This document shows positions 1 to 37,137 of a stretch of DNA of 37,137 nt, piece by piece. The DNA comes from Promethearchaeota archaeon (GTDB lineage: Archaea; Asgardarchaeota; Lokiarchaeia; Sigyniarchaeales; SOKP01). The stretch lies in contig RDOE01000032.1 of NCBI GenBank assembly GCA_011364975.1, positions 1-37,137 of the forward strand. The letters are read 5' to 3'. The translations under genes were made by a program, and so were the position numbers. Position 1 is the first letter of the stretch, and each line of letters starts with the position of its first letter. Below the pieces are notes generated by a model. That model saw nothing but the letters and a program-made list of their open reading frames with translations. It was not told the DNA's origin and made no database searches.

Positions 1-2
1 AA

Positions 3-1481
3 TTAATTGAGAATGGGATTTTTTCCAGGAATTGCATTACTGATTTTCCCGCAGTAACATATCCGACTCAAGACTCAATGATTACAGGCACTTACACAGG
101 TAACTATTTTAAAGAGCCATGTCATGGAGTTCCTTTATATTATTGGATGGAAAGAGGCGTAGCACCACCCCGTTTAAGAGATTATGGCAGTTATGGTTCT
201 AATCAATGGATACAAATTTATAAAATGAATGAAGATTTAGGTGATAATTGTAGAACTCTTCCGGAATTAATTAAAGATGGAAATAGTGCGAGTATTGTAC
301 AATTCATAAATAGAGGAACTACATATCATTTTCCTGAAACAAAAACTAAGTTAATTATTTATTATTTAATGTTAAATTATTTTCGAAATAGAATAAAGCA
401 CGCTTTTCAATCAAATCTTGTATCAATAAAAAAATTAATTGGTTTATTTTCAAAACCAAAAATGTTTTTTGAAACAAAGGAGCCACCATTAATTTCCTTA
501 CTTTTGTTTTTCACATCGGATGTGTTAATGCATATGTATGGTTACGACTCCCAATTTTACAAGTTAAACCTGGTTCATATTGATAAAATGATTGGATTAT
601 TAATTAAAAATTTAGAGAAACTGGGATATTTAGATGATACCGCAATAGTGATATCTTCCGATCACGGAAATTATAAAGCACAAAATATCGGAGATTTAAA
701 GGATTTCTTATCAAGAAATGGACTCACCCATTATTATCCACGAAAATACACAAAGGGTAATACTAATATAGCGGAATTTGGTGGTATTGGATTTTTTAAT
801 TTTAAATCTTATTCTAATTCTAATAATAATCAATGGATTCGTCCTAGCTTAAAAGAACTCAGAGATTATGGTCCAAAAAATGTAAATTTATTAGAAAAGT
901 TGTTTAAAATTAAAGGTGTTCGATTAATGTATTATCGCGATGATGAAAATACGTATCAAAAGGGCAAAATTCATTTGAAGGCAAGGGAGATAAAAACTCA
1001 TAAAATTATAACCGGAAACATTGAGTATAAAGGAGTAGGGAGGGAGTATATGACTAAATATTATATGGATGAGTCTACAGATGTATTTAATTATGGTAAA
1101 GATGAAGAAACTATTAAATTAATGGATGGTAAATTTCACACTATAGATGAGTGGTTAGCAGCAACATACCATCTCGATTTTCCTCTTTATCCGGATTTAA
1201 TTCCTAGACACTTTAAAAATCCTAGAAGTGCAGATATCATTATAAGTACATGTGGAGAGGTTATTTATAATATAAGTCACGGTAAAAAGAAAAAGGGAAC
1301 TAAATATACGCATGATATAGGCTTAAGAACTAATAGCGTGGTGCCGTTAATAATAAGTGGGTCAAAAAATATACCTGTAAATGAAATAAATTACTGTAAA
1401 ACTACAGATATAGTTCCTACATTAGTAAAAATGTTAGGGTTAAAAAGTCATGAAAGTTTAGTGGGAATAAGTTTAGTATAA
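3..1481 (+). CDS. Alkaline phosphatase superfamily protein, nucleotide pyrophosphatase/phosphodiesterase (NPP) type; 5'-truncated by the window edge
   Basis: The frame is open from nt 3 (LIENGIFSRNCITDFPAVTYPTQDSMITG), giving the NPP-like FPxxTxP...S..TG nucleophile motif upstream of the ORF-track Met at 78. Metal-ligand motifs D-x3-H (SDVLMH) and SDHG are present, as is the C-terminal DIVPT. Confidence 0.85.
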   Translation, partial: LIENGIFSRNCITDFPAVTYPTQDSMITGTYTGNYFKEPCHGVPLYYWMERGVAPPRLRDYGSYGSNQWIQIYKMNEDLGDNCRTLPELIKDGNSASIVQFINRGTTYHFPETKTKLIIYYLMLNYFRNRIKHAFQSNLVSIKKLIGLFSKPKMFFETKEPPLISLLLFFTSDVLMHMYGYDSQFYKLNLVHIDKMIGLLIKNLEKLGYLDDTAIVISSDHGNYKAQNIGDLKDFLSRNGLTHYYPRKYTKGNTNIAEFGGIGFFNFKSYSNSNNNQWIRPSLKELRDYGPKNVNLLEKLFKIKGVRLMYYRDDENTYQKGKIHLKAREIKTHKIITGNIEYKGVGREYMTKYYMDESTDVFNYGKDEETIKLMDGKFHTIDEWLAATYHLDFPLYPDLIPRHFKNPRSADIIISTCGEVIYNISHGKKKKGTKYTHDIGLRTNSVVPLIISGSKNIPVNEINYCKTTDIVPTLVKMLGLKSHESLVGISLV

Positions 1482-1508
1482 TTATTAAGTGAATGAGGGG
1501 TTAAATTC

Positions 1509-1955
1509 TTGGATGATTTAATAAAAAAAAAGCTTTTAGAGTTAAAAGATAGGATTAGAGTTAAAGTTAGATTCAATGATACAGATGCTATGGGGATAGT
1601 GCACTTCAAAAATTATCTTGTATATTTCGATGACGGTTTTGTTAGCTTTATGAATAAAGTTCTAGCTCCAAAGAGAATTGAAGAAACTGTAGCTGAAGGA
1701 ACTGCATTTGGTGTAAAAAAAATAGATATAATATATGAAGGTTCTGCTCGATTTGGAGATTACATTATTGTAGAAACCCAAATCAACGATATGGGTAACT
1801 CCTCATTGACATTCCAGCATAATTTATATCGGGAAGCCGATAATAAGCTCATTGCTAAAGTTGAGTGTGTACGCCTTGCGATGGAAGTAAGATCAAATAA
1901 ATTGGTAAGCGTTAATGAGTTTTTAAATAAATATTTAAAACTAAATACGGTTTGA
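1509..1955 (+). CDS. Acyl-CoA thioesterase, hotdog fold (4HBT/YbgC family)
   Basis: VRFNDTDAMGIVHFKNYLVYFD matches the YbgC/4HBT active-site signature. 148 aa, TTG start. Confidence 0.9.
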   Translation: MDDLIKKKLLELKDRIRVKVRFNDTDAMGIVHFKNYLVYFDDGFVSFMNKVLAPKRIEETVAEGTAFGVKKIDIIYEGSARFGDYIIVETQINDMGNSSLTFQHNLYREADNKLIAKVECVRLAMEVRSNKLVSVNEFLNKYLKLNTV

Positions 1956-1956
1956 G

Positions 1957-3054
1957 CTATGAAGCGATAATCTTTGGAGCAGGAATGAAGACTTTTCTTA
2001 ATCCCGTATGGATTAATTGTATTGCATTTTCAGGGCATTGTTGTGCACAAATCCCACAACCAAGACATTTTGTCTCATTAATCTTGGCAATTTCATTACT
2101 AAGACTTGATGCTTCGATTGGACAAACTTCAACGCACGTTCCACACCCAATACAATGTTCTAAATTAATCCGAGCTATATAAGAAGTATATGTATGAGTA
2201 GGGGAAGTTCCACTATAAAATCCTTGAAAGTTGCCACAACAACATTTACAACAATTACATATAGCCATTTCCTCTAATTCGGGATTTCCCTTAATATGAA
2301 ACCCTTTATGCACTAATCCTAGTTTTTCTGCTTCTTTTAAAATTTTTAATGCTTGATTTTTCGTTATTTGGGTTGCAAAATTATGGTCGATAGCAAATTT
2401 AGCAGATCTTCCAAAACTTAAGCAATTTTTTAGAGGAGCATTTATTTTACAGGGGTCTTCTAGTAGAGATTTGCGATGTCTACAATAACAGTGAGAAACA
2501 CCAATAATTTCAAACTTATCCACAATTTTTGTAACATCTTCATAAGGTATAACTTCCTCTTCATTTGGTACTATCTGAGTTTCAATAGGGATAACTCTGT
2601 CAATAGGGGGTGCTTGTTTATAGGCATTCATAAAAACCTCATAATTTTTTTGAGTCATCTCTTTTGCATCATTAAAAATTTGTTCCCATAATTTTGCTAT
2701 CTTTATTTCTTTAGAACCTTTTTCTCCTTTCATTAGCGTAAATTCTAGTAAACCGGGTAAATATCCAACTAATCGATACACTATTAACCCAGAATTCCTA
2801 CTCGGAATTCCCGTGATCATTCCAATATCCATTAGCTCATTTAACTTTATGTGTAATTGTTCTTCACTTAGGTTAGTTTTTGATTTTAGCTCTTCAAAAT
2901 TTAAAGGTTTATTAAAGCATAGTAGAAATTCCATTTGCTCTTCATTAATTAGAGTCTTTAACAATTCAATTAAGGGTTCATTTATCGGAATAGGAGGCCC
3001 ACCACCTTTTAAAATGTTTTTAGCCAGTTTGTACCATAATTTTTCAGTCATCAT
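1957..3054 (-). CDS. Multi-cluster Fe-S protein with C-terminal 2x[4Fe-4S] ferredoxin domain (paralog 1)
   Basis: Contains CYCR, CLSFG and ICNCCKCCCG motifs plus two CxxCxxCxxxCP motifs; the N-terminal region is wHTH-like. Confidence 0.85.
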   Translation of the reverse strand: MMTEKLWYKLAKNILKGGGPPIPINEPLIELLKTLINEEQMEFLLCFNKPLNFEELKSKTNLSEEQLHIKLNELMDIGMITGIPSRNSGLIVYRLVGYLPGLLEFTLMKGEKGSKEIKIAKLWEQIFNDAKEMTQKNYEVFMNAYKQAPPIDRVIPIETQIVPNEEEVIPYEDVTKIVDKFEIIGVSHCYCRHRKSLLEDPCKINAPLKNCLSFGRSAKFAIDHNFATQITKNQALKILKEAEKLGLVHKGFHIKGNPELEEMAICNCCKCCCGNFQGFYSGTSPTHTYTSYIARINLEHCIGCGTCVEVCPIEASSLSNEIAKINETKCLGCGICAQQCPENAIQLIHTGLRKVFIPAPKIIAS

Positions 3055-3092
3055 ATACTCACGGATTTATATCTAAATAATAAATAGATGAT

Positions 3093-4202
3093 TTAAGTAT
3101 AAGGGACTTTTTTGGGAGGCAAAAACACATCCCGAGGGCCTGTTCTTTTTAAATAAATGGCTTTTTCAGAACAGTGATGAACACATACTCCACAACCAAT
3201 ACATTTTTCTAAATTTATTCTTGCAATTGATTCATCCATCTCAATAGTCTCCATTGGGCAGATTTCGATACAATTTCCACAACCAATGCATTTATTTTCA
3301 TCTAATTCCGCTTGATATGATGTCAGGGTATGAAAAGGCATAACTCCGCTATAATAAAGCTGAAATGGACCACAACAACAAGAGCAACAATTACAAATTG
3401 CTTCCTCTTCTAATTCTGGATTAAGGTGGACATGAAATGCTTTATGGACTAATCCCTCATCAGAGGCTTTATTCATAATTGTTATAGCGTTCTCTTTTGA
3501 TATAGGGTGTGCGAATTTATGTTTAATCGCAAATTGAGCACTTTTACCCAACAAAAAGCAATTAGTTCGTTCATTTGTTGTTTTACAAGATTTTTCTAAG
3601 AGATCCTGTTGATGCCTGCAGTAACAATGAGCTACTGCGATATCATCATATTTTTCTATAATTTTTGAAGCTTCCTCAAGAGGCATAACCTTCTCAACGG
3701 GTATTTCCTCAATTTCTTCTTCTACAGGTATTATTCTCGTCAATGCAGGAAAATTCTGAAATTGCTTAGCGATAAAATCATAATTAGTCTGAGTACCCTC
3801 CTGCATCTCTTTGAATAATTTTTCAAAAAGTTTAGCTATTTTTTTATGTTTTTCATCAGTTTCCCCTCTTAAATTAGTGTATTCAAACAATCCCGGAAAA
3901 GGACCCATTAATCGATACACCATCATACCAGTTCTTCTGCTTGGAACGCCTACTATAATTCCATTATCCATTAAATCATTTAACATCTGGTCTAAGGAAA
4001 TTTCATCAAGATTAGACTTCTCCTTTATTTGATCGAAATTTAAGGAGGGTTTTTTAAATATTTGAATAAATTTCGCTTGGCTATCCGTCATTAGTGTTTG
4101 AAGTAATGTAATGAGTGTATCAGTTATCGGCATTGGCATTTGCCCGGCTTTAACGATTGTACGAGCCGCTTTCAACCAAACTTTATCAATATCTTCAGAC
4201 AT
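3093..4202 (-). CDS. Multi-cluster Fe-S protein with C-terminal 2x[4Fe-4S] ferredoxin domain (paralog 2)
   Basis: Same architecture as 1957-3054: CYCR, ICNCCSCCCG, CIGCGNCIEICP, CIGCGVCVHHCS. The two proteins are colinear over their whole length. Confidence 0.85.
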   Translation of the reverse strand: MSEDIDKVWLKAARTIVKAGQMPMPITDTLITLLQTLMTDSQAKFIQIFKKPSLNFDQIKEKSNLDEISLDQMLNDLMDNGIIVGVPSRRTGMMVYRLMGPFPGLFEYTNLRGETDEKHKKIAKLFEKLFKEMQEGTQTNYDFIAKQFQNFPALTRIIPVEEEIEEIPVEKVMPLEEASKIIEKYDDIAVAHCYCRHQQDLLEKSCKTTNERTNCFLLGKSAQFAIKHKFAHPISKENAITIMNKASDEGLVHKAFHVHLNPELEEEAICNCCSCCCGPFQLYYSGVMPFHTLTSYQAELDENKCIGCGNCIEICPMETIEMDESIARINLEKCIGCGVCVHHCSEKAIYLKRTGPRDVFLPPKKVPYT

Positions 4203-4321
4203 AACTTATTACGAGATGATTATTCTCTTTTTGCATATCAAAATTTCATTAAGATTATTTCTTAATATGTTTAAAATCAAATAAATAATGCTATTAGAAT
4301 TAAAACTTAATGGATGCTTAG

Positions 4322-4768
4322 TTAAAGAGGTTCTTTTATTAAATGATAAGTTTTTTCTGATTTACAATTTGGGCAAGAAATCTTCCTATTTTTAGAAGCT
4401 AGTTCATCTTTCCATTCAGCACCACAATTCAAACACCCATATCCATTAAAAATTTCTTTAACCTCGATATTTCCTCCAGAAATTAGGATATTCTTACCTT
4501 CAACAAGAGCTTGAGTTACCTTTTGATGAGCTTTATCTAAAATTCTTGAAAATGTTGGTTGAGAAACACCCATAGTTCCAGAACAGGTCTTTTGTCCATG
4601 TTCACCTTCTCCCTGAGGAAGATTTCTATAATGTTTCAATCTCATTGCTTCAAATTCAGCAATAGTTAATATCACCGATTTGTCTTTTAAAGAGTTGTCT
4701 ATATCTCTTGGAAAATAAAAATTACTAGGGGGAGGTCTAACAAATCTCATCCTAGTTCTGCGACCCAT
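4322..4768 (-). CDS. DUF134-family putative DNA-binding protein with C-terminal Zn ribbon
   Basis: N-terminal MGRRTRMR, EFEAMRL, MGVSQPTFSRIL..A..KV..ALVEGK, followed by CLNCG...CPNC. Confidence 0.85.
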   Translation of the reverse strand: MGRRTRMRFVRPPPSNFYFPRDIDNSLKDKSVILTIAEFEAMRLKHYRNLPQGEGEHGQKTCSGTMGVSQPTFSRILDKAHQKVTQALVEGKNILISGGNIEVKEIFNGYGCLNCGAEWKDELASKNRKISCPNCKSEKTYHLIKEPL

Positions 4769-5025
4769 CTTTAAGAAGCACTCTTTTTATTATTATTTTG
4801 AAATGATTTGAAAATTTTATAATTAATTATTTAAAATCTTCATTTTAATAATTGGGTTATATAATATAAATCTCTATCTTTTACATTGCTATTTGAAATA
4901 TCACTAAAATTTTATGTGATTATGACTAGGTATTGGTTTCCCACTTTTTTAATATTTTAGATTTAATTATAGAAAGGAATACAATCAAAAATTAAGAAAA
5001 ATAAGAAATTTTATAATAAAATTAA

Positions 5026-5268
5026 TTGACTATAAGATTAAAAATACAAAATAATGAATATTGATTTCTATATACTGAAATATTCTCTTTAAACTACTTC
5101 TTTCAGGGGATTGACCAAATTATTTTCACAACAGTAGTTCTGGTGTATTTATATGAGATATTACCAAATTTAGATTATGCAGCATTTTCATTTATGTTAT
5201 TCTTTGTTCTTTTGCCATTCATTTTAAAAATAATATATCAAATCCGTAGTGATATTATGAAACAATAA
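5026..5268 (+). pseudogene. Remnant of an MFS-type transporter N-terminus (in-frame TGA, truncated)
   Basis: Hand translation from TTG 5026: MTIRLKIQNNEY*FLYTEIFSLNYFFQGIDQIIFTTVVLVYLYEILPNLDYAAFSFMLFFVLLPFILKIIYQIRSDIMKQ*. YFxQG and LPxxxKxxxxxxSD resemble TM1-TM2 of AmpG-like MFS permeases. Confidence 0.5.
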
Positions 5269-5384
5269 AAATCTTTTTTATATCTTTATGATGAATAATA
5301 TTAATAATCTTGAAAAACCAAGTATTAGGTATTTAAATAAATAAAGTTAGAAATTGATTCATTTTTAATTAACATTGAACTATA

Positions 5385-6572
5385 TTGGTGAGCAAAATAA
5401 AAATTGAATATGCAAATCGTATAAAAAGACTTCCCGCGTACATTTTTGCTGAGATTGAGCAACTTAAATCTGAAAAGAAAAAAGAGGGTGTGGATTTAAT
5501 TCCGTTAGGTATTGGAGATCCTGATATAGCAACTCCACAACTTATTATTGATGAGATTATCAATCAACTCCAAATTCCAGAGAACTATAATTATCCAACG
5601 AGTATGGGAGAGCAAGATTTTAGAGAAGGTATACAAAGATGGTATAAGGTTAGATTTAATCTCGATTTTGATTCTGAAAGCGAAATTACTAACTTAATCG
5701 GAGGTAAAGAGGGTGTTGCTAATATAGCAAGAGCATTTATTAATCCAGGGGATATTGTATTATGTCCTAATCCAGGTTATCCGGTATATGAAAATGGTGC
5801 AACTAAATTATGTGATGGAGAACCCTATTTAGTTCCTTTATTAAAGGAAAATGAATTTCTTCCGGATTTTGAGCAAATAGAGAGTAATATCCTTAAGAAA
5901 GCTAAAATGATGTATCTAAATTATCCAAACAATCCAACTGGAGCTATTGCACCAAATAAATTTCTTAAAGAAGCAATAGATTACGCAGAGGATTATAAAT
6001 TCTTTATAGTTTATGATAACCCATATTCTGAATTTACTTTTGAGGATTACATTGCGCCAACAATACTACAATTGAATCCTTATCATATCGAAATTAATAG
6101 TGCTTCCAAAATTTTTTGTATGACCGGTTTCCGATGCGGTTGGGCGGTTGGAAATAATGAAATTATCAGCGGGATAAGAAAAGTAAAATCCCAGATCGAT
6201 TCAGGATGCCCAATGTTTATTCAAAGAGCTGTAATCAAAGGATTAAATGAATATACATCAGAAAAGAAACCTGAAATTGTAGATAAAAACATGAAAGTCT
6301 ATGAGAAAAGAAGAGATATCTTAATTAAGGGATTAAATGAAATTGGCTGGAAAACCGAAAAACCTAAAGCAACATTTTACGTATGGTCAAAAATTCCTGA
6401 AGGAGAAAAGAATAGTATGGAGTTTGTGAAAAAGCTTATTAATGTAGGAGTGATTTTAACCCCAGGAATAGGATTTGGTCAGTATGGAGAGGGATTCGTA
6501 CGATTTGCACTTACACAACCAATTGAAAAAATTGAAGAAGCGCTTGAAAGAATTGATAAAGTAATTAATTAA
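5385..6572 (+). CDS. Class I/II PLP-dependent aminotransferase, LL-diaminopimelate aminotransferase-like
   Basis: LGIGDPD, LNYPNNPTGA, DNPY and the PLP-lysine motif SASKIFCMTGFRCG; C-terminal GEGFVRFAL. Start may be GTG 5388. Confidence 0.9.
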   Translation: MVSKIKIEYANRIKRLPAYIFAEIEQLKSEKKKEGVDLIPLGIGDPDIATPQLIIDEIINQLQIPENYNYPTSMGEQDFREGIQRWYKVRFNLDFDSESEITNLIGGKEGVANIARAFINPGDIVLCPNPGYPVYENGATKLCDGEPYLVPLLKENEFLPDFEQIESNILKKAKMMYLNYPNNPTGAIAPNKFLKEAIDYAEDYKFFIVYDNPYSEFTFEDYIAPTILQLNPYHIEINSASKIFCMTGFRCGWAVGNNEIISGIRKVKSQIDSGCPMFIQRAVIKGLNEYTSEKKPEIVDKNMKVYEKRRDILIKGLNEIGWKTEKPKATFYVWSKIPEGEKNSMEFVKKLINVGVILTPGIGFGQYGEGFVRFALTQPIEKIEEALERIDKVIN

Positions 6573-6603
6573 AAAAATAGTGTTAATAAAAAAATGATAT
6601 TTT

Positions 6604-6801
6604 TTATTTAGATCTTTTGTTATACTTCATCCTAAGATAAGCCATTTTTTTCTCATCTTCAGACTCTATGATCCCAGGATATGAATCTGAAATGTCGAAC
6701 ATCATCATTACAGGATTACTTTCCGAATTCCAATCTTTATAATAATCAAGGATCAAATCAGATTCCGATTGTTTTTCCAATCCTTTTGACGTATTTTTCA
6801 C
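6604..6801 (-). CDS. Small hypothetical protein (58-65 aa)
   Basis: An archaeal-type SD, AGGAGGTGA (6806-6798), overlaps the called GTG, so the in-frame TTG at 6780 is an alternative start. The ORF lies directly 3' of the structured leader. Confidence 0.6.
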   Translation of the reverse strand: MKNTSKGLEKQSESDLILDYYKDWNSESNPVMMMFDISDSYPGIIESEDEKKMAYLRMKYNKRSK

Positions 6802-6816
6802 CTCCTAATGTTTTGG

Positions 6817-7021
6817 ATGAATTTCACGTCAAGAAAGAATTCTCCAGGCTTCCTAATTCTTATAATTTAAGCAACATATTACTCCGAGAGAACAAATCCC
6901 GCAAAATTATAAGAAAAAGGAAGGAAAAGGATTTATTCTCTCTTCATAATACTGGTACTAAGGTAATAATGGCTCTCTGATAGCCAACCTTTGTAACAGT
7001 ATTATGTCGTGAAAAATTCAT
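6817..7021 (-). ncRNA. Predicted structured RNA (three-way junction): 5' leader of the 6604-6801 ORF, or a standalone ncRNA
   Basis: Nested inverted repeats: 6817-6828/7008-7021, 6945-6954/6997-7006 (perfect 10 bp), 6831-6840/6935-6944 (one G-U, valid only on the minus strand), 6857-6868/6904-6915 (perfect 12 bp) and 6849-6854/6918-6923. Confidence 0.65.
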
Positions 7022-7048
7022 TATTAATAGTATTAAGCGAGTGTAACC

Positions 7049-7062
7049 TTATAAATTTACCC
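7049..7062 (-). promoter_or_regulatory. Archaeal BRE-TATA promoter for the structured leader and small ORF
   Basis: The minus strand reads GGGTAAA-TTTATAA, about 28 nt upstream of the first helix at 7021. Confidence 0.6.
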
Positions 7063-7116
7063 ATTATATTCCCATTTGTTAAAATATCAAAGCAAGTGTT
7101 TTTCTATATCAATTTT

Positions 7117-7149
7117 TTTACTAGTAAATACATCAACTTTACTAGTAAT
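7117..7149. promoter_or_regulatory. Tandem palindromic putative operator (TTACTAGTAA x2)
   Basis: TTTACTAGTAAA at 7117-7128 and TTTACTAGTAAT at 7138-7149, 21 bp apart, in a divergent intergenic region. Confidence 0.45.
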
Positions 7150-7260
7150 AAGCTTTTAATGCTGATAAGAGCTTAAAATAGCTTTAAATATTGGCATACA
7201 ACATTTGTAATACAACTATATCCAAAACATTTTTTTATAAATGAGGTAATATAGTTTCTT

Positions 7261-8211
7261 ATGAAATCTAAAATGAAAGGAAATATTGAAGATAAGTATA
7301 AAAAAGCTACAAACATTTTATGGAAGATTTGGTGGTTTTTTGTATTTCTTTTTATTATCCCATCAGTAATAACGTTTTTAAGTTTTGTTATTATTAATTT
7401 TATCGCAGTTCGCATCGAAATTTTCGCAGGACCAGATATTTATGTTATAGTGGGCTTAACTGTTATTGTTTTCATCTTTTCTGTTTTGTTTTTTTATCGA
7501 TTCTTTGATAGATATCGAGACAAACCGATATTTTTTAACCAAGAAAATAATCTTGCTGCTCGGATTCATATACTATATCTCATTACGATTTTTTCTTTGA
7601 TTGTTACTCCCATTTTTGTATTTATAACCCCTGAAGAATACCAATTTGAATTATTACCGTTAATTTCATTTTGCCTCCTGTATAATATTGTCTATTTTTA
7701 TATTTCATTAAAACCAATTGATTATTTTAACGCATCAGAAAGAAGTTTTAAACGTGCGTTAAAGCTTTCACTCTCATTAAAACAACCACATAATTTTTTG
7801 ATTATTATCAATTATTTTATTCAAATAATATATCTCTCGTTAATTTTTCAAACTAGAATCTCTTGGCTTTTCGCGTTAATTACTAATCTACTTTTTTATA
7901 TAATTACATTGGGAACTACTAGTAAAATTCGTAAAGTTATTTCTAATTCTTTTAAAGAAGATAATAGATTCCTAAATGAACTTTCTTTATATAAAGAAAA
8001 ATTTGTCTCTTCTATTCTTAGTTTAAATTTTGTATTGCTGATTCAAATCCCGTTTGTAATAATAGGTGTGAATAGCTTTCAAGGAATATCTTACTCAATA
8101 ATGGATATTTTTAATGCATCTATTTATGCAATTTTGGTCTTCTTTCTGTATCTTAAATTTAGAATTTATTTAATTATAAATCATAAAAAATTTATCTTGA
8201 GTGTGAGTTAA
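7261..8211 (+). CDS. Polytopic membrane protein, hypothetical (possibly the N-terminal part of the downstream giant protein)
   Basis: 316 aa with multiple long hydrophobic segments. It ends 1 nt before the next ORF. Confidence 0.75.
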   Translation: MKSKMKGNIEDKYKKATNILWKIWWFFVFLFIIPSVITFLSFVIINFIAVRIEIFAGPDIYVIVGLTVIVFIFSVLFFYRFFDRYRDKPIFFNQENNLAARIHILYLITIFSLIVTPIFVFITPEEYQFELLPLISFCLLYNIVYFYISLKPIDYFNASERSFKRALKLSLSLKQPHNFLIIINYFIQIIYLSLIFQTRISWLFALITNLLFYIITLGTTSKIRKVISNSFKEDNRFLNELSLYKEKFVSSILSLNFVLLIQIPFVIIGVNSFQGISYSIMDIFNASIYAILVFFLYLKFRIYLIINHKKFILSVS

Positions 8212-8212
8212 A

Positions 8213-11200
8213 TTGGGAGCTAAAAGCAATGATTTAGTAAAAAAGGAAAATTTGTCAAAATACCAAAAAATAAATGGATATTTATCTATTTTATTTGAAA
8301 TTATTATTATTCTGTTTTCTTTCTTTATTGGATTCCCTATAATCATTATACTTTCTTTTCCAATATTTGTGCTTCTAACAATTTATGAACAGAAAGTGGA
8401 TATTTGTCCAAGAGAATATAGTAGATTCATCTATCTAATTAATGTTCTTGGATTTTTAGGGTATATATGTTTTTGGCTTTTACCATTACTCATTCCAAAC
8501 ATCCTTTTTACAATACCCTTTATCGTATTCTTATTGTTATTTTATCTTTCCATGCAAATCTTTGCCCATAATGGATATTTTGATAAAAATAATGTTTTAA
8601 TATTTCAACATATTCTTGCGGTGGGAATGTTTATTACAATTATCTATTCCTTCTTCGATATTATCTCAACAGGATATATCAATTTTTCTGCTGAGACCGA
8701 GATTATAATTTTTGCAAACGTATTATTGCACATAATAATTAATCTTATAGTTCTTCTGATTTCCTTTTATTATTTATATGCAAGATATTTCCGTAATTTT
8801 CCTTGGAAAAATTTTAATCGGGCTATAATTACAAATATGTTATTAATCGAAATAACTGCATATATTTTAATTAATTTCAAGAATTTCTTTACTATAAATA
8901 TCCAAATGTTTCTGAATAACTTTCTCGTTTCTCTACTTGTATTTCCACTATTGTTCATTCTTTTTATTTTTCTAAATTATGTAATTGGTGCTTTTAGTAG
9001 GGATTTTAGTTTAAAGTATTGCTATTACTCTTGTTGGGTTATTTTACTAGTATCTGCTGCCTCAATCTTCTATATCTTTTTTGGAGATTTTGTAATTATA
9101 ATAGCTAATTTCTTGTATATTTCAATAGCTATACAAGTTTTATCGATGTTCGCATTAAAAATTAATAAAATTCAAGAAAAAACATTTCAGAAAATAAAGA
9201 ATTACACTGCTTATTCCATCTGGATCGAAATCTTTGTATTGTCTTTCTCTTTGTTTTTTAATGTACTTGAAGCTCTGATTATAAATCTAATTAGCAGGTC
9301 AATCCTTTCGGTGTATTTAGCCTTTTTGATCATAACAGCATTTAATATGATTGTAAATAAAACAGGCATTATCCCAGTTTCTTTACGAATTATAACAATA
9401 GACTTTGCCTTGTTTTATACAACATTTATAATTTTTTATTTCTCTCTTCTGTTAAACTTTAACACTTTTTTGGTATTTAATGTTCCAGCTTTATTATCTA
9501 GTTTATGGCTCTATCTACCCTTATTTAGGTTGAAAAGACGGGCTTCAAATCAAGGTTTAATAAAAAAGATAATTCAATTAAATGTAATTATTACATCGAT
9601 TACTTTACTTCTTATTCCTTTAATTTCTCATTTACAATTACAACTTCCTTTATCTGATTTCACACTTCTAAACTTAGTAAACTTTACATTATACATTTTC
9701 TATGGAATACTGACAGGGTTGCACATATTATCTCGCAGGCTTAATTTTAGGGAAGCTAGAAAAATTTTGATCTTAAAGGTTCAAATTGTTATTGAAATTG
9801 TCATAACAGGGACTACGGTGTTTTACTATTCTTTTGTTTTATTATTTGGTACCTACTTATCTTTCGTGTTACCTTTACTCTTTTCTTCACTCTTTCTATT
9901 TTTACCTGCTTTCTTTTCATACAAAAGGAATTTTTTCAATGCTAAAATACTAAAAAACATTATTATTTTGAACAGTATAGTACTTTGGGGCTGTATTATT
10001 TCCATTCCCTTTATGATAGGGTTTGATATATTTGGAATTGAAGTATTAATTTCTGAAATAGCAACAAATTTAATTATTGTAATTTTAATTTCATTTTTTC
10101 TGTTATTTAGTGCCTTAAAATATTTTGATAATCTTTCTAAATACCTAAAATTAAAGGATAATCTTATCATACGTTTAAAGATTACAGAAATTATTATATG
10201 GTTATCAATTTGCGTTTTAGTTAGTTATGGATTATATAACTTATTCTCGTTTGTTTCTACTGAGTGGCAATATATTTTAATATTGAGTGGTTCTTTCCTA
10301 CTTTTTTTCATAATTGATTTAGTAAATCTTCGATTACTTGAAGATCTGAAGCAAACTGTATTTGAAAGTGAAATTAGCAAGATTGATTATTATAAAATCT
10401 ATAAAATCTATGAATTTAACAAAAATTTAATTATATTTGGAATTTCATTCTCACTCTCTTTTCTTTTAACAACTTTCATTCAAATAATAAATATTCCAGG
10501 ATTATTATCGATAGAAAGTTTTCAATACTTTGATCTGTTATTTAATTTTTCTTTTTTCTTCCTCTTTGTATTGGGATTGATCAATCTTTTTGAAAAACTA
10601 GTTAAAATCGAATATGAAAGATTTAAAGAAATTCTTGAATTAATCGCTTGGTTATGCTTAAAAAGCTTAGTTTTAATAATATTTGCTTTATATCCATTTC
10701 ATATCTTATTTTACAACAGAATATTGTTAATTATTCTAATATTTTCGGTACTTAGTCCAATCACTCTTACCTATTTAAAAACAAAATTCTTGATTTTTGA
10801 AGAAACTCAATTGTTAATAAAAAAATGTATTGGATTAGTATTTTTTCTCTCCATAGTAAGCGCTTATGCAGAGATTTTATTGGATTATACTGGAATTGTG
10901 CCATTTTTTATAACAAATAATGATATATTAAGTATATATATTCTTTGTAAAGTTATCTTATTTGTATACTTCTATTTCTCGAGATTTAATGCTTTTTTTG
11001 AAAAAGATTCAGGTTTTCGTATTTATCGGTTAATGCTTTATTCGGTGATATTTTTAGGATTTTTTTCATTATTTTCACCTTTATTATCGTTGATTGGAAT
11101 AATATTGATCTTAATTAAACGAGCGAAGAATTATTTTCTCCGGTTTTTAAGTTATTTTTTAATTAGTATTACCTTATACATTGATATTCTCGGATTTACA

Positions 11201-14200
11201 GGATTTAGTTTATCTATAGCAAACATTAATTTACAAATTACAATCTATTTAGGGATATTTATCTCAACATTAATTCTTTCTATTTGTTCAAATCTCAAAA
11301 AAATTAATAATCTAGAAGAATTTTCGCTTTTTGTCTGTCTTTCTACCATCTCCTTCTTACTATTATATCCGATTATTCCATTACTTTATAATATCACTGT
11401 TTCGCTATTTATATACTTAAGCTTAATGGGCGTCTTTTATTATAATAAAAAGGATAAGAGATACAGATGGTTTGTTAAACCATGCATCCTTTTAGCAGTA
11501 TTTGACTTTATTAGTTTTATATCCTACACAATACTTTTTACTATTACTCCTTTTTTGGAATTTAATCAAATATTAACATTCACTTTAACAATATTTATCA
11601 CAGGTTTTCTCTTTGTTTTTCTTTATAATGATTCTCCACGTTTATTTAGAAAAAGTAGCTACTATATAATTCTAACTTTAAACACATTTTCTCTTCCAAT
11701 ATTTATATATTTCTTATTAATAGCCGCCTTTTCATTACCAATTTTTGATATAACTGTCTTCACAATTGCCATCAATATAGCTATTCTTCTTTTCTATTTT
11801 TCTATCGCTATTTATCAATGGAACATTTCATGGGCAATATGGAGCATTGGTTATAGAATTTGGATATTATTACCTATAGCAAATTATATGTTAATCAGTA
11901 AGGCTTTTACAGGCATTGATGTGTTTACTAATGCGCTTGACTTCTTTGGACTTAATATTTATGGTTCAAATATTATTGCATTTGTAATTTGTTTGTTAAT
12001 GTCATTACCCTTTTGGTACACCTGGATTAAGAAGAATTTTAATACAGTGCTGTTTATCGTATGGGGTTTAAGTTTAATTTTAATTTATTGGTTCAGCCAA
12101 AATGCATTTTTAAATGATATTTTTCTATTCATTTTATCATTTTTTGGAATCTCACTAATTTTTCTTATTCCCATTTTAATAAGAATGAAGATTTGGAGCA
12201 TTGGGTCTATATTATGGACCTTTTTTTCAACAATAATGCTGATTTTTCTCTTTAATTTCCTAAATGCCCATGGTCTGTTAATTCAATTGAATATTTCGGT
12301 GATTCTTATTGTTGGGGGAATTTTATTTATTATTTTATCATTTTTCCCTAGTCTAAGGGCCCAAAAAAACATTATTTTATTAATTTCTTTTATAATTTCA
12401 ATTAGTGGTGTATTTCTAATAATATTTAATATAATATATTTAATAACCTTCGAATTTTGGATTTCACTGTTTATATCTCTGATTATAATGTCTTTTAGTC
12501 TTTATTCATCAAGATTGTTAAAATTAAACAAAAGTTTCTTTAATACCTTAATTTCTAGTATCTTGATTATTAGTTTTACTGGTTTGACTTTCTTTACTTT
12601 AAATTTAATTCCCAACTTAGAGCTCCTTTCCTTTTATTTAGCTTTAACCGTTTGTGGAGCATCTTTTTTTGTATTTAATTACTATCGTCTCTTTGTTCCA
12701 GCAAAAAGAATAGTTCCGTTAACTATTTTATCTGTTGGCCTTTCACTTTCCGCTTCAACAATATGGTTGATGGTATTTCCTTCATCTTTATTTGTTATGC
12801 TTGCTATTTTTCTAGCTATTAATTTATTTTTCTTTAAGTTTGCGTTAATAAACCGAAGGTATATATTATGGTATTTAAGTCCAATTCCGATAACGCTTCT
12901 AATTTTAGAGCCTTTATCTTTTATTGAACTCTTTCAGTCATTATTATTATTTATTATTATGGGTTTGATGACGTATACTATTATTTTTCAGATATTAATA
13001 AACCTGTCTAGTAAAACTACAAAAGAAAGAATGCAGATTAAGTTAGTTAATTTAGTCTGTTTTCTTCTCATATCTACATATTTTTCTTTTTTGATTACCG
13101 CAATAAGTCCTATCTTATTAATATATCAAATTTTTGAGTTTTTAATTATCTGGTCAATCTTAGTATTATTTAGTACAAATTATCTTAAAAAATCACAAAT
13201 TACTTTTGACCTTGAAAATTTTGAGGTAAATTTAAAAAGATTTATCTCAATTGTTTCTATTTTGTTATATTTCGAAATATTTTCTCTTACTTTGGGGCTT
13301 TTGATTAATTATAGCCTATTAACTACCCTGGAAATTATTATAATCTCTTTTAGTTCCCTATTCCTCCTCACTGGGTTCGATTTAGCGATCTTAAGAAATG
13401 TCAATAAGAAATATTGTTTCCCTATTAATTATTCAACCTATTTGTTAATTTCTATACTATTGTTCATTTATTTAATACAATATGTTACCGATACATTTGA
13501 ATTTCTATTTTTGGATATAATTATTCTGTTAATTATGCAATATTATTCAATACTAGCGATTTTTTCTCATTTAAAGAGGTTAGATCGATATGAGATTACA
13601 ACATTAAATATTAGGCGTAAAGGATTGTTAAGTCTCTTAACAAACTCTATCTTTATAATAATAGGGTTGTATATATCCTCATTTTTGACAACTCTACTTA
13701 CCAACTTAAATCCGGCATTAGAAGGTTTTCCATCAACTTCATTTTTTATTATGGTTCTATCGTTTTTCATGTTCGTTTTAAATAATCTCCTTAAATATAA
13801 GTCAAAGAATTCAATATTATGGGGGATTTTTATAGTGTTACAATGCTCACTATCTACATTTTACCTAAGCTTATTAGCATTTTTCAATTATTTCAACATC
13901 TTTAGTATAATACTTCTCTTTCTCATTAACACTTTAATGAGCTTTTATACATTTTACATCCTCTCAAAGATTTACAAAGCACGAATAAATAAGGATACAA
14001 TTCGTAAAATCTATTCATTATTAATCATAATCTCATATTTAGAAATTTCCTTCACATTCTACGGACTTGCTAATCTTATATTTGATTATAGAGAAAGCTT
14101 CTTAATTTCTCAACTTGCTTTACTTTCCATTACTTTAGTGGAATTAAGCGTTGTGAAAAGAATCAGGAGGAAGTATATTCTAATTCTCCATACACTCAGT

Positions 14201-15787
14201 TATTTTAATGTTTCCATATCACTTTTCATGTTTTTGTTAATTCTTTCGGCCTACAATATGTCCTTACTAACGTTCTCAGTCGTCCTCTTTTGTCTAATGC
14301 AGTTCTATACAAATATCTCTTATTATAACACTAGAAAAGAATTCAATTTAGAGAAAGAAGAGAGTTTTCTTAGGTGGAAATTAATTAGGAAAAATTTGAT
14401 TGGGGGAATTTTTTATATTACTATAATCGGGTATATATGGCAAGTTCTATTTTTAGCAGGTTACGAAATTCTTTTAATGCTATTTCTTTTAATTATTCTC
14501 ATTCATGTATTAGCCATAATTGATAGGGTGGTTTTAAAATTTATTGGAAGGTTTTCTGTACACCTGATGAATTTTTCTTGGTTATTTTTAGTAGGTTTTT
14601 CATTGTTTTACTATTCAAGTTGGATTATAACATATTCTTTTTATGTTATTCCTGTGATTATCCTTCTTATTATCATAGAATTATCATATGGATATATGGT
14701 CAAATTAACGGATATATGGGCATCATTTAAAAATAATCGAAGGAAATTCAGAAATTTTTTGGTAATTATAACCTATTTTAACTTTATATCCTGGCCAATC
14801 TACTTTTTAAGCTTAGAGCCAATGATTTTTTGGGGATCCATATTACTTTCTTTGGGAATTGGATTAACTTTTACATTGATTGATAAAAGTATTAGAGCTT
14901 TTAATGAAGATTTTAGAGCGAGGTTATTTAAACTTTTATTTAGTAGCTTTGGAATCATTTTTTCTGTCGATGTTTATTTCCTTTTAGATGGATTAACTGC
15001 AAATAACTTCTTTTTTAATATTTCAGTCTCATTATTTACATTCGTTATATTTATAGGTATTCTTATTAATCCTTTCAAAAGAAATAGGTTATTATCATTC
15101 CTATATTGGACCATAACATTTTTTCTACTTAGTAGTATTTCATATAATGCCTATTTTACCGGGATAAGCTGGGCAATATTAATTATCGGTTTATTATTAT
15201 ATCCATTTATTTTTATGTTAGAAGAATTGAAACTCTTCTTTGAAAAATTTGTTGAAAACATTAGTATCCTTCTTAAGAAAATTGCAGCTTCTATAGGTAA
15301 ACTTATTACAGGAATATTCAATTTTCTTAAGAGGAACTATAAAGTTATACGTATATTTTTATGCGTACTTTTTGGAGTGATGGCGGGAATCCTGTTTTCT
15401 GATATTATTTTACATATCTTAAATCCCTATCACTCTTTATTGCTTGCATTTGCGATCTTTGGTCTGTTATATGGTATCCTTCCTTCAGAAAAAACTGAGG
15501 ATTATGACGAAATTTTTAAACATAAAATGACTAGATTCATAACACTCTGGGTGGGTATGACTGCATTTATTTTTCTTTTTATTTTACCTTATTTAGAGTC
15601 GGTACTATTTTCTTTTTTCCTTTTGTTGCTTTCAATTTTAGGTTTAGGAGCGATAATTTTGATCTACCTATATAGATTAGAAGAAAAAGAGCGGATCTCA
15701 ATCTTATGGCGTTTTTATACATTGATTACCTTCTTTATAATTTTAGGGATTGAAGCAGTAATTATAGTATTTTTATATATCTCTTAG
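8213..15787 (+). CDS. Giant polytopic membrane protein of unknown function (2524 aa)
   Basis: A 7.5-kb uninterrupted ORF in AT-rich DNA, composed of F/I/L-rich ~20-aa segments separated by short K/R-rich loops throughout. No recognisable enzymatic motif. Confidence 0.85.
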   Translation: MGAKSNDLVKKENLSKYQKINGYLSILFEIIIILFSFFIGFPIIIILSFPIFVLLTIYEQKVDICPREYSRFIYLINVLGFLGYICFWLLPLLIPNILFTIPFIVFLLLFYLSMQIFAHNGYFDKNNVLIFQHILAVGMFITIIYSFFDIISTGYINFSAETEIIIFANVLLHIIINLIVLLISFYYLYARYFRNFPWKNFNRAIITNMLLIEITAYILINFKNFFTINIQMFLNNFLVSLLVFPLLFILFIFLNYVIGAFSRDFSLKYCYYSCWVILLVSAASIFYIFFGDFVIIIANFLYISIAIQVLSMFALKINKIQEKTFQKIKNYTAYSIWIEIFVLSFSLFFNVLEALIINLISRSILSVYLAFLIITAFNMIVNKTGIIPVSLRIITIDFALFYTTFIIFYFSLLLNFNTFLVFNVPALLSSLWLYLPLFRLKRRASNQGLIKKIIQLNVIITSITLLLIPLISHLQLQLPLSDFTLLNLVNFTLYIFYGILTGLHILSRRLNFREARKILILKVQIVIEIVITGTTVFYYSFVLLFGTYLSFVLPLLFSSLFLFLPAFFSYKRNFFNAKILKNIIILNSIVLWGCIISIPFMIGFDIFGIEVLISEIATNLIIVILISFFLLFSALKYFDNLSKYLKLKDNLIIRLKITEIIIWLSICVLVSYGLYNLFSFVSTEWQYILILSGSFLLFFIIDLVNLRLLEDLKQTVFESEISKIDYYKIYKIYEFNKNLIIFGISFSLSFLLTTFIQIINIPGLLSIESFQYFDLLFNFSFFFLFVLGLINLFEKLVKIEYERFKEILELIAWLCLKSLVLIIFALYPFHILFYNRILLIILIFSVLSPITLTYLKTKFLIFEETQLLIKKCIGLVFFLSIVSAYAEILLDYTGIVPFFITNNDILSIYILCKVILFVYFYFSRFNAFFEKDSGFRIYRLMLYSVIFLGFFSLFSPLLSLIGIILILIKRAKNYFLRFLSYFLISITLYIDILGFTGFSLSIANINLQITIYLGIFISTLILSICSNLKKINNLEEFSLFVCLSTISFLLLYPIIPLLYNITVSLFIYLSLMGVFYYNKKDKRYRWFVKPCILLAVFDFISFISYTILFTITPFLEFNQILTFTLTIFITGFLFVFLYNDSPRLFRKSSYYIILTLNTFSLPIFIYFLLIAAFSLPIFDITVFTIAINIAILLFYFSIAIYQWNISWAIWSIGYRIWILLPIANYMLISKAFTGIDVFTNALDFFGLNIYGSNIIAFVICLLMSLPFWYTWIKKNFNTVLFIVWGLSLILIYWFSQNAFLNDIFLFILSFFGISLIFLIPILIRMKIWSIGSILWTFFSTIMLIFLFNFLNAHGLLIQLNISVILIVGGILFIILSFFPSLRAQKNIILLISFIISISGVFLIIFNIIYLITFEFWISLFISLIIMSFSLYSSRLLKLNKSFFNTLISSILIISFTGLTFFTLNLIPNLELLSFYLALTVCGASFFVFNYYRLFVPAKRIVPLTILSVGLSLSASTIWLMVFPSSLFVMLAIFLAINLFFFKFALINRRYILWYLSPIPITLLILEPLSFIELFQSLLLFIIMGLMTYTIIFQILINLSSKTTKERMQIKLVNLVCFLLISTYFSFLITAISPILLIYQIFEFLIIWSILVLFSTNYLKKSQITFDLENFEVNLKRFISIVSILLYFEIFSLTLGLLINYSLLTTLEIIIISFSSLFLLTGFDLAILRNVNKKYCFPINYSTYLLISILLFIYLIQYVTDTFEFLFLDIIILLIMQYYSILAIFSHLKRLDRYEITTLNIRRKGLLSLLTNSIFIIIGLYISSFLTTLLTNLNPALEGFPSTSFFIMVLSFFMFVLNNLLKYKSKNSILWGIFIVLQCSLSTFYLSLLAFFNYFNIFSIILLFLINTLMSFYTFYILSKIYKARINKDTIRKIYSLLIIISYLEISFTFYGLANLIFDYRESFLISQLALLSITLVELSVVKRIRRKYILILHTLSYFNVSISLFMFLLILSAYNMSLLTFSVVLFCLMQFYTNISYYNTRKEFNLEKEESFLRWKLIRKNLIGGIFYITIIGYIWQVLFLAGYEILLMLFLLIILIHVLAIIDRVVLKFIGRFSVHLMNFSWLFLVGFSLFYYSSWIITYSFYVIPVIILLIIIELSYGYMVKLTDIWASFKNNRRKFRNFLVIITYFNFISWPIYFLSLEPMIFWGSILLSLGIGLTFTLIDKSIRAFNEDFRARLFKLLFSSFGIIFSVDVYFLLDGLTANNFFFNISVSLFTFVIFIGILINPFKRNRLLSFLYWTITFFLLSSISYNAYFTGISWAILIIGLLLYPFIFMLEELKLFFEKFVENISILLKKIAASIGKLITGIFNFLKRNYKVIRIFLCVLFGVMAGILFSDIILHILNPYHSLLLAFAIFGLLYGILPSEKTEDYDEIFKHKMTRFITLWVGMTAFIFLFILPYLESVLFSFFLLLLSILGLGAIILIYLYRLEEKERISILWRFYTLITFFIILGIEAVIIVFLYIS

Positions 15788-15866
15788 ATTAAATTAAATT
15801 ACCAATTATACTGTAAAAAAAGAAACGTCTAGAATAAAGGATCTATCTGATAAAAAATCTATAGAA

Positions 15867-16037
15867 TTATACCAGATTTTCTGTTTTCCACTTTTTAATA
15901 TAATCTTTAAAATAATCTTCAGCAATTCCAATAGAATTAAATTTCTTATTATTTTTTGGTCTTACAATAATGGGGTCTTCATCCTCGGTACTTTTAAACC
16001 CTAAGGCCCAATCTAAGTATGAAATTGCTTTTGACAT
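15867..16037 (-). CDS. Small hypothetical protein (56 aa), absent from the ORF track
   Basis: ATG 16037 to TAA 15867: MSKAISYLDWALGFKSTEDEDPIIVRPKNNKKFNSIGIAEDYFKDYIKKWKTENLV. It fills an otherwise empty gap. Confidence 0.55.
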   Translation of the reverse strand: MSKAISYLDWALGFKSTEDEDPIIVRPKNNKKFNSIGIAEDYFKDYIKKWKTENLV

Positions 16038-16194
16038 AATTTAATATTAACTCACTAATAAAATAAAGATCAACGGACTGCCAATTTTCTAATACAAATA
16101 TTAGAAAAGTTAAGCTCAATTTTTTTCTCCTTAAAATTTTTAAGTCCTATTGATGAATAAAAATCATACAACTTAATTGATAAGGTTAAGAATT

Positions 16195-16740
16195 ATGGAA
16201 GAAGAAACCGACAATAAGCAAATTAATGTAAAAGATTGGATAATCCTTAGTACTACAATGATCGGTGCTGTTCTAACAATCCTTGCTCTTATATGGCAAG
16301 CCAGACCAAGTCGAGGTATTGTTACCGTTACTTTCTTATTAATGCTTTCCTTCATTTTTTTTGTTAATTCTGTATCAGCAAATTCAAGGGCAAATTTTGA
16401 ATTAAAGTTAAAGAATTTCGACATAAAGAAGGTTAATAAATTCGTTAAATTTGCAGAATACACATTTGGAATGGGATTTACCATAGTAATAATTGGGTTT
16501 TCGATCCTTGGCTATATGTATTTACTCGATTTTACCCTAGGTTCAATATATGCATTGATTTTACCCATAACATTTCTAGTTATAGCCTGGATTTTAATAT
16601 TAATCTATAACACAATAAATTATTCTGGTAAATCAGTCAAAGGATTAAGGAGTATGAAGAGAAATCTTTGGATATTGATGGAATTTATAAGTTTAATAGC
16701 AATACTTTTTGATTTCTTTATATTTGCCTTTATAATCTAA
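16195..16740 (+). CDS. Hypothetical membrane protein (about 5 TM segments)
   Basis: Hydrophobic segments in the 187-aa ORF. ATG 16195 (MEEETD) is preferred over TTG 16177. Confidence 0.75.
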   Translation: MEEETDNKQINVKDWIILSTTMIGAVLTILALIWQARPSRGIVTVTFLLMLSFIFFVNSVSANSRANFELKLKNFDIKKVNKFVKFAEYTFGMGFTIVIIGFSILGYMYLLDFTLGSIYALILPITFLVIAWILILIYNTINYSGKSVKGLRSMKRNLWILMEFISLIAILFDFFIFAFII

Positions 16741-16782
16741 AATTTTTAGTTAAAATCCTTTTTTTTCTTTTATTCTTAAAAT

Positions 16783-17781
16783 TTATTCTATTATCGAATA
16801 AACTTTTTTTGGCCTACCAATCTCACCTTTAATTTTTTCTTCTTTTATTAAACCTTGATCGGTCAAATATTCAAGGATTTCACGTAATTTAGTTCCTGCG
16901 ATACTTGATTTAATACTTAATTCGCGAGTTTTAATATCCGGTTGATGTTTAATAAGATTTAGTATATTTTGAACAGGATCGGGATTTATTTCGACTGATT
17001 TTAATAATGTTTTTGCTTCAAACATTTTTTTAACACTTTCAGCAATATTGGGCATATAAAACCCATTGAAGTGAAAGCAGGAATCCTCAATAAATAATAC
17101 TGAATTGAAGTAATAGTCAATTAAAATTACACCCTCATTAACGATTAAATCATTAAATCGCACAAATCGACAGGATTTTTCACTAATTTCGATTATTTCT
17201 ATGTTGATGTTTTTCAAAATGTCGGTTATTTGCCCAAAATAATTCTCAATTGAATCAAAATCTAATTTAGAATAATATAATTTAATTTTGATCCCTTTCA
17301 AAAAAGCTCGATACAAAGCTCTTTCCAATTTTTTCAAGACAGATGGAGGTAAGGAGGATAAAATTATTTCATTTTCGGTCTTGCCCATCAAATTATAAAT
17401 ATATTCAAGACCAATATTTATATCCGAATGATGATAAAAGGTAATATTTCTTGTACAGATTCCTTTTTCGCTTTCAATTGTCTTTAAATCTTGCTCTAAA
17501 TCATTAATTTTCTCCAAAATCTTGTTATTTTTCTTTTTTAATATTTCTGTTAGAACTATTTTGGGATTTGTCCTAAAATATGTTTTAGGTTTGCCCTCAG
17601 AGGATGTAATAAAGTTTTGTTTCTCTAACAGGTTAATATTTTCTCTTACTTGAGCATAAGAATAATCCAAATCTTCTTTAATTTTTTCAATAGTACCAAA
17701 TTGATAATTAAGCAAATAACGATATATTTTGATTTGAATATCATTTAATCCAAATTCACTTAGGAAATTCAAATTATTCAT
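16783..17781 (-). CDS. TrmB-family transcriptional regulator with a second, C-terminal wHTH
   Basis: N-terminal LSEFGL..QIKIY..LL...wHTH...GKPKTY...P typical of TrmB. A central effector-like domain is followed by a C-terminal wHTH (EILEYLTDQGLI...GRPKKVY). Confidence 0.8.
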   Translation of the reverse strand: MNNLNFLSEFGLNDIQIKIYRYLLNYQFGTIEKIKEDLDYSYAQVRENINLLEKQNFITSSEGKPKTYFRTNPKIVLTEILKKKNNKILEKINDLEQDLKTIESEKGICTRNITFYHHSDINIGLEYIYNLMGKTENEIILSSLPPSVLKKLERALYRAFLKGIKIKLYYSKLDFDSIENYFGQITDILKNINIEIIEISEKSCRFVRFNDLIVNEGVILIDYYFNSVLFIEDSCFHFNGFYMPNIAESVKKMFEAKTLLKSVEINPDPVQNILNLIKHQPDIKTRELSIKSSIAGTKLREILEYLTDQGLIKEEKIKGEIGRPKKVYSIIE

Positions 17782-17927
17782 TTTTGATAAACCATACTCT
17801 AATTATGTTAGGATAATTTGTGAGGGCTTTTTTATGTAATTAATAAATACCACATTTATAAAAGCTCACAAATGATTATATAACTCAAATCTATAAAAAC
17901 TTAATTCAAAAATAAAAGTGATAATAT

Positions 17928-18062
17928 ATGGTGGAATATTGTCGTGATTGTAAATTTTACAAACCAATAGATGATACAAAAGGAGATTGCTTCGGACATG
18001 AAGTTCCAGCAACTCTTGAAGCTAATAAATGTCCCGCAAATGCTTTCCAACCAAGAACTTAG
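17928..18062 (+). CDS. Small four-cysteine protein (44 aa), putative Fe-S or Zn binding; absent from the ORF track
   Basis: MVEYCRDCKFYKPIDDTKGDCFGHEVPATLEANKCPANAFQPRT*. GTGA SD-like sequence lies just upstream, and the stop is followed by the SD of the next gene. Confidence 0.75.
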   Translation: MVEYCRDCKFYKPIDDTKGDCFGHEVPATLEANKCPANAFQPRT

Positions 18063-18075
18063 AAGGAGAATAAGA

Positions 18076-18699
18076 ATGCCAGCAAAAGTAGATTTTAAAA
18101 AAAAGTTAAGAGAGCTCTATCAACCAGATTCAAAAAAAGTTGTTATCGTTGAGATTCCTGAGATGCAATTTCTTATGATTGATGGCATTGGTTCTCCAGG
18201 TGGTTCTAAAATTTATCAAGAAGCTCTCGCTGCATTGTTTCCTGTGGCGTTTAAAACTAAATTTCTAAGTAAGAGTAAAGGCAAGGATTATGTAGTTCCA
18301 CCCTTAGAGGGGTTATGGTGGGCTGATGATATGAATGATTTTACAGAAGGAAATCGTGATAAATGGAAATGGAGCATGATGATAATGCAACCAGACTGGA
18401 TTACCAAAGATATGATTAGCGAATCAATAAATCTTACAAAAACAAAACATCCGGAAATATCAAATGTTCTTACTAAACTTAGATTAGAAAAATACCAAGA
18501 AGGAAAGGTTGCTCAAATCATGCATATTGGTCCATATTCAGAGGAAGGTCCTACCATTAAGAAATTGCATGATTTTATAAAGGATAAAGGGGGGATATTT
18601 GATGGCCATCAACAAAAGCATCATGAGATTTATCTTAGTGATCCAAGGAAAGCTAATCCAACTACTATGAAGACAATTATAAGACAACCTTATATCTAA
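18076..18699 (+). CDS. GyrI-like small-molecule-binding domain protein
   Basis: KVDFKK..ELY, DYVVPPLEGLWW, QIMHIGPYSEE, HHEIYLSDPRK, KTIIRQP. Start revised to ATG 18076 (AAGGAG upstream) from 17971. Confidence 0.88.
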   Translation: MPAKVDFKKKLRELYQPDSKKVVIVEIPEMQFLMIDGIGSPGGSKIYQEALAALFPVAFKTKFLSKSKGKDYVVPPLEGLWWADDMNDFTEGNRDKWKWSMMIMQPDWITKDMISESINLTKTKHPEISNVLTKLRLEKYQEGKVAQIMHIGPYSEEGPTIKKLHDFIKDKGGIFDGHQQKHHEIYLSDPRKANPTTMKTIIRQPYI

Positions 18700-18742
18700 A
18701 TTTATTATACTTTTTTTTAATTATTCCCTAAACTAAAACTAT

Positions 18743-19333
18743 TCAAATTTTTCTACATACTAATTCCCCTTTTCCAATGGGTATGATCAACGCATCTACT
18801 CGCTCATCAGCTAAAGCCTTTTCCAACATTGGTTTTAAGGTTTCATAATGGTTAATTGCATTATCAGCAACTAAAATACCACCTTTGATCATATTTGGGA
18901 CTAATAGATCATAACATTCACTATAGATTTCTTTTTCAGCATCTAAGAAGCAAAAAGATATGTTGTTATAATTATGAATGTATTTTAGAGCATTACCCTC
19001 AATCAATTCGATTGTATCTTTTGTATTTGTTAGTTCAAAGGTCTCTCTTGCTAGTCTTGCTTTATCTTTTAAAATTTCAAAAGTTATTAGTTTCCTCCCT
19101 TGAAGTCGGCATGCTAATGCTATCCATAAAGCAGAATAGCCACCACTTGTACCAATCTCTAGGAATTCTCCATCTGGCGCACTAGCAGCCAAAATTGATA
19201 TAAATTTTCCAGTATCAGGGGGTATTTGACGTAATCTTTCCATTCTATGGGTTCCATCCAACCTATCTTTCTGATCCAAATTTTCTAAATATTGCATTCG
19301 CTTCTTAATAGATTCTTCTATATCATGAAACAT
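18743..19333 (-). CDS. SAM-dependent O-methyltransferase (COMT/CCoAOMT-like)
   Basis: [10 protein letters not shown] (SAM motif I), FLDAEK and GGILVADN. Confidence 0.9.
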
Positions 19334-19461
19334 TTTCTATCAACTTTTATTATTAATTTTTTATCTATTAATTTATTTGTCAAACAAATTAAAATTAGTT
19401 AAATTAACAGATTTGAAATCATAATAATTTAGGAGAATTAAGTAGAAATAAGGTTAAAAGG

Positions 19462-19727
19462 ATCAAGAAGATGCAATGATTACCCGAAGGTTTTCATTGC
19501 GCGTATTGGCGTTTCATACTAGAAGTGTGAAATTTTATGATATATCAATTCAATTTTTTTAATAGATCCGAAAATCTATCATCAAAATCTACATTCGGAA
19601 ATGTTGTATTTCTTTACAGAAACATGAATTTGTTACCAAATTCCTTTACCCAAAGGTAATTGAACTGGTAAAGATATATCACGGTTCCAATACTACTTCT
19701 CGATGTTCACACCGTTAGGTATGAACA
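19462..19727 (-). ncRNA. Predicted large multi-branched structured RNA of unknown family
   Basis: Long-range stems: 19696-19704/19462-19470, 19687-19693/19503-19509, 19673-19681/19538-19546 and 19658-19664/19549-19555. Hairpin loops on the minus strand: UAAC (19705-19726), UUUG (19646-19659), GUAA (19626-19643), GUAA (19609-19622), UCCG (19591-19604), UUCG (19562-19579) and cUUCGg (19473-19500). Confidence 0.75.
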
Positions 19728-19743
19728 ATATATAATCTGAATC

Positions 19744-19756
19744 TTTTATATTTAAA
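19744..19756 (-). promoter_or_regulatory. TATA box for the structured RNA
   Basis: Minus strand TTTAAATA(TAAAA) at 19756-19744, with the TTTAAATA core about 22-29 nt upstream of the first hairpin. Confidence 0.5.
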
Positions 19757-19883
19757 GAAGACTATTAATGGATTATTAAATGCTTTTTGTGGCATATATT
19801 AATCATTCAATTTTTTTAGTCGTTATTGAGCTATAGGTAGATTGAATAAATAGCTTTTTTATTCTTTATTTATTTTACTTTAT

Positions 19884-20345
19884 ATGGCAATCTCATTTTT
19901 TGATGGAATGTTCCTTTTTATAGCTATTCTTTTGAATCTATTGATAATTTTCATTTTTATCATGAGATATCGGGGTTCAGAAGGATTAGAACACAAAATC
20001 GGATATTTTGTCATTGCATGCGCCTTCCCATTAGTTATAATTCTAATCAATTACATTTGGATTGGTATAGATTTATGGATTATTATTTATCTCATTATTA
20101 TTATTAATTTCTTAATTCTTGAAGCGATCTTAGATTACATCTTAAAAATAAAGTTCCGAAAAAATCCAAAAATTGTAGGTCCTTACATCTTGTTCTATTA
20201 TGTCGCGTTTTGGGGGTTGCTAGCAATCTCATTTGTTATTGATTTGGTGATTGGGTTTATTGTATTTGGTATTTTTATGATTAGTGTGGGTGTTACTATA
20301 TACACTCATAAAAAGGAAAAAGATAAAATGTTTAAAAAACAGTGA
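19884..20345 (+). CDS. Hypothetical membrane protein (about 5 TM segments)
   Basis: 153 aa, almost entirely hydrophobic segments with a basic C-terminal tail. Confidence 0.75.
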   Translation: MAISFFDGMFLFIAILLNLLIIFIFIMRYRGSEGLEHKIGYFVIACAFPLVIILINYIWIGIDLWIIIYLIIIINFLILEAILDYILKIKFRKNPKIVGPYILFYYVAFWGLLAISFVIDLVIGFIVFGIFMISVGVTIYTHKKEKDKMFKKQ

Positions 20346-20346
20346 A

Positions 20347-22761
20347 TTAGTCATTCTCTAAAAAACTAACTAAAGGTTTTTGAACAAATTTCCTACTATC
20401 CTCGGATTTCAATAAGTCCTCAAGTTCAGGAAATTGAAAAGGAAAGAGATTTTCAAAAGCTCTCTTGAGCAACTCAACATATTTCTTTTTATCATATTGA
20501 TGCCGTTTTTCATCATAGAGCTCTGTAAGAACTACCTTCTTTTCTGGAAAATCTGGATCAGCATCAGCATTAAGGATTATATACCTTACATTCTTCCCAG
20601 GGGAAGCAATTTCTCCTGAACGCTCCAACTGTTTAGCAGCAACAGCTTGATATGAGTTTACCTTGTAATTTGAGGGTTTTCTGGAAATTCTCTGACGTAT
20701 AGTAAGTTCTTCACGTGAAATCTTCCCGGATTCAATTTTATTGATATAATGAACAAATAGATTCTTTGCTTTAGGAATTAGCTGCATAAATTCCTTGGTG
20801 GTAGTTGCTCCTTTAAACACGTCAATAAGAGCATACTGAGCTTCTTTGACAACTTTAGGAATATCTCTACGCCTAACTTCAATACCTCTTACTTTAATTT
20901 CACCTTCACTTTTTATCCCCCAGTAGTGACTTAACGTAGGAATATCTGGTTCTGCTCTTGAAGGAAGAAATACAATAATATTGAAACGCCCATCCCAGCT
21001 CATGGGAATGTTGGTATGCTCAGTTATTTCATTAGCAATTTTTTTAGTAATAATATCGAACTCTTCAGGAGCCCTATTTTCTGTATCCTTTAACCATATT
21101 GAATCCACAATCCCATGTATGATCTTACAGCCATACTTTTGCGCAATTTCGGCAGAACGCATTAAAAATTCACGTGCAAAAGCACATACTGTTTGATGTG
21201 CTTCAATTTTCCCAAAACGTGCGTTTCTAAATCCTAAATACCCAAAACTTACCACAAGTACCCATTTTAGCGCAATGTCTGTAAATTTATAGCGAATTTC
21301 TCCAGTTTTCCTAACATGTTCCTTACAAAGTAATCGTTTTGTAAGGGGCAGCTTAATTGATTTAGAAATGATACCTTCCCGTTTAGAACAAATATGGAAA
21401 TCCAGTCCAGGTACCTTTATTCCGGTACCATCGCCTTTACAACATTTGCAATTAATTGTTTCTGAAGAAATATTATAATTAGCCATTAAAGAGGGATACA
21501 TTGAAGAAAAGTCTAACTCAACTACTTGATCATAGACACCAATTAACGGTTCGAATATGTGTCCCCCTCTATCACTCCTAATCAAATCGAACCCACTATT
21601 AAAACCTTCAGGACTTTTCTTGAATGGAGGAATTAGATGATCAAGTTTGTACGCATAATAATACTGTATAGATTGAAGTGCTCCGCCAATCGTTATGCGA
21701 CTTAGTCTTTGGAGGGGAACTCTCGAGATTCGTGCAACTTCTATTACTCCAGGAATATTCCCTTCAGAGAAATGAAGACTCGCATATGTGGCAGTATCAA
21801 GATGAAAACGGCCACTCAAATATACTTGCGTTTTTGAACGATGCCTAATAATGCCATAAGACATATAATGATCTGAGTTTCCAGAGAGCTCAAAAATGCA
21901 GCTTTTCAAGGGTGTTTTGTCTCGAGAAAGATAGAGTTCATTCAAAACACGGTTTTCTGAAGCGCGTGCTACCAAAAAAGGAAGAGAAAAATCATCTCCA
22001 TTAGATGTAAGAATTATATCAGGATCTAGGCGTTCAATTACCTTACTAATTGCCTTTATCGTTTCTGCTTCATTAGCTCTGTCAATCAGAATTCGCTTCT
22101 TCTTATATCCGTCAGCGCGAGGAACATTGTTCTCATCATTTTCTACAACACCCACTTCTGCATAAATCAGCGTGTCGTTATAGTAGGGTCTTATGCCTCG
22201 TTGGTGAACTTTAATATCTAGCCACACAGCTTTTAAAGGAGGGAGTTCATAGAAAAGTTTTTCATTATCATCTTTTAGATCTAATGAGATAAGGCGGATA
22301 ATTGACTTCTTTTTCTTCCTATCTTTTTGAATTTTTACTTTGAACTGACAAAGTGAGATAGGAAATAAATCATGTACATAAAAATACATCTGAGCGATAG
22401 GAAGATCGGTGTTATATAATGTAAAAAGCCCGAGTTCTTCGACTTCATGTATTGTTTTCTTAAACTCCGAAGGTTTTGTGACTGAAACACCTAGAATTCG
22501 CGTTTTCTTATGATCCTCTAACTTCACATATTTCTCGCAGATTCTTATGGATTTTACATTATCATTCTGCATAAGGATAGTCTTTAACCTCCTAAGATCA
22601 TTACCCGCATTCTTAGTTGGTACGGCAAAAAACTCTGGGTAATAATCATGAAAAATCCGTATAACTTTCTGTTCTTTTACTGTTTTTACCCACAGAATCA
22701 CACCATCACTATATGTAGAAACATCCAAAAGCCAACCTTTAAAGCTTCTTTGTATAGCCAA
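20347..22761 (-). CDS. polB2: Family B DNA polymerase, archaeal PolB2 (Dpo2) group
   Basis: Motif A LDFSSMYPS, motif B ALKWVLVVSFGYLG, and motif C altered to HGIVDS (canonical YGDTDS). Exonuclease motifs are degenerate (LDIKV; NGDDFSLPF). Confidence 0.9.
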   Translation of the reverse strand: MAIQRSFKGWLLDVSTYSDGVILWVKTVKEQKVIRIFHDYYPEFFAVPTKNAGNDLRRLKTILMQNDNVKSIRICEKYVKLEDHKKTRILGVSVTKPSEFKKTIHEVEELGLFTLYNTDLPIAQMYFYVHDLFPISLCQFKVKIQKDRKKKKSIIRLISLDLKDDNEKLFYELPPLKAVWLDIKVHQRGIRPYYNDTLIYAEVGVVENDENNVPRADGYKKKRILIDRANEAETIKAISKVIERLDPDIILTSNGDDFSLPFLVARASENRVLNELYLSRDKTPLKSCIFELSGNSDHYMSYGIIRHRSKTQVYLSGRFHLDTATYASLHFSEGNIPGVIEVARISRVPLQRLSRITIGGALQSIQYYYAYKLDHLIPPFKKSPEGFNSGFDLIRSDRGGHIFEPLIGVYDQVVELDFSSMYPSLMANYNISSETINCKCCKGDGTGIKVPGLDFHICSKREGIISKSIKLPLTKRLLCKEHVRKTGEIRYKFTDIALKWVLVVSFGYLGFRNARFGKIEAHQTVCAFAREFLMRSAEIAQKYGCKIIHGIVDSIWLKDTENRAPEEFDIITKKIANEITEHTNIPMSWDGRFNIIVFLPSRAEPDIPTLSHYWGIKSEGEIKVRGIEVRRRDIPKVVKEAQYALIDVFKGATTTKEFMQLIPKAKNLFVHYINKIESGKISREELTIRQRISRKPSNYKVNSYQAVAAKQLERSGEIASPGKNVRYIILNADADPDFPEKKVVLTELYDEKRHQYDKKKYVELLKRAFENLFPFQFPELEDLLKSEDSRKFVQKPLVSFLEND

Positions 22762-22764
22762 TTT

Positions 22765-23037
22765 TCACTCTTTTCCTTTTATTAGTTCTTCTAATTCGTG
22801 AATTCGATGCAATAATAGCTCGATTCTTTTTTCTTGTTCAATTGCGAACGAAATGAAAAGATGCTCTGAAAGCATGGGACGTGCCGCTAGGCTTCCAGCA
22901 TCAGCATGAATTCTTGCAAAGTTCATTAACTTATCAAAAACTTTTTGTTCCTCTGGTCTAAGCGCTCTTTTAAAGTCTTTCCAGCTTTCTATTTCATGCT
23001 CTAGAGCCGGTCTAAATGAAGGAACTGTTCTACCCAT
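22765..23037 (-). CDS. PolB2-associated small helical protein (arCOG07300-like)
   Basis: MGRTVPSFR..LE.E...W..F.RALR.E....FD.L...AR.H..A, located 3 nt upstream of polB2, matching the known PolB2 neighbourhood. Start revised to ATG 23037. Confidence 0.8.
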   Translation of the reverse strand: MGRTVPSFRPALEHEIESWKDFKRALRPEEQKVFDKLMNFARIHADAGSLAARPMLSEHLFISFAIEQEKRIELLLHRIHELEELIKGKE

Positions 23038-23241
23038 GATTATAACCAAAAATGATAATTGTTGCTAAAATTTAAAAAAAAATACTTTGAGAGTTTTTTA
23101 ATTTACTGCCGAAATGCCTTTATAGAAAGATTTTAGCTAAACGAGAATATTATCATAAAGAACATTGAAAGCCAATAACTTTATTAATCAATCTGCGTCA
23201 TTAATTGATATTAGAATTAGTCAATCGAGGGGATTATAGGA

Positions 23242-25608
23242 ATGAAACGAGTGAATATAACGCTTAATGATTTGTTGCCCAAAGGAGAACAATTAACTTT
23301 TTTAGTAGGTGCGGGGTGTTCCGTGGATGCCCCATCGTGTCTCCCGGCTGGTCGTCCTATGATGAACGCAATCATTAATCATGTGACAGCAGAATCAGAG
23401 CATGAGAAACTTGCGAAATTGCAGGAAATCCGTTTTGAATCATTGGTCGAGATCGTACGGGATAATCTCGATCCCGAGCTAAAAATTATTGATTATTATA
23501 CTCAATGTGATAAACCAAATCTCCAGCATTTCTTCTTAGCGAGTATGATTGAACGTGGGCATTTTGTCATGACTACAAATTTTGATCTATTAATTGAGCA
23601 TGCAATGTTACAATTAGGGATACCAATAGAACAAATAAAAGTTGCAATTACAAAAAAAGATTTTGAGAAACTTAATGACCCTGAAAAGCTTTGTGCTGAT
23701 GGATTCAAGACTCTTTACAAAATTCACGGGTCTACAGAAAACGTTTTAACCAAAGAATCAACTAGAGAAAGCTTGATTGCAACTATTCAAGCATTTGGTT
23801 CGAACAAGCAAGGATTAAGTGTGTTTCAAGTTGAGCCTTTTAAACGCACCCTATTCGATAATATATCTCGTGGGCGTTCTTTAGTCGTCATGGGATACTC
23901 TGGGAGTGATGATTTTGATGTGGTTCCCACTCTCAAGGTTCTTCATGAAATGAAGTCGGTGATATGGATAGATCATAGATTTGAAATAACCAATATACCA
24001 AATATATACGAAATCGAGATTCCGAAAAAAGTGGACAGTAAAAATGGGAGTAAGGTGGATCAAATTCTATTAGATATTAAACTCGCATCAAATATTCCTC
24101 ATGTTTATAAGGTTGAGATAAATACTTCTAGTTTTTCGGAATTTTTCCTCTCAAGAGAGATCTCTCTTTCAAACGAGAACTTTAAATTAAGCCTTCAATC
24201 TTGGTTGAGCGAAAATGTTAAGGTGGAAAATGAAGCAATGAAATATATAATTCCCCAACAACTATATCATGACTATAATCGCTATGAGGATTCATTACGA
24301 TGCATTGAAGACCTTTTGAAGCTCGCTCGCAAACAAATGGATCCTGTTTTAGAAATTCGAGCATTGCTTCTGAAGGGAAAAGTTCTTGATTCTGCAGGGA
24401 ATCACAATGATGCTATAAAAATCTTTCAGGACGCTCTCAAACAGGCAAAATCATTACAAAATGAGGAATGGTTAGCCGCATCTTTAAATAACATCGGAAA
24501 TGTGTATAACAGTAGAGCTAAATATGAAGAAGCGCTATCCTATTACAAGCAAGCACTCCCTATTTTCCAAACGAGGGGGAGCCTTTATGAAGAAGGTATC
24601 GTGATGCGAAATATGAGCTCAATTCTCAAAAATTTGAATCGAAACTCGGAAGCTTTGGAACATGCAAGAAGAGCATTGGAAATTTCAGAAGTGTTTGGAA
24701 AATTATCAGATAAAGGAGATATTTTAATGATAATTGGCATGATCGAGACCAGCATGGGAAATGTACAAGATGCAATCACGCATTATGAAGAATCCCTAAG
24801 AATAAACGATCAACTACATGATTACGATGCAAAAGTAGGCGTTTTGAATGTATTAGGTGATTTAATGATGAAACTAGGAGATTTTAACCGTGCTCTGACA
24901 TACTTTCAAGATTCATTACAAGTATCTGAAAGTATTAATGATCTTTCTGGAAAAGCATCAACTTTAAACAATCTGGGAAGACTTTACACAATTTTATCTG
25001 ATTTTTCACTAGCAATGAATTACCTGACTCTTGCAAGGAATTTAGCAAATGAAATTCAAGATAGTCTTATTGAAGCAAATAGTTCTTCCAATATGGGACT
25101 TGTATACTATTATCAAAGTGAAATGGATGAAGCATTAAAAATTTGGGAAAACACTTTAAAGATTTACGAAGCGAAAAAATTTGAGCTTGGAAAGGCAACT
25201 ACTCTCATTAATATCGGAGATGTCTATTATCAAAAACAGAAATATAAAAAGGCTTCTCAGGCTCTCGAAGAAGCATTAAGAATTGGTAAGGAATCAAACG
25301 ATATGGGTATTCAAGCCAATTCATTACAGAAATTAGGTATGATTTTGCAGGATGAAAAACAGTATGATAATGCAGCTTCTCTTTATCACAAGGGGTTAGC
25401 AATCTGCCAGCAAATAGGGGATATTGTAGGAATTGCTACATTCATAAATAACCTTGGTGCTATAGACTTTTCTCGTGAAAAATATGACGTTGCTCTTCAA
25501 AAATACAATGAAGCTTATAATCTTCTAAATCAAGTAGGATTGGGAGAAAGTCCATTAGCTTATACCATCTTAAGAAACATTGATCATCTAAATCAGCTTT
25601 CAAAATAA
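23242..25608 (+). CDS. SIR2-like (SIR2_2) domain fused to a long TPR array
   Basis: N-terminal ~250 aa carry FLVGAGCS, TTNFD, KIHGS and VMGYSGSD. The C-terminal half has ~40-aa TPR repeats (e.g. LNNIGNVY...YEEALSYYKQAL). Confidence 0.88.
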   Translation: MKRVNITLNDLLPKGEQLTFLVGAGCSVDAPSCLPAGRPMMNAIINHVTAESEHEKLAKLQEIRFESLVEIVRDNLDPELKIIDYYTQCDKPNLQHFFLASMIERGHFVMTTNFDLLIEHAMLQLGIPIEQIKVAITKKDFEKLNDPEKLCADGFKTLYKIHGSTENVLTKESTRESLIATIQAFGSNKQGLSVFQVEPFKRTLFDNISRGRSLVVMGYSGSDDFDVVPTLKVLHEMKSVIWIDHRFEITNIPNIYEIEIPKKVDSKNGSKVDQILLDIKLASNIPHVYKVEINTSSFSEFFLSREISLSNENFKLSLQSWLSENVKVENEAMKYIIPQQLYHDYNRYEDSLRCIEDLLKLARKQMDPVLEIRALLLKGKVLDSAGNHNDAIKIFQDALKQAKSLQNEEWLAASLNNIGNVYNSRAKYEEALSYYKQALPIFQTRGSLYEEGIVMRNMSSILKNLNRNSEALEHARRALEISEVFGKLSDKGDILMIIGMIETSMGNVQDAITHYEESLRINDQLHDYDAKVGVLNVLGDLMMKLGDFNRALTYFQDSLQVSESINDLSGKASTLNNLGRLYTILSDFSLAMNYLTLARNLANEIQDSLIEANSSSNMGLVYYYQSEMDEALKIWENTLKIYEAKKFELGKATTLINIGDVYYQKQKYKKASQALEEALRIGKESNDMGIQANSLQKLGMILQDEKQYDNAASLYHKGLAICQQIGDIVGIATFINNLGAIDFSREKYDVALQKYNEAYNLLNQVGLGESPLAYTILRNIDHLNQLSK

Positions 25609-25640
25609 TTAATTCAAATTAACAAAAATTTTTATTTGCT

Positions 25641-26075
25641 ATGATTAATAGGTATTGTTATATGAGTATATATCTAAAGGATCACGCTCCATGTGGAATA
25701 TATTGCAAACGATGTCCCGGTGTTGAAACTTTTAACTGTCCGGGATGTAGAGAAAAAAAGGGACAAATACTAAAATTTCCTGTTTGTAAGACCTATGAAT
25801 GTGTAATGAAGAGAGGATATACATTTTGCTATGAATGCAAAGATTTTCCTTGTGAGAAATTGCAGCCAATAGTTAATTTCGAGATATTCCAGCCTCATAA
25901 TTCAAAGGTTTATAACCTAGTTATGATAAAGAAGCATGGTATTGCAAAATGGAATGAAATGTGCGAAGAAGTATCAGATTTATACTATAAAGGCCGTAAG
26001 GTTCGATATGGTGGAGACCCTTTGACTTTAGAGGAAAAAGATCCAAATATGTATAAAAAGAAGGAAAAAGACTAA
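25641..26075 (+). CDS. DUF3795-family Cys-rich protein
   Basis: APCGIYCKRCP..CPGCR..CKTYEC..CYECKDFPC. The start is probably ATG 25662. Confidence 0.85.
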   Translation: MINRYCYMSIYLKDHAPCGIYCKRCPGVETFNCPGCREKKGQILKFPVCKTYECVMKRGYTFCYECKDFPCEKLQPIVNFEIFQPHNSKVYNLVMIKKHGIAKWNEMCEEVSDLYYKGRKVRYGGDPLTLEEKDPNMYKKKEKD

Positions 26076-26827
26076 AAGAAACAATCTAAAGTCATATTTT
26101 TTGTGGAATTTGATAAGTTTTTTTTCGAAGTTTGTGGTTTCCATTTTAGCAAACGCTTTTCCGGTAAGAAGGGATGCTGTATAAGCTGATACTCAATATT
26201 ACGCTCATTTTCATTGATTAGTATGAGGACACTTCCAAAGTGGGAGAGTATTTTTCCTCCTTTTGGCCTGTAGAGCGAAAATTCATTTAATGGCGCAGTA
26301 AGGATAATGAGGGGTTTAGTGTTAGAAAGAATTGTTTTGATGCCGTGGATTGCTTTTAATAGGTCCTCGAAGGTTTGTTTTTCATAGGTCTGAAAAAGGG
26401 TCGTAATTCCAGAGATTAAAACCACCTTAACATGGTCGAGTTTGGCTAATCTATTCTCTAAAAGCTCCACCATTTGATCCCAAGTGAATGCGCGAGCAAT
26501 AAGAATATTTTCTAATACTTGCCGTGGAGATAAACGAAGAGACACAGCAAATTTGCTAACATTATATGGGTTGAAGCGGTTGTTTCCATCAATGAAGGCA
26601 ATCTTAATACCTTCCCCAAGTCCTCCATTAACGAATGCTTTCTGTGCGATTACTGCCGTTGATAATAAAATGTTTGTAGTTCGGTTTTTATCGCCATAAA
26701 GGAGATATATCAAATCTTTATGAAATCCTTCTCCTCCCAGTAACTCATCTAGCGTCGAATCTCCGCTTGAAACCATTGGAATTCGACTATTTTTTCTGTA
26801 AACTCTAAACCCAGAATTGAATGGCAT
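26072..26827 (-). CDS. RadA/RecA-like protein with degenerate Walker A (likely inactive ATPase)
   Basis: RadA-type segments SSGDSTLDELLGG, FIDGNNRFNP and LENILIARAFT are present, but the P-loop reads LLYGDKNRTT rather than GxxGxGKT. Confidence 0.85.
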   Translation of the reverse strand: MPFNSGFRVYRKNSRIPMVSSGDSTLDELLGGEGFHKDLIYLLYGDKNRTTNILLSTAVIAQKAFVNGGLGEGIKIAFIDGNNRFNPYNVSKFAVSLRLSPRQVLENILIARAFTWDQMVELLENRLAKLDHVKVVLISGITTLFQTYEKQTFEDLLKAIHGIKTILSNTKPLIILTAPLNEFSLYRPKGGKILSHFGSVLILINENERNIEYQLIQHPFLPEKRLLKWKPQTSKKNLSNSTKNMTLDCFF

Positions 26828-26933
26828 ATTAGAGGATTTGATTCCTTAAAATAAAGTGTAGTTACCCCGACAATTTTCTAGACTTTGCTCTTTATATAGT
26901 AAAGATTAACAAAAAAAGTTAGATATTAGAAAG

Positions 26934-26957
26934 AATCTTACATTTAAATGTAAGATT
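26934..26957. promoter_or_regulatory. Perfect 24-bp palindrome, putative operator
   Basis: AATCTTACATTTAAATGTAAGATT lies in the divergent region between the RadA-like and MBL genes. Confidence 0.55.
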
Positions 26958-27120
26958 GTTTTATGGAGACGGAGAGAGGTCACTGGAAGTAGAAGAAAGG
27001 TTAAAATATATTGAATTTCTTAATTTCTGATGAAACCTAAACAGATATTTTATATAAAATTTTTATAACCTATAAGATATTAACTAAATAAAGCTATTAA
27101 TATAAGGTCTAAGGAGAAAT

Positions 27121-27954
27121 TTGATGGTTCAAGAAGAGGATACAGTAATTTTTCAACCACGATTGATAAAAGAAGATGATATCTATGGTAAAAATGGTTA
27201 TACTCTTAATCTAATAAAACCAAATGTATATCAATTCTATTCAGGAGGGGCAGGCTCCCATGTTTATCTTATTATCGGAGAAAATTTAAATGTGCTTATT
27301 GACACAGGGATCATCACTAAGTTTAATAGCCTTAATTATCTACTTACAACTGAAATAGGTTTAAAAGTGGAGGATATAGGTTTGGTAATTAATACTCATG
27401 AACATTTTGATCATATTAGTTCTAATGCTTATTTTCATTGCCCTATTGCTGCTCATCGATGGGCTGCAATAAAAATACAACATACCGATGAATTAATTAC
27501 TAAGGGTAAAAAATGGGGTGTGGACTTATCAAATATGAAAATTAATATTTGGTTAGAGGATAGAAATATAATTGATATTGGAAATGTATTATTAAAGATT
27601 ATAGAAACTCCTGGGCATACATCAGGATGTATTTGCATATATGAACCCTATCTACAATATATTTTTACTGGTGACACCTTATTTAAAGAGGCAACAACCA
27701 ATATCTATGAATCAGGCTCTATTTCTGAATATATAGATTCTTTAGAAGTTTTAAATACCTTAAGAATTAATAGTTTTTACCCTAGTCATGGAGACTTAGT
27801 TCTTGGACAGAAAAATGTTAAAAAACAAATTGATTATTCAATTGAAAATGCAAAAAAAGAGCTTAATGCTTTTATTAACAGACTTAAGAGTAAATCTATT
27901 GACGGTGTGAGACCCCCTCCATCTTTATACAGAAGAGAAGAAGAAGATTTATAA
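27121..27954 (+). CDS. Metallo-beta-lactamase-fold hydrolase
   Basis: LIDTG, THEHFDH (HxHxDH), TPGHT, FTGD and PSHG. Confidence 0.92.
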   Translation: MMVQEEDTVIFQPRLIKEDDIYGKNGYTLNLIKPNVYQFYSGGAGSHVYLIIGENLNVLIDTGIITKFNSLNYLLTTEIGLKVEDIGLVINTHEHFDHISSNAYFHCPIAAHRWAAIKIQHTDELITKGKKWGVDLSNMKINIWLEDRNIIDIGNVLLKIIETPGHTSGCICIYEPYLQYIFTGDTLFKEATTNIYESGSISEYIDSLEVLNTLRINSFYPSHGDLVLGQKNVKKQIDYSIENAKKELNAFINRLKSKSIDGVRPPPSLYRREEEDL

Positions 27955-27995
27955 GCATAATTTTACACAAAGCTTATCTATTAATATCTGTATAA

Positions 27996-28583
27996 TTAAG
28001 CGACTTCTCCACAATAATTACAAATTTTCAATTTTGCTGAAAAATAATTACCACATTTGCTACATTCCTGTAATTGTTTTTCAATTATTGCATTGACGAT
28101 ATTCAAAAAAGCATTTTCTACATTTTCACTAGTTTTAGAAGAAGTTCCAATTGGTTCCCCATAACAATTGAATATTTTACTTGCTTTGATAGCATCAGTT
28201 TTTGATATCTCACGTTGATCTTTTAAGTCGATTTTTGTTCCAATTATGACTTTAATAATATCTTTAGAGTTTTCATCAATAATTTTAACCCAATTTCCAA
28301 TATCATCTAATGATGACTTTTTAGTCGTATCATATAACAATAATGCTGCTGTAGCACCATTTACATAAGCCGGAAAAAGGATGCGGTATTTTTCCTCGCC
28401 ACCAAAATCCCAAATATTTAATTCAACATTTAAATCTTCCTTAATTCTTACTTCTTTTCTCTTAAAAGCAACGCCTATAGTTTCTTTGGTTTTTTCATTA
28501 AAGATATCATCACAATAACGAGCAATAAGTGAACTTTTCCCAACATTTTTAGCTCCGGCAACCACAATCTTATATTTTAACAT
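27996..28583 (-). CDS. Rab/Ras-like small GTPase with C-terminal zinc ribbon
   Basis: G1 GAKNVGKS, G2 ETIG, G3 WDFGG, G4 TKID, G5 TSSK; C-terminal CSKCG-x8-CNYCG. Confidence 0.9.
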   Translation of the reverse strand: MLKYKIVVAGAKNVGKSSLIARYCDDIFNEKTKETIGVAFKRKEVRIKEDLNVELNIWDFGGEEKYRILFPAYVNGATAALLLYDTTKKSSLDDIGNWVKIIDENSKDIIKVIIGTKIDLKDQREISKTDAIKASKIFNCYGEPIGTSSKTSENVENAFLNIVNAIIEKQLQECSKCGNYFSAKLKICNYCGEVA

Positions 28584-28841
28584 TAAAGAGCAAATAATCC
28601 TTAAAATTTTATATTAGATAAATGTAAGATAAAAATAAATTAATAGGTTTTCATCCTCAAAAAATAATTCAAATATTCTTAAAATTCTATATATTAGATT
28701 CTCAACACACAATAAAAATTTTGAATATCTATAGGGGTTTTCTAATTGAATGTTTTCAATAATCAATAAATATAACCAAGATTTATATTGATCTACATCG
28801 AATTAATATTCACAATTTTGAAAAAACTAGATTGAGTTAAA

Positions 28842-30620
28842 ATGAGTGATGAAATAGTTAGATATTGGGATAAGAATTGGCCCGAAGAAACACCTAAACA
28901 TGTAGATTATAACGTAGTTCCTTTAGGAAATCTTCTAGATAAAACCGCTGAAACTTATCCCTATTCTCAAGCAATATTTTTTGAAGGTTTTAGAATGGCT
29001 TATAAAGAGCTAAATACACTTGTCAATCAATTTGCTACTGGACTTTCGAAATTAGGGATTAAAAAAGGTGATGTTGTGTGTATTGATTTACCTAACATAC
29101 CTCAATATGTGATAGCTCATTGGGCGGTACTAAAATTAGGAGCAACATCTAATCCGATATTACCAGTAAATAGATTTGTTGAAATAGTCCATCAGGTAAA
29201 TGATTCAAAAGCTACCACCTTATTAATCTTAGATTATTTATTTGCAGAACATCTGGAGGGTAAAGATCTAAGTAAAATGCCTACCTTGAAAAACATTATT
29301 TTTACAGGACTTGCAGAATATTTGCCTAGTATGAAAGCAAAATTGGGTACAGTTTTGGGGAAAGTCCCAAGAATGAAAGAATGGCCGGAAAAGATAGGTG
29401 AGAAAAAAATCCATAAATTTCAAGCTATTTTACAAGATGGTTTTCAAATCAATATACCAAAAGTTGAATACGATCTTAAAAAGGATATCGCTATTTTAAT
29501 ATATACCGGAGGTACTACAGGTGTACCTAAAGGTGTAATGATTTCTCACTATTCTATGGTTGTTAATGCTTTACAAACAGATATCTGGGCTACAACTCAA
29601 TTAAAGCGAATGGAAGAAACAAAGGGCAAAGGGGGAATGTTGTTAGTCGTTCCGCTAGCACACGCTTTTGGTAATATTGGTATGACTGTTTCGGTTCTAG
29701 AAGGATGGAAAATGATTCTATTACCCCGACCTCCCGATAAAATCTCCAATATATTAAAACATATTATGAAAGAAAAAGCAACTTATATGCCGGGTGTACC
29801 CACTCTTTATATTAAACTTAACCAAGATCCAGATTCGAAGAAATACAAAGGAAAACTGGACTCACTTATCGCTTGTATTAGTGCAGCGTCAGCAATACCA
29901 GAAGAGGTTAAAAATGAATTTGAGAGAATTACAGCTGCTAGTTTGGTTGAAGGATATGGTATGTCAGAGTTTTCTCCCGTTGTTGCCCTAAACCCTTTCA
30001 AAACTGAGCTCCAAAAAATAAATACCGTCGGCTTTCCATTATCAGATACACTTTTAAAGATTGTTGATGCTGATTCAGGTACTAAAGTATTACCACAATG
30101 CCCCAATGAAAGCTGTGAAAATTGTGGTGCTGATGAATTTCAATATATTGGTGAAATATGTTGTACTGGTCCGCAGATGATGCTAGGTTATCTAGGAAGG
30201 CAAAAAGATACCGATTATGCGTTAAGGAAGGATTCGAAAGGTATTACATGGTACTACACCGCAGATATTGGATGCATTGACAGCGGTGGTTATCTTCGAA
30301 TTAAGGATCGAAAGCGAGATATGATCAAATATAAAGGGCATGGTGTATTTCCTCGAGAAGTTGAAGATTTACTCTACATGAATGATGCAGTCTTAGAAGT
30401 GGGCGTAATAGGAATCCCTGATCCAGAAGTTGGTGAAAATATCAAAGCATTTATTGCTTTAAAACCAGAATACCAAGGTAAGGTTACGGTGGAAGATCTG
30501 AGTATTTGGGCTAAAGAAAACATAAGTCCCTTCAAATATCCACGCTTAATCGAAATTGTACCCGAATTACCAAAATCAGTAGTAGGAAAGATTTTAAGAA
30601 GAGAATTAAGAAAATCCTAA
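28842..30620 (+). CDS. Long-chain fatty-acid--CoA ligase (FadD-like)
   Basis: YTGGTTGVPKG, EGYGMSE, DRKRDMI and terminal LPKSVVGKILRR. Confidence 0.92.
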   Translation: MSDEIVRYWDKNWPEETPKHVDYNVVPLGNLLDKTAETYPYSQAIFFEGFRMAYKELNTLVNQFATGLSKLGIKKGDVVCIDLPNIPQYVIAHWAVLKLGATSNPILPVNRFVEIVHQVNDSKATTLLILDYLFAEHLEGKDLSKMPTLKNIIFTGLAEYLPSMKAKLGTVLGKVPRMKEWPEKIGEKKIHKFQAILQDGFQINIPKVEYDLKKDIAILIYTGGTTGVPKGVMISHYSMVVNALQTDIWATTQLKRMEETKGKGGMLLVVPLAHAFGNIGMTVSVLEGWKMILLPRPPDKISNILKHIMKEKATYMPGVPTLYIKLNQDPDSKKYKGKLDSLIACISAASAIPEEVKNEFERITAASLVEGYGMSEFSPVVALNPFKTELQKINTVGFPLSDTLLKIVDADSGTKVLPQCPNESCENCGADEFQYIGEICCTGPQMMLGYLGRQKDTDYALRKDSKGITWYYTADIGCIDSGGYLRIKDRKRDMIKYKGHGVFPREVEDLLYMNDAVLEVGVIGIPDPEVGENIKAFIALKPEYQGKVTVEDLSIWAKENISPFKYPRLIEIVPELPKSVVGKILRRELRKS

Positions 30621-30635
30621 TTTTTTTTTTCTTTT
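30621..30635 (+). terminator. Oligo-T archaeal terminator candidate
   Basis: T10 followed by CTTTT immediately after the stop codon. Confidence 0.5.
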
Positions 30636-30764
30636 AATCCTTTTAATTCATTTTTTGGATTATTTATTAATTTTCTTGATCATTTTAATCAAACTTTATA
30701 ACTAATTCCAACAATAATAATATTTAACCATTTATTAAATCAAAAAAAAGTTAATGATCTAAAA

Positions 30765-32474
30765 ATGACTAGTCCATATGAAACCCGGTTCTGGATGAAG
30801 AACTGGGATCCGAATGTGAAGGATATTGATCCAAAAGAGTTTGAAACTACATATCCCGCATATATTAGAAATATATTCGATAAATACCCCGATAATATGG
30901 CCCTATCATATCAAGGATTAGAAATTACGTTCGCAGATGTAGATAAACGTTCTAATCAATTTGCAAATATGCTTATTCAAAATGGGTTTAAAAAAGGGGA
31001 TGCAGTGGGTATAAATTTGCCTAATATTCCAGAATATGTTTATTCATTGATAGGTACGCTTAAAGCAGGGTGTATTGTTTCAGGAGTTAGTCCTTTGATG
31101 TCTGATATCCAAATGCATTACCAGCTGGATGATCTTAGTAAGGGTGGGAAAAAAGTAGCATTAGTGACTCTTGATGCTATTTTCGAACATCGTCTGAAAA
31201 AGATTGCATCCACCTTACCTCATCTTGAGGTCGTTATTGCTACAAGCGTTATCGGCTCATTTCCAAAGGAACAACAAGAAAAAATTAAGGCCGTTCAAGA
31301 AATTCCATCGGGAATAGTAACTACTTTAGAGGGAAAATCTGTTTATAACTTCCAAGATGATATTTTAGCAAAATTTTCAGATGAATTGCCTAAGGTTGAG
31401 ATTTCTCCAGAGGATATAGGATGGATTCAATACACCGGAGGAACGACAGGACCACCCAAAGGCGCAATGTTAAGTCATCGTAACTGCATGTCTAATATGA
31501 TAAGTATTAGAAAGTGGCTTCAATGGGAAGAAGCTGATGGAATGTTGCTATCAGGATTTCCGATGTTTCATGCCGCAGGTTTAACAGTATGCGAGAGTGC
31601 TCTTGCCTTAGGATGGGGGCAAATCCTTATTGCTAATCCTAGAGATGCATTACATATATGTAATCAAATGAAAGCTTATAATCCAACAGTACTTGTAAAT
31701 GTTCCATCTTTATATCAGATTTTGATTAATTTCAAAAAATTTAAAAGATTAGATCACAATCAATTAAGAATGTGTATTTCTGCTGCAGCACCATTTCCGA
31801 AAGAATCGCAAGAAAAACTAGAGGAAATAGTAGGTCAAGGAAAACTGTTAGAATTGTATGGAATGACCGAACTTTCACCAGTAGCTACCATGAATCCCTC
31901 TTTAGGCAAGAAAAAGCTAGGAAAAGTAGGGTTACCAATACAAAATATAATGTTAAAGATTGTTGATCCTGATTCCAATGAAGAAGTTCCTTTAGGACAA
32001 CCTGGGGAAATTTGTGTTGCAGGTCCCTTAGTGATGAAGGGATATTACAACAAGCCTGAAGAAACAGCAAAAGCTGTAGATAAAGATGGGTATATGCACA
32101 CGGGAGATGTGGGATTGATGGATGAAGAGGGATATGTGCAAATCGTCGATCGAACGAAAGATATGATTATAGTAGGAGGTTTTAAAGTATTTTCAGCAAA
32201 AGTAGAAGATACATTAGTTAAACATCCTGCGATAGGCATGGTTGCATTAATTGGAACTCCTAATCCAGAAAGACCTGGATCTGAGATTGTAAATGCATAT
32301 ATCCAACTAGATCCTGAGTTTGAGTTTGATGGGAATAAAGACGCATTAAAGGAGGATATTCTTGCATTTGCCAATAAAGAATTGGCTCCCTATGAAATTC
32401 CTAAAAAGATAGAATTTTCTGAAGAATTACCATTAACGGTCATAGGAAAGATAGATAAAAAAGCCTTACGTTAA
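30765..32474 (+). CDS. Long-chain fatty-acid--CoA ligase (FadD-like)
   Basis: YTGGTTGPPKG, ELYGMTE, HTGD, DRTKDMI and GKIDKK. Confidence 0.92.
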   Translation: MTSPYETRFWMKNWDPNVKDIDPKEFETTYPAYIRNIFDKYPDNMALSYQGLEITFADVDKRSNQFANMLIQNGFKKGDAVGINLPNIPEYVYSLIGTLKAGCIVSGVSPLMSDIQMHYQLDDLSKGGKKVALVTLDAIFEHRLKKIASTLPHLEVVIATSVIGSFPKEQQEKIKAVQEIPSGIVTTLEGKSVYNFQDDILAKFSDELPKVEISPEDIGWIQYTGGTTGPPKGAMLSHRNCMSNMISIRKWLQWEEADGMLLSGFPMFHAAGLTVCESALALGWGQILIANPRDALHICNQMKAYNPTVLVNVPSLYQILINFKKFKRLDHNQLRMCISAAAPFPKESQEKLEEIVGQGKLLELYGMTELSPVATMNPSLGKKKLGKVGLPIQNIMLKIVDPDSNEEVPLGQPGEICVAGPLVMKGYYNKPEETAKAVDKDGYMHTGDVGLMDEEGYVQIVDRTKDMIIVGGFKVFSAKVEDTLVKHPAIGMVALIGTPNPERPGSEIVNAYIQLDPEFEFDGNKDALKEDILAFANKELAPYEIPKKIEFSEELPLTVIGKIDKKALR

Positions 32475-32488
32475 GAGTATAAATTTCA

Positions 32489-32498
32489 TTTTTTTTTT
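32489..32498 (+). terminator. Oligo-T archaeal terminator candidate
   Basis: T10 tract starting 15 nt after the stop codon. Confidence 0.45.
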
Positions 32499-32647
32499 AT
32501 TTCTAAATTGTAAGTTTTTATAGTTCTATAATAAATTATGATTCTTCATTCTATTTCTTTTAAAAATATGAGTCTATAAAATTAAACTAAAATACTATGT
32601 ATCAAGTAATATCATAAAATCAATATTAATTTTAAAAAACGAAATCA

Positions 32648-34363
32648 GTGAAAAATATGTCTTATAGTAGTAGATTTTGGAAAAAATCATATGATAAAGG
32701 AATTAATGATTTAGATCCTAAGGAATTCGAATTTTCATATGTAGATGTCATGAGGCGTACTTTTAACGAACTTCCAGATAAATTAGCCTTAGCGTTTTAC
32801 GGAACTGAAATTACATATGGAGAGTTGGATAGACTTTCCAATGAATTTGCGCATATGCTAATTGAAAATGGGTTTAAGAAAGGAGATGTACTTGGAGTTA
32901 ATACTGCTAACATTCCTGAATACGTAATTGGATTACTTGGTGGGTTGAAAGCTGGGCTAATTGTATCAGGAGTTTCACCACTTCTCTCAGCGGTTCAAAT
33001 ACAATATCAGTTGAGTGATTTAGGGTCTGGTGGTAAGCAAGTAGCATTACTAACACTTGATGCTATTTTTGCAGGCCATATCACAAAAATCGCTTCAAAA
33101 TTACCTTCATTAAAATTAGTAGTTACCACAAGTGTTGCAGGATTTATGCCTAAATTTTTAGGAGTAATGGCAAAACTGCTTAAAAAAGTACCTAAGGGAA
33201 AAGTCACACCACTAGAAGGAATTATAGTTTTAGAATATCATAAAGATGTAAAAGGTAAGTATTCTGATGAATTACCTAATGTAAAAGTAGGACCCGATGA
33301 TATTGCGTTTATTCAGTATACTGGTGGAACCACAGGACCTCCTAAAGGAGCAATGTTAACCCATAGAAATTTTGTAAGTGATGTTAAAATCTTTCAACAC
33401 TGGCTTAGCTGGGAGTTTGGAATTGGAGGAGGATTATCAGGATTCCCATTTTTCCACATAGCAGGATTATTTACGTGTGCAAATGTTATAATGTTAGGTT
33501 GGAGTCAAGTTTTGATTCCTAATCCGAGAGATACAAATCATATAATTAAAGAGATGATCAAATATAGACCTAGTGTCTTAGCAAACGTACCAACATTATA
33601 CCAAATGTTATTAGCAAATCCTAATTTTAGGAAAGTCGATAAGGATATGTTAGACTATGTGATATCCGCAGCAGCTCCTTTTCCAAAGGAATCCCAAGAG
33701 ATTCTTGAAAGTGTTATAGGAACGGGAAAATTAATTGAGTTATATGGTATGACGGAAACTTCTCCATTATCTTGTGGAAATCCCTCTAAGGGTAAAAAGA
33801 AGTTAGGAAGTGTTGGTTTACCTTTACCCAATGTTGATCTAAAATTAGTTGATCCTGAATCTGGAAAAGAAGTCCCCCTTGGAGAACCAGGAGAAATATG
33901 TGTAAAAGGCCCAGTCGTCACAAAAGGGTATTATAATAAACCAGATGAGACTAAAAAAGCTATTGATTCTGATGGATATATGCACACAGGAGATATGGGT
34001 ATTATGGATACCGAAGGATATGTAAGGATAGTAGATCGTACCAAGGATATGATAATTGTAGGGGGCTATAAAGTCTTTTCCACAAAAGTAGAGGATACGC
34101 TTACTCAACACCCCGCTATTGCTATGGTAGCTATTGTTGGTTTACCGAACCCTGAGCGTCCTGGCTCTGAGCTTGTTAAAGCTTTTGTTCAAATAGATCC
34201 CAGTTATGAATTTGATGGAAATAAAGAAGCTCTAAAAGAAGAGATTAGTGTTTTCGCTCAAAAAGAATTGTCACCATATGAAGTTCCTAAAATGATTGAA
34301 TTTATCGATGAACTACCGTTAACAGTTGTAGGTAAAGTCGATAAAAAAGCACTAAGAGGTTAA
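32648..34363 (+). CDS. Long-chain fatty-acid--CoA ligase (FadD-like), close paralog of 30765-32474
   Basis: YTGGTTGPPKG, ELYGMTE, HTGD, DRTKDMI and GKVDKK. The start may be ATG 32657. Confidence 0.92.
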   Translation: MKNMSYSSRFWKKSYDKGINDLDPKEFEFSYVDVMRRTFNELPDKLALAFYGTEITYGELDRLSNEFAHMLIENGFKKGDVLGVNTANIPEYVIGLLGGLKAGLIVSGVSPLLSAVQIQYQLSDLGSGGKQVALLTLDAIFAGHITKIASKLPSLKLVVTTSVAGFMPKFLGVMAKLLKKVPKGKVTPLEGIIVLEYHKDVKGKYSDELPNVKVGPDDIAFIQYTGGTTGPPKGAMLTHRNFVSDVKIFQHWLSWEFGIGGGLSGFPFFHIAGLFTCANVIMLGWSQVLIPNPRDTNHIIKEMIKYRPSVLANVPTLYQMLLANPNFRKVDKDMLDYVISAAAPFPKESQEILESVIGTGKLIELYGMTETSPLSCGNPSKGKKKLGSVGLPLPNVDLKLVDPESGKEVPLGEPGEICVKGPVVTKGYYNKPDETKKAIDSDGYMHTGDMGIMDTEGYVRIVDRTKDMIIVGGYKVFSTKVEDTLTQHPAIAMVAIVGLPNPERPGSELVKAFVQIDPSYEFDGNKEALKEEISVFAQKELSPYEVPKMIEFIDELPLTVVGKVDKKALRG

Positions 34364-34395
34364 AACACCTTCAAATATAATAATCTTAAAGTAAT

Positions 34396-35178
34396 CTATT
34401 TTTTTTTATTTTCTAGTATTTTTTTTTCAACAATTTCAATAATTTGAGGAAGAATATCTCCAATTTTTTGATGTATCACAATTTCTGCATCATCATCAAC
34501 ATCAGTTTCCTGAATGTTAATAATAGCTAATTTAGCGCCCATAGATAATGCTTTGCGAGGGTAAAATGCCACCGGATATACCAATAAAGAACTGCCAAGG
34601 ATGATAAAGAGATCACATCCTTCTATTAGCTCATCAGCTTGTTGTAATACTTCTGATCGTAATGGTTCACCAAAAAATATCGCATTAGGTTTTAATAATC
34701 CGTTACATTGCTCACATGAAGGAGATGAGCCACTAAGAAATTTATTCACCATAACCGTAATTGGAACTACTTTATTACACCGCATACATATTGCTTCAAG
34801 AGCAGTGCCATGTAATTCTATCACGTTCTTACTTTTAGCTCTAATATGCAAACCGTCAATGTTCTGAGTCAAAATTCCTTTTAATTTGCCTAATTTTTGA
34901 AGTTTAGTCAATGCTTTATGTCCCTTATTGGGACGGGCACTAAAAATATGCTTACCCATCTCCAACATGAAATTTAAATTTTTTCCCGTATTTGCTACGT
35001 AGGAACTTACACTTCCAAATTCATAGGGATCTACCTTTTCCCAGAGTCCTGTTCCAGGACTGCGAAAGTCAGCAATCCCACTTTCAGTACTCATTCCTGC
35101 CCCTGTTAATACCACAATATTTTTCGCTTCAAGTATGAGCCTTGCAAGTTTTTGAATTTTCATGTCTAAATCAGTCAT
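34396..35178 (-). CDS. cobB: NAD-dependent protein deacylase (sirtuin, CobB/Sir2 family)
   Basis: GAGMSTESGIADFR, TQNIDGLH, ELHG, CxxC...CxxC Zn site and GSSLLVYP. Confidence 0.92.
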   Translation of the reverse strand: MTDLDMKIQKLARLILEAKNIVVLTGAGMSTESGIADFRSPGTGLWEKVDPYEFGSVSSYVANTGKNLNFMLEMGKHIFSARPNKGHKALTKLQKLGKLKGILTQNIDGLHIRAKSKNVIELHGTALEAICMRCNKVVPITVMVNKFLSGSSPSCEQCNGLLKPNAIFFGEPLRSEVLQQADELIEGCDLFIILGSSLLVYPVAFYPRKALSMGAKLAIINIQETDVDDDAEIVIHQKIGDILPQIIEIVEKKILENKKK

Positions 35179-35383
35179 TATTTTTTTGACTCCTATCTAA
35201 TTTTATATTGCATTCGCAATTAGACAAAATATTTAATATAATTATTTTTATTTATTGATTATAATATAATATTTATATTACAAAACATAATAACTTAAGA
35301 TAATTGAATCATCAGAGTTATTACAGAAAATAAATTTAAATTAGGTAAATAAGAATATAATTAGAAAAAATTATTCAAACAAT

Positions 35384-35944
35384 GTGGTGATTGGGTCGAT
35401 TTCAGTCCAGAAATCCTATATATATAAAATTTGCATTGTAGGAAATGGTGGTGTTGGTAAAACTTCAATGGTTCTTCGCTACTGTGAAAATGCTTTTAAG
35501 GAAAATTACATAATGACGATAGGTTCTAACTTTAGCACTAAAACTGTCGATCTGCAAGAATACCCCCATTTCCAAGTAAAGCTGCAGATATGGGACTTAG
35601 CTGGACAAAAACACTTCAGTTTTGTAAGACCTCCATTCTATCGAGGAGCAACAGGAATCATATATGTATTTGATTTAACTCGTAGATCTTCTTTTGCAGA
35701 ATTACTTGAATGGAGGAATGAAGTAGAAAAAGTAATTGGCCAAAAACCTAGCATAATTGTAGGAAATAAGCTTGATTTGGCCGATCAAGGAAAACGTGAA
35801 GTTTCATATCAAGATGGAGAATCGCTGAAAGGTGAATTGCATGCGAATAACTATTTTGAAACAAGCGCTAAAGTAGGTGATTCAATTGATAATGTTTTTA
35901 AAATATTAACCTTAGAAATTCTAAAAACATCTGGCAAAATTTAA
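35384..35944 (+). CDS. Rab-like small GTPase
   Basis: GNGGVGKTS, YIMTIG, WDLAGQ, NKLD and ETSAK. There is no C-terminal prenylation Cys. Confidence 0.92.
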   Translation: MVIGSISVQKSYIYKICIVGNGGVGKTSMVLRYCENAFKENYIMTIGSNFSTKTVDLQEYPHFQVKLQIWDLAGQKHFSFVRPPFYRGATGIIYVFDLTRRSSFAELLEWRNEVEKVIGQKPSIIVGNKLDLADQGKREVSYQDGESLKGELHANNYFETSAKVGDSIDNVFKILTLEILKTSGKI

Positions 35945-36024
35945 TTTTTAAGGTATAAACCATAAATTAAAATTGGTTAGTTAATTTTTAAATTATAAAA
36001 TTCAATTACTATTAGGTTAAAAAG

Positions 36025-36746
36025 ATGTTTGGTGGTGGAGGCGCTCGTACCTACGATCGCGCTTTAACGGTTTTTAGTCCAGAAGGAAGGCTTTTTCAAG
36101 TTGAATATGCTTTAGAAGCTGTCAGACGGGGTACTTTAGCTGTTGCAGTCAAATCAAATGAGGGAGTGTGCTTAGCAGCACAAATTAAAGCCCCATCAAG
36201 ACTGATGGATGCAGATTCGATAGATAAAATCTTCCAAGTTGATGATCATATCGGAGTTGCGATTTCAGGATTACATGCCGATTCAAGAGCATTAATAAAT
36301 TATGCTAGAGTTCAAGCACAATCTTTTAGATTAACATATGATGAGCCCGTACGGTTAAACATGTTAGTAAAAACGATTGCAGAACCCAATTTGGGGGCAT
36401 AAGGCCATGGGGGTGTGCTCTTTTCTTTATTGCTATTGATGCAGGTGGATCACAAATTTATACTACCTCACCTAGTGGTATTTATCGCTCGTTTAGAGCC
36501 TATGCATTAGGAAGTGGTGAGGCTACTGCAAGAGAATATTTACAAGCTAATTATAAACCTGACCTTCCTTTTGAAGAAGTAATAAAACTTGCCTTAAATG
36601 CGCTTAAGGAATCGATCGATGAAGAAGCGTCTAAGGAGAACATAAGGCTTGCGTATATTAAGGCCGAAGATAATAAATTCCACATGTGCGATAAAGCAGA
36701 AGTAGAGAAATATTTAGCAGCATTACCCGCATTACCAGAAAAATAA
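36025..36746 (+). pseudogene. psmA: Proteasome alpha subunit with a frameshift near 36383 (true lesion or assembly error)
   Basis: The YDRALTVFSPEGRLFQVEYA signature is present. The ORF stops at 36402, but the -1 frame from 36384 continues TQFGGIRPWGCALFFIAID...TSPSG...AYALGSG...LPEK* to TAA 36746. Confidence 0.88.
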
Positions 36747-36877
36747 TTCTAATTTTTTCTAGATGTAGTCATCCATAATACTAAATTTTCCTCTAAAATC
36801 TAATTTAAAATTCAAAACCTAGCTTTATATAAATTAGATTTTATTTTAATCTAAAAATTTTTGAAATAATCGAATGT

Positions 36878-37135
36878 TTAATTCTTATTTAACATTCGTA
36901 CAATTCGATTTACATCCTCTTTTTGTTGAAAATCTTGGGAATCTAAATTACTGGTTAGTAACCAGATTAAGTCTTCCCTGTTTTGCTCGTGAAGTTCATC
37001 TATTAAAATTATCTTTTCTAAAAGTTCTGAATCAATTGATTGAATTATATTCAGTAGTACTCGAGGGATGTATTTTATAATTCTTCCTCTATGATAATTT
37101 AACTCATCTAAAATTTCGTTAAAAATTATTTTCTT
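36878..37135 (-). CDS. 3' end of a hypothetical protein running in from the window edge
   Basis: 85 open codons (KKIIFNEILDELNYHRG...VNRIVRMLNKN*) with protein-like composition, ending at TAA 36878. Confidence 0.6.
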   Translation of the reverse strand, partial: KKIIFNEILDELNYHRGRIIKYIPRVLLNIIQSIDSELLEKIILIDELHEQNREDLIWLLTSNLDSQDFQQKEDVNRIVRMLNKN

Positions 37136-37137
37136 TA

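Follow-up and report, generated by a model that had tools for sequence, protein, structure and literature searches.

The locus raises the question why the gene of a microprotein in an Asgard archaeon is preceded by a long and very stable RNA structure. The window analyzed here is a stretch of 37,137 nt from a Promethearchaeota archaeon (contig RDOE01000032.1), and the structured region is located on its minus strand at 6817-7021. The first-pass annotation, made from the letters of the DNA, had interpreted this region as a structured 5' untranslated region of ~220 nt between an archaeal promoter and a small ORF. Our analysis retains a structured leader on the minus strand, flanked by a TATA promoter and a small ORF that are both conserved; it does not retain the long untranslated region, because 78 nt of the leader are a conserved upstream reading frame (uORF). 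We consider it rather probable that the leader is a ribosome-mediated (leader-peptide) attenuator of the 65-aa microprotein gene.

The folded RNA and the small ORF behind it

Folding of the minus strand from 6802 to 7030 gave an MFE of -73.8 kcal/mol, compared with -42.4 +/- 4.2 kcal/mol for 200 dinucleotide shuffles (z -7.40), and none of these shuffles was equally stable. The plus strand of the same region forms a weaker fold (-62.3 kcal/mol, z -5.7), in agreement with the earlier assignment of the structure to the minus strand. The predicted fold is the three-way junction that had already been described. The closing helix P1 consists of a 5' strand at 7008-7021, which contains the AUG of the uORF and the sequence UUUUUCAC, and a 3' strand at 6817-6830. 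The hairpin H1 (6945-7006, 62 nt) lies within the uORF and covers codons 6-25, and the remaining arm is a rod of 114 nt (6831-6944) whose strands are designated seg1 to seg5. At the base of the rod the switch strand seg1 (6929-6943), which starts directly after the stop codon of the uORF, pairs with the 3' strand seg5 (6831-6845). In the distal rod the pyrimidine-rich seg2 (6904-6924), which includes CCUUUUUCUU, forms the 5' strand and pairs with seg4 (6849-6868) as the 3' strand. The conserved tip of the rod, seg3 (6886-6900), is complementary to seg1 and can pair with it in an alternative hairpin, designated helix A; an extension of seg3 (6875-6885) is complementary to the 3' arm of H1. The complementarity between the rod tip and the 5' base strand of the rod had been missed in the first-pass annotation.

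When the 22 sequences of the genus were folded individually, all 22 MFE structures contained H1, 21 contained the distal rod (seg2:seg4), 20 the rod base (seg1:seg5) and 16 contained P1; the equilibrium fold was the junction in 21 of the 22 copies. Pairing was analyzed in a model-guided alignment of the genus and in a family alignment of 24 rows, one of which is a stray match on the opposite strand. In the genus alignment 71.7% of the cells were paired, compared with 45-52% with the partners slid, and 27 pairs were changed on both sides (8-16 when slid). The family alignment showed 78.3% paired cells versus 41-49% when slid, 53 of 66 pairs changed on both sides versus 17-27, and a covariation score of 0.294 versus 0.03-0.09 for slid and 0.122 for shuffled alignments. 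For both alignments none of 500 shuffles matched the observed values, a margin that is still large considering that the alignments were fitted to the structure of the model and favor this structure. Within the family alignment 80-96% of the cells of H1 were paired, with compensatory changes; for the distal rod the value was 82%, and both partners had changed in 10 of 15 pairs. We conclude that the structure is genuine and that one family of Asgard archaea has kept it through compensatory changes; covariation in the regions upstream of homologues of the small protein had been proposed as a check in the first-pass annotation, and it was found there.

A search of the whole window against Rfam 15, comprising riboswitches, SRP, RNase P, H/ACA and other RNAs, yielded no match at the gathering score. 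The best sub-threshold matches of a permissive search had E-values of 0.65-8.3 and 13-21 bits compared with cut-offs of 41-171; those to snR46 (H/ACA) and Phe_leader (E 0.65 and 0.9) were discarded as chance matches.

Downstream of the RNA, at a distance of 10 nt from P1, a strong Shine-Dalgarno (SD)-like box is located at 6798-6806 (AGGAGGTGA / AGGAGGUGA), and both this box and the TATA box TTTATAA at 7049-7055 are found where they had been placed before. The sequence GGAGGUG is unchanged in 20 of the 22 genus copies and reads AGAGGUG in two; GAGGUG is present in all 22. The main ORF (6604-6801, minus strand) encodes a microprotein of 65 aa if read from GUG, with an acidic middle and basic ends, and its length across the copies is 58-65 aa. 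In many copies the start codon is weak or non-canonical, either GUG within the SD box or UUG, CUG, AUA or AUG a few bases downstream of it; of the 12 copies of one subgroup, 11 carry ACG as the fourth codon and the remaining one AUG. The small ORF behind the leader is indeed a conserved ORF. Its protein profile matched 100 of the 134 further genomes of its GTDB family, representing 10 of 13 genera, and none of 19 genomes from other families of the order, and its only matches among 1.84 billion proteins were 19 cluster representatives. The microprotein belongs to no Pfam family and matched only unnamed clusters of the ESM Atlas with scores under 0.9. The AlphaFold model contains two short helices at low confidence (pLDDT 62.7). 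Distant genera have the family split in two, with an ORF of 41-45 aa immediately behind the RNA and another one 250-400 nt farther downstream; fused forms exist as well.

On the plus strand, an ORF of 99 aa at 6681-6980 overlaps the structure, and the first-pass annotation had stated that a conserved protein encoded there would speak against a structured leader. This ORF is not conserved: the stop-free stretch of 102 aa in the window corresponds to stretches of 32-87 aa, in other frames, in 21 homologues. The structured leader stands.

The RNA occurs as a single copy in its own genome. Of 24 genomes of the genus, 22 contained homologous DNA covering both RNA and ORF, with 67-72% identity; none of 16 genomes from three sister families did. 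Using R1, a covariance model built from the genus alignment and the fold of the window, we surveyed the range of the RNA beyond the genus at protein-anchored loci. Nine other genera contributed 24 loci, and at 23 of these the RNA was detected upstream of the protein, two matches being partial; at the one exception, L201, R1 found no RNA upstream of the protein. In addition, R1 revealed a second, diverged tandem copy in six genomes of the genus, and at L008, where this was checked, GGAGGUGA and a paralogous small ORF again come after the tandem copy. Linkage at these 23 loci and in the duplicates shows that RNA and ORF family travel together.

In three closed genomes from sister families the RNA was not matched among the 150 candidates scored per genome, a result that says little, as these were drawn from up to ~7,900 candidates each and from 546 in the smallest genome. 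A metagenome scan with a loose pattern, covering 7 of 64 parts of the collection, located the RNA at 1 of 119 loci. The only match from four RNA runs was a contig of 183 nt from a mangrove metatranscriptome, which aligns to 6816-6986 with 18 differences at a depth of 3 and reaches neither the ORF nor the 5' end. This contig is weak evidence for the leader of a relative in an RNA library, because DNA can be present in such libraries.

The own promoter-like box, the very stable fold and the position of this single contig on the structured part are features expected of a stable non-coding RNA gene that stands alone and merely happens to lie upstream of a small ORF. We regard such a gene as highly improbable: the RNA accompanies the ORF family across genera and duplicates together with it, the SD box follows closely with no separate promoter conserved in between, and a homologous element precedes leuS (see below). 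A cis-regulatory role, one of the functions considered at first, is the most likely one, as RNA and ORF stay together in the tandem paralogues and across 10 genera; the proposals of a merely stabilizing leader and of RNA binding by the basic C-terminus of the small protein are among the parts of the first-pass annotation that found no support.

The upstream reading frame and its promoter

The 5' third of the RNA is an open reading frame, which had been overlooked in the first-pass annotation. The uORF comprises 25 codons (7021-6947, minus strand) followed by UGA (6946-6944) and runs through the 5' strand of P1 and through H1. Its AUG at the start of P1 is invariant in the alignment. The frame is open in all 22 copies of the genus (24-29 codons), in 4 of 6 tandem paralogues, in 4 of 4 distant copies and in all 23 rows from nine other genera (20-31 codons). 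Over 30 copies we counted no stop codon in frame 1, compared with 87 in frame 2 and 59 in frame 3. The lengths of the uORF within the genus (72, 75, 78 and 87 nt) are all multiples of three; the rod, by contrast, shows gaps of 1-2 nt in the alignment.

The TATA hexamer of the window ends 28 nt before the AUG of the uORF. The distance from the end of a TTTAWA hexamer to this AUG is 25-30 nt in most lineages; one clade has the hexamer at 44 nt and a second TATA-like box at 19-25 nt. The usual spacing of archaeal TATA boxes places the start of transcription at or a few bases before the AUG. Since the distance from TATA box to AUG fits this spacing, the uORF is probably leaderless, with transcription predicted to begin at or just before its first codon. 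Upstream of the TATA box a repeated TGGG element is located at 7056-7075 (minus strand), with ATGGGAA at 7069-7075 and TGGGTAAA at 7056-7063. ATGGGAA is nearly invariant among the 22 genus copies, and the second copy differs between clades, which have either TGGG or its inversion CCCA. The element is a candidate site for a regulator, and it may serve as such.

Within the genus the peptide encoded by the uORF is fairly conserved (M.FS.HNT...G.KRA.IP.V.VL), with synonymous changes such as TCA/TCG, ATT/ATC and CCC/CCA. Third codon positions are hardly freer than the others (identity 0.81 versus 0.85 and 0.84 at the first two). From genus to genus the peptide drifts; one large genus reads the 3' arm of H1 in a different frame, and there the stop codon lies inside seg1 rather than just before it. 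Judged from these alignments, it is the frame and its end point at seg1 that is conserved and not the peptide, and the uORF is presumably translated. Readthrough or hopping at its stop codon was also considered and rejected, since the frame after the stop closes within three codons in several copies, and since the Leu codon before the stop lacks an in-frame match at the main ORF.

The conservation of the peptide within the genus and its synonymous changes could also point to a bicistronic operon with a functional peptide of 25 aa, in which the folds would serve constitutive translational coupling or mRNA stability and not sensing. A perfect SD box combined with weak start codons would suit coupling or re-initiation. 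Such an operon is unlikely in view of the free drift of the peptide between genera and of the different 3'-arm frame in one of them, and two findings described below, the second conserved helix and the leucine tail of the leuS leader, argue against it as well.

Alternative pairing of the strand behind the uORF

RNAalifold applied to a plain MAFFT alignment recovered H1, three P1-like pairs and a hairpin of seg1 with seg3, helix A, and not the rod. The rod is absent from this result because its arms are misaligned in the plain alignment. Helix A is a local hairpin of 13-15 bp. Over 14 pairs and 22 sequences it was 99.3% paired, one pair showing the series UA/UG/CG, and seg1 and seg3 change together in the paralogues, in the other genera and in the leuS copies. 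In an alignment-free duplex analysis helix A had a mean energy of -23.4 kcal/mol and, measured against 300 control windows, ranked in the top 5% for 47 of the 49 copies; for the rod base seg1:seg5 the mean was -13.6 kcal/mol, with a rank among the best 5% of controls in 32 of 49 copies. Within this genus the 3' arm of H1 joins helix A, whose length then reaches about 26-30 nt; the partner of this arm is a copy of the H1 5'-arm sequence just after seg3 (6875-6885). The two partners of seg1, seg3 and seg5, are mutually exclusive, and seg1 begins directly after the uORF stop. Among the 23 rows from other genera the MFE fold was helix A in 5. Coupling or stability, as in the bicistronic operon, needs no second, mutually exclusive conserved helix.

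Two conserved alternative folds and a tight three-way junction would also be in keeping with a riboswitch or protein-binding switch, in which a ligand or a protein, possibly the microprotein, would select junction or helix A and the reading frame would be incidental. The strongly conserved apical loop of H1, GGCUAUAAGAGAGCC, and the unit's own conserved TGGG motif upstream would fit such a switch. We nevertheless find it quite unlikely: Rfam contains no match, the length of the frame varies in multiples of three while it remains open, without a single stop in 30 copies, most of the conserved unpaired sequence is explained by the alternative pairing, and the leuS copy has a matching run of codons.

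In the attenuator that we favor, transcription would start at or just before the AUG, which would open the frame of 25 codons passing the 5' strand of P1 and H1 and stopping directly before seg1. Helix A should form first, before the junction, because it is local and its strands are transcribed first. A ribosome in the Val/Leu/Ile-rich tail of the frame or at its stop codon would cover the 3' arm of H1, seg1 or both; the position of the ribosome and its dwell time would for this reason decide between helix A and the junction, and hence the output of the microprotein. We infer that the leader may in this way sense amino acids and may influence the main ORF.

For the direction of this control, the opening energies of the ribosome site under four modelled states gave no consistent answer. 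Of 35 copies, 15 showed a cost of opening the site of the main ORF that was higher by 2 kcal/mol or more in the context of helix A, and 8 showed one that was lower by 2 kcal/mol or more; in the window the increase was 6.6 kcal/mol. Ten leuS leaders showed mean opening costs of 4.2 versus 3.0 kcal/mol between the folds. A scan of 6500-7200 for terminators of the bacterial type, hairpin plus U-run, from which archaeal signals differ, detected none. Transcription might still end by oligo-U termination of the archaeal kind at CCUUUUUCUU, which is conserved in seg2, or through a termination factor acting on uncoupled RNA.

Tail codons, the leuS leader and known attenuators

In the last eight codons of the uORF 65% are Val, Leu or Ile, compared with 17% in the rest of the frame; the genome-wide value for long ORFs of this genome is 25.7%. 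Of 49 copies, 37 have at least five such codons among the last eight; one large genus has just three. The Val/Leu codons of the tail are the one-base-shifted complement of Asn/Thr codons in the 5' arm of H1, and for this reason pairing alone could create the bias. The leader of leuS, with its leucine-specific tail, argues against an origin by pairing alone.

In this genome a TATA-like box and a frame of 28-29 codons that ends in five leucines are located ~225 nt upstream of leuS, followed by a seg1/seg3 pair and an H1-like hairpin. Fifteen leuS loci of the genus were examined and the start was located in 13, 10 of which have a frame with a leucine run. These frames end with ..LLAVLLLLL or a close variant (4-5 Leu), and the helix-A partner pairs with -16 to -26 kcal/mol. 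The N-terminus, MISNNT., resembles those of the paralogous and distant microprotein leaders. The R1 search did not detect the leuS leader, and its homology to the microprotein leader is therefore based on architecture and motifs. A functional peptide, as assumed for the bicistronic operon, would leave the swap to a leucine tail unexplained. In a scan of the own genome for sister leaders the strict search gave 13 raw matches from 10 places and the relaxed search 11; the reversed genome gave 100 matches without comparable masking, and because of this control the scan by itself is no evidence. Only the two top matches, the microprotein leader and the leuS leader, are backed by conservation.

The microprotein has no known link to branched-chain amino acids, but the sister leader does precede leuS. 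A more far-reaching reading, which we regard as possible though short of probable, is an amino-acid-sensing regulon of this Asgard family on one RNA chassis, with the microprotein as a branched-chain effector and with the first leader-peptide attenuation in archaea. Its chassis would be a leaderless mini-frame that passes through a hairpin and ends at a two-state fold, and the tail codons would set the amino acid that is sensed, a leucine run before leuS and Val/Leu before the microprotein.

Ribosome-mediated attenuation is a textbook mechanism of bacteria and needs coupled transcription and translation. The enterobacterial attenuators trpL, ilvL/ivbL, leuL and pheM-pheST likewise have a short leader frame with last codons enriched for particular amino acids, and the end of this frame overlaps the first of several mutually exclusive RNA segments, and the leucine-run sister copy before the leucine-related gene leuS is a parallel to them. 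In contrast to these systems, the Asgard leader has an archaeal host, a probably leaderless frame and no hairpin with U-run; its alternatives are a three-way junction and a local hairpin instead of antiterminator and terminator, and the gene behind it encodes a microprotein without assigned function. Translational attenuation of ermC and cat also combines a leader frame and alternative hairpins before a gene with its own SD sequence, but there a drug-bound ribosome is sensed and the SD sequence is clearly sequestered in the off state, neither of which is seen in the Asgard leader.

The closest published system consulted is the leaderless polycysteine short-ORF attenuator of mycobacteria (Canestrari et al., bioRxiv 10.1101/834739). 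In that system a leaderless sensory short ORF is the first cistron, the position of the ribosome on the codon tract is proposed to remodel the mRNA structure at several loci, termed a 'ribulon', and stalling of ribosomes prevents a duplex that would otherwise mask the ribosome-binding site further downstream. Both systems place a leaderless short ORF first, which for the Asgard leader is the predicted arrangement, are proposed to remodel mRNA structure through the position of the ribosome on a codon tract, and use one design at several loci. They differ in that the computed masking of the downstream ribosome site is inconsistent in the Asgard leaders, in the codons that would be sensed, Val/Leu rather than Cys, and in the host, Asgard archaea rather than bacteria.

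The geometry of the locus also resembles the 35S shunt of Cauliflower mosaic virus, where a long stable hairpin likewise rises from the end of a short ORF and is followed closely, past its 3' side, by the main start. By analogy, ribosomes that terminate at the uORF might be passed by the junction over the 114-nt rod and re-initiate, as in a shunt, at the weak main start. We judge this to be very unlikely. The viral shunt is eukaryotic and depends on cap-dependent scanning, whereas the Asgard main ORF has a strong SD box, and the likeness is a geometric one only.

A literature search outside subscription journals for leader peptides, attenuation, uORFs and structured leaders in archaea or Asgard archaea gave nothing relevant among the top-ranked full-text matches listed, all of which were bacterial or unrelated papers. 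This kind of control thus looks to be without an archaeal report in the literature searched, and Rfam appears to hold no such family. If the attenuator is confirmed, Asgard archaea would use the position of the ribosome as a metabolic sensor, a family-wide microprotein would be tied to amino-acid supply, and leader-peptide attenuation would be found for the first time in Archaea, in the lineage closest to eukaryotes. The design is easy to test, as sensor tail, helix A and rod base can be changed separately by compensatory mutations.

Complementarity to the main ORF was observed for other parts of the leader as well. The sequence UUUUUCAC in the 5' strand of P1 is complementary to GUGAAAAA at the main start (6794-6801). 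A further complementarity connects seg5 with codons ~8-14 of the main ORF; it occurs at homologous positions in 12 of the 22 genus copies and not in the window.

Related copies of the leader

The whole module, consisting of the leader and the ORF of the 65-aa microprotein, is duplicated in tandem in six genomes of the genus. The leaders of the second copies were matched by R1, the covariance model built from the genus alignment and the fold of the window, with scores of 32-43 bits at L007 (2130-2354), L008 (2165-2374), L012 (2245-2397), L013 (1058-1290, minus strand), L014 (2241-2388) and L021 (1061-1283, minus strand). At their 3' end these leaders carry GGAGGUGA, and at L008 the leader is followed by a paralogous ORF of 78 aa. 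The hairpin and the upstream frame are missing from two of the six copies. In at least four of them seg5, which can pair with seg1 (the strand after the upstream-frame stop) at the base of the rod, contains CACCUC, a motif complementary to the Shine-Dalgarno box that follows some 20 nt later.

A sister leader was found in the window's own genome about 225 nt upstream of leuS (contig C47, ~4150-4420, minus strand, locus L202). It comprises a TATA-like box and a frame of 28-29 codons, the last five of which encode leucine; a seg1/seg3 pair and a hairpin follow, in a design that matches that of the microprotein leader. The leuS start was located in 13 genomes of the genus, and in 10 of these a leucine-run frame precedes the gene.

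Promoter-proximal element and start of the main ORF

Directly upstream of the TATA box, in the window (7056-7075) and its homologues, a conserved ATGGGAA is followed after 6-7 nt by a second element, which is TGGG in some clades and the inverted CCCA in others. Judged by sequence, this pair looks like a candidate binding site for a regulator. The tandem paralogues have ATGGGGATAA in its place.

At the main ORF (window 6780-6806 and homologues) a perfect Shine-Dalgarno box is combined with weak or non-canonical start codons: GUG within the box, or UUG, CUG or AUA soon after it. Of the 12 copies in one subgroup, 11 read ACG at the fourth codon, an uncommon choice for an AT-rich genome, and the remaining copy reads AUG there.

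Microprotein in other genera and neighbouring genes

In several other genera (L030-L033, L189-L200) the leader is followed by an ORF of 41-45 aa ending in ..IAW or ..LAW, and only 250-400 nt beyond it lies an ORF with PGEIEIEDE..YLW. Both parts are fused in the database proteins P0025 and P0026, and the split and fused forms together suggest that the 65-aa protein of the window's genus represents a two-part system in compact form.

A class I/II aminotransferase gene (5385-6572, plus strand) is convergent with the microprotein gene in the window and in most genus genomes; lying on the opposite strand, it is not co-transcribed with it. Divergent from the leader are two plus-strand ORFs, a membrane-like one of 316 aa (7261-8211), which gave no significant Pfam match, and after it one of 2524 aa (8213-15787) composed almost entirely of hydrophobic segments.

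Follow-up and report, generated by a model that had tools for sequence, protein, structure and literature searches.

What does an Asgard archaeon keep in a 550-bp intergenic gap that offers no plausible protein? The gap occupies positions 19334–19883 of the window, by which we mean the whole 37,137-nt stretch of DNA analyzed. On one side is the start of an O-methyltransferase gene (ORF 18743–19333, minus strand; Methyltransf_3 in a Pfam scan) and on the other a plus-strand ORF (19884–20345). An earlier note on this DNA had found no credible ORF in the gap and had proposed an undescribed structured RNA with its own promoter there. The first point agrees with our ORF list, in which the sole ORF of at least 40 aa inside the gap is 19537–19659, on the plus strand. 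Asgard archaea are the closest known prokaryotic relatives of eukaryotes, and we know of few lineage-specific RNAs in them.

Promoter and transcript ends

The minus strand carries a TATA box (TTTAAATA), as the note had claimed, and its distance from the RNA start is constant in all 21 loci of two sets (13 + 8) and in most of a set of 58 loci (Table 1). Archaeal promoters have their TATA box centered near −26/−27, and this geometry therefore puts the start of transcription at about G19726, an exact site that we infer. Farther upstream, the element TTAATAG is intact or one base off in most of the 58 loci, independent of the upstream gene, and may bind a regulator or belong to an extended promoter. 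At the other end, the U-rich sequence expected after the structure was found as a CCUUUU tail, which is likely the termination site. A scan for sigma-70 promoters and intrinsic terminators, which is inapplicable to archaea, gave counts not above those of shuffles.

Table 1. Features of the RNA gene, from the upstream element to the tail. The last column gives the pairs with double changes in alignment A5, with the helix number where one was assigned.
Feature	Positions	Strand	Basis or remark	Double changes (A5)
Upstream element TTAATAG	19762–19768	−	few bases 5' of the TATA box	
TATA box TTTAAATA	19749–19756	−	ends 22 nt before hairpin H0	
Whole predicted primary transcript, ~271 nt	19456–19726	−	MFE fold and covariance model R3 match	
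H0, 5' hairpin GUUCAUACC-UAAC-GGUGUGAAC	19705–19726	−	abuts P1, no spacer	7/8
Back-join acceptor, H0 loop and first base of its 3' half	19713–19717	−	RNA contigs	
P1 (closing stem, 9 bp), 5' strand AUCGAGAAG	19696–19704	−	pairs with 19470–19462	
P2, 5' strand GUAUUGG	19687–19693	−	pairs with 19509–19503; 7 bp	4/7 (helix 3)
P3, 5' strand GUGAUAUAUC	19673–19682	−	pairs with 19546–19537; 10 bp	9/9 (helix 4)
Ha, long hairpin, internal loop, cap UACC-UUUG-GGUA	19633–19671	−	MFE fold	7/12 (helix 5)
Hb, GUAA-loop hairpin	19607–19624	−	MFE fold	4/4 (helix 6)
Hc, UCCG-loop hairpin; UUCG in most relatives	19591–19604	−	MFE fold	5/5 (helix 7)
Hd, two-part hairpin, UUCG loop	19552–19589	−	MFE fold	7/7 and 4/6 (helices 8, 9)
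P3, 3' strand GAUAUAUCAU	19537–19546	−	MFE fold and A5	
He, hairpin between P3 and P2 3' strands	19512–19532	−	MFE fold	6/6 (helix 10)
P2, 3' strand CCAAUAC	19503–19509	−	MFE fold and A5	
H3', 3' hairpin GCAAUGA..ACC-UUCG-GGU..UCAUUGC	19473–19500	−	MFE fold	7/8 (helix 11)
P1, 3' strand CUUCUUGAU	19462–19470	−	MFE fold and A5	
Back-join donor, last bases of P1 3' strand	19462–19463	−	RNA contigs; ambiguous by one U	
Tail CCUUUU	19456–19461	−	N-CC then U's after P1 in family members inspected	

Fold and covariation

The minus strand from 19730 to 19455 folds to −84.2 kcal/mol, against a mean of −49.96 for dinucleotide shuffles (z −7.66; 0 of 200 shuffles as good). The plus strand of the RNA region is weaker (−72.2, z −5.76). 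The shuffle test, run on both strands, bears out the extensive minus-strand folding that had been described. Covariance model R3, which covers the full RNA, matches 19457–19728 with 208.2 bits.

Much of the anatomy sketched in the earlier note was recovered. The 5' hairpin with its UAAC loop (19726–19705), the 9-bp closing stem (19704–19696 with 19470–19462), and the 3' arm ending in cUUCGg are all present. Where three further nested long-range stems of 7, 9, and 7 bp had been drawn, the MFE and consensus folds give two, P2 and P3. The five hairpins assigned to a central junction exist, but only four sit at the junction; the fifth lies between P3 and P2. Similarly, four of the five named UNCG or GNRA tetraloops occur in the MFE fold, and the second GUAA loop is absent, leaving one GUAA only. 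G–U pairs account for 8 of the 95 MFE pairs.

Relatives confirmed the fold by compensatory change, a check that the note itself had suggested, with double changes in every helix. In A5, a model-fitted alignment of 69 matches, 92.4% of cells are paired versus 36–42% with the partners slid, and 62 of 79 pairs have double changes; none of 500 shuffles reached these pairing and covariation values. A MAFFT-only alignment of 13 sequences gave a similar picture: 96.1% paired versus 35–41% slid, double changes in 34 of 79 pairs, and a covariation score of 0.361 versus at most 0.096. Another MAFFT alignment (A4, 21 sequences) was left out of the counts because the 3' strands of P2 and P3 were misaligned in it. 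Covariation is seen in all eleven helices. For H0, alignment A2 had 96.7% of cells paired and 2 pairs with double changes. The 5' strand of P1 is nearly invariant in sequence across the family (95.2% of cells paired in A5), and the core helices are conserved in sequence as well as in pairing.

Distribution and size variants

The RNA is confined to one family of its order. A model of the 5' part (R1) matches 20 of 42 genomes of the genus, and R3 matches 58 of the 151 genomes in the order, every match falling in three genera of a single family: the window's own genus (20/41, plus the window genome), a second (36/53), and a third (1/6), with 0/19 in other families. Covariance models run on a phylum-wide sample of Asgard genomes outside the family gave 0 matches in 125. 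Two marginal matches of model R2 in another genus (E ~0.007–0.009) were unconfirmed by R3 (0/14 in that family). A 21-base motif is found in 44 genome records, and R3 confirms 28, every one labeled a Promethearchaeota-type MAG or an 'uncultured archaeon'. The motif's other 16 records, bacterial or Thermoplasmatales, were unconfirmed by R3 and are not the RNA. Roughly half of the species of the RNA's own genus lack it, including five genomes rated 100% complete whose syntenic site is empty, and any function is therefore dispensable.

Within the family, a frame consisting of the 5' hairpin, three stacked stems, and the 3' hairpin is conserved and the interior is variable. H0 abutting the stacked P1–P2–P3, together with H3', is the fixed part. 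The interior consists of hairpin modules with UUCG caps, which evolve fast in sequence with pairing retained; in relatives it is exchanged for another domain, or the whole unit is repeated head to tail, with at most three units per transcript. The 735-nt forms of relatives are such head-to-tail trimers, and R3 matches three consecutive full-length units in three genomes (G025, G002, and G015). The further units of the long forms sit inside the H3' loop. One genome (G122) has two separate copies of the RNA 512 nt apart, and one family member (G140, locus L121) is entirely without H0. The hairpin modules share no conserved loop motif beyond the UUCG-type caps. Such a fixed frame with an exchangeable or tandemly multiplied interior is an unusual form of evolution.

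Presence in RNA libraries

Contigs from four metatranscriptome runs in three studies aligned to the locus, all within 19472–19717; the methyltransferase gene, the 153-aa ORF, and the PolB end were covered by none of them. This RNA evidence consists of assembled contigs, which carry no strand, true ends, or level, and RNA libraries can hold DNA. In run X17, which comprises 277 million letters, the summed word depth rose to ~79,000; the RNA is abundant and a visible share of a sediment metatranscriptome, in terms of contig depth rather than level. Most X17 contigs are 90–95% like the window and therefore come from relatives, not from this organism. With homologues in Promethearchaeota MAGs, RNA contigs over the same stretch, and a negative Rfam search (below), the proposal of an undescribed minus-strand Asgard ncRNA with its own promoter has held up.

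No contig covers 19718–19726 or the tail, and we weighed this missing cover only alongside the bridging contig described next.

A back-join between the two ends of the RNA

One 159-nt contig of run X17, with a depth of 762, joins 19717 to the homologue of 19463–19470. The junction reads ...CUUCUUGA(U)|(U)AACGG..., and two loose ends carry the same junction. On one side of the join the bridging contig extends for only 22 (+8) letters, against a threshold of 31. Searches for the joined motif gave 0 hits among 154 genomes of the order and 0 metagenome contigs; an unjoined control motif occurs in 16 of the latter. The RNA is probably circularized, and we infer both the circle and the enzymes that would process it.

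In archaea, the splicing endonuclease and RtcB generate circular RNAs such as rRNA intermediates and tRNA introns at bulge-helix-bulge (BHB) motifs, where the cleavage sites are marked by two 3-nt bulges with a 4-bp helix between them. By inspection of the fold, no BHB accompanies the join: the acceptor lies within the 4-nt loop that caps an unbroken 9-bp hairpin, and the donor is found at the base of P1. The route by which archaea usually make circles therefore does not explain this join. As in BHB-made circles, a 3' end is joined to a 5' site upstream of it, the ends are brought near each other by a closing stem, and RtcB is encoded in the genome (553.7 bits); yet here the 5' site lies in a hairpin loop and the gene stands alone rather than being an intron or rRNA spacer. 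No Rnl3-type RNA ligase was found in the genome, where the one PF09414 match is a replicative DNA ligase. Circular forms of other archaeal RNAs are reported for Asgard rRNAs (PMC12918454), C/D box sRNAs (PMC9014305), and the omega RNA of IS200/IS605 elements (PMC12558985). Like the last two, the present RNA would be a small stable archaeal ncRNA existing as a circle, but inspection of the alignments shows no conserved C/D boxes or K-turn, no Rnl-type ligase was found, and there is no IS200/IS605 context.

The strongest competing explanation is that the RNA is abundant and stable but linear, and that the back-join is an artefact, such as end-to-end template jumping by reverse transcriptase on so abundant and tightly folded an RNA, or a fused tandem gene in an unsampled relative. 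Contigs are the sole RNA data, the bridging contig is short on one side, tandem and fused copies do occur in the family, and a join without a BHB motif fits this explanation as well. Against it, the junction contig continues 123 nt into the body of the RNA at its depth of 762, so the junction is not a rare side path for that variant, and the loose ends include another variant of the junction. A fused gene would also have to be missing both from the 154 genomes and from metagenome contigs that hold 16 unjoined copies, and the 5' half of H0 is uncovered by any contig shown. We consider a linear RNA somewhat unlikely, though well short of negligible.

If the RNA is a circle, it might make itself. 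The frame could be a ribozyme that catalyzes a cut within the H0 loop, an attack of the 3' end, or the two together, and produces the circle without protein endonucleases. Group I intron cyclization releases a short 5' oligonucleotide, and here the join drops a short 5' piece of 9–13 nt. The sequence conservation of the core helices, which goes beyond pairing, the complex multi-branched fold, and the missing BHB motif also speak for catalysis. However, no Rfam ribozyme family matches, stacking of H0 on P1 puts the 3' end of P1 by the base of H0, nine pairs from the loop, and one family member lacks H0. A screen of unpaired columns in 21 A-type sequences, requiring at least 90% standard pairs and at least three pair types, passed 885 column pairs with no neighboring runs of the kind that would mark a pseudoknot or catalytic core, in a signal dominated by three clades. 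On balance, self-processing seems unlikely to us.

A proposed model of a probably circularized RNA

Returning to circularization as the preferred reading, we propose that the product of 19726–19456 (minus strand), a stand-alone gene for a new ncRNA of one Asgard family, is an abundant, probably circularized scaffold RNA. This combined account has, in our judgment, about an even chance of being right. With the TATA box as its promoter, transcription would run from the first base of H0 to the CC-U run, and the RNA would accumulate to very high levels. The primary transcript would probably be processed by removal of the 5' half of H0 and of the CCUUUU tail and by joining of the P1 end to the H0 loop, which would yield a circle of ~255 nt. 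In the least certain step, the frame would be a platform on which processing takes place and proteins bind. The hairpin modules, in their multiplied state, might then form a stable scaffold or decoy for a partner, or an RNA-only assembly; it is the architecture alone that suggests a scaffold or decoy.

Tentatively, we also see a distinct possibility that the RNA is a natural circular-RNA chassis. The frame, here with the N-CC tail included, would direct removal of the half-hairpin and tail and a BHB-free ligation, possibly self-catalyzed, and the resulting very abundant circle would carry a structured cargo open to exchange or to multiplication up to three units. The circle might also form a particle, of RNA only or as an RNP, that plays a part in the cell biology of these close relatives of eukaryotes. 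If circularization is true, archaea would have here a stand-alone circular RNA formed at non-BHB sites, which implies either a processing activity not yet known or a new ribozyme. The RNA is a convenient experimental target, being small, highly expressed, and dispensable in related species, and it suits SHAPE, cryo-EM, and partner hunting in Asgard enrichments.

Several known RNAs offer partial parallels. The large orphan bacterial ncRNAs OLE, GOLLD, ROOL, raiA, and HEARO are hundreds of nucleotides long, have many covarying helices, are patchily distributed and highly expressed, and have no obvious function; some RNAs of this type form RNA-only multimeric assemblies. The Asgard RNA is like them in length, covarying helices, patchiness, high expression, and lack of an obvious function, and it has no match to their Rfam models. 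Unlike them, it is archaeal, limited to one Asgard family, and built of a conserved frame with an exchangeable interior; it also forms tandem multimers in one transcript and has a back-join that suggests circularization. Protein-sequestering RNAs of the CsrB/RsmZ type consist of repeated hairpins, and yeast telomerase RNA is a flexible scaffold. With these the Asgard RNA shares a number of modules that varies by species and a conserved core with expandable arms, but its modules have no common conserved loop motif beyond UUCG-type caps and it has no known partner protein.

Comparison with known RNA families

The RNA is a new structured ncRNA family that matches no catalogued RNA family. Rfam 15 gave 0 matches at gathering score over the whole window, two chance-level matches only (E 1.4 and 2.9) at E up to 10 over 19300–19900, and 0 matches at E up to 1 for eight loci of other size classes. 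The prediction that no known Rfam family would be found therefore stood for the window and for those loci. Literature searches turned up no described RNA resembling it.

A mobile-element origin, either as the transcript of a MITE or as a guide RNA such as the omega RNA of IS200/IS605, is very improbable. In its favor, the closing stem is similar to terminal inverted repeats, the distribution over species is patchy, the interior varies, and archaeal omega RNA offers a precedent for circular isoforms. The RNA nevertheless has one copy in the window genome (by BLAST), keeps its place behind PolB in 26 of 58 loci across two genera, has no transposase among its neighbors, and has conserved ends with no variable guide; 0 matches were found in viral contigs.

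Even less credible is a highly divergent copy of a universal RNA (RNase P, SRP, tmRNA-like, or a C/D or H/ACA guide). Its size and multi-branched fold recall RNase P, and the N-CC 3' tail beside the closing stem recalls a tRNA end. That tail is the sole tRNA or tmRNA likeness, however, since the H3' cap is UUCG and not a T loop, and ARAGORN found 0 tRNA or tmRNA genes in the window. For the archaeal RNase P RNA (RF00373), neither the search of the window at gathering score nor the relaxed one (E up to 10) gave a match, and the archaeal SRP RNA (RF01857) likewise has none in the window. Both are encoded elsewhere in the genome: RNase P RNA at G000:C1:2993–3306 (117.4 bits) and SRP RNA at G000:C22:1607–1845 (77.6 bits, E 1.9e-17), G000 being the window genome. 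These results agree with the note, which had seen no RNase P, SRP, or tRNA signature in the structure. C/D box sRNAs have conserved C (RUGAUGA) and D (CUGA) boxes that form a K-turn. By inspection of the alignments, UGAUGA occurs here in single sequences, unconserved, and the stems concerned are plain Watson-Crick helices. The RNA is also missing from half of the congeners. The Ro60 (TROVE) protein, which a Y RNA or Ro RNP would call for, has no match in the genome, which is 99% complete.

Gene neighborhood

A cis-regulatory leader or large riboswitch of the O-methyltransferase, another suggestion of the earlier note, keeps practically none of our credence: the same strand and close spacing favor it in the window, where we reproduced the distance of 129 nt from the RNA's tail region to the methyltransferase ATG, but that gene is downstream of the RNA in 1 of 58 loci, the window alone, two RNA-less congeners (G036 and G016) have a methyltransferase homologue 70–100 nt directly behind PolB, the RNA ends in its own CC-U run tail, and the RNA contigs end inside the RNA. 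Because relatives retain the methyltransferase gene without the RNA, the link between the two is synteny only.

The RNA's neighbors in the window are PolB, a membrane ORF, and the methyltransferase. We surveyed the neighborhood more widely by clustering the ORFs that flank the 58 loci and scanning representatives with Pfam. There was no universal neighbor and no RNA-binding family among the clustered ORFs, and no conserved protein neighbor that would indicate a partner was found at the 58 loci. Weak BLAST matches to the promoter region elsewhere in the window genome (contigs C135 and C173) proved to be chance likenesses of AT-rich sequence, with no tRNA or RNA gene behind them.

PolB and a 92-aa ORF are upstream of the RNA in the 26 loci that span two genera, and a 125-aa membrane ORF is upstream in 18 loci. 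Downstream genes vary from clade to clade. Further neighbors across the 58 loci include zinc-ribbon, GyrI-like, and gelsolin-repeat proteins.

A structured RNA gene on the minus strand

The 550-bp gap between the start of the O-methyltransferase gene (ORF 18743-19333, minus strand) and the plus-strand ORF at 19884-20345 contains a single ORF of at least 40 aa (19537-19659, plus strand). By RNAfold the minus strand has an energy of -84.2 kcal/mol; dinucleotide shuffles average -49.96 (z = -7.66), with 0 of 200 folding as well. The plus strand has -72.2 kcal/mol (z = -5.76). The earlier note had described a minus-strand RNA here, and its account of the fold was right in the main, since the TATA box, 5' hairpin (H0), closing stem (P1) and CCUUUU tail are all present. 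However, it counted one nested long-range stem and one GUAA loop too many, and placed five hairpins in the central loop where the minimum free energy (MFE) fold shows four. Promoter geometry, which we used to place the RNA start, would put it at G19726. The RNA stretch occurs once in the genome (G000).

A short sequence, TTAATAG (19762-19768, minus strand), lies upstream, a few bases from the TATA box, and is conserved in the family loci whatever the upstream gene; it may be a regulator site.

Features of the RNA locus and their positions in the window
Feature	Position	Strand	Basis
TATA box, TTTAAATA	19756-19749	minus	sequence reading
H0, GUUCAUACC-UAAC-GGUGUGAAC	19726-19705	minus	sequence reading
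P1, 9 bp, AUCGAGAAG with CUUCUUGAU	directly 3' of H0, with 19470-19462	minus	MFE fold
P2, 7 bp	19693-19687 with 19509-19503	minus	MFE fold
P3, 10 bp	19682-19673 with 19546-19537	minus	MFE fold
Ha, Hb, Hc, Hd, four hairpins of central loop		minus	MFE fold
He, hairpin between P3 and P2		minus	MFE fold
H3', 3' hairpin, cap cUUCGg	19500-19473	minus	MFE fold
Tail, CCUUUU		minus	sequence reading
PolB, family B DNA polymerase, upstream of RNA	20347-22761	same as RNA	Pfam

Homologues and covariation

BLAST among relatives yielded partial matches, and all loci extracted from them had the same feature order: a TATA box at constant spacing, H0, AUCGAGAAG, a 3' hairpin GCAAUGA...UCAUUGC, CUUCUYGA, and N-CC followed by U's. 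Covariation was scored in two alignments. A5 holds 69 matches to a full-length covariance model (R3) and is fitted to that model, which favours structure; A3 holds 13 sequences aligned by MAFFT only, with the caveat that RNAalifold derived its structure from that very alignment.

Pairing and covariation in the two alignments
Measure	A5	A3
Standard-pair cells	92.4%	96.1%
Standard-pair cells, partners slid 1-3 columns	36-42%	35-41%
Pairs changed on both sides	62/79	34/79
Covariation score	0.280	0.361
Covariation score, partners slid	0.04-0.06	at most 0.096
Shuffles reaching observed values	0/500	0/500

Compensatory changes, on which the earlier note had staked its RNA call, are found in both alignments, with double changes in all 11 helices of the model-fitted A5. 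Many pairs pass through G-U (one P3 pair is GU in 30 sequences and GC in 26 in A5). Because G-U pairs become A-C on the other strand, the wobble pairs fix the RNA on the minus strand, as had been proposed. Sequence is conserved in P1, the first half of P2, the CAAUG/CAUUG core of P3 and the H3' stem, while the peripheral hairpins change sequence freely and keep their pairing. H0 also covaries, so its 5' half belongs to the RNA at some stage, which is consistent with H0 acting as a signal for processing.

A lineage-restricted family outside known kinds

The RNA is a stand-alone gene of patchy distribution. R1, a model of the 5' part (64 positions, 13 sequences), matched 20 of 42 genomes of the genus. 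R2, built for the 5' part from 21 sequences, matched 58 of 151 genomes of the order: 56 in g1 (the genus of G000) and g18, plus two marginal matches in g9 that were not borne out by R3. R3 (272 positions, 79 pairs, built from 13 short-form sequences) likewise matched 58 of the 151, comprising 20/41 in g1 plus G000, 36/53 in g18 and 1/6 in g23. It found nothing in 19 genomes from three other families of the order or in a phylum sample of 125 genomes outside the family, and IMG/VR viral contigs gave no match to the RNA. When one genome per species was scanned for a 21-base motif, 44 records were hit. R3 confirmed 28, all titled as Promethearchaeota, Promethearchaeia, 'Hodarchaeota', 'Hermodarchaeota' or 'Thorarchaeota' MAGs or 'uncultured archaeon', which upholds the Asgard assignment, and none of 16 bacterial or Thermoplasmatales records.

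The motif copies in five Bacteroidales records (L139, L156, L160, L174, L181), which R3 does not match, probably belong to a conserved coding stretch that has nothing to do with the RNA. A partial R3 match of low score (30.2 bits, G010:C57:2454-2599) in a congener otherwise scored as negative may be a decayed remnant.

The claim of novelty stands. At gathering scores the whole window had no match in Rfam 15; at E up to 10, 19300-19900 had only two chance-level ones, and at E up to 1 eight homologous loci of other size classes had none. ARAGORN found neither tRNA nor tmRNA in the window. RNase P RNA (C1:2993-3306, 117.4 bits) and SRP RNA (C22:1607-1845, E = 1.9e-17) are encoded elsewhere in G000. 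Large orphan bacterial ncRNAs, compared by description, are one nearest kind, and the RNA falls outside what defines them. The other is the archaeal circular RNAs (PMC12918454, PMC12558985); by inspection of its fold, the RNA falls outside those made at bulge-helix-bulge motifs. None of the papers listed by full-text literature searches appears to describe such an RNA in Asgard archaea. We rate it as a new family fitting no known kind.

The SRP RNA scores 77.6 bits, below the Rfam gathering score of 96.5, and covers model positions 67-307 only; the Asgard SRP RNA is divergent or has an unusual 5' domain.

Length classes

Members fall into four classes of about 260-275 nt (G000 and 12 others), 350-383 nt, 667 nt and 730-740 nt. 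The 350-383-nt forms keep the frame (H0, P1-P2-P3 and H3') around a different interior domain. R3 fits three consecutive full-length units in the 735-nt forms (e.g., G025 3049-3306, 3298-3561 and 3553-3785), and the first and last unit together make the outer P1 and H3' stem; these forms are head-to-tail trimers fused into one transcript. G014 has two loci, and G122 carries two separate complete copies in tandem, 512 nt apart (L116, G122:C76, 5025-5296 and 5537-5808), a likely intermediate towards the fused trimers. Eight members have two 5' hairpins, and one (L121, G140:C21) is without H0, its closing stem directly following the TATA box.

Genomic neighbourhood

Flanks of about 5 kb were examined for 57 loci, and ORFs were clustered over 58. 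Of the 58, 26 have PolB upstream on the same strand, preceded by a 92-aa ORF. This group consists of the g18 members that carry two 5' hairpins and every g1 locus other than G033 and G026. A 125-aa membrane ORF precedes the RNA in 18 g18 loci, and other neighbours occur in smaller groups. By Pfam on representatives, no neighbour of the 58 loci was universal or from an RNA-binding family. In five RNA-negative congeners rated 100% complete, the next gene directly follows PolB; with the RNA absent from complete genomes and the PolB site empty, it is an accessory gene. In G036 and G016 that next gene is a homologue of the O-methyltransferase, so the link between this gene and the RNA is synteny only, which rules out the earlier suggestion of a large riboswitch for it.

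The roughly 92-aa ORF (22765-23049, minus strand; cluster c1) and its homologues in 25 other loci always sit just upstream of PolB on the same strand, and had no Pfam match. Nor did the 153-aa ORF between PolB and the RNA (19884-20345, plus strand), whose sequence resembles a membrane protein; at five other loci its homologues (cluster c29) adjoin the RNA on one side or the other. On the plus strand, 23242-25608 encodes a protein of 788 aa in which an N-terminal SIR2_2 domain is combined with many TPR repeats, a mix often seen in defence-type NTPase/SIR2 proteins, and 8213-15787 is a giant ORF of 2524 aa.

RNA libraries and a back-join

Fourteen DNA runs contain the stretch and six RNA runs contain part of it. 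We mapped Logan contigs from four metatranscriptomes (three studies) to window 18700-20900. All fell within 19472-19717, leaving the methyltransferase gene, the 153-aa ORF and the PolB end without a contig. Run X15, from the same study as a DNA run containing the stretch, gave one 162-nt contig (>99% alike). Run X17 gave 24 (90-99% alike), with word depths of about 3,900, 11,400, 78,900 and 42,400 in four bins over the RNA, sums that are rough, contig-based and pool relatives. Because X17 is small (277 million letters), such depth indicates that the family is very abundant there.

One X17 contig (159 nt, depth 762) covers 19696-19717, passes into TCAAGAAG and carries on with 19472-19594, and beyond loose ends at 19717 and 19713 the P1 3' strand and H3' follow in reverse complement. 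Written in RNA sense, the junction is ...UCAUUGCAG-CUUCUUGA(U) / (U)AACGGUGUGAAC-AUCGAGAAG..., fusing the P1 end to the H0 loop and skipping the tail together with H0's 5' half. This is most simply read as a circular RNA of about 255 nt. However, one side of the join is covered by only 22 (+8) letters of the contig, the support comes from assembled contigs rather than raw reads, and inspection of the MFE fold showed no bulge-helix-bulge motif at the join sites. Template jumping could also produce the join, as could a fused gene in an unsampled relative; none of the order's 154 genomes has the joined-form motif, nor does any metagenome contig, versus 16 contigs with the unjoined motif. G000 encodes RtcB, and the sole PF09414 match there is a DNA ligase.

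Possible function

The whole unit has been multiplied repeatedly in evolution within one transcript, which fits a function scaling with unit number (sequestration, assembly) better than one catalytic site. A self-processing ribozyme could still account for the RNA, less well on this point. On our reading, the RNA would be processed and circularised, its sequence-conserved frame would serve as the platform on which it is processed and bound by a partner, and its expandable hairpin modules would provide a stable scaffold or decoy.
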